Below, piece by piece: positions 1-64,000 of a stretch of 64,000 nucleotides of DNA. The notes under the pieces were generated by a model. That model did not search any database and was not told where the DNA came from. It saw only the letters and a list, made by a program, of their open reading frames with translations. Position 1 is the stretch's first letter. Each line of letters begins with the position of its first letter. A program made the translations under genes and the position numbers. Location of the stretch: contig JAGCUN010000012.1 in NCBI GenBank assembly GCA_017962845.1, positions 8,175-72,174 of the forward strand, written 5' to 3'. This DNA comes from Bacteroidales bacterium. Lineage in GTDB: Bacteria; Bacteroidota; Bacteroidia; Bacteroidales; WCHB1-69.

Positions 1-153
1 CATCTCCATACGCACGAACTTCGTGCCGGAGGCATTCTCAATGTCGTTGATGAGTCGTTTGATTTCACGGATAGATGCCTTGCCCACCTCTTTGATGCTG
101 TTCTGGGCAATCATTTGGTCTACAAGACTGCGGTCGATAGGAGTGTTTTTCAC
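1..153 (-). CDS. PLP-dependent aminotransferase (class I/II), N-terminal fragment; gene runs off left edge
   Basis: Minus-strand frame is open to position 1. Translation (V/M)KNTPIDRSLVDQMIAQNSIKEVGKASIREIKRLINDIENASGTKFVRMEM resembles N-termini of Bacteroidales aminotransferases. GTG at 151-153 is the first canonical start after the in-frame stop at 181-183. Confidence 0.4.
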   Translation of the reverse strand, partial: MKNTPIDRSLVDQMIAQNSIKEVGKASIREIKRLINDIENASGTKFVRMEM

Positions 154-204
154 GATATGATTTTTTTTAATGATTAATATCTAAGCGATGTTAACGTGGA
201 AAAA

Positions 205-1380
205 TTAGCGGCTGATGACCACTTTGGAGGTCATGGATTGTCCGTCGTGGAAGAGAATCTGGGCGGTGTAAAGTCCTTGTGAGAGCGCCGACACGTTGAG
301 GGTGGAGGTGGTGGAGGTCATCACCTGCTGGCCGAGGTCGTTGAAGAGGCGCACCTCGCTGATGCCTTCGCCTTCAATGGTGAGGGTGTTGTGGGCAGGG
401 TTGGGGTAGATGAGCACGTTGTTGTTGTCGTTGTCGTCGATGTCGTTGCCGCCGACGAGGCAGGAGGCGAAGAAGTTATAGATTTCGGTGGTGTAGTCGA
501 TGTCGTTGTTGGGGGTGTAGTACCATGTGTGGTCGCCGCCGATGACCTTGATGAAGTGGGTCTTGGAGCCGTTGTTTCCGTTGTCGTAGGCGTATTTCTC
601 GAAGGTGAGGCCGTCGTTGGCGCTATTGGGGAAGTTGGTGACGGTGGGGGTGGCGTTGCACTGGTTGTAGTTGCGCCAGTAATCGACGGTGGCTTCGGCG
701 CCGAGGCCGACGCTGGCGGACATGACCATGACGTTGAAGTCGGCGTTGTCGTAGCCGACGGTGGAGTCGGAGGTGCCGTGGAAGTGGAGGGTGTTGACGT
801 TGGCGACGGGGGTGTGGGTCTTGACTTCGTTGCCGATGGTGCCGCTGACGGCGGCGATGGCGTTGATGCGGTCGCCGTGCTCGATGGCGAGGCGGTTGCT
901 CATGAAGCCGCCCATGGAGAAGCCCATGGAGAAGACGTTGGCCTGATCGACGTTGTAGGTGCTGATGAGATCGTCGAGGATGGCCATGATGAAGCCGGAA
1001 TCGTCAACGCCATCATTGACGATGATGTTGCCGAGGAAGGAGAGGTTGGCGCTGACGCCGGAGTTCCAGGCGGTGCCGAGGGATATGTTCTGCCCCATCA
1101 AGGAGACGTTGGCCTCGAGGGCTTGCGGTACGATGACGATCCAGCCGTGCTGGTCGGCAATCTGTTTGAAACCGGTGGCGTTGAACATGTTGCCCATGTC
1201 GTCGCCCAACCCGTGCAGCACGAAAACAACTGGTGCGGGGGAGAGCACATTGGCGGGGATGTACTCAATGTATTGGCGTTCCACACCACCATATTGCATG
1301 GTCTTGCTGGTCTGGCCCGACTGGGCATGAAGGCCGATTACAAAAACTGTTAAGACTAAAAGGGTAAAGATTTTTTTCAT
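205..1380 (-). CDS. Secreted alpha/beta-hydrolase esterase (PHB-depolymerase/feruloyl-esterase-like) with T9SS C-terminal sorting domain
   Basis: Signal peptide MKKIFTLLVLTVFVIGLHAQ, VFVLHGLG oxyanion region, nucleophile elbow GFSMGG, and a C-terminal IYPNPAHNTLTIEG...KVVISR T9SS-type CTD. Confidence 0.8.
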   Translation of the reverse strand: MKKIFTLLVLTVFVIGLHAQSGQTSKTMQYGGVERQYIEYIPANVLSPAPVVFVLHGLGDDMGNMFNATGFKQIADQHGWIVIVPQALEANVSLMGQNISLGTAWNSGVSANLSFLGNIIVNDGVDDSGFIMAILDDLISTYNVDQANVFSMGFSMGGFMSNRLAIEHGDRINAIAAVSGTIGNEVKTHTPVANVNTLHFHGTSDSTVGYDNADFNVMVMSASVGLGAEATVDYWRNYNQCNATPTVTNFPNSANDGLTFEKYAYDNGNNGSKTHFIKVIGGDHTWYYTPNNDIDYTTEIYNFFASCLVGGNDIDDNDNNNVLIYPNPAHNTLTIEGEGISEVRLFNDLGQQVMTSTTSTLNVSALSQGLYTAQILFHDGQSMTSKVVISR

Positions 1381-1422
1381 AATTTTGTGATTTTATTTGT
1401 TTTATAATAATTATTGAAGAAA

Positions 1423-2796
1423 TCAAGATTGTGCGTTCTGTTGAGCCAGTTGTAGAAATTCGTCATCCACATGGAAGATGCGGGCAATGGTGAGGGCCTC
1501 GGCGGGCACTTCATCGGAAGTGGTCTCCACTAATGTGTAGTCCATATACTGGCCGAGGCTTCTTGGGGTGATGTTGTCGGTCATGCGGTGGGTCATCAGT
1601 CCTTTCACACGTAGTCGTCTGCAGGTAGTTGCCACCCCGCTGTAGTGGGTGGTTACCACTGCCATCACGTTGTATTTCTGCATCATCGTGACAAAAGCGT
1701 TCACGATGCGGCGGCCCTCGTCGGGATTGGTGGTGCGGGCCAGCTCATCCACCAACGCCAGGATGCGGCTGTCGGTCTTCGAGCGGGTGAGAATCTCGTT
1801 CACGGCCAGCATTTCCGCTGCAAACGAGGAGAGTCCGTGCTGCTCCGTCTGCTGGTCGTCAATCACACAGAAGACTTCGTCAACTGGCATCACGGTGGCT
1901 TGGGCTGCCGGCACGTAAAAACCGAACTGGAACATATATTGTGCCACTGCTAACGATTTCAGCAGCACGGTCTTACCCGACATGTTGGCTCCCGTGATGA
2001 GGCAGGGCTGCTGCTCCAGCCGAATGTCAACGGGCTGGAATTTTGCGCCCCGCTCGGCCATCAGCTGCACCAGCTGCGGGTGGAAAAGTCCTTGGTAGCA
2101 GGTCTCGGTCTCCGAAATTTCGGGTTTGGTCAGTTGCCATGCCATGGCCATCTGCGCTTTGGCGTTCAGCACGTCCAGCGCCCCGATGTGCTGCAGGTTG
2201 TAGAGCAGACTGTCGGTATAGGGTTGTAACTGTTCGGTAAGCCGTTGCCGTACAGAGTCTTCCAGCTGCTCGGCCTCCCACAACAATTTCTCGCGTTCGG
2301 TTTCGTCCTCAGTCTGGTTCATCTGCTTCCGCAAATCTTCCAGTTCGGGCTGGTAGCACGAATAGACGTAGAAATGGGCGATGCGGCTACCTTCCGGATC
2401 GAGGGTGTCGATCACTTTCGAGAGGTCGTAGAGGTTCTCTTGCTGGTAGTGGGCATCCAGCAGAATCTGGCGAATCTTCTGGGCTGCGAGTGCGAATTTC
2501 TTCAGTTCAAAAAACTCAATATCGTCCAGCACATGCAACTCTTTGAGGTTGCGGAGGGTCTGGGTGATGTCGTTGATGTCGTGCAGCACGGCCACCAGCT
2601 CGCGGGCGGCATCCGCATGTTCTTGAAGGAAACAGATATGCGTCTCCATCCTGTCAAGGTTCTGCTGCAGTTGCTGCGGGTCGGTCATCAGCGGCTGGTT
2701 CAGCAGCAGGGTTCTTCCCCACGACGAACACACCAGCACGTTCTCCACAACGTACTGCATCCCGCGATCTTTTCTGATGACTTCCTTGACGAGCAT
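1423..2796 (-). CDS. MutS-related ATPase (MutS domain V paralog without mismatch-binding domain)
   Basis: Walker A GANMSGKTVLLKS, Walker B region LALVDELARTTNPDEG, and a TTHY motif. Confidence 0.8.
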   Translation of the reverse strand: MLVKEVIRKDRGMQYVVENVLVCSSWGRTLLLNQPLMTDPQQLQQNLDRMETHICFLQEHADAARELVAVLHDINDITQTLRNLKELHVLDDIEFFELKKFALAAQKIRQILLDAHYQQENLYDLSKVIDTLDPEGSRIAHFYVYSCYQPELEDLRKQMNQTEDETEREKLLWEAEQLEDSVRQRLTEQLQPYTDSLLYNLQHIGALDVLNAKAQMAMAWQLTKPEISETETCYQGLFHPQLVQLMAERGAKFQPVDIRLEQQPCLITGANMSGKTVLLKSLAVAQYMFQFGFYVPAAQATVMPVDEVFCVIDDQQTEQHGLSSFAAEMLAVNEILTRSKTDSRILALVDELARTTNPDEGRRIVNAFVTMMQKYNVMAVVTTHYSGVATTCRRLRVKGLMTHRMTDNITPRSLGQYMDYTLVETTSDEVPAEALTIARIFHVDDEFLQLAQQNAQS

Positions 2797-2806
2797 GATG
2801 GTTTTA

Positions 2807-4786
2807 TTATTTTTTCTTCTGCTGCAATTGCTGCTGTTGCTTGATCATCTGTTCCATACGCTCCTGCCATCTGCTCTTCTTCACCGGCTTCACCATGTTG
2901 GTCTGCATCTTCTTGAGCAGCTTTTCTTCGTTGATGGTGATGCGGAAGATCCACATCTGGAAGAAGGTGATGAGGTTGATGAGGAGGTAGTAGTACAGCA
3001 GTGCGGAGGAGAAGCTGTTGAACATGGGCAGGAAGAGGATGGGCATGAGGTACATCATCCATTTCATCATCTTCATCTGGTCGCCGTTGGTGGCCATCAT
3101 CATGCGGTTGTTGAGCCATGTATAGACGAGGGTGGCGGCGGTCATCAGCAGGGTGAAGAGGCTCACGTGGTCGCCGTAGAACGGGATGCTAAAACCGAGG
3201 TCGAGGATGGAATCGTAGGTGGAGAGGTCTTCCGCCCAGAGGAAACTCTGCTGGCGCAACTCGTAAGCGGCCGGGAAGAAGCGGAACATGGCGATGAGGA
3301 TCGGCATCTGGATGAGCATCGGCAGACAGCCGCCCATCGGACTCACTCCGGCCTTCTTGTACAAGTTCATGGTGGCCTGCTGCTTCTTCATGGCATCTTC
3401 CGGTTTCGGGTACTTCTCGTTGATCTCGTCAATCTGCGGTTTCAGCACGCGCATCTTGGCGGAAGAGAGGTAGGTTTTGTACGCCATCGGGAAGATGACA
3501 ATTTTAATGAATATGCTGAGTATCAGAATGATAATGCCATAATTCAACCCATAGGCATCCAGCCAGTTGAAGATCGGGATGACCACGCCACGGTTGATCC
3601 ACTGCAGCAGGAAGAAACCCCAGCCCAGCGGGATGAGACGCTCGAAGCCCATGCTCTCGCCCTGCTCGTTTTGATATTTTTTCAGCAGTTTGTACTGGTT
3701 GGGACCATAGTACATTTGCATGGCGAAATTGCCCTTGTCGTAATCTTTTACCTCGAAGCCGAGGTTGGAGCTCATGGTTTTCAGCAACGGGTCGTTCTCG
3801 CCTTGGTTGTTCACATCCACCTTCAGTTCACCCTTCTTGAAATTGTCTTTTTTGGCGATGAGAATGGAGGTGAAGAACTGCTGTTTGAAGGAGACCCACT
3901 TCATGGTGGTGGTCACATCTTTCGATTCCGACTTGATTTCATCCAAGTTTTTCACCTTGCCGCCGTTGTCCATGTAGTACAGCGTGGTGAGCCGTCGTTC
4001 GGCCTCGATGTTTTTCTCTGCGGTGAAGAGGGAGGAGTTCCACTTGATGTTGGTGGGAGATTGTTTGGCGATGTAGGGCGACATGTTCTGGAACTTCACG
4101 TCGAAGTCCAGCATATAGTCATCGGCATTGAAGGTGTAGTCGAAGAGGATGTAAGCTTCAGAGTCGATAACGCTGTTGGCGGCCGTGGCGGTGTCGGCGA
4201 GTTTGTAGGGATGGAGGTAGAGGCGCAGATGGCCGGTGTTGGATTTCACATCCACCGTATCTTTTTCGGCGCGGAAGTAGCAGTTCTCGGTGGAGACGAA
4301 CGAGCGAAGCGAGTCGGAGGTGTGCAGGGTAAGAGCCATCTTGTGGTGGCCGGCCTCGTGCATGTAAAGTTCTTTCTTCTTTTCACCTTTCGGCGCATAT
4401 TTGTAGATGTCGTGGAGTTTGACAGACTTAAGGTAGCCGCCGTAGCGCGAGAAGCGGTACTCCGCCTTGTTGGTGCGCACGACGAAGTCGTTGGTCTGGG
4501 TGGTGTCGGCGAATGAGAAGTAGTTGGTGTTCTTCTTCTGTGCCGGTGCTGTAGTGGCAGCGGCTGTGGCGGATTCGGCATTTTCTTCCAATGCCGTGGT
4601 GTCTTTCGCTATCGTGTCGCTGAGTTGCGCAGTTTTCTTGTCGGCGGCCTTCTTTTTGGCCTGCTGTTTCATTTCTTGTTCGATCTGCTGTTCGCGGGCT
4701 TTCTTCGCGTTGTGCGAAGTGTATACGCTGTAGCCAATGAAGACAAAGAAGATGAGCAGCAGTCCGATGATTGTTTTTTTGTCCAT
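2807..4786 (-). CDS. yidC: Membrane protein insertase YidC (long Bacteroidota form)
   Basis: 659 aa with an N-terminal TM segment, a large periplasmic domain, a C-terminal multi-TM core (GCLPMLIQMPILIAMF, LLYYYLLINLITF) and a basic tail. Confidence 0.9.
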   Translation of the reverse strand: MDKKTIIGLLLIFFVFIGYSVYTSHNAKKAREQQIEQEMKQQAKKKAADKKTAQLSDTIAKDTTALEENAESATAAATTAPAQKKNTNYFSFADTTQTNDFVVRTNKAEYRFSRYGGYLKSVKLHDIYKYAPKGEKKKELYMHEAGHHKMALTLHTSDSLRSFVSTENCYFRAEKDTVDVKSNTGHLRLYLHPYKLADTATAANSVIDSEAYILFDYTFNADDYMLDFDVKFQNMSPYIAKQSPTNIKWNSSLFTAEKNIEAERRLTTLYYMDNGGKVKNLDEIKSESKDVTTTMKWVSFKQQFFTSILIAKKDNFKKGELKVDVNNQGENDPLLKTMSSNLGFEVKDYDKGNFAMQMYYGPNQYKLLKKYQNEQGESMGFERLIPLGWGFFLLQWINRGVVIPIFNWLDAYGLNYGIIILILSIFIKIVIFPMAYKTYLSSAKMRVLKPQIDEINEKYPKPEDAMKKQQATMNLYKKAGVSPMGGCLPMLIQMPILIAMFRFFPAAYELRQQSFLWAEDLSTYDSILDLGFSIPFYGDHVSLFTLLMTAATLVYTWLNNRMMMATNGDQMKMMKWMMYLMPILFLPMFNSFSSALLYYYLLINLITFFQMWIFRITINEEKLLKKMQTNMVKPVKKSRWQERMEQMIKQQQQLQQKKK

Positions 4787-4813
4787 GTAATGTTTTAAAG
4801 AATGAGTTGAAAA

Positions 4814-5818
4814 TTATTTTGATAAGATGGCGAATGCGGCGGCTGTGGCATCGGTGATGGAGTCGCGGATGCTCATAGGCTGCTTGGCGGTGCCGGCCAC
4901 AAACAGACCGTCAACGGTGGTGAGGTTGTCGCCGATGTGCGGTCCCTGGGTGGCGATGAAGTGGTAGGGCGCTTCGATGCCGCATTTCTCCGCCAGGGTG
5001 CGGGTGCCCGCCGACGGTTCCATGCCGGCCATCAGCACCAGCAGGTCGGTGGTCATCTTCAGCGGCTGTCCAATCAGTGTGTCCTCAGCCTTGATCTGCA
5101 CCTTGTTGTCGAAGGTGGCCGAAGCTTCGGAGATACGACCGCGGATGAAGCGGATGTCGTACTTCTCCTGCGCCTCGCGGTACATCTCCTCAAAGCCTTT
5201 CCCCCACATACGCAAATCCATGTAAAACAGATAGATTGCAGTGCTGGGGAGCAGCTTGCGCACCTCAATGGCCTGCTTCACGGCCGTTACGCAACATACT
5301 TTTGAGCAGTAGTTGTTGCCCGACTTCTCATCACGCGAGCCCACACATTGCAGGAACACTACGCGCTGTGCCGGTTCGCCCATCGAGTTGGTGATCTGCT
5401 GGTGAAGAATCATTCGCTCCAAATCCAACGAGTTGATAACCCCTTTGTAGATGCCGTAGCCCAACTCCTCCTTGCGGTGCGCGTCAAAAAGGGTATATCC
5501 GGTGGTAATCAGCACATTGTCAGCAATATAAACTTTTCCCTCGGAATCGTAAACCTTGAATTCCCCATCCACCTTTTTTACATCCACAATCTCCTTCTGG
5601 CAATGGACCTTGATATTGTCAGGGAGCAGTTTGGCCTCCAAATGTTTGGCCAGTTCTTGTGCCGATGAGAAATCCGGGAAAAGGAATGCTTTGTCGAGTA
5701 TATTGGAGAGAGGGGCAGCTGATTTTTCAAAAAGCATCACTTCGCAGTCGTGGGCAGCAAGAACCGAGGCGGCCTCAATGCCCGCAGGTCCTGCACCTAT
5801 AATGGCAACTTTCTTCAT
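4814..5818 (-). CDS. FAD/NAD(P)-dependent oxidoreductase (HdrA-like)
   Basis: N-terminal Rossmann motif VAIIGAGPAGIEAA. The Cys-rich segment CSKVCCV is typical of HdrA-like flavoproteins. Confidence 0.65.
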   Translation of the reverse strand: MKKVAIIGAGPAGIEAASVLAAHDCEVMLFEKSAAPLSNILDKAFLFPDFSSAQELAKHLEAKLLPDNIKVHCQKEIVDVKKVDGEFKVYDSEGKVYIADNVLITTGYTLFDAHRKEELGYGIYKGVINSLDLERMILHQQITNSMGEPAQRVVFLQCVGSRDEKSGNNYCSKVCCVTAVKQAIEVRKLLPSTAIYLFYMDLRMWGKGFEEMYREAQEKYDIRFIRGRISEASATFDNKVQIKAEDTLIGQPLKMTTDLLVLMAGMEPSAGTRTLAEKCGIEAPYHFIATQGPHIGDNLTTVDGLFVAGTAKQPMSIRDSITDATAAAFAILSK

Positions 5819-5973
5819 ATCCGACTTCTATTTTCTTTTTATAAAATATTAATATTCAATAAAATACATAAAACCACACACTATACAGTTTCAGCGGCAA
5901 ATTTATACAAAAAAATCGGATTTCCAAAGAGGGGAGATTGGTTTTGAATGTCGGGTAAAATTTGTATTTTTGC

Positions 5974-7434
5974 ATGATGAAAAATCCTACTAATGACATT
6001 TCAACTTCAGGCCGTGTCGCAGCTTCGGATTATCATGTATCGGAACATTTTTCTGAATATGGTGATCTCCCCTCTAAGAGTTATTGTCGTCTATGCAAAG
6101 TACAGCGTAATGGCCAGTGGTTTGTGCTCAAAGCCCTGAAGTCTGAGTATGCTGGCGATTCTTCATATAGGGGACTTTTAGACAAAGAGTTTCAGTTGAT
6201 GATACAATTGCAGCATCCGAACATTGTGCGGGTGTGGGGGATGGAAGAGGATGCTGTGGTGGGGAAGGCCATTATAATGGAATGGATAGATGGGCGCACT
6301 TTGGAGGATTTTTTGAAAGAACATCCCTCCTCCAAAATCCGTCGCGCTGTGGCTAACCAGCTTTTGGAAGCCATCAGCTATTTTCATAAAAAACAGATTA
6401 TCCACCGTGACTTGAAACCCACCAATATCTTGGTGACAAGAAATGGGAATCATGTAAAAATCATTGATTTTGGTCTGTCCGACAGCGACAATTTCGCAGT
6501 GCTGAAGGAGCCGGCATACACCAAAGCCTATGCTGCACCCGAGCAGTTGGCAGGCGAAGAGTCGGATTGCCGTACCGACTTGTATGCCTTGGGTTTGATA
6601 TTGAAGCAATTGTTTCCCAGTCGGTACCATCGGGTGGTTCGAAAATGTTTGCAGTCACAGCGCGAACAGCGTTATAATTCGGCTGATGAGGTGTCGGATG
6701 CTTTGGTCGCCGCCGATCGCAGAAAAAGGATTGTTCCGTGGGTGGCAGTGGGGGTGTGCATATTACTGATGTTGGTGGTTTCGATGGTACCGTTCGTGCA
6801 AAAGCCAGGGCCTGTAGTGGTGAAAAACATCAAAGACACCTTGTTGATCCAACAGCAATATGATAGTTTGGACAAAATGGAAGGCAATGTAACACTACCG
6901 CAACGCCACAAGAGCGATACTGATCTGCCAGCGGATGAGCCGCAGTTTGTGGAACAGAAAACCATTTCCACAAGTACCGCCTACCAGCAAGCCGAGAAAG
7001 CAGCCAACGAAATTTATGAATGGGCGGATGCACAATTCAAGCAGGACATGGACACCCTCTATCGCCCCGTGGACAGATATATGAAAACTCAAAATGCGAA
7101 TGCCACGACTTATCACACCCTCCTTATGATTGTGGATAATAGGGCTAGAATCAGGGTTTATCAGATCAGGAACCAAATGCACGGCAAATGGACCGATGAG
7201 ACCAGAAACTTTTGCCAATTTAATGAGAGTCAGTTTTTTTATCATTCTATCAAGCAGGTAGATGAAACCACACAGTCGTATAGGGTTAGAGGGAATGAAT
7301 TTCCCAGGTTGCTATCTCTCGAAACTCAGGTTAGTGAAGAAGAGTACGCTAAGCTGCAGAATGAATACAAGGCCTATTCTGATGAATATTCCCAATTACA
7401 TAAGAGGTTGTATGACATACAGCACGGCCGTTGA
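5974..7434 (+). CDS. Eukaryotic-like Ser/Thr protein kinase with one TM helix and an extracytoplasmic C-terminal domain
   Basis: Hanks kinase motifs: VLKALK lysine, HRDLKPTNILV, DFGLS, APE. TM segment IVPWVAVGVCILLMLVVSMVPFV. ATG at 5974 (or 5977) chosen over the TTG at 5962. Confidence 0.85.
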   Translation: MMKNPTNDISTSGRVAASDYHVSEHFSEYGDLPSKSYCRLCKVQRNGQWFVLKALKSEYAGDSSYRGLLDKEFQLMIQLQHPNIVRVWGMEEDAVVGKAIIMEWIDGRTLEDFLKEHPSSKIRRAVANQLLEAISYFHKKQIIHRDLKPTNILVTRNGNHVKIIDFGLSDSDNFAVLKEPAYTKAYAAPEQLAGEESDCRTDLYALGLILKQLFPSRYHRVVRKCLQSQREQRYNSADEVSDALVAADRRKRIVPWVAVGVCILLMLVVSMVPFVQKPGPVVVKNIKDTLLIQQQYDSLDKMEGNVTLPQRHKSDTDLPADEPQFVEQKTISTSTAYQQAEKAANEIYEWADAQFKQDMDTLYRPVDRYMKTQNANATTYHTLLMIVDNRARIRVYQIRNQMHGKWTDETRNFCQFNESQFFYHSIKQVDETTQSYRVRGNEFPRLLSLETQVSEEEYAKLQNEYKAYSDEYSQLHKRLYDIQHGR

Positions 7435-7516
7435 TGAACCGCATAAAAAAACGAGTTCCCGTCAAAGAAGTATGGGGAACTCGCCAAGGGTTGAATTACA
7501 AGTGGAAGAAATGACT

Positions 7517-8335
7517 TTAGTAGGCGGCTTTAGCTAATTTGGCAGATATTTTGGAGTAACGGGCTATTTGCGCTGAAGTCATCTCACCTTTTGCATTGTC
7601 AATTTTGGATTGCATACTTTCTGCTTTCGACAACATACTGGGATATTCACTGACCGCTGACATGTCACCATTTTTTGCTTTTTTCATTAAAGAAATGTAT
7701 TGGTCAACATAGTCTTCATAGTCATCCAAGAAGTCATCCCAGTCGGTTGATGAACTTGAAGAAGAAACTTCATCGTCGTCGTCGTCATCGGCACGGCTGA
7801 AGGAAGAACTGCTTTTCCCACTGGGGATTTCAAAATACACTTTGCATCCATCGGTCTCGGAAAAAATTTGGCTTTTTTCTTCGTCGTCAGCAGGGATATA
7901 GGTGAAGGTGATGCTTACGGCTTCACCCTCTTCAGCTTCCTGCAATTTTTCGAATGCAGCCTTTTTATCGGTTTGGAATTTATAGCTTTTTCCTAACTTT
8001 GACACGCTCACGACGCCACGGTAGGGCTCCAAATAGAAGTCTGTCATTTCCACATCGGCATCCTTGGTTCTTTTGAAATCGAGAGTGATTTCCAGTTTTC
8101 CGTCTTTTTCGGCCAATTCGTAGGCTCCTTGTACAGATTCAAAGAACTGGTATTCTTCGTCTGCAGAAAGCCAACCCGATTTCACGTTTACAATATTGTC
8201 GTTGAGAATCAGTTTTATGGGCCCTTTTTTAATTTCAGTATCAGAACTTTCGCTTCCTGAACCGCAGGAGGTGAGAGTCCCTGCCAGCATAAGAATCAGG
8301 GCACTGGCCATAATGGTTAATATACCTTTTCTCAT
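7517..8335 (-). CDS. Lipoprotein of unknown function with acidic/serine low-complexity linker
   Basis: Signal peptide plus lipobox LTSCGS, and a DDDDDDEVSSSSSS linker. No recognisable catalytic motif. Confidence 0.6.
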   Translation of the reverse strand: MRKGILTIMASALILMLAGTLTSCGSGSESSDTEIKKGPIKLILNDNIVNVKSGWLSADEEYQFFESVQGAYELAEKDGKLEITLDFKRTKDADVEMTDFYLEPYRGVVSVSKLGKSYKFQTDKKAAFEKLQEAEEGEAVSITFTYIPADDEEKSQIFSETDGCKVYFEIPSGKSSSSFSRADDDDDDEVSSSSSSTDWDDFLDDYEDYVDQYISLMKKAKNGDMSAVSEYPSMLSKAESMQSKIDNAKGEMTSAQIARYSKISAKLAKAAY

Positions 8336-8367
8336 AATTATACTTTTAATTAGTGTGTTGATAAAAT

Positions 8368-8754
8368 TTATTGTGCTAAAACTTTTTTAATTTGTGCTAA
8401 ATTGTACTTTTTTACACGGCTTTCGATGGTGAACTCATCAATTAGCCATGGCAAAAATGCACCAATAAGGCCGTACGGGAATAGAATGAGAAAGCCGACG
8501 AGGTCGAAAGCAATAAACCAGATGAGTTTGAAGAAACCCCATCCGGGTTGGCCCATAACGAAGCGGTCGATGCCACACTCCCCAATCAGAAAATGGATCC
8601 ATCCCCACCCGTAAGGACTTCTCAATTTTTTGGATAATTCCTCCATGTTGGTCACATTTGATTGCTCGAGCAGCATGTGCAACTCTTCCATGTCTTTGCT
8701 TCTGAACTTTTTTTTGTTCTGTTTAAGGAAATTCTCTACTAATTCTTTTTCCAT
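8368..8754 (-). CDS. TM2 domain-containing membrane protein
   Basis: GIDRFVMGQPGWGFFKL followed by a second hydrophobic helix matches the TM2 two-helix pattern. Confidence 0.6.
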   Translation of the reverse strand: MEKELVENFLKQNKKKFRSKDMEELHMLLEQSNVTNMEELSKKLRSPYGWGWIHFLIGECGIDRFVMGQPGWGFFKLIWFIAFDLVGFLILFPYGLIGAFLPWLIDEFTIESRVKKYNLAQIKKVLAQ

Positions 8755-8785
8755 AATTATTTAGTTAAAGTGTTCGAGTATAGGA

Positions 8786-9055
8786 TTAAAAACCGTCAGG
8801 CATTTCAATGCCCATGGAAGAGGATTGCGCTTTGCTGCATTCTGACGTAGCATTAAGTAATCTTAGAGCCTGTTCTTCCGTCATTTCGCTCTCACTATAA
8901 TTGGCACTGATGTCACTTGCAATTTTGCCGGCTTTTACCATATCGCCCTCTTTACAGGCTTTTTCATATTTGCTAATTTTGGAATCGAGAGATCCGCATG
9001 ACATCATTGCCATAGCTGCTACAGCAATAAGGACTGAAACTTTGATTTTTTTCAT
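8786..9055 (-). CDS. Small lipoprotein (89 aa)
   Basis: Internal Met MKKIKVSVLIAVAAMAMMSCGS gives a signal peptide plus lipobox. The longer 149-aa ORF has no supporting start context. Confidence 0.5.
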   Translation of the reverse strand: MKKIKVSVLIAVAAMAMMSCGSLDSKISKYEKACKEGDMVKAGKIASDISANYSESEMTEEQALRLLNATSECSKAQSSSMGIEMPDGF

Positions 9056-9249
9056 AATGTTTAATTTTTTTAGTGAATAAATAAATTGTATAATATGGTC
9101 TGAATTTGATTTTTTTTTCGGCCGCAAAAATAAAACATTTATAATCACGCAGTTAGGTTCTTTTTTGGTTCTTTTGCAGAGGCTTGTGGTAAGTCTATAA
9201 AGAACCTTAAAAGAACCTCCCACTCGCCACTTCATTCCGAAAATTGCCG

Positions 9250-9257
9250 TATCTTTG
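9250..9257 (+). promoter_or_regulatory. Bacteroidota -7 promoter box TATCTTTG for the 9281 gene
   Basis: Exact match to TAnnTTTG, 24 nt upstream of the ATG. Confidence 0.5.
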
Positions 9258-9280
9258 CCGCATCAAAACCAGTCTTCATC

Positions 9281-9859
9281 ATGCCCGAAATCAGCCAGAA
9301 CATCGCCTTGCTGCGCCACTGCGTAGAGGAGTCGGCCAACCATCGTATCAAAACCTCCACCGATTTCACCTTTCTCGCTGGGGTGATACAGGAACGCCTC
9401 GGCGAAACCATCGCCACCTCCACCCTCAAACGACTCTGGGGTTATGTGGATGGCTACGCCTCCACCCGCCCGGCTACCCTCAACATCCTCGCCCGCTTCA
9501 TCGGCTACCCCGACTGGGAAACTTTCGTGAGCGACTACTGCGAGGTGGATGGCGTGCAGTCGTCGCACCGCGTAACCAGCACAACGCTGGATGTCAATAA
9601 TTTGCCCGTCGGCAGCCGGCTGGAAATCACTTGGAATCCCAACCGCCGCTGTCTGCTCGAATACCAAGGGGAACATCGGTTTGTGGTCCGCGAATCTGAA
9701 AACGCCAAACTCAAAGCCGGCGAGACGTTCCTCTGCGACCGCTTCATGGAGCACGAACCCCTCTATGTGGAACACTTCACCCCCGACGGCTCGAAAGAAC
9801 TGTTTGTGATGGGCAACAAAGGCGGCCTCACCCAAGTGCGTGTGCTGGAATCCTTATAG
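9281..9859 (+). CDS. Conserved hypothetical protein (possible N-terminal HTH)
   Basis: 192-aa ORF with a -7 box upstream. Chosen over the antisense 9263..9835 ORF because of the promoter and normal amino-acid composition. Confidence 0.5.
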   Translation: MPEISQNIALLRHCVEESANHRIKTSTDFTFLAGVIQERLGETIATSTLKRLWGYVDGYASTRPATLNILARFIGYPDWETFVSDYCEVDGVQSSHRVTSTTLDVNNLPVGSRLEITWNPNRRCLLEYQGEHRFVVRESENAKLKAGETFLCDRFMEHEPLYVEHFTPDGSKELFVMGNKGGLTQVRVLESL

Positions 9860-10582
9860 ATATAAGTCGCCAGTAAGTAATTGGTAATCAGATGTGTATT
9901 TTCCTTCTCTATTGCGGATGCATAGTTCTTCTGGAAAAGCGGGTGTGGTGGGATGGAGGGAATAGAGGGCGATGACGCGGTGAATGGGTTTGGCAGGAGT
10001 GGGGTGGATAAGCCATTGCTCGGCAAGATAAAGTTTGCCTTGTGCCGCTTTCTCAAAGTCGGCAAATTCATTGGCGGGAAGAACAAGTCCGAAGCGGCCG
10101 GCTGTCGTAAGCAGCTCAGAAGCGTTTGTCGCCAGCTCGTGGAAGGAAAGTGTGCCGTCGGTGTGGCGCGCCTGCCTCCGCCGCGCATCAGCCGGCTTCA
10201 GCGAACTGACAAAGAAGGGAGGGTTGCTCACGATGAGGTCGTAACGGTGAGCTTCCGCCTGGCGGGCGTGTTCCTGCAGCGATTCGTGGAAGAAGTTGAA
10301 TTTTACCCCCTCTGTGTTCGGGAAACGGGCGGCATTTTCTTGCGCCTCCCGCACCGATGCCTCGTCAGTGTCAATGCCTGTCACCATAATGTTTTTCACT
10401 CCGGCTCGTCGCAACCGGTCTGCCACGCAGAAGCCGATCACCCCGCAGCCACAGCCGATGTCCAGCACAGAATGCACGCCCTGCAACGGCATCAGGGCAG
10501 CCAACAGCACACTGTCGGTGCCGATGCGCTGCGTGCTGGCCTCATGGCAGAGCGCGAAATGCTGGAAGCGGAACGGCTCCAT
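9854..10582 (-). CDS. Class I SAM-dependent methyltransferase, tRNA1(Val) m6A37 (YfiC/TrmN6)-like
   Basis: SAM motif VLDIGCGCGVIG and catalytic LIVSNPPFF (NPPF). Confidence 0.7.
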   Translation of the reverse strand: MEPFRFQHFALCHEASTQRIGTDSVLLAALMPLQGVHSVLDIGCGCGVIGFCVADRLRRAGVKNIMVTGIDTDEASVREAQENAARFPNTEGVKFNFFHESLQEHARQAEAHRYDLIVSNPPFFVSSLKPADARRRQARHTDGTLSFHELATNASELLTTAGRFGLVLPANEFADFEKAAQGKLYLAEQWLIHPTPAKPIHRVIALYSLHPTTPAFPEELCIRNREGKYTSDYQLLTGDLYL

Positions 10583-12456
10583 TACCGAGCAATCACCACC
10601 TTCTGGCTCTGCACCTGCGTTGGGGTGGCGATGCGGAGGATATACGTGCCGTTGGGCAATGAGCTTATGTTCAGTGTGTTCACTCCCTGATGGACAGACA
10701 GCGACTGCACCAGCCGTCCGTTGAGGTCGTACAGCGTAGCCGTGGCCGGCTCCTGGTCGTTGGGTGTGGAGATGAAAACCTGGTCGGATGCCGGGTTGGG
10801 GAAGACCGTATAGATGTTGGCGTGGCTGGTGAACTCCTGCGTGCCCACATGGTATAGGGCGCGCAGAACCGCCTGGTAGGCGTTCACCTTGCCGTGACCG
10901 AAACGCACCATGCCGCGGGCTTCGGTCAGGCTGTCGTGCGTGGCCGAGAAAATCAGCGCCTCTTTCACCTGCTGGGGGGTGAGGGTGGGGTTGGCTTCGA
11001 GCAGTAGCGCCACCACGCCGGTGGTGAACGGCGACGACATGGAAGTGCCTGACAATTTGATAAATCCGTACTCACGTCCCTGGAAGGTGACGGTGGTCAC
11101 AGCAGTGTTGTGCTCGTCGGCATAGCTCGAGTTGGCCGCGCATACTTGATAGCCGGGAGCGGAGATGTCGGGTTTGTCGCGCCCGTCGATGGTGGGCCCG
11201 TAGCTGGAGAAGTTGCAGATGTCGCCCGGACTCCACACGCTGTCGTTCCAGTTTCCGGACTGGTGGGCAGCCACCGTGATGGCACAATCGACGCAGGCGG
11301 GAGTTCCCGTGCCATAATTCTTGTCGCCATATTTCCATCCTAACACATTTACACCCATCCAATTGGCTCCCCAGTTGCCCACGCCGGTTGTCAGTTCGGC
11401 CACATTCCAGGCATGAAATTCACCTTCTGCAGCCACCACTTCTATGCCAAAACGCCAGCTGGTATTGCTGACGGCAGGCTTTTTTACGCATAGGCGCGCC
11501 TCGGGCCGTCCGGCTTCGTCGCTGGCAATCAGTTCAATGTTATAGATGATGGTATCGGTGCCGTTGGTGAGAAAGCCCTCCGTGTAATGGTCGCCGTCGG
11601 CAGTGTTAAAGAACGGCGACGCGTCGATGGTCTGGTACTGGTTGTTGCACCAGTTGAGCCGCACCGAAAAAGGCTTCCCATGACTGTTGGTCATAGAGAG
11701 GGAGGTTCCCCAATAGTAGGGGCTGTTGTTGTCGGGCGGGAACATGAAGCGACTGCGGAGCGTGTCGTTGTTGAAGGTGTGTCCCAGATGGAAATTCTCG
11801 TCTCCGTTGTTGCCGCCGCTGGTCACAAACACCACGCCCAAGTCACTCAATTCCTGCATTTTCTGTCCCACCGGACCGGTGCCGTCGAAGTTGTCCATCC
11901 AATAGAGTCCCCAGCTCATATTCACCACAAGGCGTTTCTGCTCCTGCTGGGCCACTTGGTACATCCACTCGAAAGCGTCCACCACCGACTGCTCGTCGGG
12001 ACGGAAGGAGGCGAAGATGAACTCGGCATCGGGAGCCACGCCACGATAGATGGTGCCTGCCCCGCTGCCACCCGCAATGGAGGCGACGTGCGTGCCATGG
12101 TAGTGGTGGCCGTAGATGTTGGAGGTGTCGCATTCAGCAGCTAACAGCAGCTCGCGTCCCACCAGCTCGGTGCCATAGTCGAAGCCGGCCGGTGCAGGAC
12201 CCGCATTGCGAAACTGATCCCACGCCCGCAAGATGCGATACTGCGTGCCCGTGGTGTCGTAAAAAACCGGATGCGTGTAGTCGAAACCCCAGTCGGTGAC
12301 CCCTATGATAACCCCACGCCCCGTGTAGGCATCCGGCAGGTCGATGCCGGCATACACACTGTCCACATGTCCGTCCTGACGGGCACGGTACAAATCCTGT
12401 GCAGAGAGGGATAATACGAATGCAGTGAAAATGACAAAAAAATGCAGATGCTTCAT
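10582..12456 (-). CDS. S8 (subtilisin-like) serine peptidase with T9SS C-terminal sorting domain
   Basis: Signal peptide. Triad contexts GVTDWGFD, HGTHVASIAGG, SGTSMSSP. CTD FPNPASDQVFIS...KVVIAR. The stop overlaps the downstream start by 1 nt. Confidence 0.85.
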   Translation of the reverse strand: MKHLHFFVIFTAFVLSLSAQDLYRARQDGHVDSVYAGIDLPDAYTGRGVIIGVTDWGFDYTHPVFYDTTGTQYRILRAWDQFRNAGPAPAGFDYGTELVGRELLLAAECDTSNIYGHHYHGTHVASIAGGSGAGTIYRGVAPDAEFIFASFRPDEQSVVDAFEWMYQVAQQEQKRLVVNMSWGLYWMDNFDGTGPVGQKMQELSDLGVVFVTSGGNNGDENFHLGHTFNNDTLRSRFMFPPDNNSPYYWGTSLSMTNSHGKPFSVRLNWCNNQYQTIDASPFFNTADGDHYTEGFLTNGTDTIIYNIELIASDEAGRPEARLCVKKPAVSNTSWRFGIEVVAAEGEFHAWNVAELTTGVGNWGANWMGVNVLGWKYGDKNYGTGTPACVDCAITVAAHQSGNWNDSVWSPGDICNFSSYGPTIDGRDKPDISAPGYQVCAANSSYADEHNTAVTTVTFQGREYGFIKLSGTSMSSPFTTGVVALLLEANPTLTPQQVKEALIFSATHDSLTEARGMVRFGHGKVNAYQAVLRALYHVGTQEFTSHANIYTVFPNPASDQVFISTPNDQEPATATLYDLNGRLVQSLSVHQGVNTLNISSLPNGTYILRIATPTQVQSQKVVIAR

Positions 12457-12679
12457 GATGATTTTGTGAATTTAAACTCGTTTTTTTGTTCTGCAAAAAT
12501 ACAAATTTTATTATCATTTTTTCTTGATAGGCAACATTTTTAATGAAAATCAGTTATTAATAATAGTGATGCGTAAAAATTTTTTCAAAATTTTGTAACA
12601 TTGGTCTATAACATGCGTAAGAGACAAGTGAACAACAAAAGGAGAGATCCTTTACGTATCATTAAAGGTTAATGGTTAT

Positions 12680-12711
12680 CAACGGCGATGTGATATCGCC
12701 GTTGTTTTTTT
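12680..12711 (+). terminator. Intrinsic terminator with no annotated upstream plus-strand gene
   Basis: Perfect 10-bp stem CAACGGCGAT/ATCGCCGTTG, 5-nt loop, then T7. Confidence 0.7.
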
Positions 12712-12714
12712 GTG

Positions 12715-12722
12715 TATCTTTG
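12715..12722 (+). promoter_or_regulatory. -7 promoter box TATCTTTG for thiL-phoH
   Basis: Exact TAnnTTTG, 36 nt upstream of the thiL ATG. Confidence 0.5.
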
Positions 12723-12757
12723 CAAACTGAAATTCATTATTATAGAATACTGATAAT

Positions 12758-13798
12758 ATGGCAGATAACGAAATCAGAAACGAGATTTCCCAGCTGGGCA
12801 AGTACAACCTCATCCACCATCTTACCGAAGAGGTGAAGAGTGCCAACGAATCGACGGTGGCCGGCATCGGCGACGATGCGGCCGCCACCCGCTCCGGCGG
12901 CCTCCTCACGGTGACCGCCAACAAACTTTTTGTGGAGCACATCCATTTCGACCTCTCCTATTTCCCCCTCAAGCATCTGGGGTTCAAGTGCGTCACCATC
13001 GCGGTCACCGACATCCTGGCGATGAACGCCATGCCCCATCAGGTGATGCTCAACCTGGCCGTCTCCAACCGCTTCTCCATCGAGGCCGTTGAGGAGTTTA
13101 TGACGGGTGTGCGCGCCTGCTGCCACTACTATCACCTCGACATCGCCGGGCTCGACATCACCTCGTCGGCCACGGGACTGGCCGTCAGCGTCACCGCTAT
13201 CGGACAGGTGGAGGCCGACCGCCTCGTGCGTCGCACCGGCGCGGCAGAGAACGAGCTGATATGCGCCACCGGCGATTTCGGTGCCGCCTACACCGGTCTG
13301 CTGCTGCTGCAGCGCGAGAAACAGATCTTCGAGGCCACCCAGGTGAGCCAGCCCCATTTCGAGGGCTACGAGTACCTCCTCGAACGGCAGCTCAAACCCG
13401 AGCCGCGCACCGACATCATCGAGACCCTCCGCCAGCTCAACGTGGTGCCCACCGCCATGACCGCCGTCACCGAAGGCATCGCCTCCGCACTGTTCCTGCT
13501 CTGTCAGCACGACAGTCTCGGCTGCACCATCTACGAGAATAAGATTCCGCTCGCCCAGCTCACCTTCGACACGCTGCGGCAACTCAAGATTGTGGCCACC
13601 ACCGTCGCCCTCAACGGCGGCGAGGACTACGAGCTTCTTTTCACCATCCAACAAAAAGACTACGAAGCCATCAAGGGAAAGAGCGAAATCGCCGTCATCG
13701 GTCACATCGACCGGAAAGATTCGGGGCGCAACCTCATCACCAACGACAATAAGCAAATTGAGCTGAAGGCTCAGGGCTTCATCGAAAAAGAACAATAA
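12758..13798 (+). CDS. thiL: Thiamine-monophosphate kinase
   Basis: AIR-synthase-like fold with a GIGDDAA motif and typical ThiL length. Confidence 0.8.
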   Translation: MADNEIRNEISQLGKYNLIHHLTEEVKSANESTVAGIGDDAAATRSGGLLTVTANKLFVEHIHFDLSYFPLKHLGFKCVTIAVTDILAMNAMPHQVMLNLAVSNRFSIEAVEEFMTGVRACCHYYHLDIAGLDITSSATGLAVSVTAIGQVEADRLVRRTGAAENELICATGDFGAAYTGLLLLQREKQIFEATQVSQPHFEGYEYLLERQLKPEPRTDIIETLRQLNVVPTAMTAVTEGIASALFLLCQHDSLGCTIYENKIPLAQLTFDTLRQLKIVATTVALNGGEDYELLFTIQQKDYEAIKGKSEIAVIGHIDRKDSGRNLITNDNKQIELKAQGFIEKEQ

Positions 13799-13801
13799 AC
13801 C

Positions 13802-14776
13802 ATGGAGAAAATAATCGTCATCGAACCGCACCTCGCCGTCGGCATCTACGGGAAGAACAACCGCAACATCGACCTGCTCCGCAACATCTATCCCACCCTC
13901 AAGCTCACCGCCCGTGGCAACGAGTTGAAGGTGAACGGTACCGACGAGGAGGTGGCCACCTTCGAGTCGCGCTTCGAGCTGCTCACCGCCTTCTACGACC
14001 ATTTCGAACGCCTCACCGAGACCGACATCCTGAACATCACCGCCAACGAGGACGAGCATTTCTTCCTTCTCGACAAGGAGCAGAACGGCTCTGATGTGAT
14101 TCTGCACGGCAGGGAAGGGAAGGTCATCAAGGCGCTCACGCCCAACCAGAAAAAGCTGGTGAAGAGTCTGGAGCACAACGACATGATTTTCGCCATCGGG
14201 CCGGCAGGCACCGGCAAGACCTACACAGCGGTGGCCCTCGCCGTGCGGGCGCTGAAAAACAAGCAGGTGAAGCGCATCATCCTGACCCGTCCGGCGGTGG
14301 AGGCCGGTGAGAACCTCGGCTTCCTGCCCGGCGACATGCGCGACAAACTCGATCCTTACCTCCAGCCCCTCTACGACGCCCTCCGCGATATGATGCCGAT
14401 GGCCAAACTCGTCGCCTACCTCGAGGATAAGACCATCGAGATCGCGCCACTCGCCTTCATGCGCGGCCGTACCCTCGACAATGCTTACGTCATCCTCGAC
14501 GAGGCACAGAACGCCACCGAGAGCCAGCTCAAGATGTTCCTTACCCGTATGGGCAAAAACGCCAAGTTCTTCATCACCGGCGACATCACCCAGATCGACC
14601 TGCCCCGCCACCAGCACTCCGGCCTCGTGCAGGCACAGCACATCTTGCGCGACATCAAAGGCATCGAGTTCATCATCCTCGACAACTCGGATGTGGTGCG
14701 CCACCATCTCGTCACCAAAATTATCCAGCGGTACGAGAACTGGGAGGCGGAAAAGAAAGGAAACACAGAGGCTTAA
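13802..14776 (+). CDS. phoH: PhoH family ATPase
   Basis: Walker A GPAGTGKTY, Walker B ILDEAQN, GDITQIDLP motif. Confidence 0.9.
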   Translation: MEKIIVIEPHLAVGIYGKNNRNIDLLRNIYPTLKLTARGNELKVNGTDEEVATFESRFELLTAFYDHFERLTETDILNITANEDEHFFLLDKEQNGSDVILHGREGKVIKALTPNQKKLVKSLEHNDMIFAIGPAGTGKTYTAVALAVRALKNKQVKRIILTRPAVEAGENLGFLPGDMRDKLDPYLQPLYDALRDMMPMAKLVAYLEDKTIEIAPLAFMRGRTLDNAYVILDEAQNATESQLKMFLTRMGKNAKFFITGDITQIDLPRHQHSGLVQAQHILRDIKGIEFIILDNSDVVRHHLVTKIIQRYENWEAEKKGNTEA

Positions 14777-14803
14777 TTCGTTTTTCTTGCAAAATTATTA
14801 TAG

Positions 14804-17134
14804 ATGAAAAAAGTATTCTTATTTTTGGTTAATATATTGATAATCAATATATATGCTTGGGCGTGTGATACCACGAAAATCGACCGTGCGAACTGGCAGA
14901 TTATCTATGTGGATAGTGAGGAACTGACAGGGGAGGGGGCCGACAACGGTCATGCTATCCACTGTCTGGATGGCGATTCCACCACCTTTTGGCATACCCA
15001 ATGGCAGAATACGGTTCATCATTATCCGCACGAAATATGGATTGACTTGGGCGAGACGCACAATATCAACGGTTTCAGCTGCCTGACGCGGGGCAACAAC
15101 ACCCGTAACGGCCGCATCAACCAGTTCGAGTTCTATATCACCTCCGACACGGCCGACTGGGGCGCGCCGCAGAGCATGGGCTATCTCGTTTACCCGCAGC
15201 CCAACAGCGGTATGCAGCAGACCGCCGAGGTCTATTTCGGCGCCGTGGAAGGTCGCTATGTGCGGTTGGTCGGTCTCAGCAGTGTGGCCGGCGACAACTA
15301 TGCGATGATTGCCGAGCTGAATGTGTATGAAGATACCGCCTGCACGCCCACCGGAATGCAGAACCAGGTGATTTACACCACGCCTATCGAACGACAACTC
15401 TCCACCAATCCGCCTATCGTGGTGAGTGCCACTGCTTCGTCAGGGTTGCCATTACAATATAATATAGTAGATGGCCCCGCTACCGTGTCCGATAGCATCG
15501 TCACCCTTACGGGCGAGGGCGGCATCGTTACGGTGCGTATCTCGCAGGAAGGCGACTCCGCTTTCTACCCGGCGGAAACGACGCTTTCGTTCGAGGTCAT
15601 CAACCTCAACGATTATTCTCCTGAAATCCGTCCCAACATCACGGCTATGTATCCGTTGGAGATGCCCCGACTGATGCCTTACCTGCTGCACACCACTACC
15701 TCGATTGCTGAGTCGCAGTACCTTACGGTGGATGCGGTTACTTATTCGATTGATGGGGAGAATTTTGCTGGTGTGAAAGAGGGCAATGATTTCGCCTTCT
15801 GGTGGACGCCTAATGCGTATGGAACCGTTCCCGTCACCATCACCGCTACGGCCTCCAACGGCAACACCACCTCCGAGACCATCTTGGTGGAGGTGACCGA
15901 CCAGATTGCCGACCAGATTGTCACCACGCTCGACAGTGCCATCATCGACTACGGCAACTTGGGCATCCGCACCTATACGGGCACTTACACGCTGCCGCAG
16001 TTTGCCGCCGCCTATAACCAAATCACGGCATACCTGAATGTGACGTGTCCGCCGCTGAGTGGCGGTTGCGACGACTGGGACCGATTGGCCTACGTGCAGG
16101 TGAAGGACCCGAGCGGCAAGTGGGTGGAGATTTTGCGCTACATCACGCCTTACGGCAAAGCCTGCAGCCACTATGTGGATGTAACCGATTTTGCCTCCCT
16201 CCTGCAGGGCGATGTGGATATTCGCATGTTCATCGACACGTGGGGCACTGGCGGCTGGCAGATCCGGCTGGACTTTGAGTACATCGCCGGTGAGCCGGAA
16301 TATGACTATACTGACGTGGAGGAATTGTGGCAGGGTTCGTACAACTTTGGCGATCCCGCCAACCTGCAGCCGCTGGACACGGTGACGGTGGGCATCTTCC
16401 ACGAAGCCCGCGAGGCTCATATCCGGCTGACGACCACCGGTCACGGTTGGGGTGACAACAACACTGGCAATGCCGCCGAGTTCTACCATGCTGTACATCA
16501 TCTACAGGTCAACGGCGAGGATGCCTTTGAGCAGGACTTATGGACCGACTGTTATCCGAATCCCGACGGGTGCAACAACCAGAGCGGCACCTACAAGTAC
16601 GATCGCGCCGGATGGTGCCCAGGCTCCATCTCACGTCCTTACATCTATGACATCAGCTCCTATCTGTGGCAGACGCCTTTCCAGCTCTCCTACATCTTCC
16701 AGCCTTCGTATATGGATGAGTGCCACCCGCACAATCCCGACTGCGTGACGGGCGTTACCTGCTCCGACTGCAACGCCGGTTCCAACCCCTTCTACCGCGT
16801 TTCATGTTACCTCATTCGCAGCACCAACACGCCGCGAGTTTTGGGTAATCATGATTATAATGCTCCGCAAATTGTTGAAAATGAATATGTTTTCACCGCA
16901 TATCCGAATCCTTGTACTCAGAAATTCCGTCTGAATTTCAATACCGAAATCAACGAGCGGTTTGTGTGTACGTTGGTGAATGGGGGAGGGGAGAGCCTTC
17001 GTACCTATTTCTTTAATAGCAGTCGTGAGGCCGAACAATATCTGTTCGATGTCTCCTTCCTGAGCAAAGGCATTTATTTTCTGAATATCTATACAAAATA
17101 CCAGTCTGGCGTTCAGAAGATTATCGTACAATAA
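14804..17134 (+). CDS. Secreted F5/8 type C (discoidin) + PNGase F-like domain protein with T9SS CTD
   Basis: N-terminal discoidin region (HCLDGDSTTFWHTQW). PNGase-F-like C-terminal region (GGCDDWDRLAYV, ITPYG, GWCPGS). CTD YPNPCTQKF...KIIVQ. Confidence 0.7.
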   Translation: MKKVFLFLVNILIINIYAWACDTTKIDRANWQIIYVDSEELTGEGADNGHAIHCLDGDSTTFWHTQWQNTVHHYPHEIWIDLGETHNINGFSCLTRGNNTRNGRINQFEFYITSDTADWGAPQSMGYLVYPQPNSGMQQTAEVYFGAVEGRYVRLVGLSSVAGDNYAMIAELNVYEDTACTPTGMQNQVIYTTPIERQLSTNPPIVVSATASSGLPLQYNIVDGPATVSDSIVTLTGEGGIVTVRISQEGDSAFYPAETTLSFEVINLNDYSPEIRPNITAMYPLEMPRLMPYLLHTTTSIAESQYLTVDAVTYSIDGENFAGVKEGNDFAFWWTPNAYGTVPVTITATASNGNTTSETILVEVTDQIADQIVTTLDSAIIDYGNLGIRTYTGTYTLPQFAAAYNQITAYLNVTCPPLSGGCDDWDRLAYVQVKDPSGKWVEILRYITPYGKACSHYVDVTDFASLLQGDVDIRMFIDTWGTGGWQIRLDFEYIAGEPEYDYTDVEELWQGSYNFGDPANLQPLDTVTVGIFHEAREAHIRLTTTGHGWGDNNTGNAAEFYHAVHHLQVNGEDAFEQDLWTDCYPNPDGCNNQSGTYKYDRAGWCPGSISRPYIYDISSYLWQTPFQLSYIFQPSYMDECHPHNPDCVTGVTCSDCNAGSNPFYRVSCYLIRSTNTPRVLGNHDYNAPQIVENEYVFTAYPNPCTQKFRLNFNTEINERFVCTLVNGGGESLRTYFFNSSREAEQYLFDVSFLSKGIYFLNIYTKYQSGVQKIIVQ

Positions 17135-17140
17135 CGATTT

Positions 17141-17168
17141 GTAGAGACGCGATGCATCACGTCTCTAC
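17141..17168. repeat. GC-rich palindromic element GTAGAGACG-N10-CGTCTCTAC
   Basis: 9-bp arms. The same arms recur at 27529-27556. Confidence 0.8.
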
Positions 17169-17253
17169 ATGCCAATTTATCCCTTTTTTTAATGGGTAAA
17201 AATTTTGTGGAAAAATATTTTTTTCAAAATAATAAAGCGAAAAGAATTTTTTG

Positions 17254-17261
17254 TACTTTTG
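17254..17261 (+). promoter_or_regulatory. -7 promoter box TACTTTTG for the rplM operon
   Basis: Exact TAnnTTTG. The same ATTTTTTGTACTTTTGCCG context recurs at 32932-32950. Confidence 0.5.
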
Positions 17262-17351
17262 CCGCCCGAAAATCCGATTATTATCTAACGATAAACAAAT
17301 TAAGAACCGGGGCGTATGGGTGAAGATGCGCTCCAAAACAAAAGATTGAAA

Positions 17352-17807
17352 ATGAACACATTAAGTTACAGAACGATTCCTGCCAGCGAGAAAATCGTGA
17401 AAAAGGAATGGGTTGTCATCGATGCAGAAAATGCAGTTGTCGGCCGCCTTTCCACCGTCGTCGCCCGCATCCTTCGCGGTAAGACGAAGACTTATTATTC
17501 ACCTCATTTCGATTGCGGTGACAATGTCATCATCATCAATGCCGAAAAAGTGAGATTCACCGGCAAGAAGATGACCGACAAGGTTTACACCCACCATACC
17601 GGCTATCCGGGCGGTCAGCGTCATCAGTCTCCCCGTGAGATGTTCAACCGCAACCCCATCCGCGTTGTTGAACACGCTGTTAGAGGCATGCTCCCGAAGA
17701 ACAGACTCGGCGACAAGCTCTATCGCAACCTGTATGTTTATGCAGGCCCCAACCACCCGCACGAAGGTCAGCAACCCAAATTGATTAACATTAACGATAT
17801 TAAATAG
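17352..17807 (+). CDS. rplM: 50S ribosomal protein L13
   Basis: KKEWVVIDAENAVVGRLST..., a canonical L13 sequence. ATG at 17352 is preferred over the upstream start. Confidence 0.95.
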   Translation: MNTLSYRTIPASEKIVKKEWVVIDAENAVVGRLSTVVARILRGKTKTYYSPHFDCGDNVIIINAEKVRFTGKKMTDKVYTHHTGYPGGQRHQSPREMFNRNPIRVVEHAVRGMLPKNRLGDKLYRNLYVYAGPNHPHEGQQPKLININDIK

Positions 17808-17812
17808 CAAAA

Positions 17813-18199
17813 ATGGAAGTCACTAATACAATCGGAAGAAGAAAAACCGCCGTCGCCAGAATCTACATGCAGAAAGGCAGCGGCCAGATTACCATTAACA
17901 AGCGCGATTACAAAGAGTATTTCCCGCTCGGCACCCTCCAGTATGTCGTCACCCAGCCCCTCCAGATCACCGATCTTATGGGCCAGTATGACATCAAGGT
18001 GAACCTTGACGGCGGTGGCATGTCCGGCCAGGCCGAAGCCCTCCGTCTCGCTATCTCCCGCGCCATCTGCGAGCTGTACCCCGATTTCCGCCCCACCCTC
18101 AAATCCAAGGGCCTCCTCAAACGTGACCCCCGTATGGTGGAAAGAAAGAAACCTGGTCAACCCAAAGCACGTAAGAGATTCCAGTTCAGCAAACGTTAA
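17813..18199 (+). CDS. rpsI: 30S ribosomal protein S9
   Basis: GRRKTAVARIY...KARKRFQFSKR, a canonical S9 sequence. Confidence 0.95.
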   Translation: MEVTNTIGRRKTAVARIYMQKGSGQITINKRDYKEYFPLGTLQYVVTQPLQITDLMGQYDIKVNLDGGGMSGQAEALRLAISRAICELYPDFRPTLKSKGLLKRDPRMVERKKPGQPKARKRFQFSKR

Positions 18200-18307
18200 T
18201 CATCGGATTACAAATTTATTATTAATAACCAGTTTAGTATCGAAACTGCTGAGACTTCGTCACGAACTACCCAGCAGTTGATTAATGAACGTAAACAAAT
18301 TAAAAAA

Positions 18308-19213
18308 ATGGCACAAGTAACATTTGAACAACTTCTGGACGCCGGCTGTCACTTTGGACACCTGAGAAGAAAATGGAACCCCCACATGGCTCCCTACATC
18401 TTCATGGAAAAGAACGGCATCCACATCATCGACCTTCACAAAACCACCGAGAAATTGGACGAGGCTTGCGCAGCTGCCAAGCAGATCGCCAAGTCGGGCC
18501 GCAAAATCCTCTTCGTCGCTACCAAAAAGCAGGCGAAAGACACTGTGGCTGAGCTCGTAAAGACGGTTGGCATGCCTTACGTTACCGAGCGCTGGCCCGG
18601 CGGTATGCTCACCAACTTCTTCACCATCCGGAAGGCCGTCAAGAAAATGGGTGACATCGACAAGCTGATGGAAAGCCCCCAGTTCGAGAAAATCTCCAAG
18701 AGAGAGAAATTGCAGATCCAGCGTGAGCGCGCCAAACTCGACAAGAACCTCGGTTCTATCGCCGACCTCTCCCGTCTGCCCGCTGCAGTTTTCATCGTGG
18801 ATATCCTGAAAGAGCACATCGCCGTTGCTGAGGCTCACCGTCTCAACATCCCCACGCTCGCTATCGTGGATACCAACTCCGACCCGAACCTCGTGGACTT
18901 CCCCATCCCCGCCAACGACGACGCCTCCAAGTCCATCTCCGTTATCGTGAAGGCCGTTTGCGACGCCATCGCTGAAGGTCTTGCCGAGCGTAAGATCGAC
19001 AAAGACAACGCCGCCAATGACGATATGGATGAAGAGACCGCCGAATTCACCGATGAAGCCAACTACGACGATGACGAGAAACGCGAGGGCAGAACCCGCG
19101 ACGGCGTCAGAAAAGTAAAGGATGTGGCTGAAGAGGGTGAAGATGGTCAGCGCAAAAAACGCCCCACCATCAAGAGAGGTCCCGTGAAAGCCGGTAGCAC
19201 CAAGAAAAACTAA
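18308..19213 (+). CDS. rpsB: 30S ribosomal protein S2 with charged C-terminal extension
   Basis: LLDAGCHFGH motif. ATG at 18308. Acidic/lysine-rich tail of about 60 aa. Confidence 0.95.
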   Translation: MAQVTFEQLLDAGCHFGHLRRKWNPHMAPYIFMEKNGIHIIDLHKTTEKLDEACAAAKQIAKSGRKILFVATKKQAKDTVAELVKTVGMPYVTERWPGGMLTNFFTIRKAVKKMGDIDKLMESPQFEKISKREKLQIQRERAKLDKNLGSIADLSRLPAAVFIVDILKEHIAVAEAHRLNIPTLAIVDTNSDPNLVDFPIPANDDASKSISVIVKAVCDAIAEGLAERKIDKDNAANDDMDEETAEFTDEANYDDDEKREGRTRDGVRKVKDVAEEGEDGQRKKRPTIKRGPVKAGSTKKN

Positions 19214-19241
19214 TTTTGTTTAACCATTAAAAATCAATAAT

Positions 19242-20066
19242 ATGGAAATCAAAGCAGCACAAGTCAATGAGCTGAGAAAAATGACCGGTGTCGGTATGAT
19301 GGATTGCAAGAACGCCCTCGTAGAAGCAGAAGGCGATTTCGACAAAGCTATCGACATCCTCAGAAAAAAAGGCCAGAAAGTCGCCGCTAAGCGTGCCGAC
19401 CGTACTGCCGACCAGGGCCGCGTAGTGGCTAAGGTCAACGCCGACAGCACCAAGGGTTACATCCTCGTGCTCAGCTGCGAAACCGACTTCGTCGGAAAGA
19501 ACGCAGAATTCGTTGCCGCCAGCGAGCAGTTCATTGACCTCGCCATGAAGGCTAACGCCAAAACTCGCGAAGAGGTACTCGCTCTCGACGTGGACGGCCG
19601 TACCATCGCCGATCATATTTCTGACCTGATGGGCAAAACTGGTGAAAAGATCGAGCTCCCCGCCTTCAACGTTATCGAGGCAGCTCACGTTACCGCTTAC
19701 AACCACATGGGCAACCGCCTCGCCTGCATCGCCGGTTTCAACATCGCTGGTGTTGATGAGGCCGCTCATGAAGTAGCCCTCCAGATCGCCGCTATGAACC
19801 CGGTTGCCCTCAACGCCGAGTCCATCCCGCAGGCCACCATCGATCACGAACTCGAAGTGGCTCGCGAGACCATCCGTCAGGAAGGCAAACCCGAAAACAT
19901 GGTGGACAAGATCGCCCAGGGTAAGCTCAACAAGTTCTTCAAGGAAAACACCCTTCTTGCTCAGGACTACTATGCCGACAACAAGATGAGCGTGACCGAC
20001 TTCCTCAAGAAGACCAACCCCGACCTCACCTGCACCGGTTTCTACCGTCTGCAGCTCGGCGCATAA
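19242..20066 (+). CDS. tsf: Translation elongation factor Ts
   Basis: VNELRKMTGVGMMDCKNALVEAEGD UBA-like N-terminus, then the EF-Ts core. Confidence 0.95.
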   Translation: MEIKAAQVNELRKMTGVGMMDCKNALVEAEGDFDKAIDILRKKGQKVAAKRADRTADQGRVVAKVNADSTKGYILVLSCETDFVGKNAEFVAASEQFIDLAMKANAKTREEVLALDVDGRTIADHISDLMGKTGEKIELPAFNVIEAAHVTAYNHMGNRLACIAGFNIAGVDEAAHEVALQIAAMNPVALNAESIPQATIDHELEVARETIRQEGKPENMVDKIAQGKLNKFFKENTLLAQDYYADNKMSVTDFLKKTNPDLTCTGFYRLQLGA

Positions 20067-20092
20067 CCGACATACAGGTCGTTTCAATAAAA

Positions 20093-20122
20093 ATCCCGAT
20101 GCCTTTGGTATCGGGATTTTTG
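20093..20122 (+). terminator. Intrinsic terminator of the ribosomal/tsf operon
   Basis: Stem ATCCCGAT/ATCGGGAT with a 9-nt loop, followed by TTTTTG. Confidence 0.8.
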
Positions 20123-20148
20123 TTGTTGTTTGGGGTGGGACAATGATT

Positions 20149-20511
20149 TTAACAGCCCAACATCTCGGCAGGTGTAATTTTCAGGGCCTGACAGAGCAAA
20201 CGAGCAACCCGTAAAGTGGGCTCCGCACGCCCTGCCACGTAATCATTGATTCTCGATGGGCTTACTCCAATCTGCTGAGCGAGCTGCTTCTGAGTCATTC
20301 CCTCATCTTCAAGAGACATTTCAATCAACTCAGCTACAGTGGGTTTGCTGATGGGATAATGCTCTTTCTCATAATTAATTACAATATCCGACATCAACGT
20401 CAATTCGATGGCGTTGCGGTCATTGGCGGGTGTATCATCTTGCACCAGAGGAAGAAGCTCCTCAATTCTCGCCAAAGCGAATTCATACTGTGCTTTTGTT
20501 GTTGTATTCAT
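20149..20511 (-). CDS. higA: HigA-family antitoxin (XRE HTH)
   Basis: C-terminal HTH MTQKQLAQQIGVSPSRINDYVAGR. The gene lies directly downstream of higB with a 2-nt gap. Confidence 0.8.
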   Translation of the reverse strand: MNTTTKAQYEFALARIEELLPLVQDDTPANDRNAIELTLMSDIVINYEKEHYPISKPTVAELIEMSLEDEGMTQKQLAQQIGVSPSRINDYVAGRAEPTLRVARLLCQALKITPAEMLGC

Positions 20512-20513
20512 AA

Positions 20514-20813
20514 CTATATGGTTGTCGCGTCAATTTTATCATACTCACTATGAGTTCCAACAAATCGGATAAAGAGATGACCGATAGTGAATTTCACCAC
20601 CACCACCAAGCGATACCGATTCCCTCTTATGTTAAACACATAATGTTGGTTGCCCACATAATCCGTCTGTGGGAAATCTGCTTTGATATCGGACAGATTG
20701 TTCCATACGGCTTTTTCCGCAAGGTCGTACCACCTTTCCAAAGCCGTCTTGGAGTCTGCATGACCCTCTGACTCATAAAACTCCACCAATTTTCTGTGCG
20801 ATACTATTCTCAT
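20514..20813 (-). CDS. higB: HigB-family type II toxin (mRNA interferase)
   Basis: 99 aa. WYDLAEKAVWNNLSDIKADFPQTDYVGN..YVFNIRGNRYRLVV..THSEYDKI is the typical HigB pattern. Confidence 0.8.
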   Translation of the reverse strand: MRIVSHRKLVEFYESEGHADSKTALERWYDLAEKAVWNNLSDIKADFPQTDYVGNQHYVFNIRGNRYRLVVVVKFTIGHLFIRFVGTHSEYDKIDATTI

Positions 20814-20956
20814 ATCGGGTGCAAAAATACAAATAAAATTTGAATTACAATATAATCTATAATATTTATTTTAATTTTCAAAATTACCAATCCTCATTTC
20901 ATTGTATGAAAATTTCATGTAAATTTGCCGATTGAAAATGCTAAAATCCGACAGAC

Positions 20957-21367
20957 ATGAAAAAGATTTCCCTTTTTATCATCACCCTGTTGCTCATGGT
21001 GGGAGCCGTGGCGCAAGATTTACCCACAAAAAGAGCTGAATTCCCGGGAGGGATGGGCGCCTTAATACAGTTTATTCAGGCAGAGTGCCAGTATCCGAAA
21101 GAGGCGATGGATCAGAACATCCAAGGAACGGTGCTGGAGGAGTTTATTATTGATAAGGAAGGGAACGTCACCAATGTGAATGTGTTGAAGTCGGCCCATC
21201 CCCTGTTGGATGCCGAAGCGGTGAGGGTGTGCCGCGCCATGCCCCAATGGACGCCCGCTCAGGATGGGGAGGGAAAATACGTGAAATCTACGTTCCAGCT
21301 GCCTTTCACCTTTCAGTTTGACGAGAGCAAGAAGGCAAAGAAAGAGAAGAAGAAGGGGAAGAAGTGA
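20957..21367 (+). CDS. TonB C-terminal domain protein (short, secreted/anchored)
   Basis: AEFPGGMGALIQFI..YPKEAMDQNIQGTVLEEFIIDKEGNV matches the TonB_C fold. Lysine-rich tail. Confidence 0.75.
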   Translation: MKKISLFIITLLLMVGAVAQDLPTKRAEFPGGMGALIQFIQAECQYPKEAMDQNIQGTVLEEFIIDKEGNVTNVNVLKSAHPLLDAEAVRVCRAMPQWTPAQDGEGKYVKSTFQLPFTFQFDESKKAKKEKKKGKK

Positions 21368-21383
21368 CAATAGGGACGCACCA

Positions 21384-21932
21384 TCACTCCTTTTTCTCAC
21401 GATGTACGGTATGACGGAACTTGAGCATGGCGAGGTTGAGTTCGATGGTGGTTTCGCTGCTCTGTTTCGGCAATACGTCCGACATCAAATCCTCCACCAA
21501 TTGGCCGCTTCGGTGTGCCAATTTTTTCTGAATATCCTTATTCTCTTGTTGTTTGGGAATTTCCACGATTACCCGCGACAGCTCCTTCAACTTGGCGTAG
21601 GCTTCCACGATGGCGATGGTGGTCTGTACTGCTCGCGGACTCTTCAAGATGGTGGCCAGCATATAGAGCCCTTTCTCGGTGAAGGCTTTGGGAAATTGTC
21701 GAGTCTTGGAGAATTTTGCGGTCAAAATTTTTGACCGCAAAATAGTAAATTCCTGACTGTCAATTTGAAAAATATAGCCTTCTGGAAATTTCTCGGGATT
21801 GTTTCTCACTGCTTGATTGATTTCTTTGGTCTCTACACCGTACAGTTCGGCGACATCACAGTCGAGGATGACCTGCTGGTCGCGAAGGGTGATGATTTTT
21901 TCTTCTACTTGAGGAAGCAAATTAGTTTTCAT
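21384..21932 (-). CDS. ORF6N (KilA-N-related) DNA-binding domain protein
   Basis: IITLRDQQVILDCDVAELYGVETKEINQAVRNNPEKFPEGYIFQ is the ORF6N signature. ATG at 21932, with a minus-strand TATCTTTG box at 21971-21978. Confidence 0.75.
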   Translation of the reverse strand: MKTNLLPQVEEKIITLRDQQVILDCDVAELYGVETKEINQAVRNNPEKFPEGYIFQIDSQEFTILRSKILTAKFSKTRQFPKAFTEKGLYMLATILKSPRAVQTTIAIVEAYAKLKELSRVIVEIPKQQENKDIQKKLAHRSGQLVEDLMSDVLPKQSSETTIELNLAMLKFRHTVHREKKE

Positions 21933-21970
21933 AGTTTTAAAATTTAAGTTAGTAATAACATTTACGTCCG

Positions 21971-21978
21971 CAAAGATA
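21971..21978 (-). promoter_or_regulatory. -7 promoter box TATCTTTG (minus strand) for the ORF6N gene
   Basis: Exact TAnnTTTG, about 39 nt upstream of the ATG. Confidence 0.5.
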
Positions 21979-22242
21979 CACCATTCAGAATTTAAAATCA
22001 AGGCCCTTAAAAAATTATTTCACTGAAAATCAATGAAATAAAAATGCAATTTTTCATCAAAAAATGGTCAGAAATCTCGACAAAAACCACAAATGGCCAA
22101 AAAAGTGCAATTTTTGATTATGCAGAATTATAGCATAGTTGAGAATCGTTTCGGAGAAATTGGAGAGGATTATCCGCAGGCCGAAAGAGACCGTGAATGG
22201 CGCGGATGGGGGGCGGATTGCGACCGGTTAATGGCGACGGCC

Positions 22243-22270
22243 TGTAGGGGCGAATAATCATTCGCCCCTA
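22243..22270. repeat. Perfect palindromic element GTAGGGGCGAAT-AATC-ATTCGCCCCTAC
   Basis: 12-bp arms. A degenerate copy sits at about 27473-27500 in the same flanking context (GACGGCCTGTA...GATTGG). Confidence 0.85.
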
Positions 22271-22465
22271 CGATTGGCGTGTTATTTGCCGCGATAATGT
22301 CCGACCAACCGCGGCACGCTGACTGGAAGATAGAACCTGACGGGGTGTATGCCGCGGAAGAACGGGGAGTAAGTTCTTGTGAGGTACCAACATGAGGCAA
22401 CAGAGATGTTGGAATAAAAATCATGAAAATTTTGTAAAACAGCAGATGGTTTTACAAAATTGTTG

Positions 22466-22473
22466 TATCTTTG
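22466..22473 (+). promoter_or_regulatory. -7 promoter box TATCTTTG followed by about 280 nt without an ORF
   Basis: Exact TAnnTTTG. The next plausible ATG is at 22756. Confidence 0.4.
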
Positions 22474-22755
22474 CCGCTGGTTAAAGTGTATGCTTTGCCA
22501 ACTATTTATTGAAACAACGAAGCGTTATGCTCGTCTTGTAAGTGAAAACGTGAGAAATTTTCAACAATGGCAAGAGAGTGTAAAAGGTTCGCGTATATAG
22601 CGTGGGCTGATTGCAACTTTTTCCATTAGGGTAATTCTCACGACCTTCACTTAAAGAAGTGGTATATCAGTGCCACGCTTCTTTTGTATATTTTGCTCTT
22701 TGAGGTACGGAGGGGCACCCAACAGTTGCGCCCGACACGTACAAGGGAATTGAGT

Positions 22756-22983
22756 ATGGCAGGAACACCCATAACACCTCAACGTCTTCTTCAGAATGGT
22801 TTTGAAGAAAAATTAATTAATGGCCAGATTTTTTATGTAAAGGAACAAAAATCGGTTACTTATTCGTTTGTTTGGATTCCTTGCAATATGGGTTTGGGTC
22901 AGCCACTTTGCTCGAAAACATACGTAAATACTATGGAAGAATTAGAACAATTAATGCAGGAAGGAGGGCGATATGACAAATAA
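22756..22983 (+). CDS. Small hypothetical protein (75 aa)
   Basis: ATG at 22756. Its stop overlaps the next ORF's start (ATGACAAATAA), suggesting translational coupling. No recognisable motif. Confidence 0.35.
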   Translation: MAGTPITPQRLLQNGFEEKLINGQIFYVKEQKSVTYSFVWIPCNMGLGQPLCSKTYVNTMEELEQLMQEGGRYDK

Positions 22984-23509
22984 GTTTATGTATGTTGTAA
23001 AATCCTTTATTTTTGCATTTGGAATCATAGTGCTTAGTATCGGGTGCTCTAATAGCACAGACTGTTCGGATGAGAATTCTTCACAAAGTCAATCTTATAG
23101 TTCATCCGATGAATCAAATGTCAAACCGCAAAGCAGCACATTGAAAAATTCTGAAACAGAAGAGCTTACAAACACTTCTTCTCCCACCTCACAAAAAGAA
23201 GAGGTAGAGAAATACACTTTTACCGATGATAGAGGTGTTAAATTCATTCTGACATTAAATCCAGACAAAACAGTGATCACAAAATGTGGTGACAATCTTT
23301 ATTATGGGCATTGGTATGATTATCATGATTTTAATGACAGTAGAGCAATTAGCGTTACTGGCGACGAGCCTCCTATTGCTTTCCCCAATCGTGCCTCCCT
23401 TGGAGGATTAGCTCTTATCTTAACAAATGATAATTTTTTGTATGTTGACTGCTTCGCTGCTGAATCAAAAAATCCCAAAGCACGACTTAAAGTTGAAAAA
23501 GCAAGATAG
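22973..23509 (+). CDS. Hypothetical lipoprotein (178 aa)
   Basis: Signal peptide plus lipobox LSIGCSNS and a Ser/Glu-rich linker. AT-rich relative to the flanks. Confidence 0.5.
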   Translation: MTNKFMYVVKSFIFAFGIIVLSIGCSNSTDCSDENSSQSQSYSSSDESNVKPQSSTLKNSETEELTNTSSPTSQKEEVEKYTFTDDRGVKFILTLNPDKTVITKCGDNLYYGHWYDYHDFNDSRAISVTGDEPPIAFPNRASLGGLALILTNDNFLYVDCFAAESKNPKARLKVEKAR

Positions 23510-23797
23510 TCTAACTTTTACGTTTGAACGGGACTTTATGAAAAAAATGTCCCATTTTTTGAAGTTGTAAGGAAAACAAGTGAACGTTTCGCATCGATCC
23601 GTATAACTTGCTGTTTATTAGTAGTGTGCCTCCAGCACGCCCATCCCCCGCGCGGTTTCCCACCTCAGACTGCGGACTCAAGAGGCCTTGTCTGAGGTTA
23701 CTGGGAGTGCGTCCCTTCGGGACGCGGACGGGATGGATGATAAATGCCTTGCGCAACGATAAAACGGAAACACTCCGTTGTGAACCAGCGGCTTCTT

Positions 23798-24736
23798 TTA
23801 CTTCAAAAAAGCCAACACCATCTCGGGGGAGAAATCTACTTTGATGACGGTGCAAAGGCCATGCCCCATGTCTTTGGCCGATGCACCGAGCAGCCATACT
23901 TCGTCGTCTATAATCAGATAGCGGTCGTGGATATGCAGCGGGAGCTGAATCTTCTTGATCTCTGCATTTTGCTCGTTATGCTTTGCAAAGTCCAATTCCG
24001 TCTGCTTGCTGAAGCGAGTATGCACTGTGCATTCAACACCAGAGGCTCGCTTGTCGAGCAAGAGCAAAGTGCGCTCGTCCACATAATTGTCAATAAGGAT
24101 AATGCGCTGCTGGGCACGCCTCACAAGGCTGCTCAAAAAAGCATAAGCGTTCCACACGCATCCTGTAGCAAACAATTCTTCTGTGGTAACTGCGGGTGAC
24201 AGTTCTTCAATCTTGTCCAATACCACATCAAGTTTCTTGTCAGTCTCTATTTGCTTCTGCTCCAACACGCCAACGCGTTGAAACAACCCGGCGTTGGCGG
24301 TGATAAAGCGACGCATGGCTACAAAGGCATCCATGATTCTCACACTCGCATCTTCTGCCACATCAGAGTGAAGCACAGCACTTAACTGTGCGACTCCTTG
24401 CTCCGTAAAAGCATAGGGGCATCTTCTCGCTCCCATCTTAAATGCTTCAATCTCCTCCTGTGAGTAAAGATTGGAGGTCACAATTTGTGACTTCCAATTC
24501 TCAAACTCTTCCTTGGTCAGTTGAAACATGAAGCGTTCAGGGAAGCGTCTCATGTGACGTTTTACGGCCTGGTTTAGTGCCTTCGTTGCCACATGATATA
24601 GGATGGCCAAGTCCCTATCAAGCATAACCTGAACACCTCGGATCATGAATATTCTGGCCTGAATCTCTGCGAGCGTCACGGTCCGACTGTCGTGCAACAC
24701 AACGGCTTTGATATCATTGGGTTGATTCTCTTTCAT
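23798..24736 (-). CDS. ORF6N domain protein with coiled-coil linker and C-terminal PLD-like (HxR variant) module, paralog 1
   Basis: N-terminal IFMIRGVQVMLDRDLAILYHV..LNQAVKRHMRRFPERFMFQLT. C-terminal RIILIDNYVD...HIHDRYLIIDDEVWLLGAS. Confidence 0.8.
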   Translation of the reverse strand: MKENQPNDIKAVVLHDSRTVTLAEIQARIFMIRGVQVMLDRDLAILYHVATKALNQAVKRHMRRFPERFMFQLTKEEFENWKSQIVTSNLYSQEEIEAFKMGARRCPYAFTEQGVAQLSAVLHSDVAEDASVRIMDAFVAMRRFITANAGLFQRVGVLEQKQIETDKKLDVVLDKIEELSPAVTTEELFATGCVWNAYAFLSSLVRRAQQRIILIDNYVDERTLLLLDKRASGVECTVHTRFSKQTELDFAKHNEQNAEIKKIQLPLHIHDRYLIIDDEVWLLGASAKDMGHGLCTVIKVDFSPEMVLAFLK

Positions 24737-24740
24737 GGTG

Positions 24741-24748
24741 CAAAAGTA
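24741..24748 (-). promoter_or_regulatory. -7 box TACTTTTG (minus strand), 4 nt from the ATG of ORF6N paralog 1
   Basis: Exact TAnnTTTG. An identical arrangement occurs at 28776-28783 for paralog 2. Confidence 0.45.
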
Positions 24749-24800
24749 CGATTTTCATTTCATATAATAGCAATTTATTATATAAAATTTAACTTTTGTA

Positions 24801-24883
24801 CGCGGCAGGGATAGGAGCGGCACGAGCGCAGCGAGTAAAGCGGATAGCCCGACGGCGACCGCAGGGAGCCGGGCCGCCCAAAT
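24801..24883. repeat. 83-bp GC-rich repeat, copy A
   Basis: CGCGGCAGGGATAGGAGCGGCACGAGCG.AGCGAGTA.AGCGGATAGCCCGACGGCGACCGCAGGGAGCCGGGCCGCCCAAA. Near-identical copies lie at 27717-27799 and 28836-28918. Confidence 0.9.
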
Positions 24884-25001
24884 AAAAAATTAAAAACCTA
24901 TCATTTTGAATTTCAGAGGCATTGCGGAACAGCATATTTTTTGGTAATTTTGCAACCGAAAATTCGTATCCCCCAAAAGGATGCCCATAACCTCTACCGC
25001 A

Positions 25002-27308
25002 ATGAGAAAGCTGTTTGTTTTTGTGATTTTCTGTGGACTGCTCCCGTTTTTTACCGTCGGAGCGGCCCTCCCGATGCGCACTGCCACCCCCAGCCACCCT
25101 GCCGAAACATCCGCCAGTGATTCGTTGGGGATGAGTGAGAAGAATTGCGCTGAGTGTTCGGTGAAGAAGCTGGCATACAGGATTTTACAAGAGAAGGCCT
25201 GCAAATTCCTCTTCGTATGCAAGCCGCAAGAGGAGGATTATTTCGTCATTGAGGAGGATCCGGAGTCCGCGGGCATCATCCGTATCACGGGCAACAACGC
25301 CAACTCGATTGCCACGGGGCTGAACTACTACCTGAAACACGTCGCCGGCGTGCATGTGTCGTGGCTGCTGTGCGAGCCGGTGGAGACACCCGAGGCCTTT
25401 CGAGTACCCAGCAAGCCCATCCGCAAGGAGGCCCTCGTGAAAGACCGTTTCTTCCTGAACTACTGCACTTACGGCTACACCATGCCGTGGTGGAAATGGG
25501 AGCAGTGGGAGCGGTTTATCGACTGGATGGCACTGAACGGCATCACCATGCCGCTGGCCATCACGGGACAGGAGGCCGTATGGTACGAGGTGTGGAAGGA
25601 GTTCGGCATGACCGACGAGGAGATTCGCAGCTACTTCTCGGGACCGGCGCACCTGCCGTGGCACCGCATGGCCAACCTCGACGGTTTCGGCGGACCACTG
25701 CCGATGTCGTGGCTGGAGGGACAGAAGGAGCTGCAGAAGCAGATTGTGGCCCGCGAGCGCGAGTTCAACATGACGCCGGTGCTGCCTGCCTTCGCCGGTC
25801 ACGTGCCCAAACGGTTCGCCGAGATGCACCCCGATGCCGATATCCAGCAGCTGAGCGCGTGGTGCGGCTTCGAGCCCACCTATTTCCTCAACTCCTCCGA
25901 CCCGCTGTTCGCCCAAATCCAGAAGTCGTTTTTGGAGAAACAGACCGCCCTGTTCGGCACCGACCATATCTACGGCGTGGACCCCTTCAACGAGATGGAC
26001 CCGCCCAGCTGGGAGCCCGACTACCTCGCCAATGTGGCCCGCAACATCTACGGCTCGCTGCAGCAATGCGACCCCGCCGCCCGCTGGCTACAGATGACCT
26101 GGGTGTTCTACTACAAACGCCAATCATGGACACCGGAGCGATTGCGAGCCTACCTCACCGCCGTGCCGCAGGACCAGCTGGTGCTGCTCGACTATTTCTG
26201 CGAGAAGACGGAGGTGTGGCGCACCACCGAGGGTTTCTACGGGCAGCCCTTCATCTGGTGCTACCTCGGCAACTTCGGCGGCAACACCATGCTGGTGGGC
26301 AACCTCAACGAGTTGGAGAAGAAACTTGCCGCCGCCTTGGAGGAGGCGGGACCGAACATGACCGGCATCGGCTCCACGTTGGAATCCTTCGACGTGAGTC
26401 CGCAGATTTACGAGTACCTCTTCGACCGTGCGTGGGAGAAGCAACCCGATGTGCATGAATGGATTAAGGATTGGAATTTTATAAGAATGGGCACCACCAT
26501 CCACGAAGACAAATGGCTGCTTTTGAATGACAGTATCTATAAGGACTGGTCGTTTTACGGTCTCGGCACCCAATTGGTGGCGCGGCCTTCGTTGGAAGGG
26601 CATGGCACCTACTACACCAAGCCGTACTATTCGTACAACAACGACACGCTGAAAAACATTTGTAAGGCATTCGTCAATAAATACTCGTATGGAGTAAGTA
26701 GCTTCAGTAGCGGTACCGTCTATAAAGACACGTATAAATACGACCTCGTCAACCTTTTCTCGCAGTGGATGGGCAACCACTTCATGGACATCCGCAACAA
26801 TTTCACGGTGGCGTACAAGAACCGCGATATCAAGGAGATGAAACGGCAGGTGAAGCTCGCCAATCAGTTATTTGAGGATGTGGATGTGCTGTTGAACACG
26901 CATCCGGCCTTCATGCTTGGACCGTGGATTGAGGCGGCCCGTGCATGGGGAGTTACGGAAGAGGAGAAGGACTACTATGAGCGGCAGGCGCGCACGTTGC
27001 TCACCATCTGGGGCGGACCGATTCTGAACGACTATGCCAATCGGATGTGGGGTGGCTTGGTGAAGGACTATTACGCCCAGCGATGGAACCTCTTCTTCGA
27101 GGCGGTCATCCAGGCGGTGAAAGAGGGCAAGGAGTTCGATGAAAAAGCGTTTGGGAAAGAGCTCTCCAAGTTTGAGTGTGCCTGGACGGAGCGTCACACG
27201 AAGTACCCGGTAGAGCCGCAGGAGGTGGAGTACAAAATAGGGTTAGGACCTAACCATCCGACCTATCGGGCGGCAAAGATGATTTATGAGAGGTGGATGA
27301 AGGAGTGA
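25002..27308 (+). CDS. Alpha-N-acetylglucosaminidase (GH89, NAGLU-like)
   Basis: Signal peptide from ATG 25002. NAGLU-type motifs WWKWEQWERFIDWMALNGI, FSGPAHLPWHRM, PAFAGHVP. Confidence 0.9.
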   Translation: MRKLFVFVIFCGLLPFFTVGAALPMRTATPSHPAETSASDSLGMSEKNCAECSVKKLAYRILQEKACKFLFVCKPQEEDYFVIEEDPESAGIIRITGNNANSIATGLNYYLKHVAGVHVSWLLCEPVETPEAFRVPSKPIRKEALVKDRFFLNYCTYGYTMPWWKWEQWERFIDWMALNGITMPLAITGQEAVWYEVWKEFGMTDEEIRSYFSGPAHLPWHRMANLDGFGGPLPMSWLEGQKELQKQIVAREREFNMTPVLPAFAGHVPKRFAEMHPDADIQQLSAWCGFEPTYFLNSSDPLFAQIQKSFLEKQTALFGTDHIYGVDPFNEMDPPSWEPDYLANVARNIYGSLQQCDPAARWLQMTWVFYYKRQSWTPERLRAYLTAVPQDQLVLLDYFCEKTEVWRTTEGFYGQPFIWCYLGNFGGNTMLVGNLNELEKKLAAALEEAGPNMTGIGSTLESFDVSPQIYEYLFDRAWEKQPDVHEWIKDWNFIRMGTTIHEDKWLLLNDSIYKDWSFYGLGTQLVARPSLEGHGTYYTKPYYSYNNDTLKNICKAFVNKYSYGVSSFSSGTVYKDTYKYDLVNLFSQWMGNHFMDIRNNFTVAYKNRDIKEMKRQVKLANQLFEDVDVLLNTHPAFMLGPWIEAARAWGVTEEEKDYYERQARTLLTIWGGPILNDYANRMWGGLVKDYYAQRWNLFFEAVIQAVKEGKEFDEKAFGKELSKFECAWTERHTKYPVEPQEVEYKIGLGPNHPTYRAAKMIYERWMKE

Positions 27309-27417
27309 GGATGTGAGGAAAGGATGAAAAGATTAAAAGATGATGTGAGGATATGAGGATGGGAGGAAGGGATGAAAAGATTAAAAGATGAAGGGATTAA
27401 GAGATGAAGGGGGATGA
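27275..27417 (+). repeat. 143-nt cytosine-free purine-rich tract containing a duplicated 22-mer
   Basis: No C on the plus strand from 27275 to 27417. GGATGAAAAGATTAAAAGATGA occurs at 27322-27343 and 27370-27391. The tract starts in the last 11 codons of the GH89 gene. Confidence 0.9.
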
Positions 27418-27423
27418 CTGTAG

Positions 27424-27442
27424 GGACGCACGGCGTGCGTCC
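27424..27442. repeat. GC-rich hairpin GGACGCAC-GGC-GTGCGTCC
   Basis: 8-bp arms. Related TAGGGACGCAC fragments occur at about 21372 and GCGTCCC/GGGACGC at about 23709-23725. Confidence 0.7.
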
Positions 27443-27528
27443 GGATTACGACAGGTTGTTTGCGACGGCCTGTATGGGCGAATAATCATTCGCTCCTAAG
27501 ATTGGGGAATCGAATGTATGTCGCGGTC

Positions 27529-27556
27529 GTAGAGACGTTGCGCGCAACGTCTCTAC
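27529..27556. repeat. Perfect 28-nt palindrome GTAGAGACGTTGCG/CGCAACGTCTCTAC
   Basis: It lies inside a segment absent from the otherwise homologous block at 22230-22300. The outer arms match the 17141 element. Confidence 0.85.
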
Positions 27557-27716
27557 AATTGCCCTGTTATTTGCCGCGATAATGTCCCAATCCGCGCCCT
27601 GAAAGGGCGCAAGAAAATAGCCGCAGGTAAGGCCGTTAGGCTGCCGCCTGTGGTGAATGGATACCCGCCCCTTCCGCAACAGCATGGAATATGCCGACAC
27701 CGCCCCGTGGCTCGGT

Positions 27717-27799
27717 CGCGGCAGGGATAGGAGCGGCACGAGCGAAGCGAGTACAGCGGATAGCCCGACGGCGACCGCAGGGAGCCGGGCCGCCCAAAA
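27717..27799. repeat. 83-bp GC-rich repeat, copy B
   Basis: Near-identical to 24801-24883. Lies 3' of ORF6N paralog 2. Confidence 0.9.
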
Positions 27800-27853
27800 G
27801 AAAAAAATGACAGTCCTATATGAAGTAAAGATGGGAGTGAATAGAGAGATGCG

Positions 27854-28771
27854 CTACTCCTTCAAAAATGACAACACCATCTCGGGGGTAAAATCTACTT
27901 TGATGATGGTGCAGAGACCGTGCCCCATGTCCTTGACAGATGCACCGAGCAACCATACTTCGTCGTCTATAATCAGATAGCGGTCGTGGATATGCAGCGG
28001 AAGCTGAATCTTCTTGATCTCTGCATTTTGCTTGTTATGTTTCTCAAAGTCCAATTCCGTCTGCTTGCTGAAGCGAGTATGCACTGTGCATTCAACACCA
28101 GAGGCTCGCTTGTCGAGTAAGAGCAAGGTGCGCTCGTCCACATAGTTGTCAATAAGGATAATGCGCTGCTGGGCACGCCTCACCAAACTGCTTAAGAAAG
28201 AGTAGGCATCCCAAACGCAGCCTGTGCCAAATAATTCTTCGGTTGTAGCTGCGGGCGACAGTTCCTCAATCTTGTCCAATACCACATCAAGTTTCTTGTC
28301 GGTCTCTATTTGCTTCTGTTCCAATACGCCAACGCGTTGAAACAACCCGGCGTTTGCGGTGATAAAGCGACGCATGGCTACAAAGGCACGCATGATTTTA
28401 ACACTGATATCTTCAGCCAAAGCATTGTGCAGCACACCACTCAATTGAGAGACCCCTTGCTCAGTAAACACATACGGAAGAGCTCGACGATCACCGCCTC
28501 TGACGTTTGAAATGCCAAATTGGCATTTCAAAGACTCCCATTCCTTTTTGGTCAACTGGAACATGAAATCCTCTGGAAAACGACCGATATTGCGTTTTAC
28601 TTGTCTGTTTAGCTTTGCTGTTTCCACTTTGTAAAACACAGCCAAGTCCCTGTCCAGCATCACCTGAACACCTCGGATCATGAATATTCTGGCCTGAATC
28701 TCTGCGAGCGACACGGGCTGACTATCGTGAAACACAACGGATTTGATATCATTGGTTTGATTCTCTTTCAT
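27854..28771 (-). CDS. ORF6N domain protein with C-terminal PLD-like (HxR variant) module, paralog 2
   Basis: 305 aa. The C-terminal ~170 aa and the first ~45 aa are nearly identical to paralog 1, while the middle of the ORF6N domain has diverged. Confidence 0.8.
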   Translation of the reverse strand: MKENQTNDIKSVVFHDSQPVSLAEIQARIFMIRGVQVMLDRDLAVFYKVETAKLNRQVKRNIGRFPEDFMFQLTKKEWESLKCQFGISNVRGGDRRALPYVFTEQGVSQLSGVLHNALAEDISVKIMRAFVAMRRFITANAGLFQRVGVLEQKQIETDKKLDVVLDKIEELSPAATTEELFGTGCVWDAYSFLSSLVRRAQQRIILIDNYVDERTLLLLDKRASGVECTVHTRFSKQTELDFEKHNKQNAEIKKIQLPLHIHDRYLIIDDEVWLLGASVKDMGHGLCTIIKVDFTPEMVLSFLKE

Positions 28772-28835
28772 GGTGCAAAAGTACGATTTTTATTTCATAT
28801 AATAGCAATTTATTATATAAAATTTAACTTTTATA

Positions 28836-28918
28836 CGCGGCAGGGATAGGAGCGAGCACGAGCGCAGCGAGTAAAGCGTATAGCCCGACGGCGACCGCAG
28901 GGATCCGGGCCGCCCAAA
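28836..28918. repeat. 83-bp GC-rich repeat, copy C
   Basis: Near-identical to copy A, at the same 65-nt distance upstream of the paralog's ATG. Confidence 0.9.
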
Positions 28919-28943
28919 TAATAATCAATCAAGAATTTATCCC

Positions 28944-31067
28944 TTAGTATCTCGGCTTCACGCCCATGTTGTAGAAGATGAACGAGAAGATGTCCACCAC
29001 CTCTTCGATGGTTTTGTCGAGGGGCTTGCCGCCGCCATGGCCAGCATTGCTCTCGATGCGGATGAGGTGCGGTTTGTCGCCGATCTTGCTGCTCTGCAAG
29101 GCCGCCGCGTACTTGAAGGAGTGCGCCGGCACCACACGGTCGTCGTGGTCGGCGGTAGTGACCAAGACAGCAGGATACCTTACGCCATCGCGGATGGAGT
29201 GCAGCGGCGAGTACTTGCGCAGGTACTCGAACATCTCTTTGCTGTCTTCGCTGGTGCCGTAATCCACCGCCCAGTAGCGGCCGATGGTGAACTTGTGGTA
29301 GCGCAGCATGTCCATGACGCCCACCTGCGGGATGGCCACCGCAAAAAGGTCGGGGCGCTGGTTGATGACGGCGCCCACCAGCAGTCCGCCGTTGGAACCG
29401 CCCTGCAACGCCAACATTTTCTTGCTGGTATAGCCCTGCTTGATGAGGTACTCGGCGGCGGCGATACAGTCGTCGAACACATTCTGTTTCTGCAACTTAG
29501 TACCCGCCTCGTGCCAAGCGCGGCCATACTCGCCTCCGCCTCGCAGGTTGGCCACTGCCAGCACACCGCCCTGCTCCAGCCACGCGATGCGGGTGACGCT
29601 GAAACTGGGCGTGAGCGAGATGTTGAAACCGCCATAGCCGTACAACAGCGTCGGGTTGCTACCGTCCATCTTAATGCCCTTCTTGTGGGTGATGAAAATC
29701 GGGACTTGCGTGCCGTCTTTGGAGGTGTAGAACTTCTGCTCGGTGACGTATTCGTCTGAGTTAAAGTTGATTTCGGACTTTTTGTACAGCGTGGATTTGT
29801 TGTTCTTGACATCGTAGCGGTAGATGTTGGCCGGCGTGATGTAGGAGGTAACGGTGTAGAAGGTCTCCTCATCGTCGGGCTCGCCGCTGAAGCCGCCGAT
29901 AGAGCCGATGATGTCGTTGTCGAGGTTGGCGATGAAACGGCCGCTCTCATCGAAGATCTTCACCAGCGAGCGGGCATCTTTCGTGTAGTTGGCGATGAGA
30001 CGATGGCCGACATGGCTCACACCCGCCAGCACCTCTTTGGCGGCGGGGATGACATCCTTCCAGTTCTTGGCGGCGGGCTTGTCCATCGGGATGCTCACCA
30101 CCTTGTACTCGGGAGCGTTGTGGTTGGTCATGACGATGAGGTTGCCGTTCATCTCGTCGATGACCCCGTAATCGTCGTCGAAGTTGTCCACCACCTTCAC
30201 AAACTTGGCGTTTTTCTTGTCCAAATCCTTAAAATACAAACAATTGCCCGATGTTGAAACACTGCCGTAAATCACCAAATAGCGTTTGTTAACCACCTCG
30301 GCCGAGAAACTCAGGTCGGGGTTGGTGGGGTCTTCGTAGGCCAGCTGGTCGTCTTTCTGGTCGGTGCCGACCTTGTGGTAATAGAGCTTGCCGTTCTCGT
30401 TCACGCCCGACAGTTCGTTCTGGGGCTCGGGGAATCGGCTGTAGAAGAAGCCATTGTCTTTCCAGGCGATGCCGGAGAATTTCACCCACACGAGGTGGTC
30501 GGCCAGCACCTCGCCGGTGGCGATGTTCTTGACGAAAATCTCCTGCCAGTCGCTGCCGTTGCGCGAGATGGCGTAGCCGAGGTAGTTGCCGTCGTCGGAG
30601 ATGCCGAGGGTGGAGAGCGCCACGGTGCCGTCGGAAGAGAGTTTGTTGGGGTCGAGCAGCTCAACGGGCTCACCATCCAAACTGTTCTTGTAGTAGAGCA
30701 CGCTCTGGTTCTGCAATCCATTGTTGCGATAGAAGAAGTAGCGGTCGCCCTTCTTCCACGGAGCGCCCTCTTTCGGGTAGTTCATGATCTCCATCAGGTG
30801 TTTTTTCATCTGCTGGCGGTACGGAATCTGTGCCAAGTAGTTTTGTGTCAGTTTGTTCTGCGCTTTCACCCAGTTGGCAGTCTGCTCGGAGTAGTCGTCC
30901 TCCAACCAGCGGTAGGGGTCGGGCACGGCCGTTCCGAAATAGTGATCTACAGTGTCGCATCTTTGAGTCTGCGGGTACCGGATGCGCATGTTAGAAAGGT
31001 TTTGTGCAAAAGTATTAGACATAAAAATTACACTTAAAGCAATGACAATCAAGATATTTCTTTTCAT
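28944..31067 (-). CDS. Prolyl oligopeptidase (S9A family)
   Basis: Signal peptide from ATG 31067. Beta-propeller region, then the catalytic domain with GGSNGGLLVGA, ADHDDRV and NAGHGGG. Confidence 0.9.
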   Translation of the reverse strand: MKRNILIVIALSVIFMSNTFAQNLSNMRIRYPQTQRCDTVDHYFGTAVPDPYRWLEDDYSEQTANWVKAQNKLTQNYLAQIPYRQQMKKHLMEIMNYPKEGAPWKKGDRYFFYRNNGLQNQSVLYYKNSLDGEPVELLDPNKLSSDGTVALSTLGISDDGNYLGYAISRNGSDWQEIFVKNIATGEVLADHLVWVKFSGIAWKDNGFFYSRFPEPQNELSGVNENGKLYYHKVGTDQKDDQLAYEDPTNPDLSFSAEVVNKRYLVIYGSVSTSGNCLYFKDLDKKNAKFVKVVDNFDDDYGVIDEMNGNLIVMTNHNAPEYKVVSIPMDKPAAKNWKDVIPAAKEVLAGVSHVGHRLIANYTKDARSLVKIFDESGRFIANLDNDIIGSIGGFSGEPDDEETFYTVTSYITPANIYRYDVKNNKSTLYKKSEINFNSDEYVTEQKFYTSKDGTQVPIFITHKKGIKMDGSNPTLLYGYGGFNISLTPSFSVTRIAWLEQGGVLAVANLRGGGEYGRAWHEAGTKLQKQNVFDDCIAAAEYLIKQGYTSKKMLALQGGSNGGLLVGAVINQRPDLFAVAIPQVGVMDMLRYHKFTIGRYWAVDYGTSEDSKEMFEYLRKYSPLHSIRDGVRYPAVLVTTADHDDRVVPAHSFKYAAALQSSKIGDKPHLIRIESNAGHGGGKPLDKTIEEVVDIFSFIFYNMGVKPRY

Positions 31068-31159
31068 TATAAGAAGATATTTAAAGATTAAATTTTCAGA
31101 TTGCAAAGATAGCAAAAAAGAGATTTTTCACTATTTTTGCGGCTTAAAAATTCCTGTTT

Positions 31160-32881
31160 ATGTCCAAGTATTTTTTTGCTTTGTTGATGATGCTCACCTT
31201 GGCTGTCATGCCCGCCACGGCCTGCACCAACTTGATTGTGGGCAAGAAGGCCTCCGCTGACGGCAGCGTGATGTGTACCTATAATTGCGACGGTTTCGGC
31301 TTTTCCGGCTCGCTGTTCTACTCTCCGGGTGGCCGCCACGCGCCGGGCGAGAAGATCGCCATCCACGGCTGGGGTCCCAGTCACGAGGGGCGCTACGTGG
31401 ACCAAGTGGAATACACCTACAATGTGGTCGGACTGATGAACGAGCATCAGGTGACGATTGTAGAAACCACCTTCGACGGCCGGCTGGAACTGCAGAACAA
31501 TTACGGGCTGCTCGACTATTTCAGTCTGATGCGCCTTGCCCTGCAGCGCTCGGCCACCGCCCGCGAGGCCATTCGCTGCATGGCCGAACTGATGGAACAA
31601 TATGGGTACAACAGCACCGGCGAGAGCATCACCATCTGCGACCCCAACGAGGCTTGGATCATGGAGGTGGTGGGGAAAGGACCCTGGCGGAACGGTGCCG
31701 TGTGGGTAGCCCTGCGCATTCCCGACGACTGCATCTGCGCCCACGCCAACCTCAGCCGCATCCGGCAGTTCCCCCAAGAACCCGTAGGGGCGAAAAATTT
31801 TTCGCAAAAAAAATCCCCCAAAGCCATTAGCAGCCAACATCTGCAATACATCAACCTCCCTGAGGTGGAGTGTGTGTATGCGGCAGATGTCATCACCTTC
31901 GCCCGTGAGATGAGGTGGTTCAGCGGCAAGGATGAGGATTTCTCGTTCCGCGATGCCTACTGTCCCATCGACTTCGAGAACGTGCGCTATGCCGATGCCC
32001 GCGTGTGGAGTTTCTTCCGCCACCACCGCACCGACATGGACCAGTATCTGCCCTATGTCAACGGCGATTTCGAGCAGTGCGACCACCTGCCGCTGTGGGT
32101 GAAGCCCGATAAACCGCTCTCACTTCGTGATTTACAGCGCGACATGCGCGACCACTTTGAGGGCACACCACTCGATATGACCGCCGACATGACCGCCGGT
32201 CCGTGGGGGATGCCTATCCGTCCGCTGCCGATGCACTTCAAGGCCAGCGACAGCACCGACTATTTCCGTGAGCGGCCCATCGCCACGCAGCAGTCGGGGT
32301 TTACCATGACCTGCCAGATGCGCTCGTGGCTGCCCGATGATGTGGGTGGCGTGACGTGGTTCAACTGCGATGATGCCGACATGGTGGCCTACGTGCCGCT
32401 CTATTGCTGCATCACGCAGGTGCCCGACTGTTTCCGTCCCGAGAACAACCCGCGCAATGAGTTCAGCTTCGAGTCGGCATTCTGGATGAACAACTGGGTG
32501 GCCAACATGGTGTATCCGCGCTACTCGATGATGATTGGCGACCTGCGGGCGGCACAGAACGAGCTGGAGGACTACTACTACGCTGATCAGGAGGAGGTGC
32601 TGGCGGCCGTGGAGAAGATGACCCCGGCAGACCGCCGCGAGTATCTCAACGGCAAGAGCATCGCCTACGCCGAGCGGATGATGACGCGCTGGGATGAGTT
32701 GGCCAAATTCTTGATTGTCAGATACAACGACCAAATCCAGCGGAAGGTGGACGAAAACAGCAACTTCCTGCGGTGGGGCTACGAGACGCCCGGCTACGAC
32801 CAGCAGTTTATCGACGCCATCGCCCCCGCCACCGGCGACCGCTACCGCCTCGACAAGGTGATTGAGCGGAGAGAACGGTGA
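31160..32881 (+). CDS. C69 family dipeptidase
   Basis: Signal peptide followed by the N-terminal nucleophile context PATACTNLIVGKKASADGS, typical of C69. Confidence 0.85.
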   Translation: MSKYFFALLMMLTLAVMPATACTNLIVGKKASADGSVMCTYNCDGFGFSGSLFYSPGGRHAPGEKIAIHGWGPSHEGRYVDQVEYTYNVVGLMNEHQVTIVETTFDGRLELQNNYGLLDYFSLMRLALQRSATAREAIRCMAELMEQYGYNSTGESITICDPNEAWIMEVVGKGPWRNGAVWVALRIPDDCICAHANLSRIRQFPQEPVGAKNFSQKKSPKAISSQHLQYINLPEVECVYAADVITFAREMRWFSGKDEDFSFRDAYCPIDFENVRYADARVWSFFRHHRTDMDQYLPYVNGDFEQCDHLPLWVKPDKPLSLRDLQRDMRDHFEGTPLDMTADMTAGPWGMPIRPLPMHFKASDSTDYFRERPIATQQSGFTMTCQMRSWLPDDVGGVTWFNCDDADMVAYVPLYCCITQVPDCFRPENNPRNEFSFESAFWMNNWVANMVYPRYSMMIGDLRAAQNELEDYYYADQEEVLAAVEKMTPADRREYLNGKSIAYAERMMTRWDELAKFLIVRYNDQIQRKVDENSNFLRWGYETPGYDQQFIDAIAPATGDRYRLDKVIERRER

Positions 32882-32939
32882 GGGAAACTGAAAACTGAGA
32901 ATTGAAAATGGGAAATTGAAAACTGAAAGAGATTTTTTG

Positions 32940-32947
32940 TACTTTTG
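32940..32947 (+). promoter_or_regulatory. -7 promoter box TACTTTTG for the 33000 gene
   Basis: Exact TAnnTTTG, 53 nt upstream of the ATG. Confidence 0.5.
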
Positions 32948-32999
32948 CCGTTCATAATAATTTAGAAAACACAAAACCCTCTTCATAAAAACGACCATT

Positions 33000-33707
33000 A
33001 TGGAAAATCAGAAGTCTAACGCCAAAATGTATGTAACCTTTTTCGCCATCAGTATTATTCTTTTTGCGACGGCGGCAATGATTGGTCTCTCCATCAACGT
33101 CTCAAAAGACCACCTGAATGCGGTGACCTCCGCTGGCGAGGCCATTCATCGCAGTTGTGTGAATACCGAAGAAATGGTGTATCAGGAGTATGCGCAACTG
33201 TTGGAAGCACAGGATACTACATTCAATCCCAATATGGAGCAACTCCGCAATTTGTCGTCCGACCTGATCAGTTACATTCAGCACCTGCGCTATGAGATGA
33301 TTCAATATGTGGATGGAAAGCAGGCCGCTGCCGACAATGCCCACGAATTCATGGGTGGCGTGCCGTATGTCAGTGCGAGCGCGATCATGAACAAGGACAA
33401 TGTGGATGCCCAGATGCAGTTCATGTTGGGGAGCCAGCCCACCAGTCGAGCTACCGAGTTAAAGAACAAAATCAACGAGTATAAATCGGCTGTGTTACAA
33501 CTGGTTCCGACTGAAAAGCGCAGTGCAGTGGAAAAGAAATTGGCCTTCCTTTCTACCGCCAATGTTTACGACCGTCGTAATGAAAGAGAGGAGTCGTGGG
33601 AGGAATTTATGTTTCAATATACTTTAGCCAGTGCTGCAGCCATGGAGTTGGAGACTTTGTCATTGGATGTTCTTTCGGCAGAATTAATTATTTTGAAAAA
33701 TTTATAA
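33000..33707 (+). CDS. GldM N-terminal-domain-like membrane-anchored protein (235 aa, lacks GldM C-terminal domains)
   Basis: A single N-terminal TM helix followed by a helical region. Spacing resembles GldM_N (..YIQHLRYEMI.., ..WEEFMFQYTLASAAAMELETLSLDVLSAE..). Confidence 0.45.
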   Translation: MENQKSNAKMYVTFFAISIILFATAAMIGLSINVSKDHLNAVTSAGEAIHRSCVNTEEMVYQEYAQLLEAQDTTFNPNMEQLRNLSSDLISYIQHLRYEMIQYVDGKQAAADNAHEFMGGVPYVSASAIMNKDNVDAQMQFMLGSQPTSRATELKNKINEYKSAVLQLVPTEKRSAVEKKLAFLSTANVYDRRNEREESWEEFMFQYTLASAAAMELETLSLDVLSAELIILKNL

Positions 33708-33720
33708 ATAACTTATTGAT

Positions 33721-33894
33721 ATGAAACACTTTATTTGCATTTTCGGAGCCATCACTTTCGTCCTGTTAGACCTTGGTCTGTTGTTTAAAATCATGCACTA
33801 CCCCGGCGCTGCTGTCATGATTCTGCTGTCGATGGGCGCCCTGCTTCCTGTATTTACTATCTGTACCGCCATCTATGTGGCTATGAAAAAGTAA
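33721..33894 (+). CDS. GldL-like mini membrane protein (57 aa; not in the ORF track)
   Basis: MKHFICIFGAITFVLLDLGLLFKIMHYPGAAVMILLSMGALLPVFTICTAIYVAMKK. The LFKIMH(Y/W)PGA motif between two TM helices is characteristic of the GldL N-terminus and related small proteins. Confidence 0.45.
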   Translation: MKHFICIFGAITFVLLDLGLLFKIMHYPGAAVMILLSMGALLPVFTICTAIYVAMKK

Positions 33895-33981
33895 ATCTTT
33901 TCATCCTTTTTTTCTCTTGGTTTTAATATTTTGAGAAAAAATAGTGTCTAAAGGATTATTGTGTTTAAATTTTTTTTAGCA

Positions 33982-35262
33982 ATGAAAAGAATCGTTTTGG
34001 TATGGATGGTTGCCGGCATGATGATGTCGGGCAGCTTGTTTGGACAACCAACATTACAACTTCAAAAGGCTGAATCAAAGGCTTTTGTGAAAGATACCGT
34101 GGTGGATCCCACCCCGCATCCTATCCACCTGTCTGATGCACAGAAAGCATTTGTGGACGGCAACAATGCCTTCACCCTCAATTTCTTGAAAACCGTCAAC
34201 GCTACCGATGCCGCCGACAAGAGTTTTATCTACTCGCCACTGAGTATCACCTATGTGCTCAGCATGGTGAACGACGCCTCAGTGGGCAAAACCGAGAAGG
34301 AACTGGAGAGAGTGTTGGGCTTCGGTGAGGGTGGCATCTTATCAGTGAATGAATTTTGTAAGACTTTGATTGACAGTCTGCCCAATGTAGACCGGCAGGT
34401 GCAGTTGCATATTGCCAACGCAATTTTTGTAAACCAACACAATCAGCTGAAGGATCAATTCCAGCGCGAAATGCGGAAATATTATGGCGCCATGGCCGAG
34501 TCGTTAGACTTCACATCGCAGGCCTCCCTCAACCGCATCAACGGCTGGTGCAACGCCAGAACCAAAGGGATGATCCCCGAGATTTTGGAAAAACTGGATC
34601 CCGCCGTCATTTCGTACCTGCTGAATGCTATTTATTTCAAGGCCGGATGGACCAACGAGTTTAGTGAAAGCCTTACCCGCAACGAGGTTTTCAACGCGCC
34701 GAAAGGGAAGAAGGAACTGCCGATGATGCATCAGGAAAACCACTTCCGGTATGCGAAAACCGATGTTTTCGCCTTGGTGGACCTTCCTTACAGCAACCAG
34801 ATGTGGAGCATGACGGTGATGCTGCCTGAGCCTGGCAAAAGCACCAACGATGTCATCAACTATCTGGTAGAAAACGGCTTGACCCCCTGCCTCAAGAGCG
34901 CCTACTCGCAGAAAGTGGATCTGAAGCTGCCCCGCTTTGAGACGGAGTCGGAGACCGAAGATTTGATAGAAACGCTGAAAACGATGGGCATCACCCGCGT
35001 TTTCACCGACGGCCTGGCCGAGATCCCGAACATGTGCGATGTGAGTGTGTATATCGGCATGATGTTGCAGAAGGCCCGTATCAAGGTGAACGAAAGCGGT
35101 TCGGAGGCGGCAGCTGTTACCGTGGCCGGCATGATGAAATGCACCTCAGTGCCTCGTCCGGAGCCGCCCGTGGTCTTCCACGCCGACCGGCCGTTTGTGT
35201 ATGTCATCCGCGAAGCCTCCACGGGAGTGATTCTCTTTGTGGGCAAATATGCGGGAGAGTAA
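33982..35262 (+). CDS. Serpin family serine protease inhibitor
   Basis: NAIYFKAGW, reactive-centre hinge GSEAAAVTVAGMM, PFVYVIRE. Signal peptide from ATG 33982. Confidence 0.85.
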   Translation: MKRIVLVWMVAGMMMSGSLFGQPTLQLQKAESKAFVKDTVVDPTPHPIHLSDAQKAFVDGNNAFTLNFLKTVNATDAADKSFIYSPLSITYVLSMVNDASVGKTEKELERVLGFGEGGILSVNEFCKTLIDSLPNVDRQVQLHIANAIFVNQHNQLKDQFQREMRKYYGAMAESLDFTSQASLNRINGWCNARTKGMIPEILEKLDPAVISYLLNAIYFKAGWTNEFSESLTRNEVFNAPKGKKELPMMHQENHFRYAKTDVFALVDLPYSNQMWSMTVMLPEPGKSTNDVINYLVENGLTPCLKSAYSQKVDLKLPRFETESETEDLIETLKTMGITRVFTDGLAEIPNMCDVSVYIGMMLQKARIKVNESGSEAAAVTVAGMMKCTSVPRPEPPVVFHADRPFVYVIREASTGVILFVGKYAGE

Positions 35263-35294
35263 GCGTGGAGAGATGTCACCTTTGGGATAACATA

Positions 35295-35328
35295 GAACGA
35301 CGAACTGGAAAGTTCGCCGTTCTTTTTG
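35295..35328 (+). terminator. Intrinsic terminator of the serpin gene
   Basis: 12-bp stem with one mismatch (GAACGACGAACT/AGTTCGCCGTTC), GGAA loop, T5. Confidence 0.6.
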
Positions 35329-35345
35329 TTGCTTAGTTTGGTTGC

Positions 35346-35459
35346 TTAATCGTCATTCCCTTCCCGGCAATGGTCATATTCGTCATTGTTGGGGTTTAGT
35401 TGGTTGGCGTGATTGTCATAATCCGCTTCACAATGGTCCGCATCAGTATTCCAAGACAT
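35346..35459 (-). CDS. Micro-ORF, 37 aa, acidic (MSWNTDADHCEADYDNHANQLNPNNDEYDHCREGNDD)
   Basis: ATG preceded at 9-nt spacing by GGAGG within the duplicated leader CATAACGAAAGGAGGTAT. Last gene of the minus-strand operon. Confidence 0.4.
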   Translation of the reverse strand: MSWNTDADHCEADYDNHANQLNPNNDEYDHCREGNDD

Positions 35460-35496
35460 AGTTTTATACCTCCTTTCGTTATGGGTTGAAAATTAG

Positions 35497-35604
35497 TTAC
35501 TTTTTTGGTGGGTTGTTATTTCTTCCACCACCAGAAGGATTGTGAGTGCCGTTCTTCGTCGGCCAGCCGCCTTTGCCCTTTTGCGCAATATGGATGATTT
35601 GCAT
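35497..35604 (-). CDS. Micro-ORF, 35 aa, basic Gly/Asn-rich (MQIIHIAQKGKGGWPTKNGTHNPSGGGRNNNPPKK)
   Basis: ATG preceded at 9-nt spacing by GGAGG within the same duplicated leader. Confidence 0.4.
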   Translation of the reverse strand: MQIIHIAQKGKGGWPTKNGTHNPSGGGRNNNPPKK

Positions 35605-35639
35605 TGCTTGATACCTCCTTTCGTTATGTTTGATTTTTT

Positions 35640-35837
35640 TTACTTCTTTGTCGTTTTCTGTGCCAGAACACTAGAGAGTTCTCTTTGACAGTCTTTCTGG
35701 CGTTCCCACTGTTTGGGTGTTTTGTCAGGAATTTTCTGTAATTGTTGGATAGTGTTTTTGTGAGCTTTGATGTAAGCCTCACTTGTTGGATTCAATACTT
35801 CTGACCTTTGGTCGTTGGGAGTTGGTTGTTTTTTCAT
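35640..35837 (-). CDS. Small basic protein, 65 aa
   Basis: ORF starts 41 nt downstream of the 756-aa gene's stop, on the same strand. Contains NDQRSEVLNPTSEAY, related to DNHANQLNPNNDEY in the 37-aa ORF. Confidence 0.45.
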   Translation of the reverse strand: MKKQPTPNDQRSEVLNPTSEAYIKAHKNTIQQLQKIPDKTPKQWERQKDCQRELSSVLAQKTTKK

Positions 35838-35878
35838 GATAAGATAATTTAATTAATGAATTGGGTATAGTGTGTTTT

Positions 35879-38149
35879 CTAACTGAAATCAAGGAACCAA
35901 TACTTTATTTTGCGTATTTGCAACAGTTCGGAATACTTGTCAAACTTTTTCGCCTCATTACAGGTTATGGCATAATTACGAATAATCCATGGATCGTCCG
36001 GTACAATCCGAAGTGCTGTCTCATAGCAGTCAAACGCTTTTTCATATAGTTTCTCTTCAGCATACATATTGGCCAAAGCAGACCACACCTCACAATCATT
36101 TGGACATCTTTCCGATAAATGCTGTAGAATCCTTATCGCCTTTTGTGTTTTCTGTGCTTTCTGTAATTCTAGTGCCTTGTTGAACATAACAAACTCTTCA
36201 TTGTTTTCTTCTTGACGGGTGGGCAAACAGATTCTATAGGCATTATGGGACTGCACGGACAGGGGAAGACCGAAAGACATTTGGGCATCTTGCCCTATTC
36301 TAACGTTTACGTACTTTCGCATATCCTCATCATTTTCTATATGATTGATAAATTGTCCTAAATCAGTATAGACTACTGTTCGGAGATTGTAAATTAGATC
36401 ATAATAGTTGATTTTCAGAATGCCATTGATTCGCTCCATGCACCGCTCATAGGAGGTGGAAACGATCCATCTTGTAACACGCTTGTTCTCAGGATTGTCT
36501 ATTTCACACTCGCTTATTTGCGCAACAGCGTGCAAATCTGTTTGAATGAATTCATAGAAGGCACCAGCCAGGGTTGGTCGCAGTTTTGTTCTTTTCAATT
36601 GTATTAAAAGAATATCTTTGTCACTTTCCACCCAAATGTCAATATCCCCTTTCCCGTTTTTCCCTATTGCGTTTGTATGGATTTCCCTTATGCGAATTTT
36701 ATTTTCGAAAAGTTCCTCAACAAATTTTTCCATTAAGTCAGAGACTTTTTTCTGCAATTCTATATTCTTCGGGAGTGCAAGGTTTTCCAACGCTGCATTA
36801 ATGAAACTATAGAACCACTCGTTTCTCCCCAAAAACATAGTGGGGCATATTAAATTATTATCAATTCTGATGAAGGGTTTGCGAAATACATCAAAGCATT
36901 TTTGTCCCCACTGGAATTTTTTATCGTTAAATTGGAATGAAAACAAATCAATGAGTTCTGTATGAAAATCACCCATGCTGTCGTTTTTGTACATCCCTAA
37001 ATATTCTTCAATAGATAACAAAGTGAATGGAAATTCAAAATGATTTTTTTGTACATTTTCAGCCACCAATTTTGCATATTTCACAAACCAGGTATCTCCA
37101 TTTTGTTTTTCCAACATCTTTTCATATCTCCATTTTTTATTAAATGAGATGCCCATAAGTGGTGTCAATAATTGTTGTATGGGCATTTGTTTTCCTTTCC
37201 ATTCAAAATGATCAATTTGCATGTCGTCCAGAAAACGCAATGTTTTGAATTCAGCAATTTGAAATTCTTTGTTCATTTCATAGTTTTCTCCCTCGCCTGG
37301 TATATGCACCGTCCCATCTTTAATAAGTTCACCAATAAAGACATCTGCATCAGCATCATACCTTTTCTCATTTATCAAATACCGCACATCATTCAATCTC
37401 CACCGATAGAAGTCATACGGACTTTGAATCAAATACAAGTTTTCATGGATCATCTGGGGTGTAATTGTGGTGTCAAAACAATACAAGTCCACTAAATCTC
37501 GATGAAAAGAGATATAATTTAGAATCAATGGGAATAATCGGTTCTCCTTAAACCAAACATCATACGATGGGGCGATTTCCCCCATGTATTGAAAGAACAA
37601 TTCTTTTCCTTTTTCTGATAGGTGCAGATATTTAAACTTGTCTTTTCGTAGCAAATACTCCATAAACCATGCGTAAATTTCGCAAAGGTTTTGCATCGTC
37701 ATGTCTTTCATCCCTTCATACTCGTCGCGATACATTTCCATCCAGCATATAATATCGCAAAAGGTTTTCCAGAAAGCCTGTTCTGGAGTTTGAGGCAAAT
37801 CGTTCAGGTATTTGTCAAACTCAGTCGTGAGTTTTTCCTTGTAATAGCATTCCTGTTCGTATAAGGACTTCCATACCTGTTGATGTAAACATAAAGATTT
37901 GGGTAACGGTATTTCTTGCAAAAAAGAATATCGGTCATTTTTTAAGAATGATTTAGAGCACCGAATTGCCCGAACGAACTCTTCAGGATGATGTAAAGCA
38001 ATACGTTTTTCAAAATCAGGATTGAATTTGCCGCATCTGGTGAAATGCAACAAAATATCATTGAACTTCAAAAGCTCAATATTGCCATTTAATTGAGAGT
38101 ATGCACACTGTCTCTCTTCTTGTTTTTTTCTTTGATTTTTAGTTTCCAT
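35879..38149 (-). CDS. Large uncharacterised protein: unknown N-terminal ~470 aa, PD-(D/E)xK-like nuclease motif, C-terminal TPR repeats
   Basis: 756-aa ORF in an AT-rich island. GKGDIDIWVESDKDILLIQLKR at residues 499-520. TPR-like repeats at residues ~652-745 (WSALANMYAEEKLYEKAFDCYETALRIVPDDP...). Confidence 0.75.
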   Translation of the reverse strand: METKNQRKKQEERQCAYSQLNGNIELLKFNDILLHFTRCGKFNPDFEKRIALHHPEEFVRAIRCSKSFLKNDRYSFLQEIPLPKSLCLHQQVWKSLYEQECYYKEKLTTEFDKYLNDLPQTPEQAFWKTFCDIICWMEMYRDEYEGMKDMTMQNLCEIYAWFMEYLLRKDKFKYLHLSEKGKELFFQYMGEIAPSYDVWFKENRLFPLILNYISFHRDLVDLYCFDTTITPQMIHENLYLIQSPYDFYRWRLNDVRYLINEKRYDADADVFIGELIKDGTVHIPGEGENYEMNKEFQIAEFKTLRFLDDMQIDHFEWKGKQMPIQQLLTPLMGISFNKKWRYEKMLEKQNGDTWFVKYAKLVAENVQKNHFEFPFTLLSIEEYLGMYKNDSMGDFHTELIDLFSFQFNDKKFQWGQKCFDVFRKPFIRIDNNLICPTMFLGRNEWFYSFINAALENLALPKNIELQKKVSDLMEKFVEELFENKIRIREIHTNAIGKNGKGDIDIWVESDKDILLIQLKRTKLRPTLAGAFYEFIQTDLHAVAQISECEIDNPENKRVTRWIVSTSYERCMERINGILKINYYDLIYNLRTVVYTDLGQFINHIENDEDMRKYVNVRIGQDAQMSFGLPLSVQSHNAYRICLPTRQEENNEEFVMFNKALELQKAQKTQKAIRILQHLSERCPNDCEVWSALANMYAEEKLYEKAFDCYETALRIVPDDPWIIRNYAITCNEAKKFDKYSELLQIRKIKYWFLDFS

Positions 38150-38215
38150 TTTTGAACAAAGTTAAAGATGTTACTTAAACCCAAAGGATTCAGTCTTTGT
38201 TCAAAAATGACGCTG

Positions 38216-38223
38216 CAAAAGTA
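38216..38223 (-). promoter_or_regulatory. -7 promoter box TACTTTTG (minus strand) for the 756-aa gene operon
   Basis: Exact TAnnTTTG, 67 nt upstream of the ATG. Confidence 0.45.
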
Positions 38224-38352
38224 CATTTTATTTTTTAGTTTTTGATATTTTTGAAAAAATTTTTTTGAAAAAAAATGGAGACTAAAGTAAATGCTTCAAT
38301 GATAGCATTGTAGGGAAACGGAAAATAAGGGAGAAACTTTTAAAACAAAAAA

Positions 38353-38373
38353 AGAAGACTTCAAAAGTCTTCT
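38353..38373. terminator. Bidirectional hairpin terminator next to the tRNA-Asp 3' end
   Basis: Stem AGAAGACT/AGTCTTCT flanked by an A-run on the left and a T-run on the right. Confidence 0.6.
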
Positions 38374-38388
38374 TTTTTTGTTTCAGGG

Positions 38389-38463
38389 CGGGCCGGACGA
38401 GGCTCGAACTCGCGACCCCATGCGTGACAGGCATGTATTCTAACCAAACTGAACTACCGGCCC
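38389..38463 (-). tRNA. tRNA-Asp (anticodon GTC)
   Basis: The reverse complement GGGCCGGTAGTTCAGTTTGGTTAGAATACATGCCTGTCACGCATGGGGTCGCGAGTTCGAGCCTCGTCCGGCCCG folds as a 75-nt cloverleaf: 7-bp acceptor stem, anticodon loop CTGTCAC, GTTCGAGCC T-loop. CCA is not fully encoded. Confidence 0.9.
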
Positions 38464-38484
38464 TGTTGTCTCATTTCGAGGATG

Positions 38485-38492
38485 CAAAAATA
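38485..38492 (-). promoter_or_regulatory. -7 promoter box TATTTTTG (minus strand) for tRNA-Asp
   Basis: Exact TAnnTTTG, about 22 nt upstream of the tRNA 5' end. Confidence 0.5.
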
Positions 38493-38598
38493 CAGCTTTT
38501 TTGTAAGTTAGCAAGCGTTTTTTCAAAAAAAATCAATATTTTATATTTTATTAAAAATCAATTATTTATAATAAAAATAGTTGATGAAATGATGAAAT

Positions 38599-39753
38599 TT
38601 ACGCTTCTTTGATGATGTTGGTGGTGCCATTTTTCGCACAATCTACCACAATTTCTGCCGCCCGCGCTGATGCGCCCCGCCCGCCGAGCCGGACAAGAAG
38701 CTCGCGATAGTCATCAGAAATTCTCTGCCGTGTCGCCTCGTCGTGCAGCAGTTTCTCTACCTCCGCGCGCAACTTCTGGTGGGTGAGGTCGTGCTGGATG
38801 AGCTCGGTCACCGCCGGCTTGTCGAGCACGAGGTTCACCAACGAGATGTATTGGATGGTGTCTTTCGCCACCGCCTTGGCGATCTGGTACGAGAGACCGC
38901 TGGTTTTGTAGCACACCACCTGCCGCGTGCCAAGGATGGCGGTCTCAAGGGTGGCCGTGCCAGAGGTCACTACGGCGGCCTCGGCGTTCAGCACCAGCGG
39001 GTAGGTTTGCGACAGCGCACATTTCACGTTGTGGCCCCGCAGAATGTCAGCATACAGTTTCTCGGGCAGCCACTTCACGGTGGATACCACAAACTGGTAC
39101 TCGGGGAAGTCATCCACAATCTCCAACATCACAGGCAGTATCTTGGTGATTTCCTGCTTGCGACTGCCGGGCAGGATGGCGATGATAGGACGCTCGTCCA
39201 AACCGTTGATAGCGCGGAAGTTGCGTACCGGATCGCTGTCGCGCAGGTCGGGACCGATGGCGTCGAGCAGCGGGTGTCCCACATAGTTGGCGGTGTAGCC
39301 ATAGCGGGCGTAAAACTCCTTCTCGAACGGCAGAATCGGCATCACATGGTCGCAGGTGCGCTTGATCTTGTGCACGCGCCCGGTCTTCCATGCCCAGATT
39401 TGGGGGGAGATATAATAGATAATTTTGAAACCTTGCTGTTTCGCCCACTCCGCAATGCGCAGGTTGAAGCCGGGATAATCCACCATGATGATGATATCAG
39501 GCTGGTAATCAAGAATATCCTGCTTACAGAAACTGATATTCTTCAGGATGATACGCAGATGGGTGGCCACTTCCCAGAAGCCCATGAAGGCGAGGTCGCG
39601 GTAGTGCTTGACGATGGTGCCGCCCTGTGCTTCCATCAGGTCGCCGCCCCAGCAGCGGTACTCGGCGGCGGGGTCCAGCCGGTTGATTTCGCGCATCAGG
39701 TTCGAGGCGTGCAGGTCGCCGGACGCCTCCCCGGCAATGACGTAGTATTTCAT
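38599..39753 (-). CDS. lpxB: Lipid-A-disaccharide synthase
   Basis: MKYYVIAGEASGDLHASNLM N-terminus with the GT19 family layout. Confidence 0.9.
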   Translation of the reverse strand: MKYYVIAGEASGDLHASNLMREINRLDPAAEYRCWGGDLMEAQGGTIVKHYRDLAFMGFWEVATHLRIILKNISFCKQDILDYQPDIIIMVDYPGFNLRIAEWAKQQGFKIIYYISPQIWAWKTGRVHKIKRTCDHVMPILPFEKEFYARYGYTANYVGHPLLDAIGPDLRDSDPVRNFRAINGLDERPIIAILPGSRKQEITKILPVMLEIVDDFPEYQFVVSTVKWLPEKLYADILRGHNVKCALSQTYPLVLNAEAAVVTSGTATLETAILGTRQVVCYKTSGLSYQIAKAVAKDTIQYISLVNLVLDKPAVTELIQHDLTHQKLRAEVEKLLHDEATRQRISDDYRELLVRLGGRGASARAAEIVVDCAKNGTTNIIKEA

Positions 39754-39756
39754 GGA

Positions 39757-40866
39757 TTACAGATTGGGCGTGGGTTCGGGTTTCTTGCGGCGGAAACTGT
39801 CAAGTCCCACCTTCAGCGAGAAGATATGCGAATACTGGGCGATGGAGAGGTCGCCAATGTCGGTAAGGGCGTAGTCGATGAAGACGATGTTCTTGATACA
39901 CACGCCGATACCGAGATTGATCTGCAAGGTGGTTTTCTTCTTGCCTTCAAAGTCGGGTTCCTGCTGCAGATTGCCGATACCGGCGCGGATGGCCACAATT
40001 TTCTTGTAGGCGAACTCCATGCCGAAATGGGGGTCGATACAGAGCGCCTTGCTGTGGATAAGGCTGTGGCGGTTGCCGTCGAAGGTAAAGTCGAAGTCGA
40101 GGGCGAAGGTGGCGTTGAAGCCTTTGCCGAGTTCTACATACTTGCCGCCGCCGAGGATGAGTTTCGGCACGGTGAGTTCAAGCTGGTTGGTGGGAATCTC
40201 GTTGCCAGTTTGTTGGAACACCTCGATGACACGGTCGCTGAGGTGGTAGCTCCACGCGTTGAAGGTGGAGGTGGCGTCGCGCAACAGAAGTCCGGCGTTC
40301 CACCCACGGTTGGTGTAGTGCAACCCCACATCGATGCCAAAGCCCCACGCGTTGGCGAAATCACCGATGCGGCGGTGCAAAATCTTGACATTCCCACCCA
40401 ACGACAATCCCTTCACCTGCTTGAAGTTATGGGCGTAGGTGAGCAAGAAAGCATTGTCGGCAGAGGAGAAGTAGGAGATTTTAGAGTAATCTACATTTCC
40501 CTGATTATCAATCAATTCAGTGGTATTCATAATATTGTCCACCCCGAAGCGAATCCACGAGAAGCCGACTGTTGATTGTGAGTCGATGCGGGCGGCCACG
40601 CCGATGTAGTCGTATTTGGCGATGCTGGCGAAATATTCGGCGTGCATCACCCCTAACTCGTAGTTCTTTTCCATCACCGAGAGGCAGGCGGGGTTCCAGT
40701 AGGCGGCGGTGACATCGTTGGCGATGGAGGTCATGGTGTTGCTCATCCCCAGTCCGCGGGCACCGATGCCGAGCGACAGAAACTCGTTGCTGTACTTGGC
40801 GGTTTGGCCGAAGGCAGACAGCGCGAAGGCGGCGGCAAGAAGGGTGAGGACGACTCTTTTCATCAT
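39757..40866 (-). CDS. PorV/PorQ-family outer-membrane beta-barrel protein (T9SS-associated)
   Basis: Signal peptide, then EFLSLGIGARGLGMSNTMTSIANDVTAAYWNPA, typical of the PorV/PorQ/FadL-like family. Alternating beta-strand pattern throughout. Confidence 0.55.
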   Translation of the reverse strand: MMKRVVLTLLAAAFALSAFGQTAKYSNEFLSLGIGARGLGMSNTMTSIANDVTAAYWNPACLSVMEKNYELGVMHAEYFASIAKYDYIGVAARIDSQSTVGFSWIRFGVDNIMNTTELIDNQGNVDYSKISYFSSADNAFLLTYAHNFKQVKGLSLGGNVKILHRRIGDFANAWGFGIDVGLHYTNRGWNAGLLLRDATSTFNAWSYHLSDRVIEVFQQTGNEIPTNQLELTVPKLILGGGKYVELGKGFNATFALDFDFTFDGNRHSLIHSKALCIDPHFGMEFAYKKIVAIRAGIGNLQQEPDFEGKKKTTLQINLGIGVCIKNIVFIDYALTDIGDLSIAQYSHIFSLKVGLDSFRRKKPEPTPNL

Positions 40867-40868
40867 GG

Positions 40869-41582
40869 TTATTTTGTGATGGATGGATGGGTGGAGAGGT
40901 AGCGGTCGATCAGTTCATCGGCGGAGCGGGCCGACTTGCGGAGCCAGTCGAAGTAGATCTCGGTCTGCTCATCCTCGCTGAGGTGCCAGTCCACGGCGGA
41001 GCGGTGGAGGCGTTCGATGACGTTGGAGATGAGGATGGCCACGGAGTTGGAGATGTTGAAGCTCTCGGTGAAGCCGTACATCGGAATCTTGACAGCGCGG
41101 TCGCAAACGGCCTTAGCCTCGTCGGAAAGACCGGTGAGCTCGGTGCCGAAGAAGAAGGCGGTTTTCTGGTCGATGGGGAGGTCTTCGATGAAGACACTGT
41201 TTTCGGCGGGCAGGGTGGCCACGAGGGTGTAGCCGGCGGCGTGCAGACGGTCGGCACACTGCCGTACATTGCCTTTGCAGCGCTTGTAGTTGTTGATGGT
41301 CAGCCACTTGTCGGCCCCCATCGTGATGGCGCTGTGCGTGGTGAACTCGTTTTCATTCTCAATAATGTGGATGTCCTGCACGCCATAGCACTCGCAGGTA
41401 CGCATCACCGCGCTGATGTTCTGGGTTTGGTACAGGTCTTCCAGCACCACGGTGAAGTGGCGCGTTCTGTTTTTTAACACACTGAGCAAACGCTCGTTAC
41501 GCTCCTCCATCACAAACTCACGGAGGTATTCGGCAAGCGCTTTTTTGGTGGTGATATCGAGAGAATCAATAAGGTCGGTCAT
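40869..41582 (-). CDS. SpoU/TrmH family RNA 2'-O-methyltransferase
   Basis: SpoU motifs NISAVMRTCECYG, FFFGTELTGLS, IPMYGFTESFNISNSVAI. Confidence 0.8.
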   Translation of the reverse strand: MTDLIDSLDITTKKALAEYLREFVMEERNERLLSVLKNRTRHFTVVLEDLYQTQNISAVMRTCECYGVQDIHIIENENEFTTHSAITMGADKWLTINNYKRCKGNVRQCADRLHAAGYTLVATLPAENSVFIEDLPIDQKTAFFFGTELTGLSDEAKAVCDRAVKIPMYGFTESFNISNSVAILISNVIERLHRSAVDWHLSEDEQTEIYFDWLRKSARSADELIDRYLSTHPSITK

Positions 41583-41685
41583 GCATTAGCCTATTTGATG
41601 TAATCAAACAACGAAGTTTTTTGCTTTTTCGTGTGTGGGGAGGAAATTTTTGGTGTGGGTAGGTTATGGCAGCATTTTAAAGGAT

Positions 41686-43686
41686 TTACTTTACCTCTTT
41701 CAGCAGCCGTTCGGCCTCTTTCATCAGGTCGCGCAGACGGACGGCCTCCTTGAAGTCGAGGTCTTTGGCCGCGGCCTCCATCTGCTTGCGGAGACTCTTG
41801 ATACGGGTCTGCAGCTGCTCGGCATTCAAGTACTTGGCCTCTACCGGTTCGGCCGCTACCTGCTGGCTACCCGTACCGGTCCCGTAAGCCACCGCACCGC
41901 TCGTCAGCACCGGCTCGGCTTTCTTCACACTGCGCGGCGTGATATGGTGCAGCTCGTTGTACGCCAGCTGTTTGGCCCGGCGGCGCGCCGTCTCGTCCAG
42001 CGTCGCCTGCATCGACTTGGTGATGGTGTTGGCGTAAAAGATGACCCTGCCGTTCACATGGCGCGCCGCCCGCCCCGCCGTCTGCGTCAGCGAACGCTCG
42101 CACCGCAAGAAACCCTCCTTGTCGGCATCCATGATGGCCACCAACGACACCTCCGGCAGGTCCAAACCCTCGCGCAACAGGTTCACCCCCACCAGCACAT
42201 CGATCGTGCCGGCCCGCAGGTTCTGCAAGATATCCACGCGCTCCAGCGTCTCCACATCCGAATGGATGTACTGCGTGCTGATGCCGAGCCGTATCAAATA
42301 GCCCGTCAGCTCCTCCGCCATCCGCTTCGTCAGCGTGGTCACCAAAACGCGCTCGTGCTGCTCCACCGTCTTCTCAATCTCCTCCAACAGGTCATCGACC
42401 TGATTGTCAGCCGGACGCACCTCAATCACAGGGTCCAACAAGCCCGTCGGCCGCACCACCTGCTCCACAATAATCCCCTCCGACTTCTCCAACTCGTACT
42501 CCGCCGGCGTGGCGCTCATATAGATGGTCTGCCCCGTAAGCGCTTCAAACTCATGGAATTTCAGCGGACGGTTGTCCAATGCCGCTGGCAGGCGGAAGCC
42601 GTAATCCACCAAGTTCTGCTTGCGGGAACGGTCACCGCCAAACATCGCCCCGATTTGCGGCACGGTGACATGACTCTCATCAATCACCAACAGAAAATCA
42701 TCGGGGAAGAAGTCCAAGATGCAGAACGGACGTTCGCCGGGCTGCCGCCGGTCGAAATAGCGCGAGTAGTTCTCAATGCCCGAACAATACCCCAGCTCTT
42801 TCATCATCTCCACATCATACGTCACACGGTCTTCCAACCGTTTGGCTTCCAGATGTTTGCCAATCGACTTAAAATACTCTACCTGCTTTCCCAAGTCCAA
42901 CTGTATCTCGCTGATGGCGTTGTTCATCGAATCTTGTGAAGTGACAAAAATGTTGGCGGGATAAAGGGTGAGCTTCTCGCAACTGCCGATTTTCGCGCCG
43001 CTCGTCGCCTCCAACTCGAAAATCTCCTCAATTTCATTCCCCCAGAAAACAATTCGGAAAGCATTGTCGCTATAAGGCGGGAAAACGTCCACCGTGTCGC
43101 CCTTCACGCGGAACTTCGCCGGCTCCAACTCCAGCTCCGTGCGGGTGTAAAGCCCCGACACGAAAGCCAACAGCAGGCTCTCCTGACTGATGGTCATGCC
43201 TTTATGGATGTTGATAACATTCTTGGCGAAATCGTCGGGATTGCCGATACCGTAAATACAAGATACTGAGGCTACTACGACAACATCGCGGCGACCCGAC
43301 AGCAATGCGCTCGTGGTGCGCAGCCGCAGTCGCTCAATCTCCTGATTGATCGATAAATCCTTCTCGATATAGGTGTTGCTGACCGGCAGATAGGCCTCCG
43401 GCTGGTAGTAGTCGTAGTAAGAAACGTAATACTCGACGGCATTGTCGGGGAAAAACTGCTGGAACTCGCTGTATAGCTGGGCTGCCAAAGTCTTATTGTG
43501 ACTGAGTATCAGCGTGGGACGGTTGACCTGCGCTAATACATTGGCGATGGTAAAGGTCTTGCCCGAGCCGGTGACGCCGAGCAGCACCTGCGCCTTGTCG
43601 CCACGGTTAAGTCCGTCCACTAATTGTTGGATAGCGGTGGGCTGGTCGCCCGAAGGGGCAAAATCTGAATGCAGTTGAAAGTTCAT
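41686..43686 (-). CDS. uvrB: Excinuclease ABC subunit B
   Basis: GVTGSGKTF Walker [11 protein letters not shown] DExH box, C-terminal UVR motif ([13 protein letters not shown]). Confidence 0.95.
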
Positions 43687-43725
43687 AATTTAGTGTGTTT
43701 TAGATGATTAAGTTCGATTAGAATA

Positions 43726-45006
43726 TTACAATTTCACCACCTTTTTCACCACCTTTCTGCCTTGCGAATCGGTGATAGAGACAAGGTACATGGCTGGTGC
43801 GAACGGGAAGGGAAGCACTGTTTCTTCATCGCCCGCACTCCGCTGTTCGCTGTATAACAGCTGACCATTAAGGGTGGTGATATTGATGGTAATTTCTTCA
43901 TTATGAGAAAAATGGGTAAAAATATGCAGCTGATCGTTCACCGGATTGACCACCTGAACGGGCAGCAACAGGTCGGCTGAGTGGAGCCCTAATGTGGCAT
44001 CAATCTGGTAGTCCATGATGACCGGCAGGTGATCCGACATCCCGTAAAGGGCGTTGGCAATGTTGGCGGGAACGGCCGTGTTGGTGGGGTCGATGATGGA
44101 GCCGTTGCGTCGGTTGCCGTCCTGTCCGAGAGCATGGTATGTTTCTGGAAGACAGCGCACCCGCTGCGTGCCGTTGCGGATGAAATCCGACACCAAGATG
44201 AAGTCGAAACGGTTGTCCATGCCGCCACCCGAATAGCATCCGTTGGTCGTGTTCCCCGAGTGGGTGGATTGCGTGAAAAGGTCAGCAAATTCGGGGTTGT
44301 CATCCCACTCGCCCTCGCGGTCTATCGGGTCATAGAAGCGCACCAACGAGTTGCTGTGGTGTACGAGCTGCTGGTAAGCGCTTTCAGAAGCATCATACAC
44401 ATTGAAGTCGCCGCACAGCACATAATTGTCAGCATGGCCGATGCTGATCAGGCGGTTCATCAACTGATTGACTTGTGTATATCGCTCACTATCATAATTA
44501 TAACCTGCCTTCAAATGACAAACAATGAAAGTGATGAAGGCCGTATCGCCACGCGCCAGCTCGTTCGAGCGGTAGTACATGCGGTAAGCGTTGAAATAGG
44601 TGACGCTGGTGGAAACGTAAAACGTGCTTTTCAGCACCAACTTGCGGGTGTCGTAAAACAGACCATTGCCGATGGTAATGCTGCCACTCGAGTTGGAGAC
44701 CGTTGGGGCAAAAGCATAATAGTTTACTCCATTGGTATTCAACACATTATCTAAAATACGCTGAGGATAGCTGTTGCCTTTTCCTAACTCATTCACCGTC
44801 AGCACATCTGGCATCACATATTTGACGATGGTTTTGAAATCTTGGTCTTTGGTGTTCAAATTGTTGGTGGTCTGATCGCAGTCGCCGGCCCCATTTTCGG
44901 TATAATACAAGAGGTTGTACTGCATGTGACGCAGTTGTTGCGAGTAGGACAGTTCTATATTTATAAAACTGATTATCAATAAAATAAGAGAAAATTTCCG
45001 CGTCAT
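43726..45006 (-). CDS. Endonuclease/exonuclease/phosphatase (EEP) family protein with T9SS CTD
   Basis: Signal peptide, EEP motifs (VNELG.., GDFNV, SDHLPV), and a C-terminal beta-sandwich ending KVVKKVVKL. Confidence 0.75.
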   Translation of the reverse strand: MTRKFSLILLIISFINIELSYSQQLRHMQYNLLYYTENGAGDCDQTTNNLNTKDQDFKTIVKYVMPDVLTVNELGKGNSYPQRILDNVLNTNGVNYYAFAPTVSNSSGSITIGNGLFYDTRKLVLKSTFYVSTSVTYFNAYRMYYRSNELARGDTAFITFIVCHLKAGYNYDSERYTQVNQLMNRLISIGHADNYVLCGDFNVYDASESAYQQLVHHSNSLVRFYDPIDREGEWDDNPEFADLFTQSTHSGNTTNGCYSGGGMDNRFDFILVSDFIRNGTQRVRCLPETYHALGQDGNRRNGSIIDPTNTAVPANIANALYGMSDHLPVIMDYQIDATLGLHSADLLLPVQVVNPVNDQLHIFTHFSHNEEITINITTLNGQLLYSEQRSAGDEETVLPFPFAPAMYLVSITDSQGRKVVKKVVKL

Positions 45007-45054
45007 TATTCTGTTAAAAATAAGAGGGCAAAGTTACACATAATTTTTGAATAA

Positions 45055-46317
45055 CTATCGCACCTCCAACAAGTCGTTCACATCGCTGAGGTAATTTTTG
45101 CTGACGAATTCGCGGCGAGAGCTCCAGCGGCTCTCTTTGTTGCTCTGGATGGCGAACTGAACGGTGCCGCCCCCATCTGCCGAGTTGATCTTGTCGATGG
45201 CCTGAAACAGCTGCTGTCGTTTTTCTCGGTGCTGCACATCATCGAAGAAGTTCTGCTGCACGGCGTCGTCGCCCACGATGCCCGACACGATAACACCGGC
45301 ACGTTTGTACTGATAACCAGGTCGGTAGATATGGTCCAGCATTTTGCGGGCATACACAATCAGTTCGGAGGTATCGGCGGTGGCCACCAGCGTTTTCACA
45401 GTAGCAAATTGTTTATATTGAGGCAGTTCTGTCTTAAATCGGTCGGTGGCGATGAAAATGGAGATGATGTTGGCCACGGTGGACTGCTTGCGAAGTTTCT
45501 GAGCGCAGGACGTGGTGAAATGGACGATAGAGGCCAGCAGTTCGCTTTTTTCGGTCACCACCGTACCGAACGAGCGGCTGGTGCAGATGCTCTTTTTGGT
45601 CTCTATCTCAGCCGATTCCACGCAGGGAATGCCTTGAAGTTCCTGACAGGTGCGGAGTCCCGTAATGCCGAAGTGGTGCCGCACCCACGACGAACTCATC
45701 TGCGAAAAGTCCCAAGCCGTATGGATGGCGGCGGCCTCCAGCTTCTTACGGAACTGCCGCCCGATTCCCCACACCTCGTTCACGGGCAGCATCTGTAAGG
45801 CTTTACGGCGCTTGTCGTCGGTGTCCATCAAACAGACCCCTTTGTAGCCGGCGAAGTGTTTCGCGAAATGGCCGGCCGCCTTGGCTAACGTCTTTGTGGG
45901 GGCGATGCCGATGCTCACCGGTATGCCGGTCCAGCGGCTGATGACCCGCCGCAACTCGCGCATCTTCTGCAGCGCCACCTCCGGCGCATCTCCCTCCAAG
46001 TTGATGAAAGCCTCATCGATAGAGTAAATCTCCACCTCGAAAAAGCGGTCGGTGAGGATGCGCATCACCCGTGCCGACATGCCCGCATACAACGAGTAGT
46101 TGGAAGAGAAGATCGTGACATTGTGGCGGTTGATGATGTCGCGCACCTTGAAGTAAGGGGCACCGCGCTTCAGCCCGATGGCCTTGGCCTCGTTGGAGAG
46201 CGCCACGATGCAGCCGTCGTTGTTGCTGAGCACACAGACGGGACGGTTGCGCAGGTCGGGACGGAACACCCGCTCGGCGCTGACAAAGAAGTTGTTGCAA
46301 TCCACGAGCGCGAACAT
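45055..46317 (-). CDS. umuC: Y-family DNA polymerase V catalytic subunit
   Basis: MFALVDCNNFFVSAERVFRPDL N-terminus and SIDEAF motif. Confidence 0.85.
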   Translation of the reverse strand: MFALVDCNNFFVSAERVFRPDLRNRPVCVLSNNDGCIVALSNEAKAIGLKRGAPYFKVRDIINRHNVTIFSSNYSLYAGMSARVMRILTDRFFEVEIYSIDEAFINLEGDAPEVALQKMRELRRVISRWTGIPVSIGIAPTKTLAKAAGHFAKHFAGYKGVCLMDTDDKRRKALQMLPVNEVWGIGRQFRKKLEAAAIHTAWDFSQMSSSWVRHHFGITGLRTCQELQGIPCVESAEIETKKSICTSRSFGTVVTEKSELLASIVHFTTSCAQKLRKQSTVANIISIFIATDRFKTELPQYKQFATVKTLVATADTSELIVYARKMLDHIYRPGYQYKRAGVIVSGIVGDDAVQQNFFDDVQHREKRQQLFQAIDKINSADGGGTVQFAIQSNKESRWSSRREFVSKNYLSDVNDLLEVR

Positions 46318-46323
46318 GGCGGT

Positions 46324-46770
46324 TTATTTCAAACGGCATTTGATGGTGTAACTCACAATGCCCCACACGATGAAATCGTTGTCGGGGGTGACCTTGATGG
46401 GAGGGTACTGGTCGTTGGCGGGCTGGAGCCAAATCACGCCCCGCTCTTTTTCGTCTAAGTTAATGAATTTCAGCGTAAATTCGCCGTCGATGAAGCAGAC
46501 AGCCATACTCCCGTTCTGGGGTGCCAACGAGCGGTCGATGACCAGCAGGTCGCCCTCTTCCACGCCGGCATCCACCATCGAGTTGCCTACCACGCGGGCG
46601 TAAAAAGTAGCCGCCGGATGTTGCACCAGCACCTTGTTGAGGTCGAGACTTTGCGAAATATCGTCGCCAGAGGGCACGGGGAAACCCGCCTTCACGCCGC
46701 CATCCACAAAAAACTGCTCCATCGCAGCATCCGAGTTCGCACTGAAAATATCTAAAGTTTCTTTTGACAT
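46324..46770 (-). CDS. umuD: S24 LexA/UmuD-like autopeptidase (Pol V accessory subunit)
   Basis: VVGNSMVDAGVEEGDLLVIDRS carries the Ser nucleophile, with a downstream Lys. Lies 6 nt upstream of umuC. Confidence 0.85.
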   Translation of the reverse strand: MSKETLDIFSANSDAAMEQFFVDGGVKAGFPVPSGDDISQSLDLNKVLVQHPAATFYARVVGNSMVDAGVEEGDLLVIDRSLAPQNGSMAVCFIDGEFTLKFINLDEKERGVIWLQPANDQYPPIKVTPDNDFIVWGIVSYTIKCRLK

Positions 46771-46918
46771 ATTAATGCTGATCTCAGTTCTCTGCTTTTG
46801 GTTTTATGTTCTTCTAATTTAATGTTTTACTGCCAATATTCTTTTAGGATAAAAGTCCCAAATTGGCTTGGCAAAGGTAATTAAAAATTTCTATTCTCGC
46901 CTCTCACTTTTCAATTTT

Positions 46919-49372
46919 CTATTTCTCTGGCTGCCCCATCCCCATGCCGGCGCCCTGGCTGGCTCTGCTCTCCAACTCCATCTTTCCGAAACGGAACGTG
47001 ATGCCGGCGCTGATGGTGCGACTGACATATTTGGAGTTTGAAAAACTCTGGTAGTACGGATTCCTGTTCTCGTTCTTGTCGGCGTTCCAGTTGAAAATGT
47101 CGTTCACATTCAGATGTACTGAAATCTTGCGGTCGAGGAAGTCGGCACGCAAACCACAGTTGATGCCATAGCGCGGCTTTGTGACAAAGAACAGGCTGAC
47201 ACTCTTGGAGTTATAGTATGCCGAGGCGTGAACCTCCAACACCTTCCATAACTTCGCCCAGAAATTGAGGCGGAAGCTGTAGCCAAGATTGTCCACCTTG
47301 GTCGGCTCAGCACCATTTCGGAAATTGAACTCCGATTTGTTGTAATAGACATTCCCATAAAAGCGAATGATCATAAACTCCTTCAGCCGGTAGGTCACGT
47401 TCAACTCCCCTCCTGTGTTCATCGACTTGCCCACATTCAGCGGATAAGAGAAGGTCACAATACGCCCGAAAACGTCGCTGTAGGCCACATCGCTCAACGT
47501 ACTGATTTCATTGTTGGAATGTTTGTAGTAAGCACTGATGCCCACCGAGCCGAATCTCTGGAAATACTTGGTCCAGCCCGCCTCCACCGAATGGGTGAAG
47601 GTCTGCTTCAGGTCGGGGTTGCCCATACTGTAAGCGTCTTCCGTATAGCCGATGAAGGTGGTGAGTTCGTCGGAACTTGGATTCTGCACCCGCCGTGTGT
47701 AACTCAAGTTGAAGTTGTGCATCGACTTGGTGCGATAACTTAAGTGCAGGGAGGGATACAGACTCCAATAGGTCTTTTTCACATTGTCGGCAGGTGAGTT
47801 GAGAATGCGGTAATCGTAGCAGTCATATTCGCTTCGGAGCCCCCCCTTCAGAGTGAAATTGCCGAACTTGTGCTGGAGGGTGGTATAAGCAGAGAAACTA
47901 TAATCACGATCTACGCCATCTTGCAACCTCAATGAATCAATCTGATAGGTAGCGAGGGTGCCTGCCAATAGCGTGTCTTCTCGGTCAAAAAAAGGCCAAT
48001 AGGAATATGAACCACTGACACCTACCGAAAGCTCGCCATTTTTATGGTACGGATAGGTGTAATCCACACTGCCGTAAGCGCTACCACCTTTGCTGACCCC
48101 TTCCATTTTCTTGTCACGGTTCAGGTAGGACTGCGTGTCAAACTCTCGGATGAAAAAGCTCCTGCTTTTGTAATAATGCATACTGCCACCAAGGTCGGCA
48201 CTGATTTTGTGTCCCTCTTTTGGGAATAAATGTTCGTAATAAATCCCACCATATCCGCCGCCGCTCACACTCCGGCGTCCATCTTCAGTTTCGTAGAAGT
48301 ACACATCGGGATTATACAGATACTCTGAGCGCAGAGTATAACTTTGGCCCGATGATTTGCCCCACGACGGGTATCCGCCTGCCCAGAAGCTGATGCTGTT
48401 CAAGGAGTCGAACTGATAATCGCCGTTGAAGTACAATCCTCCCCACAACGAATGGCTGCGTTGCAAGCTGGATGCACATGCCACGGAGGAGGTGTCCATC
48501 TGCTCATTGAAACGGGTGGCCATCTGAATCGTGTTCGTCTTATAATACGAATAGTGGGTGGTGATGTAGAAATTGAGCGACAGCTTATCATTGCTCCAAA
48601 CGTATGATAGCCACGGACTCACATCGGGCATTGAGGAGCCGTAAAGTCCGAAGCTGACGAAGCTGTTTTTCTTGATTTTGGAGGTGGTGATGATATTGAT
48701 GATGCCGCCGGTTCCTTTGGCGCTGTAGCGTGCCGACGGGTTGGTGATGACCTCAATCCGCTCCAGCGCGTTGGCGGGCAGCTGCTGGATGAAGGTTTTC
48801 AGGCCCTCTGCATTGAGGCGCGACGGCTTGTCGTTGATCCATATCTCCACGGAAGACACGCCCCGGAGGGTGATGTTGCCTTCCACATCCACCTCCACGC
48901 CCGGCGCGTTCTGGAGCGCATCGGAGGCGGTGCCGGTCTGCACCGACGGGTCTTCCGACACATTATAGAGCGTTTTCTCCCCATCCACCATATACACGGG
49001 CTTGGAAGCTACAACCGAAATCCCTTCAAGGACATCACTCGTCCTTTTCAAACCCATGACACCGAGATCTATGGTGGTTTTTTCCGCCGGCACCGTAACG
49101 GAAATGTCCAGCGTTTCGTAGCCTACCAGCGAGGCCCGCAACAGGTAACTGCCAGACCGTACACCAGAGATGGTGAAACTGCCATCCGCCTCGGTGAAGG
49201 CCGCCCCCTCCTCATGCATGTTGGTGTCCGAAGTCACAAGCCCCACGCTGACATAAAACAGCTTGTCCCTGTTTAAACTGTCCACAAATGTTCCTTTGAC
49301 CGTGGACTGCGCCATTAACGCACTATAAGTCAGTGTAAAAGTTAAAATAAAGATAAAACGCAATCGTGCCAT
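46919..49372 (-). CDS. TonB-dependent-receptor-like outer membrane beta-barrel protein with carboxypeptidase-regulatory-like N-domain
   Basis: Signal peptide, CarboxypepD_reg-like beta-sandwich, plug-like region (NITLRGVSSVEIWINDKP), a long barrel and a terminal aromatic motif. Confidence 0.8.
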   Translation of the reverse strand: MARLRFIFILTFTLTYSALMAQSTVKGTFVDSLNRDKLFYVSVGLVTSDTNMHEEGAAFTEADGSFTISGVRSGSYLLRASLVGYETLDISVTVPAEKTTIDLGVMGLKRTSDVLEGISVVASKPVYMVDGEKTLYNVSEDPSVQTGTASDALQNAPGVEVDVEGNITLRGVSSVEIWINDKPSRLNAEGLKTFIQQLPANALERIEVITNPSARYSAKGTGGIINIITTSKIKKNSFVSFGLYGSSMPDVSPWLSYVWSNDKLSLNFYITTHYSYYKTNTIQMATRFNEQMDTSSVACASSLQRSHSLWGGLYFNGDYQFDSLNSISFWAGGYPSWGKSSGQSYTLRSEYLYNPDVYFYETEDGRRSVSGGGYGGIYYEHLFPKEGHKISADLGGSMHYYKSRSFFIREFDTQSYLNRDKKMEGVSKGGSAYGSVDYTYPYHKNGELSVGVSGSYSYWPFFDREDTLLAGTLATYQIDSLRLQDGVDRDYSFSAYTTLQHKFGNFTLKGGLRSEYDCYDYRILNSPADNVKKTYWSLYPSLHLSYRTKSMHNFNLSYTRRVQNPSSDELTTFIGYTEDAYSMGNPDLKQTFTHSVEAGWTKYFQRFGSVGISAYYKHSNNEISTLSDVAYSDVFGRIVTFSYPLNVGKSMNTGGELNVTYRLKEFMIIRFYGNVYYNKSEFNFRNGAEPTKVDNLGYSFRLNFWAKLWKVLEVHASAYYNSKSVSLFFVTKPRYGINCGLRADFLDRKISVHLNVNDIFNWNADKNENRNPYYQSFSNSKYVSRTISAGITFRFGKMELESRASQGAGMGMGQPEK

Positions 49373-49474
49373 AATGTAATGGGATTTTAAGAAAGTACTA
49401 AAGAGATAACGAAAGTTTTTACAGAATATTTTCTATGAAATGCATAAAATATTCAGCGAAATGAAATTTTATAG

Positions 49475-49582
49475 CCACTTTGCGGACTTATCGTCGAGCG
49501 CTGCCTTTCCGAACTCAAACGGCAGGGACAGATTCCCCACACCGGCAGCAAGAAGAGCGGCGGGTACAGCAGGTTGGTATAG
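49475..49582 (+). pseudogene. 3' remnant of a wHTH-encoding gene, homologous to the C-terminus of the 55764-56831 regulator
   Basis: Translation PLCGLIVERCLSELKRQGQIPHTGSKKSGGYSRLV* aligns with STVERCLAELKKRGAIQYTGSKKSGGYSRV*. DNA identity is clear over ACCGGCAGCAA.AAGAGCGGCGGGTACAGCAGG. An in-frame TAG lies immediately upstream. Confidence 0.6.
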
Positions 49583-49640
49583 AAAACATACGGTAGTGTT
49601 ATCATAAAACTGGGGGTATTTGTATGAAGTCGATGTGCCT

Positions 49641-52600
49641 TTATTGCTTCACGAACCGCTTGATGGCTGTTTTGTTTCTGCAACGTATTTTCACAAAGTA
49701 CATCCCTTGGGCAAAGTTGGCGACGGGAATTTGAATGTGTCTGCCGGAGGTTTGCATAGAGCGTAAGAGTCTGCCATTCACATCATATATTTCAGCTTCC
49801 GTCATGTCAGAAGATTCCTCTTGGAGTCGGATGTTGATGATGTCGTTGGTGGGATTCGGATAGAGAATGATGTCCGGCTCGTCGTTTATGTTCGCAACCC
49901 CTGTGTGAACAAGTGAGGTGTCAATCACAAGATTGTCAAAAAGAAAGTGGTGTTCCCCTTCACTTTCTGTTGTGAATTTGAATGCTATGTAATGCCCATT
50001 CCCTGTATAGGAGCTGAGAAATACGGTATCTTCCACCCAGATTTCATCATACGAATCCCACTCGTTCAAATGGAGAGTTCGAATGGGGACAAAGGTGCTT
50101 TCGTTTTCGGGATCCTCCATTACCCCGACAGAGAAGAACGACGATAGCGGACCTGATGGTTCGTACCAATACCTTATGATTAAGCTGTTTATCGGAATGT
50201 CAGTGCTAAAAGGTGGGAGAATAGCCATAGAGTACTGGGCACCTTCCGCCCCTAATGCAAAGTAATTGGGCGGACTTGGCAGTTGATTAAGAATATAGCT
50301 TGAGTTTCCTGTAAAGATCATCGGGTACACCTCGAAACCATTGGAATAAGAGAAACGGGTCCAGCACCATGGGTAGAGCTCTGATCCGTACGTGTCAAAA
50401 TACTCGGTATAAGGTAGATTGACAATTTCAGCACAACCTGTATGTAATGACAGAGGTGAAGTCCAGACGCTGTAGTCGTTGTTCCCACAAACGGTGCGCA
50501 CATAAATACTGTACATAGTATTGCCGTTCAGATTGGTGAAAGTGTATGACGTGTCCTGGATCACGAAACTTTCGGCATCCGTCCAGCTGCCACCCGCTTC
50601 CATGATGGCCACTTCCCATGTGTGGTCATCAGGAGTGCAGGGGGTGAAATGTATGCCGATTTCATGTGCACCTATTGTATCCGTGGTAACACTCAGAGGT
50701 CTTCCGCAAGAGACCCCGACAATGGCGATGTCATCCACGGCGCTGGGGGGGTTGTCGTTGTACCAAGTGTTTCTTCCCCACAAAAAATAGAGTCTTTGCA
50801 GTCCTTGGTGATGCTGATCAATGGTATAAGTGTGTCGATTCCAATTGAGATCTCGGGTGATAGTGCCTAACAGTTCTGCTCCTTCTGGGGTGTCTTCCCA
50901 GTTGGGGGTGGCCGGTGGTCCGATGAACACTTTGAAGGTGTTATCGGTACCATTGTAGAGTTGTCCTCCGCATTGATGGTAAAGCGAGAGTTCATATTCG
51001 TTGAAAGAGGGATCGAAATAGATGTCGCGATAAGTCCAGTACCATGTAATCCACTCATCTTCAGGGATATAGTTATATTGGTCGGAACCAACATAGAGAC
51101 TGTGGTTGCTGGATTGATACACAGCGGTTCCAATCTGCCAGTGGGGCGTGGCCGTAGTAGTGGAGGTCAGCCATTCCGCATTTTCATCAGCATCTTCAAA
51201 ATCGCAGGAATAAGGAATCCGTCCAAGCATGCTGTAGGTTCGGAACGACTGCTCTACCGACCAGATGCTTTCGTCATTCGCCGAACAGTGAGTCTTGACC
51301 TTCCAAATATAGTTCGTTGATGGCTGTAAACCAGAAAGTTGGTAGCTGTTTGTGTTGGCCGTTATCTCCGTAAAGAGACTGTCCTCCTCGGCTTTATAGG
51401 CAAGGGTGTAGGTCACGGACGAATTAGCGGGCAACCAAGTGAGTTCGGCAGAGTGGTCCAAAACACTACTGGCTGACAACTCAACAGGTGCAGGACAGGT
51501 AGAGCCTATGATGACAATATTGTCAATGGCCGCTGGCGGATTTGTCCCCCACGAGCCATCATTTGCCCATAGGAAATACAATCGTTGCATTCCCGAATAA
51601 CCTGCCGGATTCATCAATTGAATGGTAGTCCACTCCCCCGTCTCATTGAGCTTGTCACTTAATGCAATGGCTCCTTCTGGAATATCATATCCAGTAGGAA
51701 TGGTGGGAGGACCAACAAATAGTTGCAGATAGTCGTGCTTTGTTGAATTGTAGGTTTCTCCTATTCCTTTGAAATCGAAGGAAATGGTATAATTGGCGAT
51801 AGTATCAGGGATGAAGATGTCACGGCAGGCCCATGTGGACGCTCCTGTTGTTAAAGTGTAGGCATTGGTGATTCCGCCATCATTGGAAATAAAAAGAGTT
51901 GTTTCACCGATGTTGGAGGTGTCACTGCCGATGACCCACTGGTTGGTGCGGTCATTCTCAAAAAACAGCCAGTTGGCAACCTCCGTGGAATCTTCAAAAT
52001 CGCAGGTGTAGGGCAGGTGTGCCACTGGATGAAGGGTATGGAACGAACTTTCACTCCACAAACTGTATTCATCATCAGAGCAGTTACTACGAACTTTCCA
52101 ATCATAAGACGTTTCATATTGGAAATCATTGATTACTATATAATTGTAGGATGATGAAAATTCTATGTAGTTTGAATCGGAGGATTCTTTATAGAGGATG
52201 GTATAAGAATTTGCACCATCGACGGCATCCCAAGAGAGAACGAGGGTGGTATCCATCACATTGGCTGTCAGGTGCGATGGCTTGGCACAGCTGGCAGGTG
52301 TTACGGAGAGGTTGTCGATAGCCGCCGGGGGTTGGGTTCCGCCGCTACCATCATTGCGCCAGAGGAAATAGATTCTCTGTACCCCTGAAAAGGAGGCATC
52401 GATAGAAAATTCATAATGGGTCCATGTTGAGACCATGCATAAATTTTCAACAAAAAGAGTAGCTCCTTCAGGTGGGGTAATGATGGGATTGCTATTACCA
52501 TAAGAAATATAGGGAACGTCGGCAGGCGGGCCGACATAAATGTTCAAATAATCATATACTCTGTCTCCTATTTTTTCCCCCATCCCTTTGAAATCAAATG

Positions 52601-52925
52601 CGACACGGCACTCCTGAAAAGTGCTGTCAATGAAAATGTCACGGTAGGCCCAACTGGTGGAGGCAAAACTGATGTCGTAACTATTGGTAGTGTTCAGGTA
52701 AAAACCCACATATAGCGAATAGTTGCCTTCGCTATGGGTGGAAGTCCCTAACATCCATTGATTGTAAAAATCGGGTGAGACAACATTCCAGTTGTTCCGC
52801 TCTTCCTCGTCTTCAAAACCACAATAATAGGGAACGGTGGCTGGAACGGGATCATCTTGTGCATATATTTTCCCGATACCAGTTGCCATGAATAAGAAGG
52901 ATGAAAAGAGGATGATTTTTTTCAT
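49641..52925 (-). CDS. Large T9SS cargo protein: three and a half ~270-aa repeat modules (choice-of-anchor-J-like), three alternating with FN3-like domains, plus a CTD
   Basis: Modules start at PYYCGFEDEEE, PYTCDFEDSTE, PYSCDFEDADE and PYTEYFDTYG. Each of the first three ends QR(I/L)YFLW..PPAAIDN. CTD LYPNPTNDIINIRL... Confidence 0.8.
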   Translation of the reverse strand: MKKIILFSSFLFMATGIGKIYAQDDPVPATVPYYCGFEDEEERNNWNVVSPDFYNQWMLGTSTHSEGNYSLYVGFYLNTTNSYDISFASTSWAYRDIFIDSTFQECRVAFDFKGMGEKIGDRVYDYLNIYVGPPADVPYISYGNSNPIITPPEGATLFVENLCMVSTWTHYEFSIDASFSGVQRIYFLWRNDGSGGTQPPAAIDNLSVTPASCAKPSHLTANVMDTTLVLSWDAVDGANSYTILYKESSDSNYIEFSSSYNYIVINDFQYETSYDWKVRSNCSDDEYSLWSESSFHTLHPVAHLPYTCDFEDSTEVANWLFFENDRTNQWVIGSDTSNIGETTLFISNDGGITNAYTLTTGASTWACRDIFIPDTIANYTISFDFKGIGETYNSTKHDYLQLFVGPPTIPTGYDIPEGAIALSDKLNETGEWTTIQLMNPAGYSGMQRLYFLWANDGSWGTNPPAAIDNIVIIGSTCPAPVELSASSVLDHSAELTWLPANSSVTYTLAYKAEEDSLFTEITANTNSYQLSGLQPSTNYIWKVKTHCSANDESIWSVEQSFRTYSMLGRIPYSCDFEDADENAEWLTSTTTATPHWQIGTAVYQSSNHSLYVGSDQYNYIPEDEWITWYWTYRDIYFDPSFNEYELSLYHQCGGQLYNGTDNTFKVFIGPPATPNWEDTPEGAELLGTITRDLNWNRHTYTIDQHHQGLQRLYFLWGRNTWYNDNPPSAVDDIAIVGVSCGRPLSVTTDTIGAHEIGIHFTPCTPDDHTWEVAIMEAGGSWTDAESFVIQDTSYTFTNLNGNTMYSIYVRTVCGNNDYSVWTSPLSLHTGCAEIVNLPYTEYFDTYGSELYPWCWTRFSYSNGFEVYPMIFTGNSSYILNQLPSPPNYFALGAEGAQYSMAILPPFSTDIPINSLIIRYWYEPSGPLSSFFSVGVMEDPENESTFVPIRTLHLNEWDSYDEIWVEDTVFLSSYTGNGHYIAFKFTTESEGEHHFLFDNLVIDTSLVHTGVANINDEPDIILYPNPTNDIINIRLQEESSDMTEAEIYDVNGRLLRSMQTSGRHIQIPVANFAQGMYFVKIRCRNKTAIKRFVKQ

Positions 52926-52965
52926 TGTCTTGAATTTTTAGGGATACAATGTTGAAAAATTTGAG

Positions 52966-53199
52966 CAAAATTACAATTTCTCGGGCAAAATTTATCCCCT
53001 TACATCCAAAATGTGAACCCTCACAGGAAAAAAAGTTGTAATGAGGGTTGAAATGAATGTTCTGCGGGGGTGTAATACACTAATAATCAATATATTACAG
53101 AATAATAATTTAAGCGGGTTTGTGAGGGGATAAATGTAGATTTGTGAAGGGATAAAACGGTGTTTTGTGAAAATGTTGTAAGGGATTTGAGTATCTTTG
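52966..53199. promoter_or_regulatory. Bidirectional regulatory module, copy 1
   Basis: Contains a minus-strand -7 box (52966-52973), TTTATCCCCTTACA (52991-53004), GTGAACCCTCACAG (53012-53025), direct repeats TTTGTGAGGGGATAAA (53119-53134) and TTTGTGAAGGGATAAA (53141-53156), and a plus-strand -7 box TATCTTTG (53192-53199). Confidence 0.6.
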
Positions 53200-53223
53200 C
53201 GGACGTATTTACATTTAAAAGTT

Positions 53224-53921
53224 ATGAAGTGCTTGAAGAGAATTGCCATCATTGTATTGAATGTTCTGGTCTGCGCCATTTTCTTTATTATTTTTCCACA
53301 AACTGCTGGCTGCGCCCATCGTCAGGCAGTCTTTTCAAGGAATTATTCTCCGGTGTCCTCTTGTTGGCTTCGCTGTATATCAATTACTATCTGTTCTATC
53401 CCAAAATTCATCCAAAAAAATCGGCGATATATTGGCTGGTGGTAGTGGTTACTACTATGACAATTGCCGTGGTGGATTTTGCCATGGCTTATTCGTTTAT
53501 TATTACGAGGAATGCTCAACTTGTTGAATTTCTCGGTCCCTTTAAGTTTTTCTCAAGAATTCTTTTCTTTGCTTTTGGCCGTAACCTTGCATTTAACTTT
53601 TTCACTTATCTGTTCAGAGAGCGTCAGCAGTTGCGACAGTCATTGGAGAAAGAGGTGCAGGTGGTTTACCGAGATGTCCGGAAAATTGATGTTACGGACA
53701 AGGAGAGCAATATCAAGCTATTGACCATTGACGACATATTTTACTGCGAACAGCAACGGAATTTCACCACGATTCACACTGTGCAAAATGAAAAATACAC
53801 GCGATTGGGCTCCATGAAGCATCTGGAACAGCTGTTCGGCGAGGAGGAGTTCGTCCGCATCACGACCACCCTGCTGGTGCCGTTCCAGTACATCCAATCG
53901 TGCAAAAACAACACGGTGTGA
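53224..53921 (+). pseudogene. Membrane LytTR-domain regulator, paralog 1, frameshifted near the T5 run at 53291-53295 and lacking the wHTH tail
   Basis: MKCLKRIAIIVLNVLVCAIFFIIF (frame of 53224) aligns with the N-terminus of paralog 2. The rest (..WLRPSSGSLFKELFSG...LytTR) continues in the frame of ORF 53160..53921. Adding one T would restore a single ORF. Confidence 0.6.
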
Positions 53922-54038
53922 ACGATTAATTGTTAAGCAGATAATCACATGTGTCAGTTTGTTGATTGTTCAACATATTGATAATCAATATTTTACATTT
54001 TTATTACAGAAAATTTTGCAAAAAATAATATTATTTTG

Positions 54039-54117
54039 TTTGAAAAGTGTATTTTTGCAGACGGAAATTCTATTGAAAAGTGTAGTTTTTGGCCACGAAA
54101 ATTATTTGAAAAGTGTA
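54039..54117 (+). promoter_or_regulatory. Three TTGAAAAGTGTA direct repeats at exact 33-bp spacing upstream of the ATPase gene
   Basis: Repeats start at 54040, 54073 and 54106. The last ends 7 nt before the ATG at 54125. Confidence 0.5.
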
Positions 54118-54124
54118 AAATGCC

Positions 54125-55489
54125 ATGCTGTACAGGAAAATCACATCGTATATTGAAGACTATTTGAGGTCTGATACGGACAAGATTCTGATACTGGAAG
54201 GTGCCCGCCAGATTGGCAAGTCGTTCAGCATTCGTGAGGCGGGTGCAAGGTTGTACCCAAACTTTGTGGAGATTAACTTCGTAGAGGACGATGAGAATGA
54301 TCAGCTGTTCAAAAATATTCACAAAAAAGAGGATTTCTACCTTACTCTCAGCATGGTGGCTGGAGAAAAGTTGTCGAACCGCAATGATACGCTGGTGTTC
54401 CTTGACGAGATACAGCATTATCCACAGTACCTCACCATGCTGAAGTTTTTGCGCGAGGATGGCCGTTACCGCTATATTGCCAGCGGCAGTTTGCTGGGCA
54501 TAGCGTTGCAAGACACCACCTCTATCCCTGTGGGCAGCATCACCATCAAGCAGATGTACCAGCTTGATTTTGAGGAATTTATCATTGCCAATGGTTTCGG
54601 AACAGATGCCATTGCCCTGCTGCGGCATGCCTACGAGAGCTGTCAAAGTCTGACAGAGGAACATCACAACCGTGTGCTGGATTTGTTCCGTCGCTACCTG
54701 TTGGTGGGCGGAATGCCTGATGCGGTCAACACTTACCTTGACACGCACAACATTGTAAAGGTGCGCGAGGTACAGGAGGGTATCCGCAGCCTCTATGCCG
54801 CCGATGCCTCCAAATACGAGAAAGAGCATAGCAAGAAACTACTCATTCGCCGCATTTACGAAATGATTCCCTCGCAAATGGAGAACAAAAAGAAACGCAT
54901 TGTAGTTCAAGAGATACGGGGGAAGGAAGGGGATCGTTTTGCACAATACCAGCAGGAGTTCGAATATCTCGTTTCATCGGGCATCGCTTTGGCTGTCCAT
55001 GCCATTTCCAATCCGCATTTTCCATTGAGTGAGTCGTTGCATAAGAATCTGCTCAAACTTTATCTGAACGACGTGGGCCTGCTAACAGGTGTTCTCTTTC
55101 AGAATAATATCCGTTCCGTTCTCGCTGATGTGCGGAGCATCAATCTGGGAAGTGTTTACGAAAGCGTGGTCGCGCAGGAACTCCGTGCCCATGGACACAA
55201 ACTTTTCTATTACGATAACCGCAAGCAAGGCGAGGTTGATTACCTGATTGATAACCATAACGCCATGAGTGCCTATCCGATAGAAGTTAAGTCAGGAAAG
55301 GACTACACCGTACACAGTGCTCTCAACAATCTACTGAAGAACCCTGACTATAACATCCATGCGGCTGTGGTTTTTTCCAATGAACGAAGAATGTACAGGG
55401 AGGGGAAGGTCACCTATATGCCGGTTTATTTCGTGATGTTCATAGGAGCCGCAACCGCTGATGCGGAAAGATCGGAATATCTTTTCTGA
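54125..55489 (+). CDS. AAA-type ATPase with DUF4143-like C-terminal domain
   Basis: Walker A-like LEGARQIGKS, Walker B LVFLDEIQ, and a C-terminal PD-(D/E)xK-like segment GEVDYLID..YPIEVKSG, typical of the AAA_14/DUF4143 family. Confidence 0.8.
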   Translation: MLYRKITSYIEDYLRSDTDKILILEGARQIGKSFSIREAGARLYPNFVEINFVEDDENDQLFKNIHKKEDFYLTLSMVAGEKLSNRNDTLVFLDEIQHYPQYLTMLKFLREDGRYRYIASGSLLGIALQDTTSIPVGSITIKQMYQLDFEEFIIANGFGTDAIALLRHAYESCQSLTEEHHNRVLDLFRRYLLVGGMPDAVNTYLDTHNIVKVREVQEGIRSLYAADASKYEKEHSKKLLIRRIYEMIPSQMENKKKRIVVQEIRGKEGDRFAQYQQEFEYLVSSGIALAVHAISNPHFPLSESLHKNLLKLYLNDVGLLTGVLFQNNIRSVLADVRSINLGSVYESVVAQELRAHGHKLFYYDNRKQGEVDYLIDNHNAMSAYPIEVKSGKDYTVHSALNNLLKNPDYNIHAAVVFSNERRMYREGKVTYMPVYFVMFIGAATADAERSEYLF

Positions 55490-55506
55490 CCTCAAAGACT
55501 CAGGAA

Positions 55507-55739
55507 TTTTACCATTTGCAGCGCAAAATTTTATCCCTCACAGCCAAAATGTGAACCCTCACAGGAAAAATTTTTTGTGAAGGCTGAAGGGAATATTTTG
55601 CGTTTGGGATGGTAATGTGTTAATAATCAATGTATTATAAAATAATATTTAAAAGGGGTTTGTAAGAGGATAAATGTGGGTTTGTGAAGGAATAAAACGG
55701 TGTTTTGTGAAAATGTTGTAAGGGAATTGAGTATCTTTG
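55507..55739. promoter_or_regulatory. Bidirectional regulatory module, copy 2 (minus-strand -7 box degenerate)
   Basis: TTTATCCCTCACA (55530-), GTGAACCCTCACAG, direct repeats TTTGTAAGAGGATAAA (55659-55674) and TTTGTGAAGGAATAAA (55681-55696), and TATCTTTG (55732-55739). Confidence 0.6.
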
Positions 55740-55763
55740 CGTCCTCATTCAAATATTGCTTCA

Positions 55764-56831
55764 ATGAAAAAACACCTGAAAACGATTGTCATCATTTTGC
55801 TGAATATCCTGCTCTGCGCCATAATGCTATGGTTTTATGTTAGGAATTCATACCTGCGCCCTTTTTCTGGCAGTTTTCTCAAAGAAGTCATTTCTGGACT
55901 TCTATTATTGGGTTCTTTATATTTCAATCACTTCCTGCTTTGTCCGTTGATTTACAAAAAAAATTCTTATTTTATCTACTGGTTACTTGTCACTCTTATG
56001 GCGATAGTAATTGGTGGAGTAGATCTTGCTATGGCATATTCTTATATAAAATCTCATAATGTAGCACTTATTGAATGTTTTGGTCACTTCAAGTTCTTCT
56101 CTAAAGTTCTTTTCTTTACCATTGGCCGTAACCTTGCATTGAACTTTTTCCCATATCTGTTCAGAGAGCGTCAGCAGTTGCGACAGTCATTGGAGAAAGA
56201 GGTGCAGGTGGTTTACCGAGATGTCCGGAAAATTGATGTCACCGACAAGGACAGCAATGTTCAGCTGGTCTCCATTGACGACATTTTCTACTGCGAACAG
56301 CAACGGAATTTCACCACAATTCACACTGTGCAAAATGAAAAATACACACGATTGGGTTCCATGAAACATCTGGAGCAACTGCTCGGCGAGGAGGAGTTCG
56401 TCCGCATCACGACCACCCTGCTGGTGCCGTTCCAGTACATCCAATCGTGCAAAGACAACCTCGTGTTGATGAGGCAAATGCCGTGGCAAAAGGTCCCCAC
56501 TACCTTCCCGTTGGAAGCCCGTACGCAGACAGAGGTGACCGAAAAGATTGCTAAAGTCCTTTCGCAGAGGGAGGTTGTTTTGGACGAAAATAAAATCCAG
56601 GAGGCTCCCACTTCCTCCACCGCCAGGCGGAAACCGGCATTGCCCGCTGAAGAGAAGGTCAGGGAGGTACTTTCCTTCATAGAAGCCCATTCCAACTGCA
56701 ACACGGCGGACATCATGGCCGAAACGGACTTTTCGTTGAGCACCGTGGAGCGCTGTCTCGCTGAGCTCAAGAAACGAGGGGCAATCCAGTACACCGGCAG
56801 CAAAAAGAGCGGCGGGTACAGCAGGGTGTGA
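55764..56831 (+). CDS. Receiver-less membrane LytTR-domain regulator with extra C-terminal winged-helix domain, paralog 2
   Basis: About 4 TM helices, then a LytTR-like domain (VSIDDIFYCEQQRNFTTIHT..RLGSMKHLEQLL..FVRITTTLLV), a linker and a wHTH (VLSFIEAHSNCNTADIMAETDFSLSTVERCLAELKKRGAI). Confidence 0.75.
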   Translation: MKKHLKTIVIILLNILLCAIMLWFYVRNSYLRPFSGSFLKEVISGLLLLGSLYFNHFLLCPLIYKKNSYFIYWLLVTLMAIVIGGVDLAMAYSYIKSHNVALIECFGHFKFFSKVLFFTIGRNLALNFFPYLFRERQQLRQSLEKEVQVVYRDVRKIDVTDKDSNVQLVSIDDIFYCEQQRNFTTIHTVQNEKYTRLGSMKHLEQLLGEEEFVRITTTLLVPFQYIQSCKDNLVLMRQMPWQKVPTTFPLEARTQTEVTEKIAKVLSQREVVLDENKIQEAPTSSTARRKPALPAEEKVREVLSFIEAHSNCNTADIMAETDFSLSTVERCLAELKKRGAIQYTGSKKSGGYSRV

Positions 56832-56836
56832 ATAAT

Positions 56837-58078
56837 TTAATTTTCAAGAAAATAGTCGCATACATTCATTACAAACATTCCATTGTTCAGTCTATGTGCA
56901 GGAATGGTGTCATTGGTTAAAATCACTTTCTTGAAAGAGTCGTCAATTAGCTTTAAAGAGCGTTCCTCTTGCTGTTGTTTTTCGGCATCAGGAAGGGAAA
57001 AGGCACTTTGAACATAGAGTCGGTCGTTGTCCTTATTGCAGACAAAATCCACCTCAAATGTGTTTCGTACGGTTTTTCCGTCCTTGTCTTTTGTGTATTG
57101 TTCAATTACCCCGACATCCACACTGTATCCATAGTGAATCAAGTGGTTGAATATGATGTTCTCCATTACATGAGTGGGTTCTACCTGTCTGAAATCAAGG
57201 GCTGAATTCCTCAGTCCAATGTCAGAAAAATAGTACTTGCAGGGAGTGTCGATGTATTTCTTTCCTTTAATGTCGTAGCGGATAGTTTTTTTTAAGAGAA
57301 AAGAATCTTCAAAGTAATCAATGTATTGTTTGATAGTCCATGAATTTATAGAAACATTTTTCTCGCTTTTGAAAGTGTTGGACAGTTTGGTAGGATTCGT
57401 CAAAGATCCGATATTGGATGCCAGTATGTTGAAAAGGTCAGACAGTTCCGCGTCATTCTTCACCTTGTTTCTTCCTATGATGTCTGTCAAATAAGTCTCT
57501 TTAACTAATGCGTGCAACATTTCCCGCTTGATGGGAGCATTGGTTTCGCTCACAACCAAAGGAATGCCGCCATAATACATATATTCTTTCCAAACGGAGG
57601 TTATTTCTCCTCCTTTTTCCAAATATATCTCCTTAAAAGTAAGTGGGTTGACATTGACTTGCACTCCGCGTCCCCTAAATTCAGTCACGATGTCGGAGGA
57701 TAAAAATTTCGCATTGCTGCCTGTGACATACACGTCGAGATTGTCAATGTGCAGAAAACCGTTCAGTACATCCACAAACCTGTCAAGCATTTGCACCTCA
57801 TCAATGAAAACGTAATGCATCTCCTTGTCGTTTGCAGAGGCTTCTTTAATGAATCGATACATTTTTTCCGCATCACGGTATTCGCTGAAGGCAAAATCGT
57901 CCAAGGGGATTTCGATGATGTGATGGGCGGTCACACCGCTTTCAAGGAGGTGGCGTTTGAAAAGGTTGAACAGCAAATAGGACTTCCCAACACGTCGAAG
58001 TCCGGTCACTACTTTGATTAAGTGGTTGTGCTTGTATGCCTCCAGTTTCTGAATGTAATGTTCTCTCTTGAATTCCAT
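56837..58078 (-). CDS. AAA-type ATPase with DUF4143-like C-terminal domain (second, divergent copy)
   Basis: Walker A GLRRVGKSYLL, Walker B YVFIDEVQ, C-terminal FEVDFVC..LYVQSA motif. ATG at 58078. Confidence 0.8.
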   Translation of the reverse strand: MEFKREHYIQKLEAYKHNHLIKVVTGLRRVGKSYLLFNLFKRHLLESGVTAHHIIEIPLDDFAFSEYRDAEKMYRFIKEASANDKEMHYVFIDEVQMLDRFVDVLNGFLHIDNLDVYVTGSNAKFLSSDIVTEFRGRGVQVNVNPLTFKEIYLEKGGEITSVWKEYMYYGGIPLVVSETNAPIKREMLHALVKETYLTDIIGRNKVKNDAELSDLFNILASNIGSLTNPTKLSNTFKSEKNVSINSWTIKQYIDYFEDSFLLKKTIRYDIKGKKYIDTPCKYYFSDIGLRNSALDFRQVEPTHVMENIIFNHLIHYGYSVDVGVIEQYTKDKDGKTVRNTFEVDFVCNKDNDRLYVQSAFSLPDAEKQQQEERSLKLIDDSFKKVILTNDTIPAHRLNNGMFVMNVCDYFLEN

Positions 58079-58251
58079 TTGGAAAATATTTTTGTGTATA
58101 TACACAATTTTAGTTTGCAAAAATACAAAAAAAAAGAGAGAGAAGATGTCTTTGGATTTTTTTTATAAAAAAAAGAAGCGGAACAGCAACTGTCCCGCTT
58201 CCATCGCATACATTTCGCCAATTACTTGCATTCAAGCATGGCTTTCAACCG

Positions 58252-59676
58252 TTATTCTTTTACGAATTTGGCTTCCATGGTGCCGTTCTCCGAATCAATC
58301 TTCAGAAGATAGAGTCCAGCTGCAAAATGGCTTATGTCTAAAGTGAAGTCGCTGTCGTTCACTCTCTTTTTATGAATAAGTTGTCCGTTGGCATTGTAAA
58401 CGGAGATTGTGTTGATGCGGCTGTCGCCCTCGATGCGAATTTGGTCAGAGGCCGGATTCGGGTACATTCTCACAGTGGCGATGAGTTCGGTGCCGACACC
58501 GCTGCCGTTGGGACCGAAAACGGTGTAATAGCCCCAAGTGAAGCATCCCGGATCATTGGCTTCTTGCACCATCACAGAATAGGTGCCGATAGGCAGGTTG
58601 GAAATGGTGGCGGTCTCAGCGCCGGTGTTCCATGTGTAGAGGTAGGGCGGATTGCCGGAGGTGACGGTGGCCGTGGCACTTCCCGTGCCGGAATAGATGG
58701 AATAGGAATCGGAGTTCGTACCAGTAACGGTGACGGCGATGTTGCAGCCGGCAGGATTGACGGTGAAGTTGCCGACCTTCTGGCAGGCATTGGCATCGGT
58801 AACCGTGACATAGTAGCTGGTGGGTATCAGTCCGGTGATGGTCTGGGTGGTTTCAAGGTTGCTCCAGAGGTATTGGTAAGGTGCGGTGCCGCCGTTGGGG
58901 GTGGCGGTAGCGGTGCCGTCCATGGCACCGACGGAGGTTTCGTGCGTGCCGCTCATGGTCACATTGAAGCCTTCACAACTGGGCATGTTGAAGACGATGC
59001 CGTCGATGTAGAACTCGCTGCCAGCCACCGGTGCGGGAAGTCCCAGCTGCGAGGGGGTGGGCATCCCCGGAGCGATGGCGGAGTAGTCGGGGATGGAGCC
59101 GACGCTGGAGCAGATGAAAATGCTCATCTTGTCGGGCTGCTGGGTGGTGGAATATACAAAGGGAATGTTCACATGCGTCCACTCCTCCACGGTGCTGTTC
59201 ACCTCGAAGTAGCACTCGCCCACGAGGTCGTCTTCGTCGGTAGCGGCATTGTACTTGGTGAGTTCCACTTGGAAGCAGCACGCATCATCGCCCATCGGTT
59301 TCGCTTTGTACAGGAAATCCACTGATACGGGGCGTTTGTTATAGGCCACACCGCCATCTCCGACGGAACCCAGCTGGATGAAGCCGCCGACAGGATTGGG
59401 GAAGGGTAGGGGCAGAAACAGCAGCCTGAAGTTCTCGCATTCCGGACAGCTTCCTGTCACCAATTTCAAAGAGGCGGAGCCCTCTCCGGGAGAGGCGGTC
59501 TCCTTGAATACAGTCTGTGCACCGCCGCCGTCCATCGATAGGTCGTTGGAAGAGGTCCATCCTACGGGCTCAATGCCATTCCAGTTCTCAAAATTCAAGT
59601 TGGTGGGATCGTTCTGGGCGTGTGATGCCATTGCAAAAAATGCAAGGAACGCCATGAATAGGCTAAATTTTTTCAT
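58252..59676 (-). CDS. T9SS cargo protein with two SprB-type repeats and a CTD
   Basis: Signal peptide. Repeats GTATATPNGGTAPYQYLWSN...VTVTDANAC and SATATVTSGNPPYLYTWNTG. CTD MYPNPASDQIRIEG... Confidence 0.75.
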   Translation of the reverse strand: MKKFSLFMAFLAFFAMASHAQNDPTNLNFENWNGIEPVGWTSSNDLSMDGGGAQTVFKETASPGEGSASLKLVTGSCPECENFRLLFLPLPFPNPVGGFIQLGSVGDGGVAYNKRPVSVDFLYKAKPMGDDACCFQVELTKYNAATDEDDLVGECYFEVNSTVEEWTHVNIPFVYSTTQQPDKMSIFICSSVGSIPDYSAIAPGMPTPSQLGLPAPVAGSEFYIDGIVFNMPSCEGFNVTMSGTHETSVGAMDGTATATPNGGTAPYQYLWSNLETTQTITGLIPTSYYVTVTDANACQKVGNFTVNPAGCNIAVTVTGTNSDSYSIYSGTGSATATVTSGNPPYLYTWNTGAETATISNLPIGTYSVMVQEANDPGCFTWGYYTVFGPNGSGVGTELIATVRMYPNPASDQIRIEGDSRINTISVYNANGQLIHKKRVNDSDFTLDISHFAAGLYLLKIDSENGTMEAKFVKE

Positions 59677-59767
59677 TACTCTTTTTTTGATTGATATTAA
59701 TGTGATGTTTGCTCAATTCACGTTACAAACGTTACAAATGCAGCGACTGGCTGACAAATTTCAGCGG

Positions 59768-59956
59768 CAAAATTACCATTTGCAGAGCAATATTTAATCC
59801 CTCATAGCAGGAATGTGAACCCTCACAGCAAAAATGTGACCACCTGCTTCAATGAAGCTGTTATGTGGATTTGTAATAAATTGTGAATCAAATTTTTATA
59901 AAAACAAAATGGATAGGGCTTGTGAGGGAATAAATGAAATTATGTGAAGGGATAGA
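59768..59956. promoter_or_regulatory. Regulatory module, copy 3 (no LytTR gene follows)
   Basis: Minus-strand -7 box TAATTTTG (59768-59775), TTTAATCCCTCATA, GTGAACCCTCACAG, and direct repeats CTTGTGAGGGAATAAA (59919-59934) and TATGTGAAGGGATAGA (59941-59956). Confidence 0.6.
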
Positions 59957-60003
59957 TGAAAATCAGGAAGGTGATTTCTCCCGTTTTCAGTTTTCAATTC
60001 TCA

Positions 60004-60031
60004 CTTTTAACTTTTAACTTTTAACTTTTAA
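60004..60031. repeat. Tandem heptamer (CTTTTAA)x4
   Basis: Four perfect units just 3' of the FAH-family gene's stop codon. Confidence 0.9.
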
Positions 60032-60039
60032 CTCCCCCC

Positions 60040-60651
60040 TTACTTCACCCTGAAATTTAGCATCCTCCGGTCCTCAATCCACCCCTCTAACAGGTCGTTG
60101 ATGGCCACTTTCCCCACCCCTTTCGGCGTGCCGGTGAAGATGATGTCGCCGGTCTTCAGCGTGAAAAACTGCGAAGCGTAGGAGATGATCTGGTCGATGG
60201 AAAACAACATCTCACCACTGTTGCCGCTCTGCACCGTCGTGCCATTTATGTTGAGGTGGAAATTGATATTGTTGAGGTCTGCAAATTTTTCTTTTTCAAT
60301 AAATTGACTAATGATAGCAGAGCCATCAAACGCTTTGGCGATCTCCCACGGATTGCCTTCCTCTATGCAATTTTTTTGCAGATCCCGCGCCGTGAAGTCG
60401 ATGCCCAAACCGATCTCATGGTAGTAGGTATGGGCAAATTTTTCCTGGATGTATTTCCCCACCTTGTCGATGCGGACCAGGAGCTCCACTTCATACTCAA
60501 TCTGTTGCGAGAAGTCGGGCAGAAAGAACGGACGGTTGCGGGTGATGACCGACGAGTCGGGCTTCAGAAATAGGGTCGGTTGCTCGGGGACTTTGTGTCC
60601 CAACTCTTTGATATGAGGCAAGTAATTTCTTCCTACACAGATGATTTTCAT
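60040..60651 (-). CDS. Fumarylacetoacetate hydrolase (FAH) family protein
   Basis: MKIICVGRNYLPHIKELG N-terminus, E..E..D metal-site spacing, GDIIFTGTPKGVG. Confidence 0.85.
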   Translation of the reverse strand: MKIICVGRNYLPHIKELGHKVPEQPTLFLKPDSSVITRNRPFFLPDFSQQIEYEVELLVRIDKVGKYIQEKFAHTYYHEIGLGIDFTARDLQKNCIEEGNPWEIAKAFDGSAIISQFIEKEKFADLNNINFHLNINGTTVQSGNSGEMLFSIDQIISYASQFFTLKTGDIIFTGTPKGVGKVAINDLLEGWIEDRRMLNFRVK

Positions 60652-60654
60652 ATT

Positions 60655-61317
60655 TTACTTTTTAATTTTCTGACTATGAACGATGTACGAGTCTTTTGGG
60701 GCGATGTCAGTTCGGTATTCGAAACGGTCGAAGTTTTGGAACCCGTATGCCATTAATTGCTCCACGCTCCATGTCCTGTCATCGTCGGTGTTGTAGTTGG
60801 GGATGAGCGGCACCCGTATCATCACCTGCTGGGTGGGGAAGTTCTGGGACAGATATTTCAGATTGTCCAACAGCAAATCAACAGGTCTTTCAGTATAGTT
60901 CTGATAAATATTGGGATGTAAATCCTTGATGTCCACGATGAAGTAGTCGGCAACGGGCAGTACGGATTTCAGGTTCTCTGTCGGCACGTAGAGTGAAGTT
61001 TCTAAGGTGAGTTGCCAGTCGGGACCGCACAACTCGCGGAAGCGGACGATGAAATCGGAGCGTATCAGAGGCTCGCCGCCGCCGAAGCACACCCCGCCAT
61101 GGGTGGCCAAAAAGTAGAGCTGGTCGATGCGCACCTCCTCATAGAGCTGCTCGGGGGTGAGCGTGCGGCAGACTTCCACCAGACCGTGACAGCTGGGGTT
61201 GAGGCAGTATTTGCACTGCAGCGGACAACCGTGGAAAGCCGCCAGCGTAGTCACCCCCTCGCCGTCGATGCCGATGCGGTGCCGCATAATGCCGATGAAA
61301 GGAGCCGGGGTGGTCAT
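60655..61317 (-). CDS. Radical SAM protein, glycyl-radical-activase-like (small)
   Basis: DGEGVTTLAAFHGCPLQCKYCLNP gives the CX3CX2C cluster. GGGEPL SAM-binding motif. Confidence 0.8.
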   Translation of the reverse strand: MTTPAPFIGIMRHRIGIDGEGVTTLAAFHGCPLQCKYCLNPSCHGLVEVCRTLTPEQLYEEVRIDQLYFLATHGGVCFGGGEPLIRSDFIVRFRELCGPDWQLTLETSLYVPTENLKSVLPVADYFIVDIKDLHPNIYQNYTERPVDLLLDNLKYLSQNFPTQQVMIRVPLIPNYNTDDDRTWSVEQLMAYGFQNFDRFEYRTDIAPKDSYIVHSQKIKK

Positions 61318-61320
61318 GGT

Positions 61321-61827
61321 TTAAAGAGTGTCGGAAACTACAGAGTCGTTCTCGGGTAACTGCGGAGTGGAGGGTACTATCTCCACTTCACCCAATACAT
61401 ATTTAACTTTATCATCCTGATCCCTATCGTATACCCACTCTGTCTCAATAATTCCTTCGTCATCATAATCAAAAATTCCGCCTTGTCTAGGAATGCTGTC
61501 GGAGGGTTCAGAGGGTTCATTGTTATCAAGAATGGTTTCAGAAGAGGTGGGAGTGGGTGCTTCTGGCGAAGTGGGCGTAGAGGAGTGGCATCCGCTCATC
61601 AGCATTCCGCCAAGCACGATGCCGGTGGTGATGACCGCTTTGCCCAATTGACTTTTCTTTTGGAGCTCGTTTTCCAGATATCGCACTTCCGCCTCGCAGC
61701 GCGGACAGGTGCCGCGGCAGTCGCCATCGTAGGTGCATTCCCTCATTTCTAAAGGGATGTCGTTCTTGTGGGCGATTTCCTGCCGAATTTCTTTCAGGAT
61801 TTTACAGGTTGCTTTTCCTCTTTTCAT
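61321..61827 (-). CDS. Cys-rich single-pass membrane protein adjacent to the radical SAM gene
   Basis: N-terminal CTYDGDCRGTCPRCE (C-x5-C-x3-C-x2-C), TM/lipobox-like segment LMSGCHS, then a Pro/Ser/Thr-rich and acidic tail. A 3-nt gap separates it from the rSAM gene. Confidence 0.55.
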   Translation of the reverse strand: MKRGKATCKILKEIRQEIAHKNDIPLEMRECTYDGDCRGTCPRCEAEVRYLENELQKKSQLGKAVITTGIVLGGMLMSGCHSSTPTSPEAPTPTSSETILDNNEPSEPSDSIPRQGGIFDYDDEGIIETEWVYDRDQDDKVKYVLGEVEIVPSTPQLPENDSVVSDTL

Positions 61828-61860
61828 GACGATGTTATTTTTTTTGTTGCAAAAATACGA

Positions 61861-63129
61861 TTATTTTTCAGATTTTGAACCATATACCAATTCCACAAGG
61901 TTGTAAAGCAACAGATAGTCAATCATGTTGACTTCCCCCGTGTCTGCCGTGCGCCACGGACAAAACAACGACAAGCAGTGCCATGGCGGAGTGTTACGCA
62001 CGGTTTTCCCGTCAACAGAATGAGTGATACGGCCATCCATTGGCGCACTGTTGAGGTATGCATCGTATTGCTCGCGCGGCAGCAGCTCTTTTCCCTCTTT
62101 CCCATAGATAACCAAATTGATGAGGGGTAGGTGAGGGAAGACAAGTTCTTGTTGTAAATCAGGTCGTTTGCGTACAATCTTGTCGCAACTTTTCACCAGC
62201 CAGGCGTAACAGTCTTTGCCGCTCCCGGCGTCGTTCATCACCGCCGACATCGACAAGATGCCGTACCACCGGAAGTTGCCGGTTTTCGAGATGAACATGT
62301 TATCCTGTACCAATTTCCAGGTGCTCCGTCCCGCATTTTCCTTCTTCGTCCCCGCCGTTGTTGCTCCACTCAAGAGGTCACTTATCGTCAAATGGGCGTA
62401 TTGTAACCAAATTAGATCCATTCTCGGTTGTATCTCATTGTTGGTTACAGGGTTAATGATAGACCAATTCTCTTTTTCCCCCTCTTTATTTTGCATGAAA
62501 GACACCATTCTTTGGCTTATCTCTGCCACTTTTTGGCATAGTTCAGCGTCATCTACCAACTTTTGTACCAAGGCGAAGCCGATGTAACTGCCCCATGCTT
62601 GGTCTTGTGATGGGGAGTTCCGTCTGCTGTCGGTTTGGCCGCCTTGGGCCACGTAGTCGCTGTTGATCCATTGCACGTTGAAGCGGGAGGTGTCATCGCG
62701 CGACACGTCATCGCGGAGGTAGAAGCCGTTGGGGTGTGTGAAGGTGTCGCTCCCCCAGCATTTCTCCGCCTCTAAATCCAGTCGGTCATATACCTGCAGG
62801 GCGCATCGAAGTTCCTTCAGGGTGGCATCGGTGGATTGCCCCTCCTGTCGCAAACGGGCATACTCCGTGGCCAGCAGCGCCACGTAGTGTCCCTGCCACC
62901 AAACCCCGTCGCACCAGTATCCGGTTCTTCCGTAACGAGACTGATAGATCCGTTCCATCGGTAGTGAGGTGCCGCGCTCCATCCCATCGCCTGTATAGTA
63001 CATAAATTCAGTGCGTAAGCGCTCCCTCAGCAGGTTGTACTTCTCCTCGTTGGATAGGGTTGATTGTGCCAAAATCTGGCATAAACTACCGCAAAAAATG
63101 GCCAGCAAGAAGAGGATTTTTTTCAGCAT
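61861..63129 (-). CDS. Secreted hypothetical protein (422 aa)
   Basis: Signal peptide MLKKILFLLAIFCGSLCQILAQ. No motif I can assign. Confidence 0.55.
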   Translation of the reverse strand: MLKKILFLLAIFCGSLCQILAQSTLSNEEKYNLLRERLRTEFMYYTGDGMERGTSLPMERIYQSRYGRTGYWCDGVWWQGHYVALLATEYARLRQEGQSTDATLKELRCALQVYDRLDLEAEKCWGSDTFTHPNGFYLRDDVSRDDTSRFNVQWINSDYVAQGGQTDSRRNSPSQDQAWGSYIGFALVQKLVDDAELCQKVAEISQRMVSFMQNKEGEKENWSIINPVTNNEIQPRMDLIWLQYAHLTISDLLSGATTAGTKKENAGRSTWKLVQDNMFISKTGNFRWYGILSMSAVMNDAGSGKDCYAWLVKSCDKIVRKRPDLQQELVFPHLPLINLVIYGKEGKELLPREQYDAYLNSAPMDGRITHSVDGKTVRNTPPWHCLSLFCPWRTADTGEVNMIDYLLLYNLVELVYGSKSEK

Positions 63130-63135
63130 ACTGTG

Positions 63136-63624
63136 CTATTTTTCTTCATCATATACTTCAAGATTGCTCAGCTCTTTTCCGTTGATGTCGAGCCGCAGGA
63201 AGGTGAGGCGCGTGTGGTGTCCAAATCGGGAGGCAGATCCCGGATTGATGAAAAGCAGGTTGTGTGGCGGGTCGTGCATCACCTTGAGGATGTGCGAATG
63301 TCCGGCGATGAAGATGGTGGGATGTTCCGCTTGGATGAGTTTCAGGGCTGGTGTAGAGTAGTAGTGCCCGTTGCCCACGATGTGCATCATCGCCACTTTG
63401 TGCTGTTCGCAGGGAAACACCAGCGATTCGGTGGTTCTGCTGCGGATGTCCCAGTCGTCGCAGTTGCCATACACGGCGCGCACGGGTGCGATGAGGTTGA
63501 GCTCGTCCAATACCTCCTCCCGGCCGATGTCGCCGGCGTGCCAGATCTCATCGCACGGTTTGAAAAACTCGAATAGTTTCGGGTGTACGTAACCATGTGT
63601 GTCTGAGATGATTCCAATTTTCAT
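63136..63624 (-). CDS. YfcE/MJ0936-type metallophosphoesterase
   Basis: MKIGIISDTHG, GDIG, GNCD, GHSH motifs. Confidence 0.85.
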   Translation of the reverse strand: MKIGIISDTHGYVHPKLFEFFKPCDEIWHAGDIGREEVLDELNLIAPVRAVYGNCDDWDIRSRTTESLVFPCEQHKVAMMHIVGNGHYYSTPALKLIQAEHPTIFIAGHSHILKVMHDPPHNLLFINPGSASRFGHHTRLTFLRLDINGKELSNLEVYDEEK

Positions 63625-63653
63625 GGTGGTATTTTTGTCGGGATAATTATAAT

Positions 63654-63684
63654 AAGAGATGAGCGGAAGAATCGCTCATCTCTT
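63654..63684. terminator. Hairpin between the ridA stop and the phosphoesterase start
   Basis: 12-bp perfect stem AAGAGATGAGCG/CGCTCATCTCTT with AT-rich flanks. Confidence 0.45.
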
Positions 63685-63706
63685 CATCGTGTTTCCGAAA
63701 GTCAGG

Positions 63707-64000
63707 TTACTTTACAGCCACGGTTTCGATTTCCACCATCACGCCCATAGGAAGTGCCTTGACGGCGAAGGCGGCGCGGGCGGGCGGGTTGGTGCTGTAA
63801 TATTTGGCATAAACCTCGTTCATGGGTTTGAAGTTGGCCATGTCGCTGAGCAGGCAGGTCGATTTCACTACGTCGGCGAAGGTGTAGCCGGCCTCTTCGA
63901 GAATGGCGCCGATGTTCTTCATCACCTGTTCGGTCTGTTCTTCAATGGTGTCGGCGACCTTGCCGGTGGCGGGATCTACCGGAATCTGACCGGAGATGTA
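63707..64000 (-). CDS. ridA: RidA/YjgF family reactive-intermediate deaminase, C-terminal part; gene runs off right edge
   Basis: The frame is open to position 64000. YISGQIPVDPATGKV...ARAAFAVKALPMGVMVEIETVAV is a canonical RidA sequence. Confidence 0.85.
   Translation of the reverse strand, partial: YISGQIPVDPATGKVADTIEEQTEQVMKNIGAILEEAGYTFADVVKSTCLLSDMANFKPMNEVYAKYYSTNPPARAAFAVKALPMGVMVEIETVAVK

Follow-up and report, generated by a model that had tools for sequence, protein, structure and literature searches.

We identify a self-contained, horizontally acquired cassette of four genes in a gut Bacteroidales genome, most likely a variant of a catalogued kind of viperin partner in which viperin has been swapped for micro-proteins. 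Its function is most likely anti-phage defence, and we put the probability of this reading, together with the layout and mechanism described below, at roughly 0.6. Prokaryotic viperins (pVips), enzymes producing chain-terminating ddh-nucleotides, are well known for connecting bacterial with animal antiviral immunity; Bacteroidia dominate the human gut, and little work has been done on how they defend themselves against phages. The literature that we searched yielded no publication on the nuclease/TPR gene that accompanies viperins in many Bacteroidota, no paper describing or testing this viperin partner, and no experiment on any member of its family. Coordinates below are those of the window, the whole 64,000-nt stretch of DNA analysed.

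An accessory islet beside tRNA-Asp

The cassette fills an islet of low GC content:

35263-38340, no strand: accessory insertion (islet), ~3.08 kb, from the serpin stop codon to the tRNA-Asp terminator hairpin

All four minus-strand ORFs of the initial annotation (756, 65, 35 and 37 aa) are present where it placed them, and the fall in GC to the mid-30s that it read between serpin and tRNA-Asp is borne out by computation: 0.36 in the islet against 55-60% in the flanks. Values range over 0.30-0.41 across 35400-38600 versus 0.52-0.62 in the flanks, and overall GC is 0.363 in the islet versus 0.497 in the whole window. Comparison of close relatives over 35.3-38.4 kb, suggested at the same time, found the segment missing: all eight contigs with a closely related LpxB allele (L082-L089) carry LpxB, tRNA-Asp and serpin without the islet, aligning to the window up to 38341 and resuming at 35262, with only ~17 nt between. 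Because these closely related strains show the empty site, the islet is an accessory 3.08-kb insertion, and a compositionally foreign one. The left edge could lie ~35 nt further in (~38303), the 17-nt spacer being weakly like 38303-38319.

The locus had also been described as a tRNA-flanking foreign islet; foreign and accessory it is, but the adjacency of tRNA-Asp is incidental. The tRNA-Asp(GTC) gene lies on the minus strand at 38387-38463 (38389-38463 by Rfam), and the insertion starts past its own terminator. A repeat search found no att-type or flanking direct repeats around the islet, and there is no integrase ORF. Homologous cassettes in other genomes adjoin no tRNA, and stand at unrelated sites in L001, L008, L009 and L015. 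An integrase-type, tRNA-targeted genomic island was rejected on the missing integrase ORF, the missing tRNA-derived repeats and the start past the tRNA terminator.

The neighbourhood in the window consists of housekeeping genes (LpxB, serpin, GldM-like) and is no defence island. These neighbours would suit a reading of the large protein as a housekeeping DNA-repair or DNA-processing nuclease whose low GC reflects a fast-evolving gene. That reading is contradicted by the empty site and by presence/absence polymorphism in close relatives, and it fits badly with the extreme rarity of the family (26 loci in 185,579 species genomes), with its linkage to viperin, and with the gene being broken (split) in some strains; we regard it as scarcely credible.

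The large protein belongs by similarity to a viperin-associated family

The first gene and its domains are as follows:

35879-38149, minus strand: 756-aa protein, viperin-associated NERD/TPR family (PADLOC PDLC02906, 6.7e-23)
36773-38149, minus strand: N-terminal, mostly helical region, residues 1-459 (AF2 model)
36404-36772, minus strand: PD-(D/E)xK-type nuclease core, residues 460-582 (invariant residues and AF2 fold)
35882-36214, minus strand: C-terminal TPR domain of three repeats built from six helices, residues 646-756 (Pfam and model)

The initial annotation could place neither the large protein nor its first ~470 residues. A PADLOC search, which it had suggested, now places the protein in the catalogued family PDLC02906 at 6.7e-23; the match spans residues 414-608, corresponding to positions 365-539 of the 542 in the model. 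The same model is matched by 60 of the 62 aligned family members (best 3e-41). The family comprises 157 representative clusters (of 1.84 billion representatives), almost all from Bacteroidota, which align end to end over residues 30-615. By this evidence the window protein is a family member, although a divergent one with a partial model match.

Across the family, pVip stands directly downstream in 25 of 40 informative contexts, on the same strand and 51-152 nt away in 15/26 genome loci and 10/22 metagenome loci. Most relatives thus share with each other a pVip gene 50-150 nt downstream, and with the window the same leader RNA, whereas the window has micro-protein genes in that slot and no viperin: neither a CNxxCxFC motif nor a radical SAM ORF occurs in the islet or the 64-kb window. 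Several relatives adjoin Gabija-like, PtuA-like or type I R-M-like genes, and some have neither viperin nor micro-proteins. Since relatives occur with viperin, with micro-proteins or with neither, the nuclease/TPR partner must have a function of its own, and comparison of the loci offers a natural dissection of what viperin and the micro-proteins each contribute.

These results bear on two further parts of the initial annotation. Its proposal of a defence-type system agrees with the family's link to defence (60/62 by PADLOC, 25/40 by viperin), while the literature searched reports no anti-phage activity for any member; the label "defence" for the family draws on guilt by association and on the PADLOC label. 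The idea of an undescribed system gives way to that of a variant of the viperin-partner family, and holds for the micro-proteins, which match no model.

The AlphaFold (AF2) model of the large protein is confident (pLDDT 90.1, pTM 0.89) and shows the nuclease core as alpha-beta-beta-beta-alpha-beta. The core is the most conserved stretch of the protein, and residues E474, D502/D504 (in a GDxD motif) and Q517-x-K519 are invariant across 62 sequences. The combination of PD-(D/E)xK and TPR motifs read earlier is therefore confirmed for the TPR by Pfam and supported for the core by invariant residues and model, except that the third catalytic position is a glutamine: the (D/E)xK position holds invariant Q517 instead of D/E. 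On this sequence and modelling evidence, the protein is a putative nuclease. The C-terminus matches Pfam TPR_2, TPR_1, TPR_14 and TPR_17 above gathering cut-offs over 646-740, and TPR-S at 7.6e-5; its helices (651-749 in the model) superpose on consensus or designed TPR structures with TM 0.8-0.87. Pfam finds no HTH domain in the protein. The L008 homologue appears to be without most of the TPR.

Foldseek with the AlphaFold model, also suggested at the outset, gave these good TPR matches, weak core matches to the PD-(D/E)xK proteins Upx, Cdn1, VC1899 and Nt.BspD6I, and none for the N-domain. Pfam, NCBIfam and a PDB profile search likewise hold no N-domain relative, nor was there a viral structural one. 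Between close relatives the N-domain has changed quickly and as a mosaic, and the TPR also diverges rapidly.

Comparison with known nucleases places the protein near, and outside, each. The NERD domain (Pfam PF08378) reportedly goes back to Grynberg and Godzik in 2004. With NERD and other PD-(D/E)xK proteins the core shares its modelled fold, the helix 1 acid (E474), a D-x-D starting strand 2 and an x-K in strand 3; it differs by QxK for (D/E)xK and by a 460-residue N-domain, without fold match, ahead of the core. Pfam NERD itself matched neither the window protein (E<=1) nor any of the 62 members (E<=1e-3). The best Foldseek match was Upx (PMC13099982, PMC13601566; PDB 9wuf), an anti-phage system of one PD-(D/E)xK protein in which terminase is sensed and the nuclease is reported to be auto-inhibited until a phage protein binds. 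Like the window protein, Upx is one large polypeptide in which a helical regulatory region accompanies a PD-(D/E)xK core at the C-terminus. The two resemble each other weakly and locally (E 2e-3, TM 0.22, rmsd 23.5 A), PDB sequence searches gave no match to Upx, and Upx has two nuclease domains and no TPR, associated micro-ORFs or viperin. Membership in Upx was rejected for want of global similarity (TMq 0.22, rmsd 23.5 A). The CARF-nuclease effectors (Card1/Can2/VC1899 and Cdn1) likewise gave weak core matches (1xmx, 8z4i), but here no CARF domain was detected and the context is neither CRISPR nor cyclic-oligonucleotide.

A leader hairpin covers the start codon across the family

The operon is bounded by these elements:

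38216-38223, minus strand: Bacteroidetes-type -7 promoter box (TAnnTTTG), TACTTTTG, read from sequence
38147-38209, minus strand: structured 5' leader (inverted repeat I11)
35295-35328, no strand: hairpin terminator, with a terminator-like site at 35301-35316; closes the operon and also serves the convergent serpin gene

The TAnnTTTG box was correctly recognised at 38216-38223 and is conserved in homologous cassettes from unrelated genomic contexts: it stands at equal distance from the leader in L003, L001, L008 and L009 (TATTTTTG), and in pVip-linked loci such boxes lie 4-6 nt ahead of the leader. The terminator placed near serpin is likewise present as a terminator-like hairpin at 35301-35316; its arms, GAACGGCGAACT/AGTTCGTCGTTC, are readable on the minus strand and lie within the inserted segment.

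The outer stem of the leader is a perfect 15 bp (38195-38209 pairs with 38147-38161), its 3' arm contains the ATG of the large gene (38149-38147), and it encloses a second, small hairpin together with unpaired A/U-rich sequence. The predicted fold (MFE -21.2 kcal/mol, z = -4.4) was equalled in 0 of 200 shuffles. The layout is common to the family, with differing arm sequences. When 24 distinct leaders are aligned by covariance model, pairing extends to 80.5% of cells, compared with 28-49% in slid alignments, and changes on both sides are seen at 12 of the 14 outer pairs; these counts come from a model-fitted alignment and so lean towards structure. Rfam has no match to the window leader at E<=1 or to the leaders of four pVip-type loci at gathering score. 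We conclude from covariation that the leader is a family-wide, previously uncatalogued hairpin that sequesters the AUG.

Micro-proteins occupy the viperin slot

Three small genes follow the large one:

35640-35837, minus strand: micro-protein A, 65 aa, charge +6.6; NDQRSxVxNP motif, then a basic helix
35497-35604, minus strand: micro-protein B, 35 aa, charge +5.7; motif GGWPxKxGxxNPSGGGRxNNPPKK
35346-35459, minus strand: micro-protein C, 37 aa, charge -10.2; motif MSWNxDADHCxADYDNHANQLNPNNDEY

Where the initial annotation saw low-complexity trailing ORFs, we find conserved small-protein families under purifying selection. C shares 35 of 37 residues with its L001 counterpart, against just 72% identity for the large protein, and its synonymous to non-synonymous codon changes number 10:2, 11:5, 12:6 and 18:4; because synonymous changes exceed non-synonymous ones, the comparison indicates that the micro-ORFs are real coding genes. 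ORF A recurs downstream of the family gene in L003/4, L009 and L015; B is conserved in L001/2, L015 and L010, and its family also occurs in 14 viral contigs; relatives of C form 278 clusters, and a hybrid peptide in L069/73 joins the motifs of A and C. Judged by such similarity, A, B and C belong to conserved, widespread and unnamed small-protein families. They match no PADLOC, Pfam or NCBIfam model, their motifs were not found in the literature searched, and gene callers miss the families in part; they represent a protein pool overlooked by standard annotation that recurs in defence islands and phages. The AF2 model of C has no confident fold (pLDDT 64).

Within the family, micro-ORFs occur solely directly downstream of the family gene, in six distinct contexts that make up one clade plus L010; the window's clade carries one to three of them in the slot that viperin holds in most relatives. 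The remaining 34 of 40 contexts are without them, and the micro-proteins are not obligatory partners of the large protein. Outside the family, the same types recur directly behind pVip (L031 and, for B, L078), behind other defence-island genes and in phage contigs, and the wider C superfamily also in ordinary metabolic neighbourhoods.

This distribution could mean that the micro-ORFs travel as a small-gene cassette of their own, for example one of generic stress or phage-derived micro-proteins, which happens to lodge at the 3' ends of accessory operons with no functional tie to the nuclease/TPR protein. The peptide families do stand behind many unrelated genes, flanked by TerL and a methyltransferase in phage contigs, and, for a two-repeat relative, in a purely metabolic neighbourhood, and they are modular (ABC, AC, BC or B) through recombination between 27-nt repeats. 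Within the family, however, they are confined to the pVip slot and mark essentially one clade across 26-45% large-protein identity, which implies long co-inheritance; similarity between the window and L001 forms a single unit from promoter to C stop codon; and the peptides behind pVip (L031, L078) tie all three partners together. We therefore consider an independent cassette possible, though unlikely.

Antitoxins are often small and acidic, and type II toxin-antitoxin loci, like this one, can pair a larger gene with very small ORFs. The cassette might accordingly be an addiction module, in which a nuclease toxin is checked by acidic C, perhaps buffered by basic A and B, and which is kept as its loss kills the cell, with defence a by-product at most. 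C is antitoxin-like (small, disordered, charge -10) and elsewhere is encoded by the second gene of AT-rich islets whose only other gene encodes an unrelated protein of 268-364 aa without a Pfam match; pVip genes are known to have HicA and RelE toxins as neighbours (PMC10865869). Yet most family members, pVip-linked or solo, have no C gene, so that the nuclease must be tolerable without it; L010 has B only, and L003 is without B; and last place in the operon behind a normally ignored Shine-Dalgarno (SD) site would be a poor design for a constant antidote. An addiction module thus seems quite improbable, and formal type II membership was rejected since obligatory co-occurrence fails (34/40 contexts without micro-ORFs).

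RRNPP receptors carry TPRs, and a TPR protein followed by small ORFs recalls the Rap/Phr and AimR/AimP layouts; the TPR could then be the receptor for a secreted or modified micro-ORF peptide, as in an RRNPP-like signalling pair or a RiPP locus, and TPR-S is a sensor-type family. However, no signal peptide or hydrophobic segment occurs in A, B or C, whose GRAVY values of -1.4 to -1.9 mark them as strongly hydrophilic; the islet is devoid of transporter, protease or maturase genes; C persists in L008 with a TPR that appears mostly missing; and in many pVip-linked members the TPR stands without any peptide gene. A DNA-binding domain is likewise absent, and pairing is not obligatory across the family. 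Peptide signalling is very improbable here, and RRNPP membership was rejected, A, B and C having no secretion signal and the large protein no HTH.

A proposed mechanism

A single Bacteroidetes promoter drives the operon mRNA, whose 5' hairpin buries the start codon of the first gene. Under the defence reading that we prefer, this hairpin would hold down basal synthesis of a potentially toxic nuclease. An infection cue, probably a phage protein, would be sensed by the variable N-domain together with the TPR; the nuclease, thereby released, would cut DNA and so stop the phage or the cell that it has infected. The disordered micro-proteins, of which A and B are basic and C is very acidic, may act as accessory modulators that replace the viperin arm. 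Nuclease activity, defence phenotype, trigger and the role of the micro-proteins are here what we infer from the family and its contexts.

Duplicated start sites of B and C

B and C are preceded by repeated initiation signals:

35602-35628 and 35457-35483, minus strand (span 35457-35628): 27-nt repeat D1, two copies, 89% identical (repeat search)
35613-35620, minus strand: Shine-Dalgarno box of B, AAGGAGGT, an octamer type with only three occurrences in the window
35468-35475, minus strand: Shine-Dalgarno box of C, AAGGAGGT

Strong SD boxes are rare in Bacteroidia, whose ribosomes normally ignore them (PMC7797042, PMC9976891, PMC13000453), and because of this translation of B and C is probably conditional. 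A strong extended SD before a small ORF in an SD-ignoring lineage is reminiscent of rpsU (bS21) autoregulation (PMC9976891, PMC13000453), but here the SD precedes accessory micro-protein genes. Translation starts by unusual rules in this phylum, and the leader hairpin and the SD-led micro-ORFs offer two cases in which its control can be tested directly.

Some phages carry their own bS21. A more speculative reading, which we hold to be a long shot, is that A, B and C form an unrecognised, widespread defence-associated class that replaces viperin as a second arm and is SD-gated, being translated when the anti-SD is unmasked (e.g., with bS21 lost or displaced), so that the cassette would sense a phage-induced change of ribosome state. 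If true, SD gating and the AUG-sequestering leader would form a two-layer translational trigger for an immune nuclease. The copies of D1 supply both the SD box and the start codon of B and C, and a variant in L003/4 that lacks exactly the segment between the copies has thereby lost ORF B.

An accessory AT-rich insertion

The segment between the serpin gene and tRNA-Asp is an AT-rich islet: GC falls to 0.30-0.41 over about 35400-38600, against 0.52-0.62 on both flanks (islet 0.363; whole window 0.497), bearing out a drop that the initial annotation had judged by eye. The four minus-strand ORFs, the promoter box and a serpin-side hairpin terminator, all proposed in that annotation, were found in the following layout.

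35301-35316: hairpin terminator, serpin side
35346-35459, minus: 37-aa ORF (C)
35497-35604, minus: 35-aa ORF (B)
35640-35837, minus: 65-aa ORF (A)
35879-38149, minus: gene of the 756-aa large protein
38147-38209, minus: 5' leader of the large gene
38216-38223, minus: promoter box TACTTTTG
38387-38463, minus: tRNA-Asp(GTC)

The islet is accessory, as a presence/absence difference among close relatives shows: in 8/8 places shown the site is empty, with the serpin gene directly after LpxB and tRNA-Asp. Islet-free contigs carry a closely related LpxB allele of the same 90% cluster, from sources labelled "Bacteroidales bacterium", and the islet, 100% identical in DNA, is present on every contig whose LpxB is identical. 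Because a BLAST comparison of the empty site with the window matches up to 38341 and resumes from 35262, with about 17 nt between, we place the insertion at 35263-38340 (about 3.08 kb).

Adjacency to tRNA-Asp is real, but the tRNA is a neighbour of the insertion and not its target: the insertion starts beyond the hairpin of the tRNA terminator, no direct repeats were found flanking it, and none of its ORFs is an integrase. Integrase-type insertion at the tRNA was rejected, there being no att-type repeats. Other Bacteroidales carry the same cassette at chromosomal sites that are unrelated (comparison loci L001, L008, L009 and L015), and similarity between the window and L001 spans the promoter box to the stop codon of the 37-aa ORF; what moves is thus a unit made up of promoter and leader together with the large gene and the micro-ORFs. 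Beside the islet, 33000-35262 holds an unusual trio: a 235-aa protein with a GldM_1st domain, a 57-aa ORF, for which a relative shows a weak GldL_N match, and the serpin (426-433 aa). In islet-free strains the serpin gene ends next to the terminator hairpin of tRNA-Asp, which may serve both.

A divergent member of the viperin-associated NERD family

By sequence, the large protein falls, as a divergent member, into a family that is catalogued but uncharacterised: PADLOC matches residues 414-608 to PDLC02906, "viperin-associated NERD" (6.7e-23). The first ~470 aa had been called unassignable, and no Pfam, NCBIfam or PDB sequence match was found outside the C-terminal TPRs, but the protein belongs to the PADLOC-catalogued family. 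Exhaustive HMMER searching was needed to recover that family, because word-indexed searches with the single sequence and with a 62-sequence profile each returned two close relatives and one TPR protein; the HMMER search gave 157 representative clusters, most aligned over residues 30-615. Among 62 aligned members, the PADLOC model is matched by 60 and Pfam TPRs are found in 38, with no other Pfam family; Pfam NERD matches none of the 62 at E<=1e-3.

An AlphaFold2 model built with the family alignment (pLDDT 90.1, pTM 0.89) has the following parts.

up to about residue 459: mostly helical region
residues 460-582: nuclease-like core, alpha-beta-beta-beta-alpha-beta
between core and TPRs: helical linker
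residues 651-749: six TPR helices

The combination of a PD-(D/E)xK-like motif with TPRs, suggested earlier, is confirmed for the TPRs and supported for the modelled core, in which invariant residues occupy the positions expected of a PD-(D/E)xK nuclease, but Q stands at the usual D/E position. Those invariant across the 62 aligned members include E474, D502, D504, Q517 and K519, inside GDxDI...IQLKR. We describe the predicted core as PD-(D/E)xK-type and, following the label in PADLOC, NERD-like, Q taking the place of D/E. The Foldseek check that had been proposed produced no whole-protein relative: against PDB and BFVD the full model matched nothing at E<=1e-3, the lists being mostly TPRs, and the best non-TPR matches, weak and local, were all PD-(D/E)xK proteins (Upx 9wuf, Cdn1 8z4i, VC1899 1xmx and Nt.BspD6I). 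A single-sequence search of the PDB matched TPRs alone, and a profile search of the PDB with residues 1-625 found no solved relative.

Divergence among close relatives is mosaic. The nuclease core holds 80-99% identity, and elsewhere identity drops, in different comparisons, to 83% (residues 1-225), 61% (residues 226-400) and 54% (TPR), the pattern expected where an effector is conserved and its recognition surfaces evolve fast. We rejected a pseudogene in some samples, as the 618-aa calls reflect an alternative choice of start on 100% identical DNA. The large gene is interrupted at residue 355/356 in some samples, giving a 355-aa ORF and a 403-aa ORF (protein records P0278 and P0279); compared with the window protein, the N-terminal piece reaches only 88% identity and the C-terminal piece 98%.

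Viperin is the usual partner

Scanning 185,579 species genomes yielded 26 family loci, all in Bacteroidota except one short contig binned as Akkermansia; a scan of viral contigs found no relative. At 15 of these loci the family gene is followed on its own strand, after 51-152 nt, by a radical SAM ORF that bears the viperin signature VNFHLWEPCNMRCKFCF, usually of 290-310 aa (two are longer, about 470 aa), and a metagenome scan added 10 loci with a downstream prokaryotic viperin (pVip). Where at least 1 kb of downstream DNA was available (n = 40), pVip follows in 25 contexts, micro-ORFs in 6 and neither in 9. The window has no viperin, and in a neighbour-joining tree it falls into one clade with L003, L001, L009, L008 and L015, the bearers of micro-ORFs; in this lineage the micro-ORFs hold viperin's slot. 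A literature search found no paper describing a viperin-associated NERD partner gene. Two genome loci have family members with neither pVip nor micro-ORFs in neighbourhoods resembling defence islands: L019 lies between an ATPase and helicase pair and a PDC-M62A/PtuA-like ATPase, and L021 neighbours a PDDEXK-like protein and type I R-M-like genes.

Three recurring micro-proteins

The initial annotation had regarded the micro-ORFs as trailing and low-complexity; their substitution pattern instead marks them as real genes, of three recurring types.

type A, 65 aa: NDQRSxVxNP motif, then a basic helix
type B, 35 aa: motif GGWPxKxGxxNPSGGGRxNNPPKK
type C, 37 aa: MSWNxDADHCxADYDNHANQLNPNNDEY

The window and L001 have 35/37 residues of C in common, against only 72% identity in the large protein. 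In closer comparisons the synonymous to non-synonymous codon changes in C are 10:2, 11:5, 11:5, 12:6 and 18:4; the large gene, in the same pair, has 122:193. A and B recur in the corresponding place in relatives with 26-45% identity. Sets vary from A,B,C in the window to A,C in L003, B,C in L001, A,C,B in L015 and B alone in L010; the loss of B in L003 is explained by a 27-nt repeat, from which B and C alike take their ribosome-binding site and start codon. All three are strongly hydrophilic, with net charges of +6.6 (A), +5.7 (B) and -10.2 (C), and AlphaFold2 gave no confident autonomous fold for C. We rejected a reading of the micro-ORFs as non-coding RNA on the substitution pattern and the lack of an Rfam match. 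That they lie outside named systems, as supposed, agrees with the absence of Pfam, NCBIfam or PADLOC matches for A, B and C.

A serious rival explanation is that the micro-ORFs are an unrelated hitchhiking cassette. A six-frame scan of all family-locus flanks found the peptides solely directly downstream of the family gene. Beyond this system, type C is part of a set of 278 unnamed clusters in which D(L/Y)DNHANQ(L/M)NPNNDEYWHSRG stands once or twice. Members of the window's subfamily follow pVip (3.4e-67) in a LytTR-type two-component operon (L031-33), of which L034 is a variant with a 92-aa ORF instead of pVip; follow a 295/326-aa protein pair, at L035 adjoining PD-T4-3 GIY-YIG and PDC-S26 genes; lie beside BREX and GmrSD genes (L037, L043); and form AT-rich islets of two genes, placed after other proteins that lack a Pfam match (L047, L051). 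These associations are not universal: one two-repeat relative sits among metabolic genes, and another in an HNH/helicase/transposase island. We rejected the partner proteins of C (268, 295, 326 and 364 aa) as NERD/TPR kin, finding no relation by HMM, and a 1604-aa member of the C cluster as a clustering artefact lacking the motif. The metagenomic loci L031-L034 share an order of HTH protein, histidine-kinase-like protein, LytTR-like regulator, variable slot and type-C ORF with the Shine-Dalgarno (SD) box seen in the window; the slot, which holds pVip and a 79-aa protein in L031-33 and the unrelated ORF in L034, has a cassette-like look.

Type B also meets viperin: on a viral or proviral contig (L078:3026-5454), a TPR-containing 486-aa protein, without a match to the PADLOC NERD model, is followed by pVip (3e-73) and, 10 nt on, a type-B ORF. 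This is a second architecture joining TPR protein, viperin and micro-protein. At L069/73 a hybrid peptide, followed by a B peptide, fuses the A and C motifs, from which we derive a repeat unit common to both, approximately [RH][SA]N[QV]xNPNNxxY. Searching phage and plasmid collections for C with tblastn gave no match, probably owing to low-complexity filtering, and pattern scans of viral contigs were used in its place; closely related phage contigs from IMG/VR (L055-L067) encode a 62-aa acidic two-repeat C-like protein between TerL and a ParB-N6/N4 methyltransferase. A literature search for the peptide motifs found no occurrence in papers.

A structured leader

A conserved hairpin forms in the 5' leader of the large gene; its perfect 15-bp outer stem (38195-38209 with 38147-38161) contains the AUG, and the start codon is thereby sequestered. 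The layout recurs just upstream of the family gene at L005-L028 and L090-L111, as -7 box, about 5 nt, 5' arm, small inner hairpin, A/U-rich unpaired stretch, and 3' arm with AUG, while the arm sequences differ across the family. Leaders linked to pVip share a sequence-conserved core, UCGC-N3-4-GCGA-(C)AAUCU(U)AAAU (or UCGC-N3-4-GCGA-CAAUCUUAAAU). RNAalifold recovered the inner hairpin alone, because the MAFFT alignments put the outer arms out of register. A covariance model seeded with the structure of 12 pVip-type leaders cured this, and picks up, outside its seed, L016 and roughly a dozen loci from metagenomes, each match ending about 7 nt beyond the start codon.

In the model-fitted alignment of 24 distinct leaders, which favours the structure, 80.5% of cells pair, against 28-49% with partners slid; 12/14 outer-stem pairs are changed on both sides, and there are 52 compensatory cells against 20 +/- 4 when shuffled, with 0/500 shuffles reaching 52. 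Rfam has no match for the leader. The covariance model does not score the leaders of the peptide-bearing clade, since their inner hairpin differs, and their outer stems were obtained by individual folding, with z = -4.4 in the window (MFE -21.2 kcal/mol), -5.1 in L001, -3.4 in L008 and -2.4 in L009. At L015:7548-7668 the leader hairpin and TATTTTTG box point to an internal ATG at codon 40; the start of the longest ORF (967 aa) is probably set 40 codons too far upstream, the internal ATG being the likely true start.

A probable viperin-less defence cassette

The best-supported reading is that the islet is a compact defence cassette of a viperin-partner family, with micro-proteins in viperin's place. 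The defence claim is by association. The leader would keep the nuclease level low, and the variable N-domain and TPR would switch the nuclease on. The role of the micro-proteins is the weakest link: we favour an accessory or modulator over an antidote, because they are neither universal partners nor TPR-dependent, and L008 retains C yet appears without most of the TPR. Three elements appear undescribed: the variant in which micro-proteins stand without viperin, the families to which these micro-proteins belong, and the leader RNA.

The sequence AAGGAGGT stands 7-8 nt ahead of the ATG of both B (35613-35620) and C (35468-35475), an octamer that occurs only three times in the 64-kb window, the third inside an opposite-strand ORF; A lacks an SD box of this kind. 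L009, L015 and L031, a pVip locus, have the same box before C, and L035, L037, L043, L047 and L051 lack it. Bacteroidia ribosomes are reported to be SD-blind through sequestration of the anti-SD by bS21, bS18 and bS6, and SD-led rpsU mRNA to be translated preferentially by ribosomes without bS21 (PMC7797042, PMC9976891, PMC13000453); some phages encode bS21 (PMC9723584).

Asp, Asn, His and Tyr, the amino acids with NAY codons, which queuosine-family tRNAs decode, make up 20 of the 37 residues of C, and the islet adjoins tRNA-Asp, possibly by coincidence.

Follow-up and report, generated by a model that had tools for sequence, protein, structure and literature searches.

Divergent promoter modules with phased direct repeats adjoin membrane-anchored LytTR regulators and exported-protein genes in uncultured rumen Bacteroidales

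LytTR proteins bind direct repeats of 9-11 bp, separated by 10-13 bp, that adjoin or overlap the -35 element, and they frequently regulate their own genes (PMC6193735, PMC11347149). The closest precedent for the modules described here is found among LytTR autoregulatory direct repeats, including those of the "LRS-like" multi-TM LytTR operons of Bacteroides (PMC6193735). In B. thetaiotaomicron and B. ovatus (Zou et al., 2018, PMC6193735, Table 3), as at the present locus, several TM segments precede the DNA-binding domain, and a Bacteroidetes-type promoter that ends in TATCTTTG is preceded at short distance by direct repeats with a period of 22 bp (11 bp + 11 bp); in both cases autoregulation is presumed and the system is known in silico only. 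The Bacteroides genes form a two-gene operon behind an NfeD/DUF2154 membrane protein, whereas the regulator described here is monocistronic and lacks a neighbouring partner of this kind, and its C-terminus bears an additional winged helix. The two systems have unrelated repeat sequences (TCCGGTATTCA vs TGTGAGGGWWCACAT), and only here does the operator serve a divergent second promoter and up to ~16 further ones per genome.

Other characterized systems share single traits with these modules. The HdrR/BrsR systems of Streptococcus mutans combine paired 9-bp direct repeats, 12 bp apart and just upstream of -35, with positive autoregulation and control of secreted products (bacteriocins); however, their regulators are soluble and held by a separate membrane inhibitor, while here the TM domain is fused, and their promoter type (sigma-70 -35/-10) and target classes differ (PMC6193735). 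CoxC of Afipia carboxidovorans (MHYT-LytTR), the one characterized membrane-bound LytTR regulator, is likewise a single-component protein and acts on three direct repeats with 12-13-bp spacers overlapping the -35 region, but it is an alphaproteobacterial protein with a 7-TM MHYT sensor that binds CO via copper, represses one operon and has no wHTH (PMC11347149). The AgrA P2/P3 and ComE operators also consist of two imperfect direct repeats ~21 bp start to start that abut the promoter; AgrA further resembles the present case in its autoregulated divergent promoter pair (P2/P3) and its superposable LytTR fold (TM 0.79). AgrA and ComE are phosphorylated response regulators of two-component quorum-sensing systems, in contrast to the present regulator, which has neither receiver domain nor kinase. 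The two-way modules are a well-supported new example, in uncultured rumen Bacteroidales, of a known regulatory design.

The window (64,000 nucleotides of a Bacteroidales genome, GCA_017962845.1) contains three copies of the module (Table 1). A sequence-only reading had described a series of ordered motifs in these copies, and all were recovered base for base and in position. The right-hand repeat pairs are spaced 22 bp start to start in every copy, the leftmost motif TTTATCCCC(T)TACA (52991-53004, 55529-55542 and 59793-59806 in copies 1 to 3) is the reverse complement of the direct repeat, and TGTGAACCCTCACA is found in all three (53012-53025, 55550-55563 and 59814-59827). The plus-strand -7 box TATCTTTG occurs in copies 1 and 2 and the minus-strand box TAATTTTG in copies 1 and 3; in copy 2, where the minus-strand gene is absent, the latter is degenerate (TAAAATTC, 55504-55511). 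Other statements had to be amended. The AT-rich core TAATAATCAAT, given as common to the three copies, is exact in copies 1 and 2 and inexact in copy 3, and of the two LytTR genes placed behind the plus-strand boxes, that after copy 1 is frameshifted and without its C-terminal third. The left half, too, consists of two or three direct repeats, which face leftwards, and the module, described from the window as a threefold repeat, also occurs elsewhere in the genome as full and half-modules. A footprint alignment of 11 regulator-linked modules showed that the AT-rich element is kept only in full modules adjoining regulator genes, and in all regulator orthologs the upstream block with the highest conservation is the proximal copy of the right operator. 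Weaker phased copies follow the right operator of module 1 at 53166 and 53178.

Table 1. Features of the three modules and their surroundings in the window, with related modules of the same genome.
Feature	Position	Strand	Remarks
Decayed 3' fragment of further regulator gene (wHTH end)	49490-49576	+	72% identity to residues 327-355
Target gene 1 (cargo 1)	49641-52925	-	1094-aa T9SS cargo, fn3 repeats, Por_Secre_tail CTD (58.5 bits)
Module 1 leftward -7 box TAATTTTG	52967-52974	-	16 nt past proximal repeat
Module 1 left operator	52990-53025	-	points at cargo 1; 21 bp start to start; model R1, 51.2 bits
Module 1 proximal repeat TGTAAGGGGATAAAT	52990-53004	-	
Module 1 distal repeat TGTGAGGGTTCACA	53012-53025	-	
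AT-rich central element TAATAATCAAT	53082-53092	.	within weak palindrome ATAAT-N6-ATTAT
Module 1 right operator	53121-53156	+	TGTGAGGGGATAAA (53121) and TGTGAAGGGATAAA (53143), 22 bp apart
Module 1 rightward (regulator) -7 box TATCTTTG	53192-53199	+	kept in 11/11 aligned orthologous promoters
LytTR paralog 1	53225-53921	+	frameshift near T5 run 53291-53295; ends in or just past LytTR domain; no wHTH
Module 2 left half	55504-55563	-	operator intact (55529-55542, 55550-55563); model R1, 49.3 bits
Module 2 right operator and -7 box TATCTTTG	55661-55739	+	repeats 55661-55674 and 55683-55696, 22 bp apart; box 55732-55739
Intact regulator	55764-56831	+	four N-terminal TM helices, LytTR (~156-249), disordered linker, C-terminal winged helix (296-354)
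Target gene 2 (cargo 2)	58252-59676	-	474-aa T9SS cargo, SprB repeats, Por_Secre_tail (66.9 bits)
Module 3 leftward promoter	59768-59844	-	-7 box TAATTTTG, 59768-59775
Module 3 proximal repeat TATGAGGGATTAAA	59793-59806	-	
Module 3 distal repeat TGTGAGGGTTCACA	59814-59827	-	
Module 3 third copy GGTGGTCACA	59835-59844	-	
Module 3 right operator pair	59921-59956	+	repeats at 59921 and 59943; orphaned, neither -7 box nor gene downstream
Further full modules, same genome	C26:1827-2053; C51:57330-57537; C43:~750-1015		
Half-modules, same genome	on C42, C18 and C26		three

Read towards its own gene, each promoter presents TGTGAGGGTTCACATT, ~6 nt and TGTGARGGGATAAAT, 21-22 bp start to start (consensus built from 15 sites); with a third, weaker copy frequent, promoters carry two or three operator units of 15-16 bp. 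The distal site is palindromic in look (TGTGA-N4-TCACA). Among 60 sites from 12 species of the genus, 50 have the Bacteroidetes -7 box TAnnTTTG 15-17 nt after the operator, at 16 nt in 42, 17 nt in seven and 15 nt in one. With the start site taken from this box, the proximal repeat covers about -44 to -30, and the target promoters are devoid of a canonical TTTG -33 element 19-21 nt from it. The layout expected of a LytTR-type operator, at least two imperfect direct repeats of 9-11 bp or more that begin 20-23 bp apart and adjoin or overlap -35/-33, agrees with that of the present sites: all have a period of 21-22 bp, and 16 nt separate the proximal repeat from the -7 box.

With up to two mismatches allowed, the window contains 16 copies of the 14-mer (2.7 +/- 1.7 in shuffles), and the genome-wide search for phased pairs proposed earlier returned 23, vs 1-10 in shuffles, with 12 of the 23 inside modules. 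Scattering of the element away from promoters had been named as the sign of a MITE; all nine strong genome matches are intergenic, and eight of them, copy 2 being the exception, face a gene start 46-110 nt away. If the module were a MITE whose 14-bp terminal inverted repeats are TTTATCCCCTTACA...TGTGAAGGGATAAA, or a promoter segment able to invert, and had spread regardless of regulation, this would fit the inverted outer repeats ~150 bp apart and the presence of the cassette at nine places in the genome with 70-90% identity, some of them before unrelated genes; regulator remnants also show that rearrangements have taken place. However, the copies other than copy 2 keep a constant distance and orientation to the gene start at which they aim, the -7 box lies outside the putative inverted repeats, half-modules occur with no inverted partner, synteny upstream of orthologous regulators extends across three genera, the modules are absent from RNA contigs, and four DNA metagenomes yielded no strand-change (inversion) joints. 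A mobile or invertible element was therefore rejected as highly improbable.

The intact regulator, a one-component protein anchored in the membrane, has a wHTH as its second DNA-binding domain. It matches Pfam LytTR (PF04397) with 39.1 bits (cut-off 22.6), over profile positions 4-66 of 98 only, and HTH_24; in its AF2 model (pLDDT 81.5) residues 156-249 are all-beta, and Foldseek recovered the complete LytTR beta fold (3d6w, TM 0.80; AgrA 4xqj, 0.79; 4g4k, 0.77) as well as MarR-type wHTH proteins. Paralog 1 (LytTR profile 37.4 bits) shares 72% identity with it over residues 21-235, with one stop, and its sequence is identical in four DNA metagenome runs; being frameshifted and devoid of the C-terminal third, it is either a pseudogene or a truncated paralog. 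The regulator genes are monocistronic, with DUF4143 ATPases, a convergent lipoprotein gene or cargo genes as neighbours. A two-gene operon with a separate transmembrane inhibitor, in the LRS sense of Zou et al. (2018), was not found at the regulator loci, where the TM domain is fused to the regulator in place of such an inhibitor.

In other MAGs, the operator lies ~200-240 bp upstream of the regulator gene, on the opposite strand, in ~21 of 29 loci (model R1), a count that includes the weak matches L069 and L075 and, via a plus-strand match near the gene only, L070. Model R1 did not detect it at L065, L067, L068, L071, L078 and three fragment loci; on inspection diverged repeats were seen at L065, L068, L071 and L078, with L067 the exception. 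The linkage holds down to ~46% protein identity and recurs in two further genera (g25 and g38), so that it spans three genera of rumen/hindgut Bacteroidales MAGs and nearly every member of the 4TM-LytTR-wHTH family. Phylogenetic footprinting revealed repeats and -7 boxes as conserved blocks between drifting spacers, and the repeats upstream of the regulator's own -7 box are kept in 11 aligned orthologs and >20 loci, which corresponds in layout to an LRS, where direct repeats precede the promoter of the regulator gene; autoregulation is predicted on this ground. Furthermore, the repeats vary in concert, all those of a module switching together: they read GACGG in L065 and L071, GATGG in both halves of L069 and CGTGAAGGA in the C43 paralog's own module, and in the group of 38-48% identity TTCACATT with TCACATT becomes AACATATT with TCATATT.

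Regulator and operator also co-occur. At the family level the regulator is present in 17 of 18 operator-positive genomes (counts 17, 10, 1 and 73 in 101 genomes; Fisher p = 1.7e-11), and within the genus the operator was found in 11/11 regulator-positive vs 3/8 regulator-negative genomes (p = 0.005). The latter three, in which the regulator was not detected, are G004 (11 sites), G008 (4) and G015 (2). Such genomes could suggest that the repeats belong to a different, unlinked transcription factor and that the LytTR genes are merely conserved members of its regulon, and the TGTGA-N4-TCACA distal site does recall those of dimeric HTH factors. This explanation is nevertheless improbable, given the co-occurrence, the regulator adjoining the operator in three genera, repeat variants that follow the divergence of the adjoining regulator, and the 21-22-bp direct-repeat layout, a LytTR signature (PMC6193735). 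Moreover, most of the exceptions are incomplete MAGs, whose contigs break at regulator-bearing repeats (G004 is 80% and G008 76% complete); true loss is possible in all three, and G004 contains decayed regulator fragments. The LytTR domain is the more likely reader of the repeats; the residues that discriminate operator types fall in one column of LytTR and one of the wHTH, and do not single out LytTR.

The minus-strand genes starting at 52925 and 59676 had been taken for T9SS cargo, and Pfam Por_Secre_tail is present in both; the target of the C51 module carries this CTD as well (C51:62081-62269). T9SS cargo thus makes up 3/8 of the targets in this genome, vs ~4% of all genes, and Por_Secre_tail occurs in at least 12 of 56 targets in the genus. 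By Pfam, the genus targets also include 10 Fib_succ_major, seven giant fn3 and four TonB_C proteins; lipoproteins are also represented, and a crude rule assigns a signal peptide to 46 of the 56. Since most other targets are without Por_Secre_tail, the regulon is not T9SS-specific, and it takes in 3 of the ~89 T9SS cargo genes in the genome. The proposal of a LytTR regulon that includes T9SS cargo is therefore upheld by linkage, co-occurrence and cargo enrichment, but has to be widened to exported proteins in general.

Based on this evidence, the modules can be interpreted, with a probability of about 0.8, as divergent promoters whose phased-repeat operators are read by the adjacent 4TM-LytTR-wHTH regulators, and which serve exported-protein genes together with autoregulation. 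Each copy would be a divergent promoter region whose direct repeats are presumably bound by the membrane-anchored one-component regulator encoded to its right, in response to a signal probably sensed by the TM domain. On the left, the proximal repeat ends 16 nt before TAnnTTTG and so would take the place of the missing -33 element; the regulator bound there most likely recruits RNA polymerase and activates a gene for T9SS cargo, a lipoprotein, or a Fib_succ_major or TonB_C protein. On the right, the repeats stand a step farther upstream relative to the -7 box of the regulator gene, a position that suggests autoregulation, most likely as positive feedback. Up to ~16 unrelated genes in a genome have acquired a copy of the operator-plus-promoter cassette. 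In this genome, copy 3 and the C51 module have lost their regulator gene while still driving, or at least facing, a cargo gene; in the sister species G004 the orthologous copy 3 module is followed by a 97-nt LytTR/wHTH gene remnant.

Transcription of three full-module targets in vivo was observed in rumen metatranscriptomes. Cargo 1, cargo 2 and the target of the C26 module are covered almost end to end in four data sets and are almost the only well-covered genes in ~97 kb; no RNA contigs were found in these four for the modules, the regulators or nearly all of the ~97 kb of neighbouring sequence. RNA contigs cover 49613-52946 for cargo 1 in 3-4 metatranscriptomes (ends at 52940-52946) and 58252-59751 for cargo 2 (one contig ending at 59751). 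From the predicted -7 boxes, it is 10-25 nt downstream to the 5' ends of the contigs. The targets of the C51, C42 (H1) and C26 (H3) sites gave no RNA contigs in the same samples; operator-linked genes are not all co-expressed.

High expression of the three targets while regulator RNA was not assembled would also fit a repressor. The proximal repeat, at about -44 to -30, covers -33, so its occupancy would block RNA polymerase and the targets would be switched on when the membrane sensor frees the DNA; CoxC represses from three direct repeats over -35 (PMC11347149). Repression is a possible but rather unlikely alternative: TTTG is missing at -33, as is typical where promoters depend on an activator and have repeats in place of the -35 element, and most LytTR regulators activate and autoactivate (PMC6193735). 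Activation is accordingly the preferred assumption. The orphan half-module of copy 2, which kept its operator and lost its -7 box, is neutral on this issue.

A more far-reaching, and doubtful, extension of the divergent-promoter interpretation is that the full module acts as a portable expression platform for a membrane-tethered regulator with two DNA-binding domains. LytTR domains would occupy the phased repeats of both halves, and the almost invariant C-terminal winged helix would contact the central AT-rich palindrome or bridge the halves. If so, the ~200-bp region would form a loop at the membrane that links transcription of exported-protein genes with the export site, and duplication and recombination of the cassette, as in orphan modules and regulator remnants, would be how these rumen bacteria bring new surface and T9SS cargo genes under the control of a single sensory circuit.

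Within the decayed 3' fragment of a further regulator gene, repeat D6 is 95% identical to 56791-56828.

The three modules lie where the sequence-only reading had placed them and align with one another over about 190-230 bp. Right-hand repeats of the form TGTGA(G/A)GG(G/A)ATA(A/G)A start exactly 22 bp apart in each pair, the left elements TTTATCCC(C)T(C/T)ACA and AATGTGAACCCTCACAG are present, the latter being invariant, and both the rightward and the minus-strand -7 boxes were recovered (see the table). The motif TAATAATCAAT, which had been assigned to all copies, is exact in copies 1 and 2 but not in copy 3. The repeat 14-mer occurs 16 times in the window vs 2.7 +/- 1.7 in shuffles, an about six-fold excess, and 23 phased pairs were counted across the genome vs 1-10 in shuffles, 12 of the 23 being located inside modules.

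Modules and associated genes (window coordinates unless a contig of the same genome, C18 to C51, is named)
Feature	Position	Strand	Details
Module 1	52966-53199		right-hand repeats start at 53121/53143; rightward TATCTTTG box at 53192; minus-strand TAATTTTG box at 52967-52974
Module 2	55507-55739		right-hand repeats start at 55661/55683; rightward TATCTTTG box at 55732; TAAAATTC in place of the minus-strand box
Module 3	59768-59956		right-hand repeats start at 59921/59943; minus-strand TAATTTTG box at 59768-59775
T9SS cargo gene 1	49641-52925	-	left of module 1
T9SS cargo gene 2	58252-59676	-	left of module 3
LytTR paralog 1	53225-53921		right of module 1
Intact regulator gene	55764-56831
AAA_14/DUF4143 ATPase gene	54125-55489	+
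AAA_14/DUF4143 ATPase gene	56837-58120	-
Full module	C26:1827-2053		flanked by a lipoprotein gene and a regulator paralog of 59% identity
Full module	C51:57330-57537		faces a T9SS cargo gene of roughly 1560 aa; no regulator
Diverged module	C43:~750-1015		ahead of a paralog of 38% identity
Left-half-only copies	C42, C18, C26		upstream of genes

On the minus strand, the left half likewise reads as a direct-repeat set aimed at the left gene, in the order CTGTGAGGGTTCACATT, about 6 nt, TGTGARGGGATAAAT, 16 nt, TA(A/T)TTTTG, 20-110 nt and ATG, with a repeat period of 21-22 bp; therefore, the module is made of two back-to-back operators, each oriented toward its own Bacteroidetes-type -7 box. A third, weaker repeat (GGTGGTCACATTT, TAGGTTCACATTT, CGTCATATTTT) is often found one period farther out, and GGGTTCACATT is the most invariant core of the operator. 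In the promoter of the regulator, about 35 nt separate the end of the strongest repeat from the -7 box, a gap filled by weaker phased copies. Both promoters lack a canonical TTTG -33 element at its usual distance of 19-21 nt, and in the left promoter its expected position is occupied by the proximal repeat. Aligning 11 regulator-linked modules showed conservation of both -7 boxes, of the repeats and of an AT-rich element at the centre, with drifting spacers; the central palindrome-like element is conserved in full modules. Length variation in module 1 was limited to homopolymer spacers, with unaltered repeats: one strain in sequencing run X6 showed an A-run shortened by 1 nt and a G-run extended by GGGG (window 53028 and 53065). 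Two other interpretations of these motifs were discarded. A CRP/FNR-like palindrome (TGTGA-N4-TCACA) is seen at the distal left site only, and diverged lineages carry the non-palindromic GAGGGAACATATT with the direct-repeat logic retained. An ECF-sigma promoter of the type GGGTTCAC...N16...GGGATAAA is unlikely, given the canonical TAnnTTTG box conserved at a constant distance of 16 nt beyond it and the presence of a third repeat in phase.

The whole assembly (2.49 Mb in 51 contigs, the window being C39:8175-72174) was searched with BLAST, nhmmer and a sequence-only covariance model of the operator (R1). The element proved not to be scattered: every site is intergenic and all but copy 2 aim at a start codon. 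A MITE or invertible element was rejected based on the fixed relation to gene starts, the position of the -7 boxes outside the inverted pair, the synteny across genera, the existence of half-modules without a partner and the lack of inversion joints in four DNA runs. The third intact paralog (C43:~750-2077), with its own module, displays a private variant, GCCGTGAAGGA, twice, 21 bp apart and nowhere else in the genome; this circuit looks like one promoter pair controlling a small lipoprotein gene. In a sister species (genome G004), a 97-nt remnant of the regulator wHTH region (C24:3386-3482) lies after the ortholog of module 3, indicating that this orphan module was once accompanied by a regulator gene of its own.

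The product of the intact regulator gene contains, from N- to C-terminus, four long hydrophobic helices, a LytTR domain (Pfam, 39.1 bits), a disordered linker and a winged helix of the HTH_24/MarR-like type. A PDB sequence search gave no useful match, and a fold search was needed. In an AlphaFold model built from 33 homologs (pLDDT 81.5), the predicted LytTR fold superposes on AgrA (TM 0.79) and on Bacillus cereus 3d6w (0.80), and the predicted C-terminal domain on MarR/ArsR-type winged helices. The family comprises 435 homologs, all metagenomic and none named, which according to the genome records derive from uncultured Bacteroidales MAGs of sheep, yak, buffalo, cattle and deer rumen and of horse faeces. 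The LytTR gene announced downstream of copy 1 is present, but a frameshift near a T5 run disrupts it, and its reading frame ends where the LytTR domain does. The identical frameshift (window 53287-53300) was seen in the DNA contigs of four metagenome runs, which came from three studies, with no length variants of the T5 run, evidencing a fixed allele rather than an assembly error. The two ATPase genes are inserted between regulator and cargo units; short joints of 54043-54118 with 58095-58134 in DNA contigs suggest that their upstream regions share repeated sequence.

The association between regulator and operator was followed across genomes. R1 matches were found about 200-240 bp upstream of the regulator gene, on the opposite strand, at about 21 of the 29 loci taken from other MAGs (a figure that includes the weak matches L069 and L075, and L070 only via a plus-strand match near the gene), and this linkage extends to about 46% protein identity. 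The operator was undetected by R1 at L065, L067, L068, L071, L078 and three fragment loci; inspection disclosed diverged repeats in four of these (L065, L068, L071 and L078), not in L067. Two further genera show the same adjacency. Moreover, the repeats change in concert: all those of L065 and L071 read GACGG, those of L069 read GATGG in both halves, and in the group of 38-48% identity GAGGGAACATATT plus CGTCATATT replace GAGGGTTCACATT plus TCACATT. The recognition helix of the wHTH hardly varies within the family, and the operator type is tracked by one residue column in the LytTR domain and one in the wHTH. Among 19 genomes of the genus, operator hits occurred in 11/11 with a close regulator homolog vs 3/8 without (Fisher p = 0.005); among 101 genomes of the family, 17 had both, 10 the regulator only, 1 the operator only and 73 neither (p = 1.7e-11), the 10 "regulator only" cases being due to the tuning of R1 to the operator variant of this genus. 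Operators without a detected regulator are those of G004 (11 sites; 80% complete), G008 (4 sites; 76% complete) and G015 (2 sites). As contig ends often coincide with regulator-bearing repeats, assembly loss is a plausible cause of the missing regulators, and decayed pieces of regulator sequence flank the G004 ortholog of module 3. That the operators are read by a foreign trans factor instead of the neighbouring regulator is disfavoured by the adjacency, the co-occurrence and the concerted variation.

Autoregulation through LytTR direct repeats is an established mechanism. Based on the predicted architecture, the regulators are probably membrane-anchored one-component factors whose four helices would place the LytTR and wHTH domains in the cytoplasm, according to the positive-inside rule. 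They would bind the phased repeats cooperatively, and at target promoters the proximal repeat would stand in for the -33 element, an arrangement known from activator-dependent promoters. Given that the regulator binds, activation together with positive autoregulation is favoured (probability about 0.65-0.75) because the proximal repeat replaces the -33 element and LytTR proteins mostly activate and autoactivate (PMC6193735). Repression is possible by analogy with CoxC, which like the present regulator is membrane-bound and for which this mode of action has been shown (PMC11347149).

A survey of 60 operator sites in 12 species of the genus showed a TAnnTTTG-like box after the operator, at a distance of 16 nt (42 sites), 17 nt (7 sites) or 15 nt (1 site). 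By a crude signal-peptide rule, 46 of the 56 downstream ORFs (31 sequence families) pass, and several others pass when a later start codon is taken. Pfam domains among these targets include Por_Secre_tail (12), Fib_succ_major (10) and TonB_C (4), in addition to seven giant fn3/Pur_ac_phosph_N proteins (sequences ended at 6 kb, with their C-termini unseen) and single cases of a C10 peptidase, a GH2 enzyme, an alpha-2-macroglobulin and an outer-membrane barrel. In this genome, 3/8 targets are T9SS cargo vs about 89 CTD-bearing ORFs genome-wide, so cargo is enriched, yet the regulon covers a small part of the T9SS secretome, and "exported and surface proteins" is the better description. One operator-linked gene, C42:19456-20076, shares with an unlinked gene at 61321-61827 of the window a Cys-rich N-terminus (C-x5-C-x3-C-x2-C) and a single TM segment; it carries a TonB_C domain, as do its operator-linked homologs of four other species, and an ECF sigma gene is located nearby (C42:21195-21740).

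Expression was inspected in four rumen metatranscriptomes of one study (X26-X29), with RNA contigs at >=99% identity. Contigs covered cargo gene 1 (49613-52946), cargo gene 2 (58252-59751) and the left target of the C26 module (570-1769, with about 7 unaligned bases beyond in 4/4 runs). In these runs none was found over the modules, the regulators, the ATPase genes (except one 146-nt piece at 56855-57000 in X27) and nearly the whole remainder of the roughly 97 kb covered. Contig 5' ends lie 10-25 nt downstream of the predicted -7 boxes, which fits the predicted start sites and speaks against transcribed modules; a small RNA or transcribed element was rejected, there being no RNA contigs over the modules. 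Among the eight targets, three were strongly covered and one, that of the half-module H2, weakly; those of C51 and of the half-modules H1 (C42) and H3 (C26) were uncovered, suggesting that the regulon as a whole was not evenly switched on in these samples. At H1, RNA contigs covered a lipoprotein gene located on the other side of the operator (C42:20260-21168) instead of the gene at which the operator points. Contig depth is a poor measure of expression; the RNA contigs support promoter function and high in-vivo activity of three full modules and are not proof of co-regulation. The sole stretch of high RNA depth in 30000-49500 (38387-38456, a tRNA region) presumably reflects conserved tRNA sequence common to other organisms.

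To our knowledge, little is known of the regulation of T9SS cargo and surface proteins in Bacteroidota beyond PorXY/SigP, and in uncultured rumen Bacteroidales it is wholly uncharted. Literature searches on LytTR with T9SS, Bacteroidales or Porphyromonas turned up no paper tying LytTR regulators to T9SS cargo. The closest precedent is an in silico note on Bacteroides (Zou et al., 2018; PMC6193735), which described "LRS-like" operons of B. thetaiotaomicron and B. ovatus encoding LytTR regulators with several TM segments, whose promoters carry direct repeats of 11 bp, separated by spacers of 11 bp and located 11 bp upstream of a promoter of the form TGTA-19 bp-TATCTTTG. Unlike these, the present family has no NfeD/DUF2154 partner, hence it fails the two-gene LRS definition; its regulator has an added wHTH domain, its module is divergent with two promoters and its cassette has spread to many exported-protein genes. 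The circuit may also be likened to autoregulatory LytTR circuits of the AgrA/HdrR type. Altogether, the initial observation is confirmed and its interpretation supported and extended; no new principle is involved, and the result is solid, useful for an uncultured group and unsurprising in principle. It provides a cloneable regulator family with a probable operator, whose geometry relative to the Bacteroidetes -7 element is defined at the base level, and a regulon that ranges from a few to about 16 genes in each genome and includes three genes that count among this organism's most visible transcripts in rumen metatranscriptomes. The module is a compact natural promoter cassette for Bacteroidales, probably inducible, and the regulator a test case for the working of a LytTR protein that is tethered to the membrane and carries a second DNA-binding domain.

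A (CTTTTAA)n-like simple repeat lies just past the orphan module 3 (60001-60034) and showed a 3- to 16-fold excess depth in all DNA and RNA runs, indicating that this motif is ubiquitous in rumen data. Runs of a similar kind (TTTTCAAT/CTTTTAA) occur after the orphan module on C51 and ahead of a regulator gene in genome G009 (locus L010).
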